Virus genome (UHGV): UHGV-0213312
Length of the DNA stretch: 33,285 nt
Strand: one strand, 5' to 3'
Origin: a virus
In this document: positions 1 to 33,285 of the stretch, piece by piece
Layout: the number at the start of each line of letters is the position of its first letter
Position numbering within the stretch: position 1 is the stretch's first letter
Program-made: the position numbers and the translations under genes
Notes under the pieces: generated by a model
What the model saw: the letters and a program-made list of their open reading frames with translations, nothing else
Database searches by the model: none
Told to the model about the DNA's origin: nothing

Positions 1-63
1 ATTGCGACCGTTCGGTGGCAATTTTTCTTAGCCTTTCCTGGCGGGCGCGGAAAGGAATTTAAA

Positions 64-1002
64 ATGACAAGACGAGTTTTCAATTACGGTGGTGGTATGC
101 ACAGCCCAGCAGCTCTGACACAATTTTTACGAGATGCGCTTGACGGTGACGTGGCAAATGGCATGGAAGTGGTTGCTGGTAGTGGCATGAACGTCACAGT
201 TAAAGCAGGGACGGCTTCGGTTGGTAAAGATCCCTCGTATGACATCAATATCGTAGGGACTGAGACGGTTAGTATAGGTGCAGCGTCGCCATCAAATCCA
301 ACGAACACGTTGATCGTGGCTTATGTTGACCGCAGTGTTTCTGGAAGCACGGCTGTGACAGACAACACCAACGATGTGTTTAAGCTGAAAGCAGTTTCTG
401 GTGCAGCAGCCGCGACGCCATCAGACCCTACCGTGTCAGCAGTTCAAGCAGCAATTGGCGCAGCAAATCCGTATATTGTATTAGCGAGAGTGCTCAAGCG
501 AGCGGGCGCGACATCAATCATTGATAGTGACATTACTGATTTGCGAAAAATGATCACGCTGCGAGATGGCAGGATCAATAAACCAGAGATTATATCCGAT
601 GGTACGATAGTTTCAGGGCATATTAAAGATGGTTCAATCCTACCGCAAAAACTATCGTCAGCAGCCCGCGGCGACCGCAGCACATCAGAAGTCGACACTG
701 GTATGAAATGGATCGATGGCCGCACAATTTATCAGAAGACGTTTGCGATGGGCGGTTTGAAGGTCGCCAGCAAAACAACCGTGCCGCATGGTATCAAGAA
801 TCTTGATATGGTTATTAATATTCGCGGCATTGCAAAGGAAGATAGCATCGGTGCAACAATCAACCTGCCGCACGCTGCCGACCAGCAAGCTTATACAGTG
901 ACAGTTTACGCCGATAATAGCAACATCAACATTCAAACATACGCCGATCAATCTGGATATCGAACATCATTCGTGACGATTCAATACGTGAAGAAGACCT
1001 AA
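64..1002 (+). CDS. Tail fibre / receptor-binding protein (constant N-terminus plus current C-terminal cassette A)
   Basis: 312-aa ORF that follows the minor tail genes across the circular junction. C-terminus 'STSEVDTGMKWIDGRTIYQKTF..TVPHGI..' resembles phage fibre tip domains. Contains repeats at 603-644 that recur inverted at the heads of two silent cassettes. Confidence 0.8.
   Translation: MTRRVFNYGGGMHSPAALTQFLRDALDGDVANGMEVVAGSGMNVTVKAGTASVGKDPSYDINIVGTETVSIGAASPSNPTNTLIVAYVDRSVSGSTAVTDNTNDVFKLKAVSGAAAATPSDPTVSAVQAAIGAANPYIVLARVLKRAGATSIIDSDITDLRKMITLRDGRINKPEIISDGTIVSGHIKDGSILPQKLSSAARGDRSTSEVDTGMKWIDGRTIYQKTFAMGGLKVASKTTVPHGIKNLDMVINIRGIAKEDSIGATINLPHAADQQAYTVTVYADNSNINIQTYADQSGYRTSFVTIQYVKKT
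603..630. repeat. Inverted repeat IR-C, left copy (28 bp)
   Basis: TACGATAGTTTCAGGGCATATTAAAGAT is the exact reverse complement of 3884-3911. Confidence 0.95.
628..644. repeat. Inverted repeat IR-B, left copy (17 bp)
   Basis: GATGGTTCAATCCTACC is the exact reverse complement of 1363-1379. Confidence 0.95.
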
Positions 1003-1379
1003 ATAACACCGATCGCAATCCAGCTGATTCCATGATGTGCACCGCCGAAAATCCCCGACGTCGAAGCCGTAATGGTTGTACCCGTTGCTTTGAACGCTCC
1101 ACACTCAATATTCGTGCCTGCGCCAATTGCTCTGTCAAAACTAGACGGTGAAGTTGGCGCGCTAGTGGTGTAACCTATTAGGGCAGGAATAACTGCATAT
1201 ACTTCTTTGAATTTTCTTGGAAATGTTACTATGACCCTCTGACTTTTACTGTTGTTGCCATAAAAGGATGTCCAACCCGACTGAACTATTAAGTTATCAG
1301 AAATAGTTTGAGCTGTATTATTGGCGCTGAAGGTTAAAATCTCCGATGTCTTAATGTCTTTTGGTAGGATTGAACCATC
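999..1379 (-). other. Silent alternative tail-fibre C-terminal cassette B (no start codon, 126 aa)
   Basis: Hand translation: DGSILPKDIKTSEILTFSANNTAQTISDNLIVQSGWTSFYGNNSKSQRVIVTFPRKFKEVYAV...GISWIAIGVI*. It begins in IR-B with the same DGSILP as the fibre gene and has the QxG..VTFP..F..WIAIG pattern of gp53-like fibre tips. Absent from the ORF track. Confidence 0.85.
1363..1379. repeat. Inverted repeat IR-B, right copy
   Basis: GGTAGGATTGAACCATC is the reverse complement of 628-644. Confidence 0.95.
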
Positions 1380-1480
1380 AAATTATATTTGTTAGAATAT
1401 AAGTAGAAAATGCGAGCAAGCACGCGAGGGTTTATTGAGGTGCTTTACCTCGCATGTTTGTTCGGATTTTCAAACTAACC

Positions 1481-1534
1481 TGTGCTATAATATAGACATA
1501 GGAAATTGCGATCACAAAATGTGGTCGCTTTTTT
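1481..1534 (+). promoter_or_regulatory. Extended -10 promoter plus leader hairpin/U-tract (lysis operon copy)
   Basis: TGTGCTATAAT (1481-1491), then GCGATCACA-aaa-TGTGGTCGC followed by TTTTTT. Confidence 0.75.
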
Positions 1535-1546
1535 ATTGGAAAAATT

Positions 1547-1930
1547 ATGAGCAACACAGACGTATCAGCAAAAGAATTTGGAGCCTTGCAGGCGAATGTT
1601 GAGCATATTAAAGAAGATGTTATCGAGATTAAAGATATTGTGCGCAATCAAGACTCTGTTAGCCGGCGAGAATATCAAAAGCTGGCTGACCTCGTTGAGC
1701 AGCAATCTGGACGACTCAATACAATCGAGAAGAACCTGGGTATTAATGAGGCTACTTTTACGGGTCAGATGAAACGGTTTATGGATAAGCATGTTGCAGC
1801 TGTATTTAGTAGCGCATTGATGCTTATCGTTATTTGGGCGCTATATGCAACACAATCATCGCAGATCGAACGGTTGAAAACCGATTTGAATATAACAAAC
1901 GAAACTGTTCGGTCAAGAGAAAATAAATGA
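1547..1930 (+). CDS. Lysis-module membrane protein (coiled coil plus one TM helix)
   Basis: Heptad-like N-terminus, hydrophobic 'AAVFSSALMLIVIWALYA'; first gene of the cassette ending in the endolysin. Confidence 0.6.
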   Translation: MSNTDVSAKEFGALQANVEHIKEDVIEIKDIVRNQDSVSRREYQKLADLVEQQSGRLNTIEKNLGINEATFTGQMKRFMDKHVAAVFSSALMLIVIWALYATQSSQIERLKTDLNITNETVRSRENK

Positions 1931-2190
1931 CAAGGAGGTCAAAGATGGAACTAGAAAAAAAGACAACTCGCAAGCTGTCAATCGCGGTCGGTTTGCTGTC
2001 ATTCGGAGCGTTTGTCATTCAGGGGCTGGGTGATATCTGGGGCTTTGCAGCAGTGGCGAAACAGCTCACCGCAACCGCCCTATTAGTCGCAGGTGGTGTG
2101 AACATGTACTTCTCAGGTGTTACCAGCGAGAAGAATAGGCAAGATAAAAAGATGGCTCAGAAGCTTCAAGCTAAAGAGGTGGAGAAATGA
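1927..2190 (+). CDS. Holin-like protein with two TM segments; second start at 1945
   Basis: Two hydrophobic stretches and a highly charged C-tail; overlaps the endolysin start (ATGA); AAGGAGG precedes ATG 1945. Confidence 0.65.
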   Translation: MTRRSKMELEKKTTRKLSIAVGLLSFGAFVIQGLGDIWGFAAVAKQLTATALLVAGGVNMYFSGVTSEKNRQDKKMAQKLQAKEVEK

Positions 2191-3311
2191 AAAAAGTAAC
2201 TTCAAATCTGAAAAACTTCATCACCAATCGGATAGATGTGTTGATAGTTGTAAGCGTCATCATTGTGTCGGCTGTGTTTTTAATCATAGGAAAACCCTCA
2301 GAGGACGGCAGTATCACGTTGAACGGTTCAAAAGCCAAGTACTCCAAAGCAACTGAGAGAGCTTTATGCGAGCTAGCCAAAAAGCGTGAGAACGCTATCG
2401 CTGGCATTATGGGGCTAGACGTACCACAGGATTCCGGCTCGGGCTGTGAAGCACCCGACAAAGAGCTAGCGCAGATGGGTTCTGGCGTGTATTACAAGAC
2501 TGACATGTCAAGCCCTGCAGCTTTCGTAAATGCGATGAATGGTCGCGGATTCAATGAGGGGTATGGTCTGCAGTGCGTAGCAGGCTTTAAGCAGTTTATG
2601 TTTAGCTTGAGTGGACGTGTGGTAGCTACCAGGACAGGTGGAGCGAGTGGATACGCTAACCAGGTAGGTGAGATTCAAGCACTCGGCTTTACCTGGCACG
2701 CTGGCCAAGCTGGTATGAAGGATGGCGACTGGGCGATCTTTGGTGGCGGACAGTATGGACATGTGGCTATGTATTATCAGGGCAAGTTCTTCGGACAGAA
2801 CCAAGGCAGTGGCAATATCTACGTCGGCAATGCCTTTAACTTGATGGATTTGGGTGGCTACCGCAACTCGATTATCGGCTACTATCGTCCAAATATCTGG
2901 GCTAATGGCAACACGGCTAGCGCGCCAGTAGCTCCAACCGCCAGCTTAAAAGCAGTGAATGACCAAGTGGTGGCTGACGTATTGAGAGGCGTGTACGGTA
3001 GCGGCAATGACCGCGTATCACGATTACAGACAGCAGGTTATAATCCAGCTGAGGTTCAAGCAGCTGTTAATTCACGGGTTGCAGCGCAGGCACCGCGAAT
3101 AGTTGCACCGCGTCAGAATTATGCAACTAACAACACGAATGGTTACGTCGTGCGTCGCGGTGATACGCTCGGGCATATTGCTTTGCGGAACGGCTGGTAT
3201 AACGGTACAGGCGGTCTGTTCGGTAATTCAGGCTACACGCAGCGACTGGCTGAGCGAAATGGAATTGCTAATAGAGGGTTGATTTATCCAGGGCAAAGGA
3301 TACAGCCATGA
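2187..3311 (+). CDS. Endolysin: N-terminal TM anchor, CHAP-like catalytic domain, CW_7 repeat, LysM
   Basis: 'YGLQCV' and 'YGHVA' Cys/His motifs; CW_7-like 'VVADVLRGVYGSGNDRVSRLQTAGYNPAEVQAAVN'; LysM-like 'YVVRRGDTLGHIA...IYPGQRI'. Confidence 0.85.
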   Translation: MKKVTSNLKNFITNRIDVLIVVSVIIVSAVFLIIGKPSEDGSITLNGSKAKYSKATERALCELAKKRENAIAGIMGLDVPQDSGSGCEAPDKELAQMGSGVYYKTDMSSPAAFVNAMNGRGFNEGYGLQCVAGFKQFMFSLSGRVVATRTGGASGYANQVGEIQALGFTWHAGQAGMKDGDWAIFGGGQYGHVAMYYQGKFFGQNQGSGNIYVGNAFNLMDLGGYRNSIIGYYRPNIWANGNTASAPVAPTASLKAVNDQVVADVLRGVYGSGNDRVSRLQTAGYNPAEVQAAVNSRVAAQAPRIVAPRQNYATNNTNGYVVRRGDTLGHIALRNGWYNGTGGLFGNSGYTQRLAERNGIANRGLIYPGQRIQP

Positions 3312-3418
3312 ACTTGCAGAAAATAACCATCACAAAATCAAGCCTGTATTTTCGCGAGTGCAAGGCTTGCGGCTGCGTGACGCACATCGGCAAGACTACG
3401 CCAGTGACAAAAAGCTGA
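3308..3418 (+). CDS. Small CxxC peptide (36 aa), possibly truncated
   Basis: ATGA overlap with the endolysin stop; MNLQKITITKSSLYFRECKACGCVTHIGKTTPVTKS. Confidence 0.35.
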   Translation: MNLQKITITKSSLYFRECKACGCVTHIGKTTPVTKS

Positions 3419-3443
3419 ACTGTTCGGAAATTCCGAACAACTG

Positions 3444-3475
3444 AAAACCGCCTCGAAAGCTCGGAGGCGGTTTTT
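3444..3475. terminator. Bidirectional intrinsic terminator
   Basis: AAAACCGCCTC-N9-GAGGCGGTTTTT between the convergent lysis operon and cassette C. Confidence 0.8.
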
Positions 3476-3499
3476 GAACTGGAAAGAAATCCTTTATAT

Positions 3500-3911
3500 T
3501 TAGGTTGCGCCAATTGCGATCCAGCTGAAGTAATACGTACCTCTTAGCGTAGCACCGTCAAAACGCCGACACCTTGCCGTAAATCCTGAACTAGTGACCC
3601 CAACCGCCCCAAAAGTTGCACCAGCCCAAGATGGATTTGGGCTATCAGTCCACTGGTCACTAGCGTTGCCATAGCCGTTGTAGGTACAAATAACAATCGG
3701 CACTGTTCCGCTCTTAAATATCTTCGGAAACGTAACGGCTGTCGTAGATTCTATTGTTTCAGTTGGGACTATTACTCTTGCCCGACCATGCTGAAAAACG
3801 ACAGGTTCAACTGGCTGGTTAGTGTTATCTCGTTTCGCCTGAATAAAATCTCCCCAATTTAAATGTTGCGGCAAAATTATTTTATCTTTAATATGCCCTG
3901 AAACTATCGTA
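3500..3911 (-). other. Silent alternative tail-fibre C-terminal cassette C
   Basis: Reads TIVSGHIKD (identical to the fibre gene), then diverges: ..FQHGRA..VTFPKIFK..YFSWIAIGAT*; begins in IR-C. Confidence 0.85.
3884..3911. repeat. Inverted repeat IR-C, right copy
   Basis: ATCTTTAATATGCCCTGAAACTATCGTA is the reverse complement of 603-630. Confidence 0.95.
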
Positions 3912-3922
3912 TTGCTGAGAGG

Positions 3923-3952
3923 TTGACAAAAAATAATACCAAATGTTAAAAT
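3923..3952 (+). promoter_or_regulatory. Sigma70-like promoter
   Basis: TTGACA-N18-TAAAAT with a TG extension, upstream of 4024. Confidence 0.65.
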
Positions 3953-4023
3953 ATATCCGAACAGGACAGAGCAAATTAGCCTCAAACTACTATTAGTTTA
4001 ATGGGGCTATTTTTGTTTTTAGA

Positions 4024-4419
4024 ATGGCTCAGCGAGGGTATATGGGGAATATCATTGTAGATAAGCGGCGCATTAAAAAAATGCAGCAGCAGCTAGGAAA
4101 GGCGACAAAACTAATTACCGACGACCGATACCTGCCAATGTTTAGAAACCGACAACTCAACTATACGAAAGAGTTTGAGTATTCCGTTAAATTAGCAAAA
4201 CGTAAACGCGATCCGCGCAAATATTTTGCATTCATCTGGTCGAGCAAAAATCTGGCCAAGACAGTAGATTGGCTACGTAAGTTAATTGCTCGAGCGAAAG
4301 CCAAGGCAGCCAAAGAACGCCACGACCAAAAAATGCAAAAACAGATAGCATTGCCTATAAATACCGACAAATTAGATAAATTGACGAACATGAAGCGTCA
4401 ATATAATCTGATTACTTAG
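4024..4419 (+). CDS. Basic hypothetical protein (possibly nucleic-acid binding)
   Basis: 131-aa Lys/Arg-rich ORF between the shufflon and the recombinase; alternative start at 4042. Confidence 0.7.
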   Translation: MAQRGYMGNIIVDKRRIKKMQQQLGKATKLITDDRYLPMFRNRQLNYTKEFEYSVKLAKRKRDPRKYFAFIWSSKNLAKTVDWLRKLIARAKAKAAKERHDQKMQKQIALPINTDKLDKLTNMKRQYNLIT

Positions 4420-4691
4420 AGCTGCAGTAATTATTTTTTAGCACCGCTTTGAAGAGCGGCTTATTTGCGTTTGCTTACACGTAATTATTGTGCAATAATT
4501 CTAAATATATGCGAGATTTTGGGAGCTTTGTGTGATATTTGCGGCCGCTTGGCCGCTTTTTTATTACAATTTTTTACAAATTAGACCGCCTCCACATTAA
4601 ATTTAATAGTTAAAATATCAATTTCTGTTCTATATACAATAACTTTGAAAAAGTTGATTATAAACAAATTCTATATAGAGCTGTTTTTAAA

Positions 4692-5576
4692 GTGGAGCTT
4701 TACGAAATGGAAAAACCTATTTATGCACAAATTGAAGAATATTTGGATTACTGCCGGGCACGTCAGTTTACTGAGCAAACGATGGACACTAAATCTAGGG
4801 TGCTGATCAAGTTTGCCGAGTTGAGGATCGTTGATGACATGCAAAAACTAACAAACAAAGATATTAATAAATGGATGGCTATGCAGTCTTCGGGAGCTGC
4901 TACCGGAAATAAAGTCTCTGGCAGAACAATTAATAGTAGATTGAACCACATCGTGGCTTTTATAAAATATTTGCGAGATATGGACTACGACATATCGATT
5001 AAAACGCGACTGATCGAGCCAGCGAAAGAAAAGCCGCCGCGCCGAAACTGGTTTACGCGAGAACAGGTTGAGAGGGTTCTCGAAAATGCCGAGCCGATGA
5101 CGCGATTACTAATATCGCTGGCTTTCGATTCTGGTTTGCGAGCTACAGAACTGAAAAATTTGCGACTAAGAAATATCAGCGGCCGCGAAATGAACATAAT
5201 CGGAAAAGGGAATAAAGCTGGCACAGTTTTCATGACGCCGCGAACAAGAGGGTGGATGGATGAATGGATTGCATGGAAAGGTATTACTGATTATCTATGG
5301 CCATCACAAGCTTATACTGATGGCCGCCCATACAGCATTGACGAGCTGAGATACAAAATGCGTCGAGAATTCGAGAAAGCAGGACTGGAGGGCTTTTATT
5401 TGCACGCCCTGCGTCACAGCTTTGCCACTGATATTCAGATACGTGGTGCGTCAATATCGCAAGCACAAAGACTGTTGAGACATTCTAATTCAGTTACTAC
5501 TGAGGTCTATTTACACGCATTAGATAGCGGAATGATGGATGTCTATGATCAATTAAAATTAGGAACTGCCATTTGA
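4692..5576 (+). CDS. Tyrosine recombinase (integrase/invertase); likely start at ATG 4707
   Basis: Catalytic set visible: SGLRATEL (R), GKGNK (K), HALRH (HxxR), LLRHS (H), TTEVY (Y). Confidence 0.93.
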   Translation: MELYEMEKPIYAQIEEYLDYCRARQFTEQTMDTKSRVLIKFAELRIVDDMQKLTNKDINKWMAMQSSGAATGNKVSGRTINSRLNHIVAFIKYLRDMDYDISIKTRLIEPAKEKPPRRNWFTREQVERVLENAEPMTRLLISLAFDSGLRATELKNLRLRNISGREMNIIGKGNKAGTVFMTPRTRGWMDEWIAWKGITDYLWPSQAYTDGRPYSIDELRYKMRREFEKAGLEGFYLHALRHSFATDIQIRGASISQAQRLLRHSNSVTTEVYLHALDSGMMDVYDQLKLGTAI

Positions 5577-5627
5577 GACAACTTTCATAAAAACATTCCG
5601 TCATTTTGTCGTATTTTGCTTAAGCTA

Positions 5628-5695
5628 TTGACAAAATAGCCTTAGTTTGCTAGTATAAGAGCATATGATTGCGATGTGCACAAGGCGCTCGCAAT
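5628..5695 (+). promoter_or_regulatory. Promoter for the tRNA/early transcript, with a leader hairpin lacking a U-tract
   Basis: TTGACA-N17-TAGTAT, then ATTGCGA...TCGCAAT (5668-5695). Confidence 0.7.
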
Positions 5696-5847
5696 GTGCA
5701 CATTGAAACCTCTGACTTATCATAGAATCTACAATGGTAGTGTACATTCACCGCAAGGTTACAATGAATGAGCGCTATCATAGTAAGCCACAAACTTATC
5801 TTGAATAGTTCTACTACTGACTCGGGCATAAAAGTAACAAATCAGAT

Positions 5848-5923
5848 GCCGCGATAGCTCAGTCGGTAGAGCAACGCCATGGTAAGGCGTAGGTCTCGGG
5901 TTCAAGTCCCGATCGTGGCTCCA
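5848..5923 (+). tRNA. tRNA-Thr (GGT); probable attP core
   Basis: Full 76-nt cloverleaf: acceptor GCCGCGA/TCGTGGC, D arm GCTC/GAGC, anticodon arm ACGCC-ATGGTAA-GGCGT, T arm TCGGG-TTCAAGT-CCCGA, encoded CCA. Confidence 0.95.
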
Positions 5924-5931
5924 TAAAATGT

Positions 5932-5997
5932 AGATTCGCAGAAATGCGAGTCTTTTTAATTTGTATCAAGACCAGCATTTCGCTGGTCTTTTATTTT
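5932..5997 (+). terminator. Two tandem intrinsic terminators after the tRNA
   Basis: AGATTCGCA-gaaa-TGCGAGTCT+T-run and AAGACCAGC-atttc-GCTGGTCTT+T-run. Confidence 0.75.
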
Positions 5998-6267
5998 GCT
6001 TCATGAGGCTATCTGTCCTGTAGATAACTTCATGTAGGCAAAATAATCGAAACAGAGCATTGGAGCTTAACAGTTTGGCTTTATATAAAAGTTAATCCAA
6101 GTTGTCAGTGTTTTGCCGAACGCTGGGTAAAGGCGAAGAGGTTATGAGCGACTGCGAGCGCTCATAACTAGAAGCTGGCGGTGAAAACCCGCTGGGTGCT
6201 CGAGCACCGACAACCTTGAGGGTCGGCAGGCCTCTGGCAATTTGGGGAAGTGGAGAAGAAATAAAAG

Positions 6268-7038
6268 TTGGATAAAGACGATTACTATAGCCGACCAGAG
6301 TGGTCATACTCATCAATGAAGCTGATTCTCGACCACGGTATCGATTATGCGGTTGCAGCTAAGCGTGGAGACTTGCCAGATCTAGACAGCAAGGCTATCG
6401 ATCTTGGGCAGTTAGTCCATATGTTGGTGCTCGGCGGCGAAGATCTGTTCGCTATCAGCCCGTTTGAAAACTTCTACTCGAAAGAATCCAAGGCGTGGCG
6501 TAATGAGCAGAAAGCCGCTGGCAAACACATTATCACTCTAGGCATGTTCAAGGCTGCTGATCGGATCTTGAGGAATATCGAGAACCACCCGCTAGCGAAG
6601 CAATACATTTTCACTAAAGGTGCTACCTTTGAACACGAAATGTACGCTCGCACCGCCGATGGCGTAGACATGAAAGGCAAAGCGGACGTACTGATTCGCA
6701 GTGACGAATCAGCAATGATAACCGACCTGAAAACTACAGCAAAGTTCGACAAGTTTTTCAAAACCGCACAGCCGATGCATTACGATTTACAGTCAGCGGT
6801 TTACACGCTGGTGACGGCATCAAGCCTAGAGCTAGATCCGGCGTTAGTCAAGTTTGTCTATTGTGTGGTTGAAACCGTCGCACCATACCGCGTGCAGTTC
6901 ATGATTGCGGGCATCGACTTCGTTGAGGCTGGCGAACGCAAGCTGCGTACGTGTGTCGACGAGATCATAAAGTTTGGCGACAGCGAGCCGAACTTCCTCA
7001 TTGAAGAAGTGAAGGAGCTGGGCGACTGGAGTCTGTAA
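6268..7038 (+). CDS. RecE/exonuclease VIII-like PD-(D/E)XK nuclease (DUF3799-like)
   Basis: 'SYSSMK', 'KGKAD', 'DLKTT', 'YDLQSAVY' motifs. Confidence 0.85.
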   Translation: MDKDDYYSRPEWSYSSMKLILDHGIDYAVAAKRGDLPDLDSKAIDLGQLVHMLVLGGEDLFAISPFENFYSKESKAWRNEQKAAGKHIITLGMFKAADRILRNIENHPLAKQYIFTKGATFEHEMYARTADGVDMKGKADVLIRSDESAMITDLKTTAKFDKFFKTAQPMHYDLQSAVYTLVTASSLELDPALVKFVYCVVETVAPYRVQFMIAGIDFVEAGERKLRTCVDEIIKFGDSEPNFLIEEVKELGDWSL

Positions 7039-7051
7039 GAGAAAGGAGAAT

Positions 7052-7879
7052 ATGAAAGTCTTTAATAGTTTAGACCCTACCGAGAAGCCATCAATTTTAA
7101 TGGTTGTGTACGGCGAGGGTGGTGTTGGTAAAACGACGTTTGCGGCTACTGCTCCGCGACCAATTATCGCTGACTGCGAGAACGGTAGTAAGTACTTCGG
7201 ACTTCGCGGTATCGAGACTGATGTAGCAATCATCGAAAAGTGGGACGATATGCAGGAATTCATGCAGATCGCACTGACCGACGACTACGACACGGTTATC
7301 ATCGATCCGATCGGTGAGTTGATGGAAAAGCTCATCGCCTACATGCGAAATAAAGCTGATAGCAAATTAGTACAGCGTGACGGCAATCCGACGATGGCGG
7401 GCTGGGGTTGGTTGAAATCAACCATGCGAACATTCTTGAAAACAATGCGAGATAGCGGTAAGCACATTGTTATCGTGGCTCACGTTCAAGAGAAAGACGA
7501 CGATGGCCGCGTCATTAAACGTCCAATGGTTGCCACAAGGCTATCTGAGGAGCTGGTCAATCTGGTGGACATCGTCGGCTACATGACGACGATTAATGAT
7601 ACCGAAACTGGCGACACCAAGCGGCTGATTATCGTTGATCCAGCCAGCGACAAATACGTCGCAAAAGACCGCACTGGTCGGCTAGGACGTTACATCGAAC
7701 CAGACTTTACGAAGATTGTCGATGGCGTTCGGGGCGACGCTGAGTATGCATGGATCACGGCAGCACCAGTATTGGCAAGCCGAGAGCAAATTGAAGCGGC
7801 CGCCAAACCAACCATTCCAAGCTCACGTGTCGAAATGACAGACGCTCGCTTGGGCAAATCTGAGGCAGACAGGGAATAA
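7052..7879 (+). CDS. Sak4-like (AAA_24) ssDNA annealing ATPase
   Basis: Walker A 'YGEGGVGKTT', Walker B 'TVIIDP', 'IVAH', 'AKDR'; lies between the exonuclease and SSB. Confidence 0.85.
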   Translation: MKVFNSLDPTEKPSILMVVYGEGGVGKTTFAATAPRPIIADCENGSKYFGLRGIETDVAIIEKWDDMQEFMQIALTDDYDTVIIDPIGELMEKLIAYMRNKADSKLVQRDGNPTMAGWGWLKSTMRTFLKTMRDSGKHIVIVAHVQEKDDDGRVIKRPMVATRLSEELVNLVDIVGYMTTINDTETGDTKRLIIVDPASDKYVAKDRTGRLGRYIEPDFTKIVDGVRGDAEYAWITAAPVLASREQIEAAAKPTIPSSRVEMTDARLGKSEADRE

Positions 7880-7889
7880 AGGAGGACAC

Positions 7890-8696
7890 ATGTCACAACT
7901 ACAAGAATATGTCGACTCGCAAGTCGCAACAATATCACCGTTCAAGGTGAAATCTCAAGAACTGCTTGAGCAGGCGAAAGCCAAAGAAGTAACTGATGAC
8001 GCTACTGCCAAAGAAGCAGTGGCAATCCGCAAGCTGATCACCTCGCACCGCACTGAAGTCAAAAATGCACGGCTGGCGATCACTCGCAACTTTGACAGCG
8101 TCAAATCGCAATTTATCGACGCTGAAAAGGATGTTCTCGCACCGGCCGAAGAAGCCCTGGAGAACATCAGCCAAAAGATTCTGGCTTATCAAGAGGAGCA
8201 GGAGCGACTGGCAAAAGAGGAAGCGGCACGCGTTGACGCTATCTGCGCCAAGTTCACTACCAACGCCAAATCACTACGCAGCCAGAAAGCTTGCGATGAG
8301 CGAGGCGCTGAATTGAAGCAGGTATTCGCTGAGTTGCCAGAAGCTGATCAGAACCACGCTGAAATCAAGCTGGCATTCACTAAAGCCATCAACGAACTGC
8401 TGACACGTAAAGATGAATTGACGACCGCTGAACGTGACGAAGCCGAAGCTGCGAAACTGGCAGCACAGCGTAAACGCGAGCAAGAGATTGCCGAGGCTGA
8501 AGCAGCCAAAGCTGCTAAGACGCAGAAGCCGGCCGTCAAATCTGGCATTAAAACCAAAACGGTATTCACGGTCACTAATCCTGAATTAGTGCCGCGCTAT
8601 CTCTGCGAGCCGAGCGACAAGCTAATCCGCGAAGCCATCGCTAATGGATTGCGTGAAATCCCAGGCGTGGAGATTCGCGAGGAAAAGAGTTTCTAA
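7890..8696 (+). CDS. Coiled-coil phage protein of the recombination module
   Basis: Long Ala/Glu/Lys helix; C-terminal 'VPRYLCEP..IPGVEIREE' reminiscent of Gp157-like proteins; strong SD. Confidence 0.65.
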   Translation: MSQLQEYVDSQVATISPFKVKSQELLEQAKAKEVTDDATAKEAVAIRKLITSHRTEVKNARLAITRNFDSVKSQFIDAEKDVLAPAEEALENISQKILAYQEEQERLAKEEAARVDAICAKFTTNAKSLRSQKACDERGAELKQVFAELPEADQNHAEIKLAFTKAINELLTRKDELTTAERDEAEAAKLAAQRKREQEIAEAEAAKAAKTQKPAVKSGIKTKTVFTVTNPELVPRYLCEPSDKLIREAIANGLREIPGVEIREEKSF

Positions 8697-8698
8697 AC

Positions 8699-9148
8699 AT
8701 GGCAGCAATCAACACAGTAACTCTAATCGGTCGCGTTGTCCGAGATATTGAAGTCAAAACGACCAACAGCGGCAAATCTTTCGCCTCATTCGCACTAGCG
8801 GTTGATGGCTACGGCAAAGATGCCGACGCAAGCTTTATCGATTGCGTGGCTTGGAATAAGGCAGCTGAACTGCTGGCAGAATACGCGCCGAAAGGCAAGC
8901 AGATTGGCATAACTGGACGCTTGCAAACCAGAATCTGGGAAAAAGACGACATCAAGCGCAAAGCCACTGAAGTCATCATCGACCAGTTCCAGTTTTTGAG
9001 CGACGCAAAGGGCAGCGGCAATAACGCCGCGCCAGCCACGGAGCGATACGCCGAGGAGGACACTAAGAAAGCGAGTCAATCGGCGAAATCGGTCGCCGAT
9101 GACATAGACCTTAGCGAGCCAATTGATTTAAGCGAGATACCGTTCTAG
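8699..9148 (+). CDS. ssb: Single-stranded DNA-binding protein
   Basis: 'INTVTLIGRVVRD', 'FIDCVAW', 'GRLQTR', acidic tail ending 'IPF'. Confidence 0.95.
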   Translation: MAAINTVTLIGRVVRDIEVKTTNSGKSFASFALAVDGYGKDADASFIDCVAWNKAAELLAEYAPKGKQIGITGRLQTRIWEKDDIKRKATEVIIDQFQFLSDAKGSGNNAAPATERYAEEDTKKASQSAKSVADDIDLSEPIDLSEIPF

Positions 9149-9157
9149 GAGAATAGT

Positions 9158-9445
9158 ATGGATCAAAAGTTAGCAACACGGATCATCTGCGAAGTTCTTT
9201 TTGAGAGATCTTCAGATGAGCTAGACGAGCTGATGCTCGATCTCCAGATTAACGACGAACCGTTAGTAAGATTTTGCGATCAATTTGAACTCGGTGATTG
9301 GTTCTACGATCAGATGACACTGTTAGATATCGACATCATTAGCGAGATATGTGTTATTGCCGATGAACACCGTAGAGCCGAGCGAGACGAATCGCAAGAA
9401 ATCGAAATACTCCGCTGGGAATTACAAGGTCAGGGCGCACTATGA
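9158..9445 (+). CDS. Acidic hypothetical protein
   Basis: AGGAG SD; coupled to neighbours. Confidence 0.65.
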   Translation: MDQKLATRIICEVLFERSSDELDELMLDLQINDEPLVRFCDQFELGDWFYDQMTLLDIDIISEICVIADEHRRAERDESQEIEILRWELQGQGAL

Positions 9446-9753
9446 GTAGTTTAGATGAATACGAGCTCAAATATGAGAAGCCCAGGCGGCACAGATTCAA
9501 TACTAAAGCCAACCGAACCAAATTGGCGAAAGCTAAAGAACAAGAAAAACAATTAAAAAAGGAGAAGCAAATGAAAACTTCAAAAATTGAAACAATCAAG
9601 ACAATCGTAATTACTGCACTGGTGACGGGCATAATCGCCTTCATCGCTGGCACGATTTACGCAAGTAATATTCACGACCAGGTTAAAAACGAGGCTGCGA
9701 ATATTGTCAGAAACGTCAAGATTGAAACGCAAGTTAAGCCGTCAAAACAGTAG
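9442..9753 (+). CDS. Single-TM protein (alternative start 9571); putative N-terminal part of a frameshift fusion
   Basis: Hydrophobic 'IVITALVTGIIAFIAGTIYA'; AAGGAG before ATG 9571. Confidence 0.65.
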   Translation: MSSLDEYELKYEKPRRHRFNTKANRTKLAKAKEQEKQLKKEKQMKTSKIETIKTIVITALVTGIIAFIAGTIYASNIHDQVKNEAANIVRNVKIETQVKPSKQ

Positions 9754-9809
9754 CGGCGGTCAAGCAGCAGCCGTCGTCAGAGCAAAGCGCTGCGCACATT
9801 AACAATCAG

Positions 9810-10157
9810 GTGAAACAAGCGTCATCAGCGCCCACTCGACCCACACAAGGGTGCGAAGCTTATCGAGGGTTGGTGGCGCAATACAGCTGGGATGTTCGTG
9901 TCATGTTGGCAATTATGCAAGCTGAAAGTGGTTGTAACCCAACCGTGACTGGCGACAGATCACTAACGTTCCAGCAAAACGGTCGAACGTATGGCTACTC
10001 GGTGTCACTATTCCAGGTAAGAATTTTGCCTGGGCGTGAGCATTGTGACAGTCATGATCCGGCTACGAATATCGCCTGTGCTTACCAGATATGGAAGAGG
10101 CAAGGGTATAAGGCGTGGTCGGTTTATACGAACAACAAATATCTAAGATATCTATAA
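9810..10157 (+). CDS. Lytic transglycosylase (SLT/lysozyme-like) domain
   Basis: 'IMQAESGCNP', 'SLFQV', 'DPATNIACAYQIW..GYKAW'; frame open from 9738. Confidence 0.8.
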   Translation: MKQASSAPTRPTQGCEAYRGLVAQYSWDVRVMLAIMQAESGCNPTVTGDRSLTFQQNGRTYGYSVSLFQVRILPGREHCDSHDPATNIACAYQIWKRQGYKAWSVYTNNKYLRYL

Positions 10158-10164
10158 AAACAAC

Positions 10165-10297
10165 GTTGACCTCTCAAAGCTGCGGGTAGTATCGCAATTT
10201 TAGGATAGCTTTTATCAAAGCACCTAGTACCTTTTTGACGCTATCCGCACCTCTGGTGGGTGTAAATAGTAAGAGCCCGCAGCTCTGAGAGGTCAAC
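10165..10297. repeat. 22-bp inverted repeat (1 mismatch) enclosing 89 nt
   Basis: GTTGACCTCTCAAAGCTGCGGG (10165-10186) versus CCCGCAGCTCTGAGAGGTCAAC (10276-10297). Confidence 0.9.
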
Positions 10298-10329
10298 AAA
10301 ATAATAGCACAATAGCAGGGAGGAAAAAT

Positions 10330-10482
10330 ATGAAGCTATTAAAAATGTTAGTCGGTAGAATACGCGACTGGCGATCCCGACGAGTTTATGAAAGGCTGTC
10401 CGATGAGGCAGTTGAAGAACAGTTGAACAAATTAACTGACAATAAATATTTGGATAGATTTTCAGGAGGTAGCCGTGGATAG
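10330..10482 (+). CDS. Small hypothetical protein (50 aa)
   Basis: GGGAGG SD; MKLLKMLVGRIRDWRSRRVYERLSDEAVEEQ... Confidence 0.6.
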   Translation: MKLLKMLVGRIRDWRSRRVYERLSDEAVEEQLNKLTDNKYLDRFSGGSRG

Positions 10483-10603
10483 CAAAATGAAAAAGATGGC
10501 AGATGCTATAGGCTATCTGATTGGTGGGATTTTAGTTTCGTTAATCGGGGTGGTTATTATAGCAGTATTGGTTAAGTCAATATTGTGGGTTGTGGGGCTG
10601 TAA
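10475..10603 (+). CDS. Small single-TM protein (42 aa)
   Basis: AGGAGG SD, GTG start; MDSKMKKMADAIGYLIGGILVSLIGVVIIAVLVKSILWVVGL. Confidence 0.6.
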   Translation: MDSKMKKMADAIGYLIGGILVSLIGVVIIAVLVKSILWVVGL

Positions 10604-10607
10604 GAAA

Positions 10608-10865
10608 ATGGTAGGGCTCACATCATTCACAATTCCACATATGGTCTGGATTGACAAGCAGGCATATAGATTGATCAACGCTGACATTGACAATAAACGA
10701 TTCAATCTTCGGTACGAGAGTATATCTGAACTAGGCAAAGTCGAGTTTGAATTTAGTATTGGATTTGAAACGTTCGGTCTTACACCTCGAGCTAAAGATG
10801 TTGAACGAGAATTCACCGAGCGACTTGAGTTACTTGGCGGTACGATCGAGAAGCCAAATGACTAA
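10608..10865 (+). CDS. Hypothetical protein
   Basis: ATG 4 nt after the previous stop; in frame with track ORF 10590..10865. Confidence 0.6.
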   Translation: MVGLTSFTIPHMVWIDKQAYRLINADIDNKRFNLRYESISELGKVEFEFSIGFETFGLTPRAKDVEREFTERLELLGGTIEKPND

Positions 10866-10920
10866 AAAAGCACTTCGCAAAAAGCAGCGCCGAAAGCGCA
10901 AGAAACTGGAGGCTACGTAA
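10858..10920 (+). CDS. 20-aa Arg/Lys-rich peptide
   Basis: MTKKALRKKQRRKRKKLEAT; overlaps the upstream stop and is coupled to the next ORF by TAATG. Confidence 0.45.
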   Translation: MTKKALRKKQRRKRKKLEAT

Positions 10921-11159
10921 TGTCTCTGATGAATTGCGCATTCACTGTTCGCTGGAGCGACGAGAAGAACAAACCGCACGCGAAAACCTACGCTACCGAA
11001 TCTGATGCCAAGCGAGCCAAGAAATGGTTGCTGGAGCACGGCGTTCGGAGCGTAGACATCGCGGTCAAGATAAATAATAAGCCAGTTGGTAGTTTGGAAG
11101 ATGGCGACAAGCCGTCTGAGACTGACGCTGAGCAGAAAGGATTTTGGTGGGAGAAGTGA
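10920..11159 (+). CDS. Hypothetical protein
   Basis: GGAGG SD; 79 aa. Confidence 0.65.
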   Translation: MSLMNCAFTVRWSDEKNKPHAKTYATESDAKRAKKWLLEHGVRSVDIAVKINNKPVGSLEDGDKPSETDAEQKGFWWEK

Positions 11160-12130
11160 TTGACGACAATCAATTCGACATATTCCAGTGGGCGAACTGG
11201 GCTGATGCTAATAAGAAAGATCTGCTCATCGACCTGTTCATTTTCAATAAAAACTTTATGCCATACGTGTTACCACTGAAAACATCGACCATAGAAGACC
11301 AAATGCGATCACTATTTCTTTACGACATGATCAATTTTGTGGAGACTGGAGCAGCTGTCGGACTGTCTATCAGGGACTACGCGACAAACGATCAAATGGA
11401 AAATGTTTTGCTATACAGCGAGCTTGAGAGCATCCAGCGTGCTGAGACACTCGTTTATTTTCTTGGAGACGATCGTATCTCTGAGTTCAATGAACAAGAA
11501 CACGAGCTGAAGCGTATGCATGGTATTGTGGCGCGGTTTAGCGATCCAAAAGATCCAGACAAGACCTTTTACATCGCCAAACAGCTGCAGCGGTCGCAGA
11601 TGTTGAGCAGGAGTCTCACATGGCAAGTTAGCGGCAGTGACTTTGGCGAGCTTAATGCCGACGCAGCGTTCAAGATACCACCCAATAACCAAGTGTTGAT
11701 CGCCGGAGGCAAAGTGTTCGCATTCAATCCAAAGAAGTTCGTCAATCTGTTCAAGCAAGATCCATCGAGCGACATTGTAACCAGGCGAATCGCCAAACAT
11801 CTAACTGAGAAGTTTGCGTTGTCATTCCCAGAGGGCTTGTCTTTGGAGGAGTTAGCTGACAACAGCAGGTCCTTGACCGACACACTGTTAAAGCTAGACG
11901 TTGAACATCTACCAGACCGACAAAGGGTCGTTGATCATGCTGACGAAATGAACTTGGCGCTCATGACAGACAATAACGACGGCATTATCGTCATGGATAA
12001 CCGTGACGCAATGATGTTCGTCAATATTCTGGCCGACAATTACGTCGATAGTAATCTGACCGGATCGCACTATCTTGCAACCAGTAAGAAGCGGATCGAT
12101 GGCGATTCGCAGATAAACATGAACGTATAA
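11144..12130 (+). CDS. DUF4868 / Kiwa KwaB-like protein
   Basis: ~325 aa with C-terminal 'FVNILADNYVDSNLTGSHYLATSKK', matching my recollection of the family's DxYxxSxLTGxxYxAxSK terminus; start uncertain. Confidence 0.6.
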   Translation: MVGEVIDDNQFDIFQWANWADANKKDLLIDLFIFNKNFMPYVLPLKTSTIEDQMRSLFLYDMINFVETGAAVGLSIRDYATNDQMENVLLYSELESIQRAETLVYFLGDDRISEFNEQEHELKRMHGIVARFSDPKDPDKTFYIAKQLQRSQMLSRSLTWQVSGSDFGELNADAAFKIPPNNQVLIAGGKVFAFNPKKFVNLFKQDPSSDIVTRRIAKHLTEKFALSFPEGLSLEELADNSRSLTDTLLKLDVEHLPDRQRVVDHADEMNLALMTDNNDGIIVMDNRDAMMFVNILADNYVDSNLTGSHYLATSKKRIDGDSQINMNV

Positions 12131-12169
12131 ACTCCATGGCAACACTTCAAGAACGACTATAAGAGATAA

Positions 12170-12418
12170 ATGTACCCCACGGGAAAAGGAGAGAACGTGA
12201 TTGACATAACTAAATTAACAGACAAAGACATCGGGTGCTGGGTTATCTATACGCCAAGCCGAGAATTGGGCGAGAAACTCGAGAAAGGCAAAATTAAGAG
12301 CTGGAATGATTCTGGGATATTCGTAGTTTATGATTGTGCCGGCAACTGGATGGGCGATCTATGGAAGGAGTACACAGCTCAGCATACTAATCCAGAAGAC
12401 TTAGAGTTTGCTGATTAG
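12170..12418 (+). CDS. Hypothetical protein (start possibly GTG 12197)
   Basis: AAGGAG precedes GTG 12197; ORF track. Confidence 0.65.
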   Translation: MYPTGKGENVIDITKLTDKDIGCWVIYTPSRELGEKLEKGKIKSWNDSGIFVVYDCAGNWMGDLWKEYTAQHTNPEDLEFAD

Positions 12419-12483
12419 TCGGGACACATAAACGCCACTAACTAACGACCTACCATACGTCGAAAAACTGGGCGAACATTAAC

Positions 12484-13154
12484 AATTCAACCGCATAACT
12501 GGATAGATAATTGTAAATCAGATGGTAGAGCCGTGTTGCAACACGTACGCGACGGTGGTTCGAGTCCACCCAATTGTCTATTCAACTGGACAGATGATAT
12601 GTATTGTGCAGGGAAAGACCAGATAGCTTCTGGTGCTCGTTTCGTTTACGTGCTGGACGCAGTAACGGTTCATATTGTCATATGAACTATCAACAACCCC
12701 GCCGCCTCTCAGGAGAGTATGAGACAAGATATCTTGGCGCGAGTGAATAAAATCGTCTGTTCAACTGGTAGCACCAACGCACCTTTAATTGTTACTTAGG
12801 GAAAAAATTGTATACCTATTTATAGCTATTCTAAACAACTATATTTTGGTGCTATCAACTGGCAACATCATCAAGACAAATTAACCATATTAGTGCTATA
12901 CACCTGGTGTTGTCAACTGGCTATATAAGTGGCTCGAAAGCTTGAAGCTGAGCTTAGTGTTGCAGCTCGCGAAGTTCCGCAATTAGAGCTAGAAAAGTAA
13001 CTGCTGACTTTGCAACTTGAGTAGTGAAAGATGTGACCTTACACGACGCAGCTTAGTCTTTTGACTAAACGGTGGAAGCCCTGTGGTGAAAATCCCGTAA
13101 GACAGTGCGTGCAAATCATCGCCTTATATAGCCAACCAGTTATGCGGTTGAATT
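12484..13154 (+). ncRNA. Candidate structured RNA array: five stem-closed cassettes inside a 19-bp inverted repeat
   Basis: No ORF >=60 aa; repeated CAACTGG junctions; each unit has self-complementary ends with G-U pairs on the + strand. Confidence 0.65.
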
Positions 13155-13187
13155 AAACCGCACGATTTCGTGTAAATAAGGAAAATT

Positions 13188-13589
13188 ATGACCAAACCAC
13201 ATTTTAGCTCATTAAGAATGGACTGGCGAACACCCAAGGCGGTCTATCAGGTGCTAGATTCAGAGTTTAAGTTCGACCACGATCCTTGCCCTGCTAATTG
13301 GGACGGCAAGGTCGATGGGCTGACAAGCGATTGGGGGGGTACAAACTACGTCAATCCACCATACGGCAGAGAGCTACCAAAATGGATTGAGAAAGGTTAT
13401 CAGGAGTGGCAGAAAGGCAAAACTGTCGTGTTTCTAATACCTAGTCGTACAGATACTCGTTGGTGGCACGATTACTGTATGAAAGCAACTGAAATCCGCT
13501 ACATAAAAGGTAGGCTGAAGTTTGATGATCAACCAAACCCGGCACCATTTCCGAGCGCGATAGTGATTTTCAAGGGGAATGTCAACTAA
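13188..13589 (+). CDS. Phage-type DNA N6-adenine methyltransferase
   Basis: 'DWRTP', 'FDHDPC', catalytic 'NPPY', 'LIPSRTDTRWW', 'GRLKF'. Confidence 0.9.
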   Translation: MTKPHFSSLRMDWRTPKAVYQVLDSEFKFDHDPCPANWDGKVDGLTSDWGGTNYVNPPYGRELPKWIEKGYQEWQKGKTVVFLIPSRTDTRWWHDYCMKATEIRYIKGRLKFDDQPNPAPFPSAIVIFKGNVN

Positions 13590-13666
13590 AACACTATTTT
13601 ACTTTACTTTCAATTTTCAAAGTAAAGTAAAACGTTAATTTTGTGGACATAGAAAAGGAGATTTCA

Positions 13667-13894
13667 ATGATTTACGAGGTAGAAGTTATGCAAACAGTTA
13701 GAGGAACTATCTTTGTTGAAGCTGATGACTATCAAGAAGCAGAAGAGGCTGCTAATAAATATATCCAAGAGGGGCCAAACGTCGCAACCATCAATTTTGA
13801 CGAGATTTGGGATTATAATGTCGGGGGCTCGTTAGAAGCGTCAGATGATGAGGTTGGTGATGCAGAGGTTATCAAGGCGGAGGACGTGCTATGA
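13667..13894 (+). CDS. Acidic hypothetical protein
   Basis: AAGGAG SD before ATG 13667. Confidence 0.65.
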   Translation: MIYEVEVMQTVRGTIFVEADDYQEAEEAANKYIQEGPNVATINFDEIWDYNVGGSLEASDDEVGDAEVIKAEDVL

Positions 13895-14325
13895 CAAAAC
13901 TAAAATTACCAAGCGACCCTCGCTCGCTATCATGTAATGATGGACACGATTTGTGTTATTGCGCTGGCCGTCCAGAGTGTCACAACTGCGGGCAGCCACT
14001 ATGGGACGGCTACGTTAAAGAGCCGCTAGACCACAGCAGCTATAACTATGATCATGCAGAGTGTTGTGATCTGGTTTTGAGTCATTTTACCTATGACGAC
14101 TGGGAAGTGGGCGACGATGACAAACTGCGAATGTATGACTATGTATTTGTCACTTACATAGAGCCAGATACTGGCAATAAGATCCGCTTTACATGTCAAA
14201 TTGTGGAACTTTTTGGCCTAGGATTGCCTGTATTTAGAGTTTTGGAAACTGGCGACAACACGAGCATTCTGGGTTCGTATATTACAAATTGCCGCCTTGT
14301 GCGAATTAAGGAGCCGGAGGAATAA
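13891..14325 (+). CDS. Cys/His-rich hypothetical protein (possibly Zn-binding)
   Basis: CxxxH, CxC, CxxC, CC motifs; GGAGG SD and ATGA coupling. Confidence 0.65.
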   Translation: MTKLKLPSDPRSLSCNDGHDLCYCAGRPECHNCGQPLWDGYVKEPLDHSSYNYDHAECCDLVLSHFTYDDWEVGDDDKLRMYDYVFVTYIEPDTGNKIRFTCQIVELFGLGLPVFRVLETGDNTSILGSYITNCRLVRIKEPEE

Positions 14326-14327
14326 TA

Positions 14328-14756
14328 ATGCGTGAAACAGAATTCAGAGTTTGGGATAATCAAGAAAAGGTTTATCTCAACAAAAAAGACATGGCCATAG
14401 ACAACCTAGGCAACATATTTGTATTTGAGGTCTGCGATGACAATGACGCTGATTTATGGCATGTGCGAATTTTGTCAGACCCAGACAACGAGCGGTATAT
14501 TCTCGAGGAGAATACAGGGTTAACAGACAAGAATGGTAGAGATATTTATGAGGGTGATATCGTTTCGGTTAGAGACAGTCCTGTAGATACTGAAGATGAG
14601 AAAGGTGTCTGCTTTGTTGCTTGGAGTTCAGTTTTGGCGGGATTTATTCTAAAAGGAAGCGATGCATATAAGTTCGATGAGCAGCTACTAAGTGATTTAA
14701 AGCTCATAGTCATCGGTAATATTCATGAGGACTATGATTTGTTGGAGGAGAAATGA
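14328..14756 (+). CDS. YopX-family protein
   Basis: 'EFRVWD', 'TGLTDKNGRDIYEGDIV', 'VIGNIHE'. Confidence 0.9.
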   Translation: MRETEFRVWDNQEKVYLNKKDMAIDNLGNIFVFEVCDDNDADLWHVRILSDPDNERYILEENTGLTDKNGRDIYEGDIVSVRDSPVDTEDEKGVCFVAWSSVLAGFILKGSDAYKFDEQLLSDLKLIVIGNIHEDYDLLEEK

Positions 14757-14857
14757 AAACTACAGAACTACTAAAGATATTACCTCAAAAACCAGCTTTC
14801 GGCGACAAATCTGGGATGACGCGGTGGCTGTTTTTTGTGAAAGGAGACAATCAATGA
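14753..14857 (+). CDS. Small hypothetical protein (34 aa)
   Basis: GGAGG SD and ATGA overlaps at both ends; MKTTELLKILPQKPAFGDKSGMTRWLFFVKGDNQ. Confidence 0.45.
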   Translation: MKTTELLKILPQKPAFGDKSGMTRWLFFVKGDNQ

Positions 14858-15120
14858 CAATCGATGAAATCTTATTCGAACAATACCTGCTCGGCCGAGA
14901 GCATGAGGCTATGTTTCAGCGTGGTGAGAAACGTGAGGTTGGTGGCGAGATTGCAAAAGCAAAGAAACTTATTCTGGAAAAGCTAAATGAACGACATGCA
15001 CAGGGTGTAAGAATTGGCAAATCTATAGCTAGGAAAGAAGCATCTAAAGAAGTTTGTAAGGCACCAGAGTGTAAACTTGATACACCAGAGCCATCGGTCG
15101 AGTTAATAAAATGGGGCTGA
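14854..15120 (+). CDS. Hypothetical protein
   Basis: AAGGAG SD before ATG 14854, in frame with track ORF 14725..15120. Confidence 0.6.
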   Translation: MTIDEILFEQYLLGREHEAMFQRGEKREVGGEIAKAKKLILEKLNERHAQGVRIGKSIARKEASKEVCKAPECKLDTPEPSVELIKWG

Positions 15121-15389
15121 TTAGAAATATTAAGGCGATGGCTGATGTGCGCAAGCGAGAGCGAGATGTACTGGCGTCGAAATGCACAATAAAAATCGGC
15201 GACAGAGTGGCGTTCGCTCGAAATATTGATAAAGACGGCAGAGTAGTAGTGGGCGTAGTTGTTGGATATAAAAATGGTGTGTTCGTGGTTAAATACGATC
15301 CGCAACTCATCGTCGGCAATACTATTCAGTATTTTACTAGAAAATCTTATGAGCTGACTTTAGTTCATGACGTGGATAAATCAAGCTAG
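15111..15389 (+). CDS. Hypothetical protein (SH3/KOW-like beta fold)
   Basis: 'IKIGDRV..GVVVG..FVVKYD'. Confidence 0.6.
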   Translation: MGLIRNIKAMADVRKRERDVLASKCTIKIGDRVAFARNIDKDGRVVVGVVVGYKNGVFVVKYDPQLIVGNTIQYFTRKSYELTLVHDVDKSS

Positions 15390-15445
15390 CTAAAGCATAA
15401 TGGGCGTAAACGTCAATAATATGTGTGCGCCTAAAAGGTTGACTG

Positions 15446-15476
15446 AGGTGGCGGCGAATTATGTGCCGCCTCTTTT
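15446..15476 (+). terminator. Intrinsic terminator ending the early/middle region
   Basis: GGCGGC-N9-GCCGCC followed by TCTTTT. Confidence 0.65.
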
Positions 15477-15477
15477 A

Positions 15478-15523
15478 TGTTATAATAGCCCTAGGAATTG
15501 CGGATCGAAAGAGCCGCTTTTTT
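15478..15523 (+). promoter_or_regulatory. Extended -10 promoter plus leader hairpin/U-tract (terminase copy)
   Basis: TGTTATAAT, then AATTGCGGATCGAAAGAGCCGC followed by TTTTTT. Confidence 0.75.
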
Positions 15524-15539
15524 ATTTGGAGAAATTATC

Positions 15540-16118
15540 ATGGCAACCAGAAAAATGACGCGCAGGAACAGGCGAAGTAGCAAGCAGTCTAGCCGCAAAT
15601 CCCCAAAGCAGCAGTTGCGAGGGATTGTTAAGGACAAGCCAAAAAAGCCGCCTGTCAAGCCATCAAAACAGCCTGAACAGCCAGAGCCAGGACAGCCGAC
15701 GAAATACAAGCCAGAGTATTGCCAGCAACTCATTGACTATTTCTCGATTGAACCGCTTAAGATTGTCGCAGAGCAGAAAATAATTGGCACCGAGGGCGGC
15801 AAATACGTCTCGCGCCGCCTGCCACAACGTTTCCCGTGGTTTGAAGGCTTTGCCAGAAAAATTGGCGTTCACCGCAATACACTGAAGAATTGGTGTGCTG
15901 AGCATCCAGAATTCGCTGAGGCATACGATACCGCCAAGGATTTGCAACGCGAGTTCATCGTCGACGTGGCTTTGAGTGGTGCTGCACCGCCAAGCTTTGC
16001 TATCTTTACTATGAAAAACGTTTGCGGCTGGCGAGACGAGCGAGACCTGAAGCTGAGAAAAGCTAAAGAGGAAGGTGATATTGATGACGACGAGCTCAAG
16101 GCAGCCATCTTTGAATAA
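15540..16118 (+). CDS. terS: Terminase small subunit
   Basis: 'GQPTKYKPEYC', HTH 'FARKIGVHRNTLKNW..HPEF', 'IFTMKN'; directly precedes TerL; GGAG before ATG 15540. Confidence 0.85.
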   Translation: MATRKMTRRNRRSSKQSSRKSPKQQLRGIVKDKPKKPPVKPSKQPEQPEPGQPTKYKPEYCQQLIDYFSIEPLKIVAEQKIIGTEGGKYVSRRLPQRFPWFEGFARKIGVHRNTLKNWCAEHPEFAEAYDTAKDLQREFIVDVALSGAAPPSFAIFTMKNVCGWRDERDLKLRKAKEEGDIDDDELKAAIFE

Positions 16119-17643
16119 TCTCACCAGAGCGGATATTCTGCGGCTTTGCGACAAATACTGGAACACTGACCGCGACAAGCTGCGCCGCTATCTGCTAGCG
16201 ATATTCAAGCGGCGGGAGAATATTCATCTGTTCGGCTGGTTCATCGCACGGCCGTATTTTCCTTTGGAAACGCCGCCATTCCATAAAGAGATATTAGACC
16301 TAATCAGCAACAAGGAAAACCGACGAGTTGGTGTTATCGCACCGCGTGGACACGCGAAATCGACCACGGTGGATATGACATATCCTTTGTGGGCTGGCTG
16401 CTTTGAGCAGGAAGAATTCGTAGTGATAATCAGCGATACTTACACGCAGGCGGCTGAGTTTATCAACGCATTGAAAGATGAGTTTGAGCACAATCCAAAA
16501 ATCAAGTGGCTATTCGGCAATATGAGAGGCGATGATTGGCAAGATGGTGAGTTCGTATTGAGTAATGGCATTAAATACGCCGCCAAGGGTTCTGGCATGA
16601 AAATCCGCGGTATTCGCCACCGACATACCCGACCAACACTAATGATATTTGACGACATCGAGAACGACGAAAATATCAAGAGCGCCGAGCAACGCCAGAA
16701 GCTATATCACTGGTTCACCAAGGCGGCGATACCAGCATTAGCGAGAGGCGGGCGGGCTGTCATCATCGGCACTATCCTACACTTCGATAGCCTTGTGAAC
16801 AAGGTGATGAAGCAGCAAGATGTATTTAAGAGCTGGCAAACGCGGGTGTTTTACGCAATCACTACCGAGGAGGACGGCACAGAGCGGGCTTTGTGGCCGG
16901 AGCACCGCAGCCTTGAAAAATTAAGAGCTATGCGAGATGACCCGAGCGATCAGGAGTTCGTTGGCAGCATTGCTTTTGCGCAGGAGTATCAGCACAAGCC
17001 ATTCAGCGAAGAGGACGCTATCATCAAGCCTGATTGGATTAAAGAGTGTGATCCGAGCCAGGTACCAAATAAGCATGCACGGCTAGCACGAGTGCTGACA
17101 ATCGACCCTGCCGCCAGTGAACGCCAGACGGCCGACCCAACCGCTATGGGTGTCGCTGACCTGTACACCGACGGCAATGTCTATATACGTGCGATACGCA
17201 ACCAACGAACCTCGCCGAGTGTTACTGCTGATACGGTAAGGGAGCTTGATGAAATATACAAACCGCAGGTGATTGGCATAGAAGAGGGCGCGCTGGGGCT
17301 GGTGTTTCGGGATTTGCTGGCGGGATTGCCTGTCATTGGTTTAAAGCCTGATAAGGACAAAGTGCGGCGACTCTTAGCTGTGAGCCGATTCTTTGAGGCT
17401 GGCAGGATATACATCGTAAAGGATATTCAGAATGGGCAAGCGTTACGCGAGCAGCTGATTGAATTTCCGAAGGGGACGCATGATGACATGGTGGACATGG
17501 TGGTCTATGCGGTGCGGTTGCTGTTGGTAGAGGGAGCAGTCCAGGACTCTGACGGTTTTGATGAGAGCGGGGCGTACCACGAGAAGAGAAGTATGGATGA
17601 TGAAGATGAAGAAGATTGGTCGGATGATGATTATGTGGTATAA
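16075..17643 (+). CDS. terL: Terminase large subunit
   Basis: Walker A 'APRGHAKST', Walker B 'MIFDDIE', nuclease 'TIDPA' and 'HDDMVD'. Confidence 0.95.
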   Translation: MILMTTSSRQPSLNNLTRADILRLCDKYWNTDRDKLRRYLLAIFKRRENIHLFGWFIARPYFPLETPPFHKEILDLISNKENRRVGVIAPRGHAKSTTVDMTYPLWAGCFEQEEFVVIISDTYTQAAEFINALKDEFEHNPKIKWLFGNMRGDDWQDGEFVLSNGIKYAAKGSGMKIRGIRHRHTRPTLMIFDDIENDENIKSAEQRQKLYHWFTKAAIPALARGGRAVIIGTILHFDSLVNKVMKQQDVFKSWQTRVFYAITTEEDGTERALWPEHRSLEKLRAMRDDPSDQEFVGSIAFAQEYQHKPFSEEDAIIKPDWIKECDPSQVPNKHARLARVLTIDPAASERQTADPTAMGVADLYTDGNVYIRAIRNQRTSPSVTADTVRELDEIYKPQVIGIEEGALGLVFRDLLAGLPVIGLKPDKDKVRRLLAVSRFFEAGRIYIVKDIQNGQALREQLIEFPKGTHDDMVDMVVYAVRLLLVEGAVQDSDGFDESGAYHEKRSMDDEDEEDWSDDDYVV

Positions 17644-17702
17644 TCAAAGCATGAATTGCGGTTATCACAGCCGCATTTTTCTTTTTGGTCTAGGGTAGCC
17701 GC
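17634..17702 (+). promoter_or_regulatory. Extended -10 promoter plus leader switch (portal copy)
   Basis: TGTGGTATAAT overlaps the terL stop; TGCGGTT-atcac-AGCCGCA then TTTTTCTTTTT; alternative partner GGTAGCCGC at 17694-17702. Confidence 0.75.
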
Positions 17703-17723
17703 CTTATTGCGAGGAGCAAAGCA

Positions 17724-20693
17724 GTGGCATTTTTTAGAAAGAACAACCCAGAATCGACACAAAAAAATCTAACAAGTGAAATCGGCTTTGCCGGCGACAT
17801 TGTATTTGAGGGTTTTGACCGCGAAGAGTCACGTATTGACGAAATTAGCATCAAAGACTATCGTAAAATGCTTGATAATGATACGACGGTCGAAGCGTTG
17901 TATAACATCTTTACTATGAGCATTCTGGCAGCGACATACCATATTGACGCCGATAGTAACGATGAGGGGGAAGTACAAGCTGAGCTGGTACGGCGCAATC
18001 TACTAGAGCCACCACATAAGGGCGGAATGCAAACGCCAATGAGTCTGTTTATTGATCAATCTCTAGCGGCGATTTATGAAGGCTTCGCGCTGTTTGAAAA
18101 AGTCTATGAAGTGCGAGACGGCAGATTAGTACTCAAGAGGCTAGCGCACCGCGACAGTACCACGCTCACACTCATTCGTGACACGGATGGTGGCTTTGGC
18201 GGAACAAAACAGCGCGCTGCTGACTCCGATGGTGTTTATCACGAGGTGATTATTCCAGCACACAAATGCTTCCTGTTTACGTATGGCAAGAGCCGCAATT
18301 ATCTTTACGGCCGCAGTGCGTTCAAGCCACTGTATCCACGCTACGACAAGAAGCGTCGACTAGAGTATCTGGACAGTATTGCCTTGCAGGCTGATGCTAT
18401 CAAACCGAAAGTTTTGCGGCGTACCGCTGACGGCGTCGTCTCTGATCAGCTAAAGAAAGCACGAAATAAGGCATTGGATGTGTTAGGCAGACTAGGCAAG
18501 CGTAACTCCGTGGCGTCGTTACCATATGGCTATAAACTTGATGTGTTGAATACAGAGGGTCGTGATCCGCACCAGTCAATCGAACGGCAAAACTCGGAGA
18601 TGGCGCGTGCGTTTCATGCGAGCGTTATCCTTACTGCAACGCAAGGCTCGGCAAGTAATGTTGGCTCGTACAGCCTGAGCACCAACCAGAAGGACCTACT
18701 ACAAACAGCAATCACTGGTGTTATGCGGCTATTGGAAGCGCATATCAACCAATACCTCATCGCCGACCTCATTGACTTGAATTTTGCCGAACGACACTAT
18801 CCAGAATTTCATTTCGATACACCAGACGAATCGATTATCTCGGCGGTATTTGAGGCGTTCAAATTGCTTGTGCAAAAAGACAAGGTGTCAGATGATATTG
18901 CTGCTGGAATCGAGGAATCAACAGCGACACGCCTTGGCATTGACCTGGAGGCGATCAAAAAGCGGCGGCAGGAAGATACGGAAGATGACAAGGCCGCTGG
19001 TAAAGAGAACGAAAACGCGGATGATAACAAAGATGGAGGTTCTGGCGACGACGCCGGCAAATTTCTAGGCGAAGACGACAAGCTTGGCGAAGTTGCTCCA
19101 CCTGAGCCGCACGAGCATGTTGCGATTGACCGAGATTTGACCGACGCCGAGAAGCGCGTTAAGTTTGATGTGATCGAAAAGTGGATGGCTGAGCAGGAGG
19201 CGAGTTTTGAAACCGCAGCGACCGAGGAACTGCGTAAAGCGGTGGCTGATATCTCGCTCGATGAGGAGTTCACGCTGCCAGCTAGCTATTCTGCGCTGCT
19301 GGCAAAACAATATCGCACAGCTTACAACTACGGCAAGCTATCCGCGGCAGATGAGCAGAAGCTGCCAGCACCAGTTCTGAAAAAGGAGCTGAGGGCGCGA
19401 GAAAAACAATACGTGGATTTCATTATCAATATGCAGACTGAAGACGTGCGTAATATTATTGCTGGCGAGAAGTTGAAGCAGCCTATTAACTTGGCTGACG
19501 GTGACGGCGAGGACATTGATGAAGAATCTGGAGCACCTAACACTAGCGGTAAACAGGACGAAGCTGCCCGCAATACGATGTTGGAATCAATCGGGTTATT
19601 GACGAGTGCCTGGATTACTCAAGCAGTACTCGGCACTAAAGGCACTATTATCTCACAAGGTATGAACGATGGGCGTGATGATAGTTTTGCGTCGTTTGAT
19701 GAAGATGACGACACGGCTGCCTATCAGTGGTCGGCGCGGATGGAGAAAAACACCTGTCCAATTTGCGCCGAGCTAGACGGCAAGGTGATTTCTGCCAACG
19801 AACGCAGAACTACGTTCCAGCGTCCGCCAAAGCACATCAACTGTGGTTGCATTTGGGTGAGGGTGTCGGCGCTAAACAAGGACTATAAGTTGCCGGCGGT
19901 AACAGGGATTGATAATAAGCTCATTGAGCGGCTGGAATATATCCAGAGAACAACTAAAGCTGAGCTGGCAAGTACGATACCTGGGGCACTGAAATACACA
20001 AAGGCTGAACTATCGAGCATTGAGTCGTATAAAGGGAATGGATACATCAACATCAACCAGGCGCTGTTGGGCAATCATCCTATGAATCCGTATGCTGAGG
20101 CTGATATTAAACAGCTGGATAAAGCGATTAAAAAAACAAAGTTGGAGAAAGATATCGTACTATATCGCGGTATCGGGCTAGAATCAAAATTGTCGATTAA
20201 CGATATCGTTGATAATCCTAATTTTCTCTCTACTTCTACTAGCCCAAGAATATCGATAGAGTTTGCACAGCAGTCTGAAGCGAATAAATATGTGTTTATT
20301 TTCAGAGCCCCAAAGAATATGCCATATTTGGACATTGAAAAAACATTGGCAGATAATAATGTCAATTCAACAATTAACGAACGAGAATATTTACTGTCGC
20401 GAGGCAAGAAGCTTGTTGTAAAAAACCTCTCAAAGAGGGATAATGGAGTTATAGTAGCAGAGGTGGAGATGACGGACGATACAAAATACTTGGATGACAG
20501 CAACGACAGTATCCTCACTGAGGGTTTACTGAGGGAGATTGACGAATCGTACGAGCGCTCCAAAAAGCGCCTTGCTGATCCAAATTACAAACCGAGCCAA
20601 ACAGCCAGGCGCCTACATCACATCTGGCAAATGGACTCTGACTACTTTAATGAGCACCCTGAAGCTATCAAATCCAAAGATAACGATGAATAG
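17724..20693 (+). CDS. Portal (Mu gp29/DUF935-like) fused to a MuF head-morphogenesis domain and a C-terminal ADP-ribosyltransferase
   Basis: Position after terL; MuF motif 'TCPICAELDG..PPKHINCGC'; ART motifs 'SYKGNGYININQALL', 'LYRG', 'FLSTS', 'EREYLL'. Confidence 0.85.
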   Translation: MAFFRKNNPESTQKNLTSEIGFAGDIVFEGFDREESRIDEISIKDYRKMLDNDTTVEALYNIFTMSILAATYHIDADSNDEGEVQAELVRRNLLEPPHKGGMQTPMSLFIDQSLAAIYEGFALFEKVYEVRDGRLVLKRLAHRDSTTLTLIRDTDGGFGGTKQRAADSDGVYHEVIIPAHKCFLFTYGKSRNYLYGRSAFKPLYPRYDKKRRLEYLDSIALQADAIKPKVLRRTADGVVSDQLKKARNKALDVLGRLGKRNSVASLPYGYKLDVLNTEGRDPHQSIERQNSEMARAFHASVILTATQGSASNVGSYSLSTNQKDLLQTAITGVMRLLEAHINQYLIADLIDLNFAERHYPEFHFDTPDESIISAVFEAFKLLVQKDKVSDDIAAGIEESTATRLGIDLEAIKKRRQEDTEDDKAAGKENENADDNKDGGSGDDAGKFLGEDDKLGEVAPPEPHEHVAIDRDLTDAEKRVKFDVIEKWMAEQEASFETAATEELRKAVADISLDEEFTLPASYSALLAKQYRTAYNYGKLSAADEQKLPAPVLKKELRAREKQYVDFIINMQTEDVRNIIAGEKLKQPINLADGDGEDIDEESGAPNTSGKQDEAARNTMLESIGLLTSAWITQAVLGTKGTIISQGMNDGRDDSFASFDEDDDTAAYQWSARMEKNTCPICAELDGKVISANERRTTFQRPPKHINCGCIWVRVSALNKDYKLPAVTGIDNKLIERLEYIQRTTKAELASTIPGALKYTKAELSSIESYKGNGYININQALLGNHPMNPYAEADIKQLDKAIKKTKLEKDIVLYRGIGLESKLSINDIVDNPNFLSTSTSPRISIEFAQQSEANKYVFIFRAPKNMPYLDIEKTLADNNVNSTINEREYLLSRGKKLVVKNLSKRDNGVIVAEVEMTDDTKYLDDSNDSILTEGLLREIDESYERSKKRLADPNYKPSQTARRLHHIWQMDSDYFNEHPEAIKSKDNDE

Positions 20694-20712
20694 TTGTTGC
20701 TAGCATAGCCTT

Positions 20713-20769
20713 TGTGGTATAATAGTCGTAATGAATTGCGATCGCATGTAGGTCGCAATTTTTCTTTTT
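20713..20769 (+). promoter_or_regulatory. Extended -10 promoter plus leader switch (capsid operon copy)
   Basis: TGTGGTATAAT, AATTGCGATC-N7-GGTCGCAATT, then TTTCTTTTT. Confidence 0.75.
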
Positions 20770-20893
20770 GACATCGGAAGTTACCCTCTGTGAATTACTC
20801 TTGAATAATTGCAACACAAACATTTTACAGTTGATATTGTAAAACTCCACTTTCTCGCCTGCGTGCGGTCGCGGTTCAGCCAGGAGAAATCAT

Positions 20894-22027
20894 ATGAGTA
20901 TGCATGTTTTCATCAATCGAGACACAAAGGTAGAGCTAGCCGACAATGAGGGCGGTAAATATAAGCGTTTCAAGAAGCAGATTTGTCAGTTCGGTGAGTA
21001 TGTTGATCCAAACAACACCTCAAAAAGGATGGTGCTTGATAAGCTATTTGGAAAACGGCTGAAAGAGAACTTTGACGGCGGCAAATATGGCGTTGTGGCA
21101 GTGCCACTGGGTCATCCTAGGAATTCGTCCGAGCTGGCGGCTTGGAATAGAGGTGAAATGGTCAATATGGAGCTGACTGACGATGGAATCAACGCTGTCA
21201 TCGAGATACGAGACGACGAGACCGCAAAGAGTATTGAGAACCGCAATATTCCTGATGTATCAATGGGCTTTGAAGACAATTACCTCGACAAAAAGACCGG
21301 CAAATTTGTCGGGCCGCTATTGAAGCATGTCGGGCTGGTTGTCGACCCGTACATCAAAGGTATGCGGCGGTTTGTGCCGCTTGCCGATGAAGTACCGGCA
21401 GTATTGTTTAGTGATAGTCAAGATTATGAAAAGGAGGACAAGACTATGACAGTAAAAATTAAGAATGACCGCGAGTTTGATGTTGAAGTAACCTACGCGG
21501 TTGACGGAGAAAACAAAACCGAAACGGTCGCTGCTGGTGCTGAGATTGAAGTGCCAGAAGACCAAGCAGAAGCTGTGAAGCAGCAAATCGCCGACGCTGA
21601 AGCGCCAAAAGATAATGACAAAGAAAACGAGTTGTCTGAGCGCGAGAAAGCATTGGCTGATCGCGAAGCTGTGCTGGCAGAAAAGGAAGCTGCAGCAGCA
21701 AAGCGCGACGCTGAGGCGAAATTCAATAAGTTACTGAGTGATGGCAAGGTAGTGCCGGCTCAAAAGGACGCATTCATGGCGTTGTCTGAGGCATCAAGCA
21801 CTGAAATCCACCTATCTGATGATGAAACCAAGACCGTTGATACGTTATTAAGTGAGTTTATCGAGGCAAGTCCAAAGCTGAACTTGACCGACGAGAAAGG
21901 AACTGACGGCGAAGGCAACGGTGGCGGTGATGAAGTTCAGCTAAGCGAGGACGAACAAAGCCTGACAGACCTCGGCTTGAGCGAAGAAGATTTGAAAGAA
22001 ACTAAACGTCAGGAAAAGGGAGAATAG
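20894..22027 (+). CDS. Mu gpI-like prohead protease/scaffold
   Basis: 'H..AAW..G', 'VSMGF', 'LKHVGLV..PYIKGM'; acidic helical C-terminal half; position before the capsid genes. Confidence 0.8.
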   Translation: MSMHVFINRDTKVELADNEGGKYKRFKKQICQFGEYVDPNNTSKRMVLDKLFGKRLKENFDGGKYGVVAVPLGHPRNSSELAAWNRGEMVNMELTDDGINAVIEIRDDETAKSIENRNIPDVSMGFEDNYLDKKTGKFVGPLLKHVGLVVDPYIKGMRRFVPLADEVPAVLFSDSQDYEKEDKTMTVKIKNDREFDVEVTYAVDGENKTETVAAGAEIEVPEDQAEAVKQQIADAEAPKDNDKENELSEREKALADREAVLAEKEAAAAKRDAEAKFNKLLSDGKVVPAQKDAFMALSEASSTEIHLSDDETKTVDTLLSEFIEASPKLNLTDEKGTDGEGNGGGDEVQLSEDEQSLTDLGLSEEDLKETKRQEKGE

Positions 22028-22030
22028 CAA

Positions 22031-22408
22031 ATGGCTAATCTAACAGCTCCGCGAGACGACAGCCGACAAACCGGTGATTTGGTTGAAGTTGATGCGGGAA
22101 CAAATAAGATTTTTCACGGCGCTGCCGTGACAATCGCAAGCAACGGCTATGCACATGCTGGCGCTCCAAAAGAGCCTTTTGTAGGTGTCGCTCAGGAGTC
22201 CGTAACTGGTGGACTGGTGCGCGTGTACACTGAGGGTGTGGTGAGCTTTAACTGTGCGGCTGCTGTCGGTGTTCAAGCGAACGTAGGCAAGAATGTCGCG
22301 CTCGTTGATGACAATACTGTCGGTTTGGCAACAGGCAATGACGCTGTAGCCATCGGGATTATTACTAAAATTGAATCGACTACATCGGTTCGAGTTAAAC
22401 TACGATAG
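22031..22408 (+). CDS. Capsid cement/decoration protein (DUF2190-like)
   Basis: Small Gly/Val/Ala-rich beta protein between the scaffold and the major capsid gene. Confidence 0.7.
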   Translation: MANLTAPRDDSRQTGDLVEVDAGTNKIFHGAAVTIASNGYAHAGAPKEPFVGVAQESVTGGLVRVYTEGVVSFNCAAAVGVQANVGKNVALVDDNTVGLATGNDAVAIGIITKIESTTSVRVKLR

Positions 22409-22421
22409 AAAGGAATAGAAA

Positions 22422-23276
22422 ATGAGTTTGAATCCTACACAGCTCGGTCGCGCGGACCTGTACGTCAAGACAATTTTCCGCAAAGCAATGAGCGAAGAGT
22501 CGAACGACATAGCTAAAGATTTGTATACCATTACTCCAAACAAATCTGGTTTTGCGCGGATTTTGAACCTAACCGCCGTACCAGGCATGAGGCGTTGGGA
22601 GAGTGAGCGTCGACCAGGCACGTTCTCGTTCAACGTGGAGATGCAGAAAATTGGTAAATGGGAGCAGTCTGTTGCCGTTGACGGTGCAGATATCGAAGAC
22701 GACGAGCTTGGCATTTACAAATCAGGTATTGAAGAAATGGCTCTCGAAAACAAGTTGATGTACTCAGCCTTGGCTATCGAGGCTATCAACAAGGGCTTCG
22801 TCACGAAGTCTGGCGATGGACACAACTTCTTCTCTACTGAGCACGGCAACCTACAAACTGGTGACCTGACAGCTGCTAATTACGAAGCTGCTCGCCTGAA
22901 AGTCCAGACTCAGAAAGCTGAAAACGGCAAATCGTTTGGCTATCTCGTCGACACTTTGATCGTTGGACCAAACATGGAAAGCAAGGCGCGTGCTGTTGTC
23001 GAGAAAGAGAATCTTGCTGGCGGGGAAAGTAACACTAACTACCACACCGCAAAGATTTTGGTTATTCCGCAAATTACAGATAATAGCTGGTATGTTGCCT
23101 GCCTGAGTCGAAAGGTTAAGCCAGTTGAAGTGTGTGAACGCCGCCCAATTGGAAAGCTGCGCCAAATCCTGAAAGATCGCCAGGAAGACCAGGACGTCTA
23201 CACTTGGGGTACTGACGGTCGCTTTGACGCTGCGTATGCAAATTATCGATTAATTGCCGGTTCGGTGGGTTCTTAG
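22422..23276 (+). CDS. Major capsid protein (Mu gpT-like)
   Basis: 'VPGMRRW', 'DIEDDELGIY', 'DGHNFFSTEH', 'LIVGP', 'WGTDGR'. Confidence 0.9.
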   Translation: MSLNPTQLGRADLYVKTIFRKAMSEESNDIAKDLYTITPNKSGFARILNLTAVPGMRRWESERRPGTFSFNVEMQKIGKWEQSVAVDGADIEDDELGIYKSGIEEMALENKLMYSALAIEAINKGFVTKSGDGHNFFSTEHGNLQTGDLTAANYEAARLKVQTQKAENGKSFGYLVDTLIVGPNMESKARAVVEKENLAGGESNTNYHTAKILVIPQITDNSWYVACLSRKVKPVEVCERRPIGKLRQILKDRQEDQDVYTWGTDGRFDAAYANYRLIAGSVGS

Positions 23277-23285
23277 GAGGAAATC

Positions 23286-23465
23286 ATGGAAGATCAGCCA
23301 AAATCTGAAAACAAGAAAGCTCCAGAGCAGACCAGCCAGCCAAAATCTGAAAACAAGAAAGCTGAAAAAGCCTTCTGGGTTGATGGATTTGGCGTAACAA
23401 TGGCTAAATCGCAAGAGGCAGCTGAGAAGAAAGTTAAAAACATTCTTTCTGAGCAAAGCGAATAG
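23286..23465 (+). CDS. Small head-associated protein (59 aa) with an internal duplication
   Basis: AGGAGG SD; QPKSENKKA occurs twice (27-bp direct repeat at 23295 and 23337). Confidence 0.65.
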   Translation: MEDQPKSENKKAPEQTSQPKSENKKAEKAFWVDGFGVTMAKSQEAAEKKVKNILSEQSE

Positions 23466-23529
23466 CTTTCTGACACGGCGGCGGATAGGAGCATTTCCGC
23501 CGCCAGAATGAGAAAGGTATAAATTGCAG

Positions 23530-24231
23530 ATGACAGCGTATTACACAACACTACAAGACATACTCGAAGAGGCGGGTTTGCACCACGTTGAAAACGGCGT
23601 GTCCCTGAGCGGCCCAGCCGACGGCGTAAATACAACATTTACGACCGACCGCAAACCTATTACTGATCGTAATTTTGATGACGCAGTTACAGTTGATGAT
23701 TTTACTGTGTTTGTTGACGGTGTGCCAGTTAAGGCTGTTAGCGTAAATGAGGCGTTTGGTGTGATTGAGCTAGAAAAGGCACCAAAGAATGATTCGGTAG
23801 TGACAATCGACTATTCATATGCGTCTGTGCCGCTACGCGTGGTTGAACTGGCTCGCAAGGCGGCAATGGCTTGGATTGATAAGAGTATGGAGGGAGTTGA
23901 TCCCTGCGCGCCGTACGGCAAGTATGGCCGCGAGATACCAGGCAGGGTGGTGGAGCTGTGTACTAACTATGCGGCCGCTCGATTGCTGATCCGTGAATAC
24001 GGCTTTAACCAGGACATTGAGGGCACGAGCAAAGATGGCTATAAGCGGCTAGAGGTAGTAAAACAGGATATGCAAGAGTTTGTGAAATCTGGTGGTGTTT
24101 GCGGTGACGGCAGCGATGACCTGAGCGCTGGGCTTGGCGCTGTTGGTGCGCGATGTGACGGTGATTTGTTCGGTGATTTCCCAGACAGACGGCATCCGCG
24201 CAATGACGACTACTATGAGCGCGAGGATTAA
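23530..24231 (+). CDS. Head-tail connector/adaptor-like protein
   Basis: Position; 'YTTLQDI' N-terminus and 'IP..VVELC..YAAARLL' adaptor-like motifs around a beta-rich insert. Confidence 0.65.
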   Translation: MTAYYTTLQDILEEAGLHHVENGVSLSGPADGVNTTFTTDRKPITDRNFDDAVTVDDFTVFVDGVPVKAVSVNEAFGVIELEKAPKNDSVVTIDYSYASVPLRVVELARKAAMAWIDKSMEGVDPCAPYGKYGREIPGRVVELCTNYAAARLLIREYGFNQDIEGTSKDGYKRLEVVKQDMQEFVKSGGVCGDGSDDLSAGLGAVGARCDGDLFGDFPDRRHPRNDDYYERED

Positions 24232-24234
24232 GCT

Positions 24235-24642
24235 ATGGGCTTGCAGCTGGTATTCTCTGTTGAGGGACGCAAAGAAGTTTTGCGGGATTTAGATACGCGT
24301 GGGCGTAAAGCTAAAAACCTACAAGCACCGCTTAAAGAGTCCGCAGATTACATGATGAAAGTCATCGACCAGAACTTTGGCTCGCACGGTGGCGTGTGGG
24401 GCAAGTGGAAGCGACGCAAAAAGGCATATCCGTGGCGGATGCTCGAGAAAACTGGCGCAATGCGGCGTGGTTTTCGCAGTAGTATATACACGAAAAAAGC
24501 AGAAATATCTAACTTGCGCCCATATTTTAAGTATCATCAGTCGCGCCAACCGCGTAAATATCTGCCGCGCCGCGTAATGATGGCGATTGAGGAGCAGCAA
24601 GCAAGAGAAATAACGCGTATATTTCAGCGCCACATAATGTAA
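24235..24642 (+). CDS. Virion morphogenesis / tail completion protein (Mu gpG-like)
   Basis: 'LEKTGAMRR', 'YFKYHQ', 'LPRR'. Confidence 0.8.
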   Translation: MGLQLVFSVEGRKEVLRDLDTRGRKAKNLQAPLKESADYMMKVIDQNFGSHGGVWGKWKRRKKAYPWRMLEKTGAMRRGFRSSIYTKKAEISNLRPYFKYHQSRQPRKYLPRRVMMAIEEQQAREITRIFQRHIM

Positions 24643-24654
24643 CAGGAGGAAATC

Positions 24655-25164
24655 ATGGCAAAGTATGTCGATCCAATACTCAAGCAAATCAAGGACATCT
24701 TAGAAAAAGACGGCCCGGCAATTCTGCGTGGTCGGTATGGTTATGGCGACCCCGTTGTCATAAACAAAAGCCAGCTGACACGGCCGATGGCGTTTATTAG
24801 TTTTGATAATGATTATGAGATTCACGATTCAGCCGGCGGCGAAGTTGAGAGTAATATGGCGATCGTCTTGTGCGTAGTCGTGGATATGACCAAGGACTTC
24901 AATCAGGGGACAGATGCGCGCAGCCATCTTGAGCTGGTGGAACTAGTAGCGGCACGGCACGACGATATGACACTACGAAAGGGCAGTATTATCGGCGCGC
25001 TGAGAGCTAATCAAGACCCAGGTGAGCGTGTGTGGATTGATGCCGGCGAAGAGACAACAGTGGAGTTTGACGCGACACCACGCGACAAAGGGCTGTTCAC
25101 CGCCGAGGCTATTGTACGGTTCAAGGTTAAACACGCGCAATTCCGCCCAGACTTATTATCGTGA
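24655..25164 (+). CDS. Tail terminator-like protein
   Basis: Size and position before the tail tube gene; strong SD. Confidence 0.55.
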   Translation: MAKYVDPILKQIKDILEKDGPAILRGRYGYGDPVVINKSQLTRPMAFISFDNDYEIHDSAGGEVESNMAIVLCVVVDMTKDFNQGTDARSHLELVELVAARHDDMTLRKGSIIGALRANQDPGERVWIDAGEETTVEFDATPRDKGLFTAEAIVRFKVKHAQFRPDLLS

Positions 25165-25165
25165 T

Positions 25166-25245
25166 TGTGGTATAATTAGAGTAACAAATTGCGGTCTCCG
25201 AAGGTCGCAATTTTCTTTTTGCCTCTTTATAGGAGGCGCTTTTTT
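25166..25245 (+). promoter_or_regulatory. Extended -10 promoter plus leader switch (tail tube copy)
   Basis: TGTGGTATAAT, AAATTGCGGTCT..AGGTCGCAATTT, TCTTTTT; alternative partner GGAGGCGC at 25232-25239. Confidence 0.75.
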
Positions 25246-25276
25246 GTTACCTAGGTAATAATAAAAGGAGCAAGAA

Positions 25277-26272
25277 ATGCCAACATTTTCAGGACGAAAA
25301 GTTGCCGTCGGTATCGGGCTGGAAGATCCGAACGACAAAGGCAAAGCAGTCGCGCCAACGTATGGTGCGCCACACCTCGATATTAGTTTTAAGGATTCGC
25401 CAACCAGCAAGATGAACGAGTCGGCGCTCGGCACGATCATCAAAAATAATGGTAAAACCGACGTGCTGGTAGAGGGCGACGGCTCGATCTCGACGAAGTT
25501 GTGGGTCAAGGGGCTGTACTACTGGCTGGCGCTAGCATTTGGACAGAAACCAACCACCACTGGTGTACAGGGTGATACTACCGCTAAAGAGCATCTGTTT
25601 ACGCTGAGGGACGACAACAACCACATCTCGGCGACCATGACGATTAAAGAGCCGAACCTATCAGCGCAATTCGCCTACGCTATGGCAGATTCTGTAACGT
25701 TTACATGGACACCTGACGACTTTCCAAAAGTGGAAGTAGCGTTTAAGTCACATAAAAGCAAAGAAACTAATAGCAGTAATGTAACATACACCATCGATGA
25801 TACTGAATTCCTACCGAAGCACGCGATGTTTAAGATTGCGGATGATCTTGCAGGGCTTGATGCGGCGCCTGAGGCAAAAGACATTAAGAGCCTGACGCTA
25901 ACGATCACTAAAAACTTGCAGCCGCAGCAGACTATGGATTCCAAGGACACCTACGGCGAGATTTTGAACGGCGAACTCGAAGTGTCAATATCCATCGAGA
26001 AACTGTACCGCGATAAAACCTACCGCGCAATGAGTTATAACGACGAGCGCAAGGCGTTGCGAGTAGCGTTTATTGATGATAAGAACAAGGCTGGCACGAA
26101 AACCAACACCAGCTTGACGTTCGACATCGCGGTTGCGGCATTCAGCGGCTATGAGCCAAGCTACGGTGTGAGCGACATTGCCACCGAGAAAATCGATGCA
26201 GTTATGTTGCTCAACACGGCTGATTTTAACAAATCGATTACTGCGAGATTGGTTAATAAGTACACCTATTAG
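25277..26272 (+). CDS. Major tail tube protein
   Basis: 'VGIGLE..G.AVAPT', 'VEGDGSI', 'EHLFT'; upstream of the chaperone and tape measure genes. Confidence 0.8.
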   Translation: MPTFSGRKVAVGIGLEDPNDKGKAVAPTYGAPHLDISFKDSPTSKMNESALGTIIKNNGKTDVLVEGDGSISTKLWVKGLYYWLALAFGQKPTTTGVQGDTTAKEHLFTLRDDNNHISATMTIKEPNLSAQFAYAMADSVTFTWTPDDFPKVEVAFKSHKSKETNSSNVTYTIDDTEFLPKHAMFKIADDLAGLDAAPEAKDIKSLTLTITKNLQPQQTMDSKDTYGEILNGELEVSISIEKLYRDKTYRAMSYNDERKALRVAFIDDKNKAGTKTNTSLTFDIAVAAFSGYEPSYGVSDIATEKIDAVMLLNTADFNKSITARLVNKYTY

Positions 26273-26290
26273 TAATGGTTTGCTGAATAG

Positions 26291-26317
26291 AAAAGCCCGC
26301 AGGTTATGCGGGCTTTT
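26291..26317. terminator. Bidirectional intrinsic terminator
   Basis: AAAAGCCCGCA-ggtta-TGCGGGCTTTT between convergent genes. Confidence 0.85.
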
Positions 26318-26319
26318 AT

Positions 26320-27351
26320 TTATCGTCGGCGATAACTCTCGCAGGCAACACCGTCGCCGTCTCTATCGAGGTTTGGCGAATAGCCAGGCTCGCCGCGGCG
26401 CATATTGCTGTAGCCTGCGGCGTGTGCCTCTTTGCAGCTGCTGAAACTTACATCACCACCAGGTTGAGTCTGCTGCGGAGCGGGAGCAGCGGGTACGGCT
26501 GGTTGTGCTACTGATTTTTCCGTATCGCCAGAGCAGGTAGTCGGCGACCACAAGCCCTTGTTTTCCTCTCGCGCTAGTCGCTGAGCTTCGCGAAATTGTG
26601 ACTGCCACCTGTGTGGGTTTGAATTGTATGTGTATTCATGCCCGTAACCCTCGCGGATCATCGTGTAGGCGACATTTGTGCCGTCCTCAAGATAGACGTA
26701 GAATAAATCACGGCCGTATTTGTCTCTGCTACTTTGGGTGGTGTCAGCAACTAGATAAACAGTTTTGCCGGCTACCAGATCGTTCATTTTTTGGGACGCC
26801 TCTTTACCAAAGCATTGAACAGGTTTGCGTGGGTGCTTTGTTTCTGGGGTGTCAATTCCAACAAGGCGTATTTTATTGTGTTTTGATGTGCGGATCGTAT
26901 CGCCGTCTATTACTTCTGTTACAGTATCTTTCTCACCTTGCTTGAAATTGACATCTTGAGCTAGCTTATCATCGAACTTTGGCGTCTCTGGCTTTTTTTC
27001 TGGCTGTTTTTGTTGCGACTGTTCGTTTTTAGTTTGCTGAGTGTTGGCGGATTGCTTTTCTGCTTCGCGAACTTGAGTCAGCATGGGTCCTCCTATACTA
27101 AATAAGACAACAACGAGACAGAAGGCTACGACACGAGAAATCTTGGATATTTTCTTCCACTTAAAAATAGTGATTCCGAGTAGTATGATGCTGGCGAGCA
27201 TTAACGTTGTAGCTACGGACTCTTTTAGCCCGCTTGGCAGCCAACATAGGAATATAAGAATTATTGCGACAATGAACCATATTGGTGTCAACTTTCTCCA
27301 ATCTGGTCTGTTATCGTTTGTATTTTTATTGATAGGTTTCAGTGATTTCAT
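26320..27351 (-). CDS. Membrane-anchored thermonuclease (SNase) with C-terminal Excalibur domain; moron
   Basis: Three N-terminal TM segments; 'VIDGDTI', 'IRLVGIDTPE', 'DKYGR'; 'CKEA..AG...GEPGYSPNLDRDGDGVACE'. Confidence 0.9.
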   Translation of the reverse strand: MKSLKPINKNTNDNRPDWRKLTPIWFIVAIILIFLCWLPSGLKESVATTLMLASIILLGITIFKWKKISKISRVVAFCLVVVLFSIGGPMLTQVREAEKQSANTQQTKNEQSQQKQPEKKPETPKFDDKLAQDVNFKQGEKDTVTEVIDGDTIRTSKHNKIRLVGIDTPETKHPRKPVQCFGKEASQKMNDLVAGKTVYLVADTTQSSRDKYGRDLFYVYLEDGTNVAYTMIREGYGHEYTYNSNPHRWQSQFREAQRLAREENKGLWSPTTCSGDTEKSVAQPAVPAAPAPQQTQPGGDVSFSSCKEAHAAGYSNMRRGEPGYSPNLDRDGDGVACESYRRR

Positions 27352-27373
27352 ATTATGAATTATAGAAGCAATT

Positions 27374-27446
27374 TGGTATAATACAAGTAATAAGTTGCGA
27401 TCGCTTCGGTCGCAATTTTTCTTTTGCCACAAGAGTGGTCGCTTTT
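27374..27446 (+). promoter_or_regulatory. Extended -10 promoter plus leader switch (tape measure operon copy)
   Basis: TGGTATAAT, TTGCGATCG-ctt-CGGTCGCAA, TTTTTCTTTT; alternative partner GTGGTCGC at 27435-27442. Confidence 0.75.
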
Positions 27447-27463
27447 AATTAAGGAGGCTACTC

Positions 27464-27742
27464 ATGCAAGACACGAAAACTATCCAACTACCAAGCGGAG
27501 GGGAGGCGGTTTTACGAACGGCGATCACTAATCGTACACGAAAAGAATTTGCAAAAGCTAAAGACGATATCGACTTAGCTATTGAGCTGGGGCTCAAGGC
27601 GGTGTTGCTGCGATATAAGGATGCCGACGGATCAGACGCTGCTTACGAAGCATTGATGGATTCAACTAGTGGTGAAGACTTCAATGTGATTTCTGAATCC
27701 TTGCAAGAAATTTTGGATCCTAAATCAAGCCCAAAAGGATAA
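27464..27742 (+). CDS. Tail assembly chaperone (gpG-like)
   Basis: AAGGAGG SD; precedes the tape measure gene; ends at a slippery site. Confidence 0.8.
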   Translation: MQDTKTIQLPSGGEAVLRTAITNRTRKEFAKAKDDIDLAIELGLKAVLLRYKDADGSDAAYEALMDSTSGEDFNVISESLQEILDPKSSPKG

Positions 27743-27957
27743 CCACGCTTGCGCAAGACTACGAGCGGGCGTATCGAGCAAAAACTGCAGTTCCAGAACC
27801 GATAGTAATCGTAGGAATTCTCAAAGACTACGGCTGGACATATGAGGAGTATCTGGACACGCCCGAGTGGATTATAGAGGCAATCATGGCGAAGCGTGCT
27901 GTTGAGAATAAATTAGAAGCTGAGTCCTATAACAAACTAGCGAAGGGGCGTAGTTAG
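27464..27957 (+). CDS. Tail assembly chaperone, -1 frameshift product (gpGT-like)
   Basis: C CCA AAA heptamer at 27730-27736; the -1 frame runs RITTLAQDY...YGWTYEEYLDTPEW...KGRS* to 27957, 2 nt before the tape measure ATG. Confidence 0.8.
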
Positions 27958-27959
27958 CT

Positions 27960-29900
27960 ATGGCGAAAAATGAACTGACACTAACTATCAAAGGTGAGAC
28001 CTCTCAATTGCTTGCTGCCTTAAATAAAGCCGGATTTGCAATAGATAAATTTACGAAGAAGTCTGGCGATTCTGGCGATAAAACAAAAAATGCGTTCAGC
28101 GGGATCAGTGGTGCGGTTTCAGTGGCCGCCGGTAATTTAATATCGGCTGGCATCCATAAGGCCTTTGATATGATCAACAACTCTGTTGATGGTGCTATCC
28201 GCCGCGTGGACATTTTGAACAACTTCCCTAAAGTAATGAGTAACCTCGGCATATCTGCCGATGATTCAAAAAAAGCTATCACACGAATGGCCGATGCCCT
28301 GAGGGGTCTGCCAACCTCGCTAGATAGTGCAGCTGCGTCGGTTCAACGTCTGACATCAAAGAACGGTGACGTTGGCAAATCTACTGAAATGTTTCTGGCA
28401 CTCAACAATGCTATTCTAGCCGGCGGCGCACCAATGGACATCCAGGCTACAGCAATTGAGCAGATTTCTCAGGCCTACGCTAAAGGCAAGCCTGACATGA
28501 TGGAGTGGCGTGCACTACAGAGTGCCATGCCTGCACAGCTAAAACAAATTGCGCAGGCATTCTTCCAAAATGGGTCAGCTATAGATGAATACCTCAAAAA
28601 AGCAGAGGAATATGCCAAGAAAAATCCAATGTCATCAACAGGCAAGGAGCTTGTCGACCAATTAACCGCGGTTAAGAATGGCACTGGCGACATGACGACA
28701 GCACTGGGCACGGCGATGCGCACCGGCATTGTGTCTATGGATGATTTCATGAATACCCTCACAAAGATGAACAAAGAGGGAGTGAACGGATTTCAGAGTT
28801 TTGAGCAGCAGGCACGAAATAGTACAGGGGGCATACAGACGGCGATAGAAAACTCGAAGACTGCAGTGGTGCGTGGAATCGCAAAAATCATTGAGGCGTT
28901 TGGCAGCGGCAGCTTGGCTGAAACCGTTAGCGGCTTGGGGTCTGGTTTTGAAAAGGCACTTGATTCAGTGGCCGGTCTAATAAAATTTGTGAAAGATAAT
29001 AGTGCAGTATTCACAGTAATAGCAGTTGGGGTTGGGGTATTCACTGGCGCAGTAGTCGCATACAATACCGCTGTATGGCTAGCTAGCGCAGCCTCTAAAG
29101 CCTGGACTGTCGCGACACAAATCGCTACTGGAGTACAATGGCTGTTCAATGCCGCACTGAATGCCAACCCCTTAACGCTCTTAGTCGTAGCGATAGCAGC
29201 AGTTGTGGCCGGAATAGTCTGGTTTTTTACACAAACAGAAACTGGCAAGAATATTTGGAATGGCTTTGTAGAAGTTTTATCATCAACAATTTCGTCAATA
29301 GGTCAGTGGTTTAAGGGGCTTTGGGACGGTATAGTGTCTATCTTCAGTGGTGTGGCTGGCTGGTTCGGTGGCATATTTCAGGGTGCATGGAACGCTATAA
29401 CCGGCATTTTTGGCAGGCTCGGTGGTTTCTTTGGCGGGGTATGGAATAGCATTACTGGAATGTTCGGCAGGCTGGGTAGCTTTGTTGGGGATGCTATTGG
29501 TGGTGCAGTTAAAGGTGCAGTCAATGGTGCGCTAGGCATGGTAGAGCGTATGGCAAATGGATTCATCGGTATGATTAACGGAGCAATCGGGCTGATTAAT
29601 AAGATCCCAGGAGTGAACATCGGCAATATTCCAAGTTTACACCTTCCACGTTTGGCAACTGGTGGTATCGTCACGCCACAAGGTGGTGGCTCAATCATTT
29701 ACGCCGGCGATGGCGGCCAGAATGAATGGGTCGTGCCTGAAAGCAAAATGGCGAGCCTGGTTGAACAGATCAACAGACGACGCAGTGGTGACGGTGGTAT
29801 GACAAAACATATAACCGTAAATAACACCTACAACGTGCGTGACAAGGTCGACGCACAGATGGTTGCAAGTGATTTGGGATATTTATTGAGTCAGGCGTAG
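27960..29900 (+). CDS. Tape measure protein
   Basis: Ala/Gly-rich 646 aa; 'QISQAYAKGK..EWRAL', 'ALNANP', periodic W/F repeats. Confidence 0.93.
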   Translation: MAKNELTLTIKGETSQLLAALNKAGFAIDKFTKKSGDSGDKTKNAFSGISGAVSVAAGNLISAGIHKAFDMINNSVDGAIRRVDILNNFPKVMSNLGISADDSKKAITRMADALRGLPTSLDSAAASVQRLTSKNGDVGKSTEMFLALNNAILAGGAPMDIQATAIEQISQAYAKGKPDMMEWRALQSAMPAQLKQIAQAFFQNGSAIDEYLKKAEEYAKKNPMSSTGKELVDQLTAVKNGTGDMTTALGTAMRTGIVSMDDFMNTLTKMNKEGVNGFQSFEQQARNSTGGIQTAIENSKTAVVRGIAKIIEAFGSGSLAETVSGLGSGFEKALDSVAGLIKFVKDNSAVFTVIAVGVGVFTGAVVAYNTAVWLASAASKAWTVATQIATGVQWLFNAALNANPLTLLVVAIAAVVAGIVWFFTQTETGKNIWNGFVEVLSSTISSIGQWFKGLWDGIVSIFSGVAGWFGGIFQGAWNAITGIFGRLGGFFGGVWNSITGMFGRLGSFVGDAIGGAVKGAVNGALGMVERMANGFIGMINGAIGLINKIPGVNIGNIPSLHLPRLATGGIVTPQGGGSIIYAGDGGQNEWVVPESKMASLVEQINRRRSGDGGMTKHITVNNTYNVRDKVDAQMVASDLGYLLSQA

Positions 29901-29909
29901 GAGGCGATT

Positions 29910-30749
29910 ATGTGGCAAGTATTTTTGAACGATTTTCAGATAAACGATCAGCTCATCGGCATGCACCTGGATGAGCCGATTGAGGGCTTAGCGGGGTTGC
30001 CTGCAATTCGCACATCACAAGGAATTAACCTTGGGCGAAATGGCGGCTGGACGACAAAACAACTGTATGAGCCACGTTTTATTTCATTTAGTGGGCGGAT
30101 TTTCGGCAGGACAGTACGAGAAACTGAAGAACGGCGTCGAGAGTTTGCTACCGTATTGGCTCAACTGGTAAAAAATAAAGGTACTTTGCGAGTGGTAACG
30201 CCCGGCGGGCAGGTATATTCGACAGAAGTGGCACTTATCGGCGTTGAAATGCCAATCGAAAAACTGCTCAATTTGGTGAAATGGAAAATCAATCTCAAAG
30301 CAGATGACCCATTGCTCTATGACAACAGTGACGGCGAGCTGTTAGCGACAATCCGCAAGACGCGTCAGGGCGGATTTATTATACCATTCACGCTACCCCT
30401 GTACATCAGTCCAGATGAGCAGCCAGCGACGGTCAATAATTCTGGGAACGAGACAATACTACCAAATATAATCATCCATACCAAAGCAACTAATCCGAAG
30501 CTAATAAACCGTACAACAAATCAGACAATGGAGCTCATTTTGACGGTCAGCGCGAGCGGCAAGCTGGAAATTGATATGAAAAACAAGACGATTATTTTGG
30601 ACGGCATGAATGTGTACGATTCGCAGGCTGCCGGCTCGAGCTTCTGGGGATTAGTACCCGGCGACAACATGATTGAGTTGCAAACTGACGAGCAAGACGA
30701 GCAGACAGAAGCAGAGCTGCGATTTAGGAGCGGATACATAGGGATTTGA
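29910..30749 (+). CDS. Distal tail protein (Dit)
   Basis: Follows the tape measure gene; 'PRFISFSG', 'ADDPLLY', 'NSGN...P', 'FWGLVPGDN'. Confidence 0.85.
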   Translation: MWQVFLNDFQINDQLIGMHLDEPIEGLAGLPAIRTSQGINLGRNGGWTTKQLYEPRFISFSGRIFGRTVRETEERRREFATVLAQLVKNKGTLRVVTPGGQVYSTEVALIGVEMPIEKLLNLVKWKINLKADDPLLYDNSDGELLATIRKTRQGGFIIPFTLPLYISPDEQPATVNNSGNETILPNIIIHTKATNPKLINRTTNQTMELILTVSASGKLEIDMKNKTIILDGMNVYDSQAAGSSFWGLVPGDNMIELQTDEQDEQTEAELRFRSGYIGI

Positions 30750-30752
30750 ACC

Positions 30753-31838
30753 ATGGCAGAGTACAAGATTGAGGTTTACAGCAAGAATGGAAAATGCCTC
30801 GGCGATATTCGCCATTTGGCACAGGGGCTAAAATGGACTGAGCAGCGCAACGCCGCCGAGACAGTGAGTTTTCGGATGGATCTGGCGCGATATGAGGAAT
30901 ATGTCAAAAAAACCGGCATGCGGCCGTATGATTTTATGGATGCCGGCACGACAGACATTAGAGTTGTGCGCAACGGCAAGGATAGAGTCGGTGCACACCT
31001 GATAAAAACGGTGTTTTCGCCGAATGATCCATCAGTTGATATTGAGCTGAGCTTTACTGGCTACCTTAATTATTTTAAGGACGCTTATGTGGATGCTGAT
31101 TATGACAAAACTGGACAAGGCGACATTGCTTGGGGCGTAATAAATCAGTACCAGGGAAAGCAGGATGGAGATTTCGGTATTCGGCGCGGTAGGTTTACAT
31201 CACTCGGCAAAAATCCACGCCAACGTCATCAGAAGCGGGCAAATGTGAAAGACTTTCTGGTGCGGCTGAGTAATGTCATTGACGGCCCAGATTTTCAGTT
31301 TACGCCTGATAAAAAGTTCAACACGTTTGACGCTATGGGAAGCTATCGTCCAGATATTCGATTGAGCTACCCAGGCAATGTGGCCAGCTTTGGATTTGAG
31401 CGAAGTGTAGATAGCCTGGCTAATTATGTGATTGGTATTGGTAGCGGTAACGGCGATGATGCACCGAGTACATACGCCACCGATCCGTATTCACGCAAGG
31501 CACTGTATCGTCGTGAGAAAATTGTAACATTTAGCTCGGTCGTTCGTGAGACGACTTTGCAAGAAAATACAAATGGCGTACTAGAACTACTAAAAGACGT
31601 GCGCGAGCTGCCGAGCTTTACGCTATCTGACGGTGTGCTTGATTTAAACGATGTGGGTCTCGGCGACACAATCTATATTGAGATGAATGGATATATCATG
31701 TTCGAGCACATTCGTGGATTCTACCGTATTGAAAAAATTGAGGTTGACGTAGATGAAAATGATGCCGAAGAGGTAACTCTGACCTTTGATAATTTAAGCG
31801 TGGATGACATCATCGCGCAGCAGGAAGAAGATGAGTAG
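30753..31838 (+). CDS. Baseplate hub / minor tail protein (Tal/Gp37-like)
   Basis: Follows Dit; 'ANYVIGIGSG', 'LGDTI..YRIEKIEV'. Confidence 0.75.
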   Translation: MAEYKIEVYSKNGKCLGDIRHLAQGLKWTEQRNAAETVSFRMDLARYEEYVKKTGMRPYDFMDAGTTDIRVVRNGKDRVGAHLIKTVFSPNDPSVDIELSFTGYLNYFKDAYVDADYDKTGQGDIAWGVINQYQGKQDGDFGIRRGRFTSLGKNPRQRHQKRANVKDFLVRLSNVIDGPDFQFTPDKKFNTFDAMGSYRPDIRLSYPGNVASFGFERSVDSLANYVIGIGSGNGDDAPSTYATDPYSRKALYRREKIVTFSSVVRETTLQENTNGVLELLKDVRELPSFTLSDGVLDLNDVGLGDTIYIEMNGYIMFEHIRGFYRIEKIEVDVDENDAEEVTLTFDNLSVDDIIAQQEEDE

Positions 31839-32421
31839 ATTAACTGAGCTAGAAGAGCAAACTGCCATTGGGCTACTGGCACGATTACGCGCACAGCAAG
31901 CTGAGATGAAAGTAACTCCGCAGCTGACGAGCGTAAAGTCGGGCATCCAAACGTACCAGGTGCCTGAAAATAATTTGTGGGATGAGTTTGACTTTGTGCA
32001 GGTTGTCAATGGCGTAGAGCAGGTGACGCGAACGCGGGTGGCGGAGTTGCCAGGGACTGGCAGTTTACAAACCCCTAAGATGCTGGAGGTTACGACGATA
32101 TATACGCCGAAATATCAGGATTCGCCGGTAGTATATCCGTATCTGGTGTTATCGCTTGGCGGTCAAGATTGGCAGCCAAGATATTCACCGTCGTTTGGAC
32201 TGAGCTTTGGATTACCTAGCGATGGCAGCAGTAACTCGATATACTCAACGCAGTATTTGTTGGATCATACGGACTATTCTGCCAGAAAGATTATATCGAC
32301 ATATATGACAAATGCACATTACGCGACAATGGGCAGTGACGAGGTAAAGCTGCGCGTACGCTTCCGCTTGCGTAGTACTGATAGGGGCAAAACATCAGTG
32401 AAGGTGAAATTGTATGGCTAA
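31831..32421 (+). CDS. Minor tail protein (paralogue 1)
   Basis: Overlaps the upstream stop; N-terminal helix plus 'K.TPQL' motif. Confidence 0.6.
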   Translation: MSRLTELEEQTAIGLLARLRAQQAEMKVTPQLTSVKSGIQTYQVPENNLWDEFDFVQVVNGVEQVTRTRVAELPGTGSLQTPKMLEVTTIYTPKYQDSPVVYPYLVLSLGGQDWQPRYSPSFGLSFGLPSDGSSNSIYSTQYLLDHTDYSARKIISTYMTNAHYATMGSDEVKLRVRFRLRSTDRGKTSVKVKLYG

Positions 32422-32857
32422 AAGCAGATTAAACATGAACGATTACATCACAGAGATAAAAGCGCTGGAGCGGGAGCTGAATGATGAGAAAACACCACAG
32501 CTTGTCGGCTCAGAGCAGATTGTGATGAAGCTGTCTGAGACAAACAGCCGCTGGGACATGTCAATCACGCCATACAGACAGGGGCAGGCGTTGAGCAATG
32601 ATGGTTGGAATGTCTGCATTGTTACCGCTAGAGCCTTGAACTCTGGTAATTTGGTGGCAAGTTTGGCGGTTGAGTCCAGCGCCGAATCCGCGCTTGAAGA
32701 AATGATTGACATTCCACTGCCGCCAAGCCAATCCAGTATGAAAAAGTGGTTTATACCAGTTTTCGGACCAAGAATACAGCCAATACAGCTCAAATTTCAA
32801 GTAATTGCAAATGATGATTGTTCAATCAACTTTGAGGAGTGGACACCATGGTGGTGA
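32414..32857 (+). CDS. Minor tail protein (paralogue 2)
   Basis: N-terminal 'EIKALERELNDEKTPQLVG'. Confidence 0.6.
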   Translation: MAKSRLNMNDYITEIKALERELNDEKTPQLVGSEQIVMKLSETNSRWDMSITPYRQGQALSNDGWNVCIVTARALNSGNLVASLAVESSAESALEEMIDIPLPPSQSSMKKWFIPVFGPRIQPIQLKFQVIANDDCSINFEEWTPWW

Positions 32858-33273
32858 ATCGAGTTAATTCGCAGCCAAATCTCTTGCGTGAATTGAAAGA
32901 TTTGGAGCGCCGGCAGCGCGAGAAAAAAGAGTTGCAGATTGTCGGAGCGGATGCCGTCAGGACGTTTTTGATAAAAACAGGGAATACGTGGGACTGCGAC
33001 GAAACATTACCGCTATCTCCTGATTTGACACGTCAGAGAGAATTTATAGTAACATTTTGCCCAAATAATAAGGCCGCAGGATTGGATTTACATGTAAAAA
33101 GCGAACTGGTTGGAGTACCGAATGTTAAGCCATGGATAACATCTGTACGCCGACGCGTGACAGACATAAAATCGCAACAATGGCGTGTACGAGTTGAGTA
33201 TTACGGAGACCAGGCTGTGAGGGTTAAGTTTTTTGTCTCGGCGACAGGTAGAGGAACGTTATCTGTGATATAA
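32848..33273 (+). CDS. Minor tail protein (paralogue 3)
   Basis: GAGGAG SD; N-terminal 'ELKDLERRQREKKELQIVG'. Confidence 0.6.
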   Translation: MVVNRVNSQPNLLRELKDLERRQREKKELQIVGADAVRTFLIKTGNTWDCDETLPLSPDLTRQREFIVTFCPNNKAAGLDLHVKSELVGVPNVKPWITSVRRRVTDIKSQQWRVRVEYYGDQAVRVKFFVSATGRGTLSVI

Positions 33274-33285
33274 TAGAGTCAATAA
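33264..33285 (+). promoter_or_regulatory. Extended -10 promoter of the tail fibre gene (element continues at 1-48)
   Basis: TGTGATATAAT overlaps the last stop codon; joined to position 1 it gives the usual 12-nt spacing to TTGCGACC-gttc-GGTGGCAA followed by TTTTTCTT. Confidence 0.75.

Follow-up and report, generated by a model that had tools for sequence, protein, structure and literature searches.

A phage array of stem-closed, exchangeable RNA units with likeness to the rRNA operons of its Saccharibacteria hosts

What does a temperate tailed phage carry in a gene-free gap where five units, each closed by its own stem and followed by a four-letter linker, stand between the arms of an inverted repeat? 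The window analysed here, that is, the whole 33,285-nt stretch of DNA of the virus genome UHGV-0213312, includes an integrase gene by a tRNA-Thr, genes for an exonuclease, a Sak4-like annealing protein and SSB, a KwaB-like gene, the array itself, a Dam-like methylase gene, a terminase gene and morphogenesis genes. The array lies in a gap inside a + strand operon, and scans for a sigma-70 promoter or a terminator flanking it stayed at chance level. The best explanation, to which we give a rough probability of 0.6, is a phage module built like an rRNA operon and loaded with swappable RNA cargo, from which host RNase III would release stem-protected small RNAs, likely acting as mimics or decoys against the host. 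The parts of the array are as follows.

12474..12485 (+): boxA-like leader GAACATTAACAA, a predicted NusB/E antitermination signal
12484..12502 (+): outer processing stem, 5' arm; predicted cut 12499/12500 (AAC^U)
12501..12583 (+): unit 1 (slot 1), a tRNA-shaped RNA; acceptor-like stem of 13 bp, anticodon loop non-standard
12584..12587 (+): AACT linker after unit 1; predicted cut 12586/12587
12588..12762 (+): unit 2 (slot 2), a 175-nt cargo, kind not assigned, in the slot-2 stem
12763..12766 (+): AACT linker after unit 2; predicted cut 12765/12766
12767..12856 (+): unit 3 (slot 3), AU-rich and weakly structured cargo of family F6
12857..12860 (+): AACT linker after unit 3; predicted cut 12859/12860
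12861..12914 (+): unit 4 (slot 4), a short stem with a large internal loop and a small hairpin
12915..12918 (+): AACT linker after unit 4; predicted cut 12917/12918
12919..13133 (+): unit 5 (slot 5), a tRNA-like scaffold with two variable inserts, one splitting the T-arm
13136..13154 (+): outer stem, 3' arm, which gives CCA (13136-13138) to the last unit; predicted cut 13140/13141 (AGU^U)
13143..13162 (+): hairpin possible after the cut, capping the 5' end of the downstream mRNA of the Dam-like gene (predicted fold)

This layout had been proposed in a sequence-only reading of the window, and its descriptive part proved accurate: 13136-13154 is the exact reverse complement of 12484-12502, the coordinates and lengths claimed for the five units (83, 175, 90, 54 and 215 nt) are right, AACT stands behind units 1-4 and AACC behind unit 5, and the closing stems hold exactly seven non-Watson-Crick pairs, all of them G-T on the + strand (2+2+1+2+0). 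The units had also been called unrelated; this does not hold altogether, since their stems have a common position-specific signature. A chain of four consecutive AACT|GG stem-closed units was found on the + strand of the window and none on the - strand, and not one of 300 dinucleotide-shuffled windows gave even a single such unit. In units 2-5 the first 10 closing pairs have a pairing probability of at least 0.91; in unit 1 the first two pairs, which compete with the outer arm, reach 0.04 and 0.10, the third 0.86 and the rest at least 0.98. The whole array folds as a multi-branched star, with z = -5.7 relative to 20 shuffled versions. With the stems taken away, the five cargo sequences do not exceed shuffled ones in folding stability (z from -0.4 to +1.0), so that the signal in the window lies in the stems. 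These closing stems form under DNA energy parameters as well, and energy alone does not separate DNA from RNA.

Other features of the window are recorded here in their own right. The KwaB-like gene (Kiwa anti-phage; 11144-12130, +), upstream of the array, scores under the NCBIfam cut-off. A gene at 17724-20693 (+) encodes a portal protein with a fused MuF domain and, at the C terminus, an ADP-ribosyltransferase domain, and one at 26320-27432 (-), on the opposite strand among the tail genes, combines a membrane region with a staphylococcal-nuclease domain and an Excalibur domain. A multi-hairpin structure is predicted at 6110-6250 (+), between the tRNA-Thr and the exonuclease gene; a second boxA-like sequence occurs at 9794-9805 (+) with no array behind it; and a separate stem-closed RNA at 10165-10297 (+) has a 22-bp closing helix and two inner hairpins, its inner stem motif recurring in 17 loci of the collected set.

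The array is a member of a widespread family. A 14-nt arm pattern occurs in at least 122 viral loci, with both arms exact in at least 34. A first set, in which 162 of 486 sequences gave 103 distinct arrays of 135-765 nt, was collected with two mismatches allowed in the arms, so that arm conservation there is partly circular. A replicate set of 67 loci with enough flank, selected by a slot-5 motif alone, shows the boxA-like leader in 59 loci and each of the two arms in 64, and AACT in 139 of its 157 linkers. All loci pooled amount to 179 distinct arrays from two unrelated phage groups. Among 27 terminase relatives with at least 6 kb of upstream sequence, 17 pass a strict test for the array, six have variant or partial arrays and four have none. 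The second group consists of 72-76-kb phages with three arrays per genome, among which a search with the window terminase, made without a positive control, found no relative. Arrays are present in two Saccharibacteria genome records (L123 and L184) and in G198, of the same order, and two array-bearing metagenome contigs are labelled human oral; the family is widespread within its host clade, as an element of oral Saccharibacteria phages. Against 401 host-order genomes the window array matched prophage copies only, and no match was found among cultured GenBank phages.

Some members of the family deserve separate mention. Three arrays each, all on one strand and some behind further boxA-led stem-closed RNAs, were seen in the large phages (L782:11320, L782:16401, L783:7099 of G682, L786, L788). 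The 74-kb phage G682 also encodes a class I (Glu/Gln) tRNA synthetase. A second element, found in 20 collected loci and not in the window, has this boxA-like leader, too, and encloses a fixed cargo in a long closing stem (L520:3200, L521:3639, L538:4438, L551:5595 and others), with a near-empty form at L522:3666.

Comparison across the first set shows how strongly the stems are constrained. Its 103 arrays comprise 357 units, 349 of them stem-closed, with one to six per array. Internal linkers read AACT in 212 of 252 cases, the commonest variants (AATT, AGCT, AACC and GACT) being the four transitions, which do not discriminate. The unbroken closing stem is most often 11 bp long (156/349) and reaches at least 10 bp in 311/349; the linker U at -1 pairs with the base after the stem, as U-A or U-G, in 312 of 328 units. 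Among 138 distinct stems, positions 3-6, 9 and 11 switch among Watson-Crick pair types with pairing kept, and the remaining positions are close to fixed (G1 in 138, G2 in 136, A7-U in 134, Y8-R in 137, A10-U in 130). The junction octamer (YCAACUGG), which forms a two-fold site, is self-complementary around a 2-nt AC core in 208 of 225 cases and fully in 9, which follows in part from the fact that all units start with GG and end with YC. Unit-wise variation and compensatory changes in the closing stems, both expected of relatives under the sequence-only reading, are present. Slots keep the order S1-S6, broken in just two of the 103 arrays, once through ambiguous orientation and once through a hybrid stem label, both artefacts. 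The outer helix measures 16-19 bp in 86 arrays, and in roughly one array out of three a T-A pair of it is replaced, with compensation, by G-C; its 3' arm supplies CCA in all 103, the final A belonging to the arm motif that delimits them, and the four bases past the predicted 3'-arm cut are TATG in 64 and TCTG in 33. In 87 distinct closing stems there are 148 G-T pairs against 10 A-C, and of the tetraloops, 9 of 58 on the + strand are GNRA against 2 of 44 on the - strand. The strand bias of G-T over A-C, the covariation of the stems, the GNRA excess on the + strand and the tRNA matches described below together argue that the array acts as a + strand RNA.

The processing model draws on the host: AACU/AGUU in its pre-rRNA helices, a similar leader, and genes for RNase III and NusB. 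The boxA-like leader stands no more than 30 nt upstream in 156 of 177 arrays, and the phage leader shares at least 11 of 14 nt with 19 of 30 host 16S leaders, against 10 of 600 shuffled ones; with the gamma-proteobacterial consensus GYTCTTTAANA, as given in the part of PMC5725501 drawn on, it agrees in the 3' part only. AACT/AGTT occurs in 19 of 28 host 23S helices against 4.4 expected and in 9 of 30 host 16S helices against 4.8 expected, the latter weak alone, and 8 of 30 host 16S helices have 7 of 9 nt in common with the arm core, against 1.5% of shuffled ones; since the host genomes are related, these helix and leader counts are not independent. When the E. coli proximal-box rule is applied to the host helices that have the AAC^U register, this register comes first, alone or tied, in 9 of 9 (alone in 4) and in 13 of 14, in a test drawing on 27 + 24 host helices of at least 15 bp each. 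Among 41 host-family genomes, which are incomplete, RNase III is over cut-off in 39 and NusB in 40, RNase Z and Ro60 in none; in G198, nusB lies two genes ahead of rnc. Four of five host-order genomes have an RNase P RNA, and all 44 host-family tRNA genes examined encode CCA. Judged from its bases, the outer stem with its boxA-like leader has the features of an rrn-type boxA followed by a predicted RNase III stem.

The fit to the enzyme of E. coli differs between the outer stem and the internal junctions. According to excerpts of PMC1540722, a minimal E. coli RNase III substrate is a helix of 11 bp, briefly extended on the 5' side, for which one proximal and one distal box are enough; a U-G pair is required in the distal box, the enzyme favours A-U at bp 2-3 together with G-C at bp 4, and its binding is blocked when bp 3 is G-C or C-G. 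The 3' half-site of the outer stem agrees with four of four rules when it reads TATG and with three when it reads TCTG, that of the 5' side with one or two of four. The internal half-site, U-G-G-N, departs from the proximal-box preferences, with G at bp 2, G-U (89) or G-C (47) at bp 3 and mostly a pyrimidine or A, almost never G, at bp 4; on one side, the host 23S helix likewise shows G-C at bp 3. U-G occurs at bp 9 in 81 of 138 stems, a position that may be that of the distal-box U-G. A single AAC^U cut would leave each unit with a 12-bp helix, the linker U counted as paired, and a 2-nt 3' overhang, the shape of an RNase III product; a cut shifted to A^ACU fits the rules better on the 5' strand, yet symmetry and overhang are lost.

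In the processing model, the array would be transcribed on the + strand within an early operon, and host Nus factors would be loaded at the boxA-like leader. RNase III cutting the outer stem at AAC^U and AGU^U would then free the array, and a single cut at each AAC^U junction would at once set the 3' end of the unit before it and the 5' end of the unit behind it, while slot-specific stem sequences would prevent mis-pairing between units. The modular small-RNA array suggested by the sequence-only reading gains indirect support from unit-wise variation, compensatory stem changes, the G-U strand bias and the likeness to host RNase III helices, its cutting at the junctions standing as a prediction.

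That the transcript instead remains one long branched RNA, cut at the outer stem alone or nowhere, with the units as arms of a multivalent scaffold or sponge, is unlikely. The folding of the whole array as a single star would suit it, as would the unit half-sites, which violate the E. coli proximal-box rule, but such a scaffold has no need for a fixed linker (AACT 212/252; 139/157) that is the same AACT as in the outer stem, nor for fixed pairs at stem positions 7, 8 and 10. A slim chance is left to release by another enzyme or at another bond, namely by RNase P at the post-linker G, by a single-strand nuclease at AACU or by RNase III at A^ACU. U at -1 and G at +1 suit RNase P, whose RNA is found in most of the host-order genomes (4/5), and several units are tRNA-shaped; in the case of a cut at A^ACU, the proximal-box position would fall to the invariant G, as described in the portion of PMC9291653 used here. 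Most units, however, have no T-arm and their 3' side offers AACU rather than CCA, which the 44 host-family tRNA genes all encode; RNase Z is over cut-off in 0/41, and AAC^U/AGU^U is the register favoured in host rRNA helices.

The cargo within the stems is diverse and recurs in part. Unit 1 scores 24.6 bits (E 0.012) against the Rfam tRNA model, under the gathering score, and its relatives 36-37 bits, over it. Unit 1 cargo is also found in 11 of 178 other arrays, that of unit 2 in one (L519) and that of unit 3 in nine; the unit 4 type (F1 + F2) is the commonest cargo, with 51 unit occurrences in 103 arrays, its RNAalifold support being restricted to the closing stem. BLAST sorts the cargo into 80 clusters, a figure that overstates diversity because slot-5 cargo is mosaic; these stand in 91 combinations among 103 arrays. 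The families comprise tRNA-shaped RNAs, tRNA-Tyr, a captured small gene and many of no assigned kind; F3 and F5 cargo occurs in more than one slot, and F3 has compensated pairs inside the cargo. Among 77 distinct slot-5 units, 28 have a tRNA-Leu-type D-arm and 25 the window's 5' type, and the T-arm is intact in 7 and split by 46-112 nt in 53; the slot-5 D-arm equals that of a host tRNA-Leu at 20 of 21 nt. Of the 179 arrays, 137 have T-loop-like and 76 have D-loop-like motifs, as counted with short patterns and without shuffle control. Relaxed ARAGORN runs on the 179 arrays returned four Tyr, one Met and 23 undecodable tRNAs. A tRNA-Tyr(GTA) fills the last slot of four arrays; three of these (L006:2418-2500, L030:3022-3104, L386:1127-1209) have two acceptor-stem mismatches each and take their CCA from the closing arm. 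In two arrays a small protein gene lies inside the slot-5 stem (L673:697-873, +; L724:455-649, -), with a Shine-Dalgarno site and 59-65 codons; its homologues are ordinary genes near arrays in many relatives, and the captured ORF has no PHROG match.

At the gathering level Rfam recognises only tRNA (window + 20 array loci), and with the limit relaxed to E 0.5, another 20 loci give tRNA and, under threshold, three plastid matches that overlap tRNAs; likenesses to hammerhead, pistol, 6S, group II and MazF sites have no Rfam support. Cargo compared with host rRNA and RNase P RNA gave no match save the tRNAs and the 16S trailer, which in 5 of 30 hosts has a 15-nt stretch in common with the most frequent slot-2 5' strand (best shuffled, 12). 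Long antisense targets of the cargo were found neither in 64 related phage loci nor in the window (best E 0.035); regulatory antisense action may proceed by short-seed pairing through pyrimidine-rich loops.

Several identities were tried and rejected. Unit 5 is not a tmRNA: Rfam gave E 3.7, there was no tmRNA call, the putative stop is missing in some relatives, and BLAST against four host tmRNAs returned just a 19-nt chance-level match. Mimicry of CRISPR repeats by the main slot-2 family was dropped, the best cargo match to the repeats recovered at 22 of 30 host-family cas1 loci (Cas2 loci examined had no arrays) being 75% over 28 nt (E 0.006), and a CRISPR array was likewise set aside for want of identical repeats or likeness to host CRISPR repeats. 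A tRNA cluster with RNase P/RNase Z punctuation is contradicted by the lack, as a rule, of canonical cloverleaves with 7-bp acceptors and by RNase Z in 0/41; a Y RNA by Ro60 over cut-off in 0/41 host-family genomes and in none of 40 window ORFs; and a retron ncRNA by the lack of a reverse transcriptase in these 40 ORFs or in 60 ORFs of the 74-kb phage. As a separate observation, three host-family genomes (L654, L655, L656) have, by divergent cas1 genes, CRISPR-like arrays whose repeat measures 25-26 nt and whose period is as short as 43-44 nt.

Slimmer still is the chance of a mainly cis-acting role, in which boxA would antiterminate and the cut would reset the downstream mRNA, or of titration of the rRNA machinery, in which the many stems would absorb RNase III and NusB, with the cargo secondary in either case. 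It would be in keeping with an array lying inside a + strand operon without its own promoter, with the extra boxA-led stems that accompany three arrays in the 72-76-kb phages, with the near-empty second element L522 and with the slot-2 family that copies part of the 16S trailer; it leaves unexplained, however, the recurring cargo with compensatory pairs, the conserved tRNA D- and T-loops and the tRNA-Tyr of the last slot.

How the cargo is exchanged can be read from close relatives. L062 and L083 share units 1, 3, 4 and 5 with the window and have unrelated slot-2 cargo, the identity in slot 2 stopping 14 nt inside the 5' end and 11 nt inside the 3' end. Imprecise deletions were seen in L099, L440 and L522. 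No inversion was found: the leader is upstream in 88 of 103 arrays and reversed in one of ambiguous orientation, and none of the 67 replicate loci is reversed; an invertible element of the shufflon type, which would occur in both orientations, was therefore rejected. The proposal that cassettes recombine site-specifically at CAACTGG is not supported, because swaps break at the inner stem edges, reordering and inversion are missing and deletions are imprecise. The phage tyrosine recombinase, at 85 bits against an integron-integrase cut-off of 265, adjoins the tRNA-Thr as an ordinary prophage integrase. An integron array was also rejected, since attC R-boxes stand at both outer ends in just 36 of 103 arrays and cassettes are not reordered; the outer ends of the window fit what we take to be the attC R-box pattern. 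Integron- or Xer-like DNA cassettes, that is, ssDNA hairpins recombined at CAACTGG by a tyrosine recombinase, are hence scarcely tenable: the phage has such a recombinase, its stems form as DNA too and its ends fit the R-box motif, but the enzyme falls far under the cut-off (85 vs 265 bits), the R-boxes are at both ends in 36/103 only, and the order is fixed, without inversion, with swaps within stems and deletions that are imprecise. Taken together, swaps at inner stem edges, fixed order, lack of inversion and imprecise deletions fit short-homology recombination with selection for intact stems and would call for no site-specific recombinase. Under the processing model, cargo or whole units, the variation of which is observed, would thus be swapped, lost and captured by short-homology recombination at the conserved stems, probably with the Sak4-like annealing protein as the agent.

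As to what the released RNAs would do, many being tRNA-shaped and non-decoding, they could act by titrating RNA-binding or anti-phage proteins of the host, or stand in for cleaved tRNA; this is the least certain step of the model. T4 RNA ligase and polynucleotide kinase-phosphatase repair cleaved tRNA, and the 74-kb phage G682 has an RNA ligase gene about 800 nt upstream of one array together with a polynucleotide kinase-phosphatase; ligation of unit ends in this phage is possible. A role of the released RNAs in counter-defence or protection of translation, at somewhat under even odds, is suggested by the turnover of cargo, the mimicry of tRNAs with over-long acceptors, the real tRNA-Tyr and this ligase and kinase-phosphatase pair. 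No cargo could be tied directly to a defence system, and host CRISPR repeats do not match. The bolder idea of a plug-and-play RNA vector, in which host antitermination and RNase III would be used to mass-produce a shuffled set of dozens of undescribed small RNAs, each countering a different defence or translation factor, is more doubtful and is offered tentatively.

Among the closest known systems are bacterial rRNA operons, in which boxA and Nus factors bring about antitermination and RNase III cuts the leader-trailer helices (PMC10250234, PMC5725501). Like the arrays, they have a boxA-like leader directly before a long helix around structured RNA. Host rRNA operons and arrays have the same leader and the same AACU/AGUU core. 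Unlike an rRNA operon, the array resides in a phage and contains one to six small, variable and exchangeable RNAs, each with its own 11-bp helix, separated by 4-nt linkers. Integron gene-cassette arrays hold interchangeable cassettes between short conserved hairpin-forming sites; the arrays differ in having no integron integrase, no attC per cassette, a fixed order and non-coding cargo. The early mRNA of phage T7 has five RNase III signals, some of them single cuts at imperfect sites, and, like the predicted array transcript, is a polycistronic phage RNA punctuated for host RNase III, with the difference that in T7 hairpins stand between protein genes and in the array a helix clamps both ends of non-coding cargo (PMC3867540, sections on T7). 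A tRNA-Tyr of phage T5 counters retron Ec78, according to the accessible text of bioRxiv 10.1101/2023.03.15.532788. Phage tRNA clusters resemble the arrays in supplying tRNA or tRNA-shaped RNA from the phage, including the tRNA-Tyr(GTA) of four arrays; array cargo, unlike theirs, mostly has 11-13-bp acceptor stems and undecodable anticodon arms, and its junctions are not of the CCA/RNase Z type. Solitary-repeat Racrs are phage RNA anti-CRISPRs that mimic host RNAs. Phage RNA anti-CRISPRs and viral sgRNAs are alike to the cargo as phage small RNAs mimicking host RNAs; viral sgRNAs are not described in stem-closed slots in the available part of bioRxiv 10.64898/2026.06.01.729453, and array cargo has no match beyond chance to the host-family CRISPR repeats or cas flanks examined.

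The array is not a member of any family tested, and the statement of the sequence-only reading that no described element has this architecture agrees with a literature search, covering few subscription journals, in which no published description of the layout was found. It was not found in the portions consulted of PMC10746230, bioRxiv 10.1101/2023.03.12.532304 and PMC10690425, and both stem motifs are missing from six supplementary files of the last, whose other files may hold single cargo RNAs as candidates. The parts are thus known, and the layout with swappable RNA cargo was not found described. If the processing model is true, phages would possess a general modular route for delivering many non-coding RNAs together, and dozens of candidate RNA effectors with predefined ends would become available in Patescibacteria, whose RNA biology and defences are barely known. 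The model predicts the cut site of Saccharibacteria RNase III to the base, and the slot design, with orthogonal 11-bp stems, a 4-nt linker and one host enzyme, could serve as a blueprint for multiplexed small-RNA expression in bacteria. Eukaryotic pri-miRNA clusters also yield several RNAs from one precursor. Processed by Drosha, an enzyme of the RNase III family, these clusters give several stem-closed RNAs with 2-nt 3' overhangs (PMC3867540, as far as its treatment of Drosha was accessible). This likeness is an analogy without homology, the arrays belonging to a bacterial virus; if the vector reading were true, the array would do in RNA what anti-defence islands do with genes and would parallel microRNA clusters in bacteria, possibly representing a wider class in phages.

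Follow-up and report, generated by a model that had tools for sequence, protein, structure and literature searches.

An RNA rather than a protein is the likely switch for the virion and lysis genes of a circular, temperate phage of 33 kb, whose family likely has Saccharibacteria as hosts. We consider it fairly likely that a structured phage RNA encoded at 10165-10297 pairs with the nascent late leaders, prevents a terminator-like hairpin and turns on the late genes. Pairing of this RNA in trans with the leader seeds is very probable, activation by antitermination is probable, and we mildly favour a hand-off role for a downstream partner sequence. Leader anatomy, a conserved second helix, a common RNA fold and a seed/antisense match across five phage groups can be read from the sequences themselves.

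Anatomy of the late leaders

The analyzed stretch of 33,285 nucleotides (the window) carries seven late leaders. All seven start with an extended -10, followed by the 5' seed AAUUGCG and then by a hairpin with its U-tract. GCG lies at +8 to +11 in 7/7, seven of the eight nucleotides behind the hairpin stem are U in 7/7, and the spacing between seed and -10 hexamer is nearly constant (9-12 nt). Hairpin 1 and the U-tract have the predicted geometry of a terminator, a layer that the first-pass annotation had left unnamed. That annotation described five copies, which are real, but the family has seven members including two simple leaders. Five two-state leaders possess a downstream partner for the 5' arm, and the two simple leaders (terminase and lysis) do not; simple leaders make up 2/7 in this phage and 3/6 in group 2.

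15478..15542, + strand: simple late leader ahead of the terminase operon; extended -10 at 15478-15486, seed at 15496-15504, hairpin, U6; without partner; ribosome binding site (RBS) open
17636..17726, + strand: two-state leader ahead of the portal(-MuF-ART) gene; -10 at 17636-17644, seed at 17654-17662, hairpin 1, tail 17676-17685, partner 17694-17702
20715..20896, + strand: two-state leader ahead of the head operon, which comprises protease, cement and major capsid; -10 at 20715-20723, seed at 20734-20742, then hairpin 1 and tail, partner of ~21 bp at 20858-20878, RBS at 20882-20888
25168..25279, + strand: two-state leader ahead of the tail tube gene; -10 at 25168-25176, seed at 25187-25195, partner 25232-25239, then U6
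27374..27466, + strand: two-state leader of the gene preceding the tape measure gene; -10 27374-27382, seed 27393-27401, partner 27433-27442 within an RBS-masking hairpin
33266..33285, + strand: promoter (extended -10) plus the initial bases of the tail-fibre leader, which runs on into position 1 of the circular genome
1..66, + strand: two-state leader ahead of a minor tail/fibre gene; seed and hairpin 1 are followed by a tail at 17-29 and a partner at 40-48, which lies in the loop of an RBS-masking hairpin (32-55)
1483..1549, + strand: simple late leader of the lysis cassette; -10 1483-1491, seed 1504-1512, hairpin, U6; without partner

The gene behind the leader at 15478..15542 is terS according to Pfam. 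By position, the gene behind 27374..27466 is presumably the tail chaperone, and the lysis label of 1483..1549 reflects its place ahead of a CW_7/LysM gene. The tail-fibre leader is uninterrupted in the genomes G002 and G003. Five copies of the GCA(A)TTTT(T)CTT tail exist, one in each two-state leader. The earlier claim that the tail marks exactly the partner-bearing copies holds in this genome, but two group-5 leaders with plain U tails also have partners. The feature common to 7/7 leaders is the 5' seed including its AAUU, which lacks a matching 3' arm in both simple leaders. In a 600-kb Saccharibacteria MAG, the promoter-plus-seed pattern was found seven times, every time on the phage contig.

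The second helix and the ribosome binding site

The first-pass annotation had proposed that the 5' arm of five leaders is also complementary to a downstream sequence, and its ten arm and partner strings and four RBS-hairpin strings all lie where it had placed them. We compared the best duplex of 5' arm plus loop with the downstream leader to 1000 dinucleotide shuffles. The second helix exceeded the shuffles in the portal (p=0.010), protease (0.001), tube (0.013), tail-chaperone (0.004) and tail-fibre (0.033) leaders, with a Fisher-combined p of 3e-7, and the simple leaders gave 0.97 and 0.63. Against random genome windows the five two-state leaders reached p=0.008, 0.003, 0.033, 0.029 and 0.057, the last value making the second helix of the fibre leader marginal.

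Conservation of the downstream helix in relatives was likewise borne out. In orthologous leaders 95% of the cells of the portal second helix were paired, 4/9 pairs changed on both sides and the score was reached by 1/500 shuffles; for the protease helix 96.7% were paired, 2/21 pairs changed on both sides and 2/500 shuffles reached the score. Portal hairpin 1 has zero two-sided changes within group 1, while the portal second helix has them, as expected if the 5' arm is fixed from outside. The protease partner pairs at 20864-20872 as described earlier, but the helix comprises about 21 bp (20732-20752 with 20858-20878) rather than 9 and is the minimum free energy (MFE) structure of the full leader.

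Across the groups, 62 of 66 evaluated variants with a C tail had a partner at p<=0.05, and 20 of 21 plain-U-tail variants gave p>=0.34; this survey left out nine group-1 protease rows, whose leader ends are truncated by start-codon choice. Partners are short in many leaders of groups 2 and 3, with just 2/4 and 6/17 variants, respectively, at p<=0.05. The UUUUUCUUU tail was found again in groups 1-4.

Two alternative leader folds, RBS-masked and open, are predicted and accompanied by covariation, as in leaders of the IsrK type (see below). Masking had been noted for two leaders and the strings were confirmed there, but in the hairpin-1 state the RBS is predicted to be masked in all five two-state leaders. 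Opening it would cost 10.7/5.3, 9.6/2.1, 7.3/4.2, 12.1/3.1 and 5.3/0.5 kcal/mol (hairpin-1 state/partner state) in these five and about 2.5 kcal/mol in the simple leaders. Second-helix statistics, covariation and modelled opening costs therefore lend support to a two-state switch in which the partner would free the RBS. With the seed alone blocked, folding left the RBS closed in 4/5 two-state leaders, and hence a hand-off to the partner would be needed. In 4/5 the hairpin-1 state is favoured over the partner state by 3-7 kcal/mol, and the latter has to be trapped kinetically; for the protease leader the partner state is the MFE, and the lock would fail at equilibrium.

An unlikely alternative concerns the partner only: antitermination would proceed as proposed, and the partner would be a back-up terminator arm or a mere RNA-release device. 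In the leaders of tube and chaperone, U6 and UUUUAAUU come directly after the partner, resembling the 3' half of simple leaders, and at 54-69 nt the chaperone leader has the partner helix as its MFE, both of which fit a terminator arm. However, a U-tract behind the partner is absent in the portal, protease and fibre leaders, the predicted OFF fold pairs the U-rich run with the RBS, and the partner state lowers the RBS opening cost in 5/5.

A candidate trans-acting RNA and its match across phage groups

A candidate RNA in the window has the following predicted parts.

10165..10297, + strand: candidate trans-acting activator RNA of ~133 nt; three-way junction of P1, single-stranded antisense strand, P2, P3 and A-rich linker
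10165-10187 with 10276-10297: P1 of the candidate RNA
10188..10201, + strand: single-stranded antisense element with core UAUCGCAAUU, complementary to the 5' seed of 7/7 leaders
10203-10209 with 10240-10246: P2, enclosing the GYACMUU motif 10227-10233
10247-10263: P3

The folding z of 10165-10297 is -7.9. The same architecture, with the antisense strand held open at a cost of 1.2-3.5 kcal/mol, was obtained from separate folds of seven representatives of the five groups (z -2.5 to -10.3); in the predicted ensemble of G001 the strand is partly paired (mean unpaired 0.29). RNAalifold returned zero consensus pairs on the MAFFT alignment A4, in which the GYACMUU motif is visible, and the covariance model R1 is consequently sequence-only. 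On 151 genomes of the MAG's family R1 recovered the phage contig and three weak matches with unlike folds, and in distant TerL relatives only RNAs of its training type. Rfam gave a tRNA as the sole match in the whole window, a single chance match (E 0.67) for 10100-10400 at E<=1, and zero matches for ten loci with group 1, 3 and 4 RNAs, with c4, T-box, 6S and riboswitches included.

RNAcofold predicted no binding between RNA and leader (+4 kcal/mol); it is unable to represent pairing into a closed junction, and we therefore used duplex and opening energies. These predict a pairing of 9-12 bp with a net -8.6 to -11.1 kcal/mol after opening costs. The antisense element is invariant in 5/5 records searched. 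On the + strand of the window the antisense site ranks joint first by worst-case pairing, and in the window it is outside the top 22 by mean duplex energy; it takes first place on the + strand of G001 (40 kb), first place outside the leaders in locus L146 and first place in L226. Other antisense candidates were rejected: site 12977 is found in 0/37 relatives, site 8105 is coding and occurs in 9/37, and sites 1009 and 3524 are apparently coding ends that belong to reversed tail-tip fragments.

The RNA locus is separate from the leaders: following its direction of transcription, the nearest one comes after about 5.2 kb (1-6 kb across loci). In groups 1, 2 and 4 it lies among early genes near a recombination/SSB module. 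In group 3 it lies ahead of terS with its own unattenuated extended -10, which would look constitutive in a lysogen; our prediction of a position behind the SLT gene was wrong for this group.

The five phage groups have five different seeds, each with the same RNA fold and its own antisense. By computed duplex energy, the best-pairing RNA was that of the own group in 28/28 leaders, as expected of orthogonal pairs, with group means of -11.2 to -16.1 for cognate and -2.3 to -8.7 for non-cognate combinations. Antisense sequences predicted beforehand were then found in group 4 (9/10 letters), group 5 and group 3 (with wobble changes). Among 83 loci examined, 37 contained both the RNA and a non-terS leader, and RNA type equalled leader type in 37/37 (22 group 4, 14 group 1 and one group 1 with both RNAs), in a set that includes near-duplicates (32 distinct terS among 38). 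The terS gene, located between RNA and leaders, is freely mixed between both groups (12 changes versus a shuffled mean of 12.4), and its shared leader pairs with both the group-1 and the group-4 RNA (-10.5 and -9.8). The ORF 9158-9445, which adjoins the RNA, also co-segregates, so that linkage by itself would also fit a protein. Locus L307 has group-4 leaders, yet no RNA was found in 9.4 kb of upstream DNA.

The first-pass annotation had postulated a trans factor that holds the conserved 3' arm. A trans factor is supported, but its hold on the 3' arm is not: the seed and not the 3' arm is common to 7/7 leaders, the RNA carries the seed antisense, which changes with the seed across five groups, and its predicted pairing with the 3' arms is weak (-6.8 to -9.3 kcal/mol). 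The best complement of 3' arm plus tail, a non-coding site at 13024, was present in 0/37 relatives.

Proposed mechanism, alternatives and related systems

In the proposed mechanism, the host polymerase would fire the extended -10 promoters and stop by default at about +32 to +40. The RNA would be produced from the early operon and bind nucleotides +2 to +15. In each of the five two-state leaders, the RNA would next be displaced by the downstream partner, which mimics its antisense strand from within and would capture the 5' arm; the RBS-masking hairpin would thereby break and the RNA become free for reuse. Leak-through transcripts made without the RNA would retain hairpin 1 and a masked RBS, amounting to a double lock. 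With a duplex of 9-12 bp, a toehold of a few nucleotides and about 10 nt of elongation before the hairpin completes, a pause or protein help may be needed.

It is quite unlikely that the RNA pairs with the seeds but represses. As an immunity-type RNA made constitutively, it would then prevent the partner helix or cause decay, and something other than this RNA would activate the late genes. The RBS that stays closed upon seed blocking in 4/5 two-state leaders, the unattenuated promoter of the group-3 RNA, the lack of any repressor recognized by Pfam in the phage and the precedent of the structured P1/P7 c4 repressor (PMC12197685) would suit such a role. Binding to the 5' arm must, however, disrupt hairpin 1, and the RNA is placed among early genes in groups 1, 2 and 4. 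Moreover, the simple leaders of this phage and group 2 lack a partner and have an open RBS, so derepression is the only structural effect that the RNA could have on them.

Pairing with the non-template DNA of the open or initially transcribing complex, with an effect on initiation or promoter escape, appears very unlikely. The near-fixed distance of the seed from the -10 hexamer could be read this way, and complementarity is blind to RNA versus non-template strand, but each seed forms the 5' arm of a hairpin that a U-tract follows, the RNA partners of the seed covary, and a 5' position would be equally required for threading a free end through a closed junction. We give hardly any credence to the model of the first-pass annotation or to a protein version of it, in which a protein holds 3' arm and tail and the structured RNA is a decoy: the antisense strand resembles a 3' arm, groups 1-4 share the UUUUUCUUU tail and ORF 9158-9445 co-segregates, but simple leaders keep the seed without the CAAUU half and the tail, the tail is absent from the RNA, five specificities would be demanded of one protein family, and the tail fits a predicted TTNTTT NusG pause plus a terminator with terminal A-U pairs (PMC8060035). 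TTNTTT is present in the non-template strand of the leaders, but is matched by any U-run.

Antitermination by the RNA would follow the promoter-terminator logic of lambdoid Q at pR'/tR', where a terminator shuts off a constitutive late promoter until a delayed-early product opens it. Q is a processive protein loaded on the polymerase at one promoter, whereas here an RNA would serve seven separate promoters. No Q-like or antiterminator protein was recognized by Pfam (44 ORFs), PHROGs (26) or NCBIfam (14), and many small ORFs are without family. In T-box riboswitches a tRNA decides intrinsic termination in trans by stabilizing a cis antiterminator; the phage RNA, in contrast, is dedicated, would cover the 5' arm of the terminator and has no Rfam match. 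The CI RNA of P4 is a structured phage RNA that acts as a repressor in immunity. The P1/P7 c4 RNA is also a structured phage repressor in immunity, with antisense in single-stranded parts (PMC12197685). Like these two, the RNA described here holds its antisense single-stranded and varies in specificity between phages; unlike them, it is proposed to activate.

Closest in geometry are the synthetic STARs, in which a trans RNA binds a linear region as well as the intrinsic terminator hairpin's 5' half (PMC5648800). The phage RNA is complementary to the same two elements, and a hairpin with poly-U precedes the gene in 7/7 leaders, as in a STAR target. Orthogonal RNA/target pairs, in the phages by computed duplex energy, are shared as well, and control of several genes by one RNA would be (PMC5648800). 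Differing from STARs as described there, the phage RNA is natural and phage-encoded, displays a 9-12-bp seed on a three-way junction, would target the extreme 5' end and is met by an extra cis partner with a proposed RBS-opening role. The prophage sRNA IsrK of Gifsy-1 acts in trans: it moves a leader between folds that are off and on for translation (140-fold) and increases the read-through transcript about 8-fold (PMC4825925). A leader with translation-off and -on folds and a trans RNA are common to both, but IsrK is, in that account, a terminated leader that acts on its own mRNA as a single target, and the phage RNA comes from a separate locus and matches the 5' terminator arm at seven promoters. 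RNA-only antitermination in mobile elements is represented by canT of Tn916, described as cis-only and processive, and by HK022 put (PMC11658703). The phage RNA lies kilobases away and matches each leader by sequence; each late terminator is about 35 nt behind its own promoter, and the RNA does not lie upstream on the transcripts whose terminators it would suppress. The literature search, whose scope left aside three supplementary files of PMC10690425 (the two largest included) in which motifs may be listed without function, returned no account of this RNA/leader system.

Taken together, the evidence tilts toward a natural STAR system, in which one guide-like RNA with a three-way junction and an exchangeable seed antiterminates seven promoters and then hands off to an RBS-opening cis mimic. 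It would govern the entire late regulon in place of a Q protein, sigma factor or activator, and at least five orthogonal seed classes would limit which early and late modules give a viable phage upon recombination.

To our knowledge, late-gene control in phages is exerted by proteins, namely Q, sigma factors, activators and phage polymerases. RNA activation by covering the 5' arm at intrinsic terminators is an engineered device in the cited literature (PMC5648800). If our proposal is true, its natural version would be a new class of developmental switch and a new class of regulatory RNA, and five orthogonal RNA/leader pairs with very short targets would be usable in synthetic biology. RNA-RNA epistasis would then shape a recombining phage population, and the system would offer a first handle on gene control in Saccharibacteria phages.

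Late leaders and their downstream partners

Seven late leaders share a common order of extended -10 (TGnTATAAT), 9-12 nt, the seed A(A/G)TTGCG, hairpin and U-tract.

Late leaders by window position, each with the pattern of promoter, seed, hairpin and U-tract (two-state, with a downstream partner; simple, without)
1483, lysis leader, simple
15478, terS leader, simple
17636, portal leader, two-state
20715, protease leader, two-state
25168, tube leader, two-state
27374, chaperone leader, two-state
33266, fibre leader, two-state

With +1 assumed to be the seventh base after the -10 hexamer, GCG lies at +8 to +11. Every leader has 7 U in 8 nt directly 3' of the stem, and stem and U-run together have the geometry of an intrinsic terminator. 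The promoter and seed pattern occurs seven times in a 600-kb MAG, all seven on the phage contig.

The first-pass annotation had claimed that the 5' arm and loop of five leaders can alternatively pair with a downstream partner. The arm and partner sequences it quoted were all found in place, and the partner exceeds dinucleotide shuffles in the portal, protease, tube, chaperone and fibre leaders (p 0.010, 0.001, 0.013, 0.004 and 0.033; p 0.003-0.057 against a genome-window null). No partner rises above dinucleotide shuffles in the two simple leaders (p 0.97 and 0.63). Among leaders of group 1, the phages with the seed type of the window, C-interrupted-tail variants gave p<=0.05 in 62/66, a count from which nine mis-delimited rows were left out, and plain-U variants p>=0.34 in 20/21; the variants are related and non-independent. 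The second helix, formed by 5' arm and partner, is conserved in relatives and covaries in two leaders: two-sided change was found in 4/9 pairs across nine portal leaders (score reached by 1/500 shuffles), while twelve protease leaders are 96.7% paired over 21 bp (2/500 shuffles). Phages with other seeds have partners too, strong in protease leaders and weak in several group-2 and group-3 leaders. The downstream partner is real and belongs to a larger system.

As had been proposed for two of the five leaders, predicted folds place the partner in a hairpin over the RBS once hairpin 1, which contains the seed, has formed; they do so in all five. Opening the RBS-start region in this state is predicted to cost 10.7, 9.6, 7.3, 12.1 and 5.3 kcal/mol (portal, protease, tube, chaperone, fibre), compared with 5.3, 2.1, 4.2, 3.1 and 0.5 kcal/mol when the 5' arm sits on the partner; the predicted cost in simple leaders is about 2.5 kcal/mol. 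The partner state is the MFE in the protease leader only and lies 3-7 kcal/mol above it in the other four two-state leaders.

A candidate RNA complementary to the leader seeds

Since the 5' seed is the constant of all seven leaders, we searched for sequence complementary to it. The early region has a three-way junction at 10165-10297, closed by a long stem (z -7.9) and with UAGUAUCGCAAUUU as its first strand; this antisense strand is identical in 5/5 close records, and the surrounding helices vary. Rfam returned no match for this candidate trans RNA. Relatives were collected via capsid and terminase searches. In group 2 (G001, capsid 71%) the seed is AAYGURG and an RNA at the syntenic place bears GACUACGUU, which ranks first among + strand sites over 40 kb. 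In group 3, whose seed is ACGG, both the antisense sequence and its place were predicted beforehand; the place was wrong, and the top non-leader site falls within an RNA that shares this fold and lies immediately upstream of the terS promoter. Antisense sequences predicted beforehand for groups 4 and 5 were found. In the two loci scanned, mean energy puts the group-4 site sixth and fourth, yet its worst-case energy is the best; the window site is tied first by worst-case pairing and is not within the top 22 by mean energy.

All five RNA types are predicted to be foldable as P1, a 12-16-nt single strand, P2, P3 and a linker, with GYACMUU inside P2 throughout. In a computed 5x5 matrix, the RNA of a leader's own group was its best pairing for 28/28 leaders, and the window leaders pair with the 10165-10297 RNA over 9-12 bp (computed net -8.6 to -11.1 kcal/mol). 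Sequence comparison thus strongly supports trans complementarity between RNA and seeds; a trans factor holding the conserved 3' arm, as initially envisaged, was not supported.

Groups 1 and 4 have terminase and early genes in common and diverge from the portal onward. RNA and non-terS leader are both present in 37 of 83 loci, some of them near-duplicates, and the types match in 37/37; one of these (L304) has both the group-1 and the group-4 RNA, at 2676 and 3154. At locus L307 the leaders are of group 4, and 9.4 kb of upstream sequence yielded no RNA. Between the RNA and the late modules lies terS, whose variants are distributed at random over the two groups (12 changes, against a shuffled mean of 12.4); the terS leader, which the groups share, pairs with either RNA. 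Because the linkage of RNA and late leaders persists over this recombining interval, it points to functional dependence. ORF 9158-9445, next to the RNA, shows linkage as well, and terL is partly clustered by group. Locus L285 mixes group-1 portal and protease leaders with a group-4 tube leader; it and L304 look like recombination intermediates.

Proposed mechanism and known systems

The direction of regulation and the mechanism are inferred. By default, transcription would terminate at about +32 to +40. During lytic growth the RNA would bind the emerging 5' end and cover the 5' arm, so that polymerase reads through; the extreme-5' seed position would suit threading through the closed junction. 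The leader tail resembles a pause or terminator of the NusG type, with A-U pairs at its end (PMC8060035), although any U-run matches the motif; such a pause could give the RNA time. Read-through by itself would be enough in simple leaders. Because seed blocking alone leaves the RBS closed in 4/5 two-state leaders in predicted folds, we propose that their antisense-like partner displaces the RNA, opens the RBS and recycles the RNA; leaky transcripts would keep the RBS masked. The partner might instead be a back-up terminator or release device, which we consider unlikely, and slightly less likely still is an RNA that represses the late genes. Action of the RNA on the non-template DNA strand seems very improbable, and a protein factor with the RNA as decoy even more so.

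Q, T-box and P4 CI are comparison systems for the proposed activator RNA. As far as the available portions of the sources go, synthetic STARs work in the mode proposed here (PMC5648800), terminator-opening RNAs are presented as engineered (PMC12281614), and a preprint on Tn916 deals with a split sigma factor. In the same portions, the nearest natural case, IsrK, differs in targeting its own mRNA (PMC4825925), canT acts only in cis, unlike the candidate (PMC11658703), and c4 represses, unlike the proposed activator (PMC12197685). Literature searches, covering few subscription papers, returned no description of the RNA/leader system; PMC10690425 may list these RNAs, without function, in its supplementary files.

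The phage, its host and lysogeny control

The window is the genome of a temperate siphophage. It is circular, since the leader at position 1 runs on from the promoter at 33266. It encodes an integrase, recombination/SSB genes, terminase, protease, Mu-like capsid, tail tube, tape measure and lysis cassette, and a single 989-aa ORF (17724-20693) in which a Mu-like portal is joined with MuF and ADP-ribosyltransferase domains. A contig in a MAG titled Candidatus Saccharibacteria is a near-identical phage (capsid 99%); a Saccharibacteria host is likely, not proven, since the MAG that assigns the contig is a bin.

Further features of the window
1003-1380 and 3500-3985, - strand: reverse-oriented tail-fibre-tip-like fragments, each with a terminal WIAIG-like motif, next to the tail gene and the lysis cassette; possibly cassettes for the exchange of tail tips
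4024-4419: basic ORF of 131 aa that precedes the integrase and has a promoter to itself; homologues in group 3, no match in a family search; candidate regulator
11144-12130, early region: KwaB-like protein, below cut-offs in Pfam and NCBIfam, also in G001
12420-13187: series of cassettes set between AACTGG-type repeats, non-coding over 770 nt, one with the same flanks and different inserts in G001 and G002
12507-12578, within that stretch: tRNA-like element, 24.6 bits, below threshold
26320-27432, - strand: SNase and Excalibur domain gene, counter to the late direction, between tube and chaperone genes
27700-27760: chaperone ORF end near AAGCCCAAAAGGATAA, with open sequence running on to the tape measure gene, which we take to be the pattern expected of a tail-chaperone frameshift

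Directly behind the integrase, and with identical layout in G001, a unit at 5628-5990 has a strong sigma70-type promoter leading into a structured leader (z -4.0), a full tRNA (Rfam) and two terminators. No HTH repressor was recognised in the window, and lysogeny control may therefore be integration- or RNA-based; integration at this tRNA would part the promoter from the early operon.
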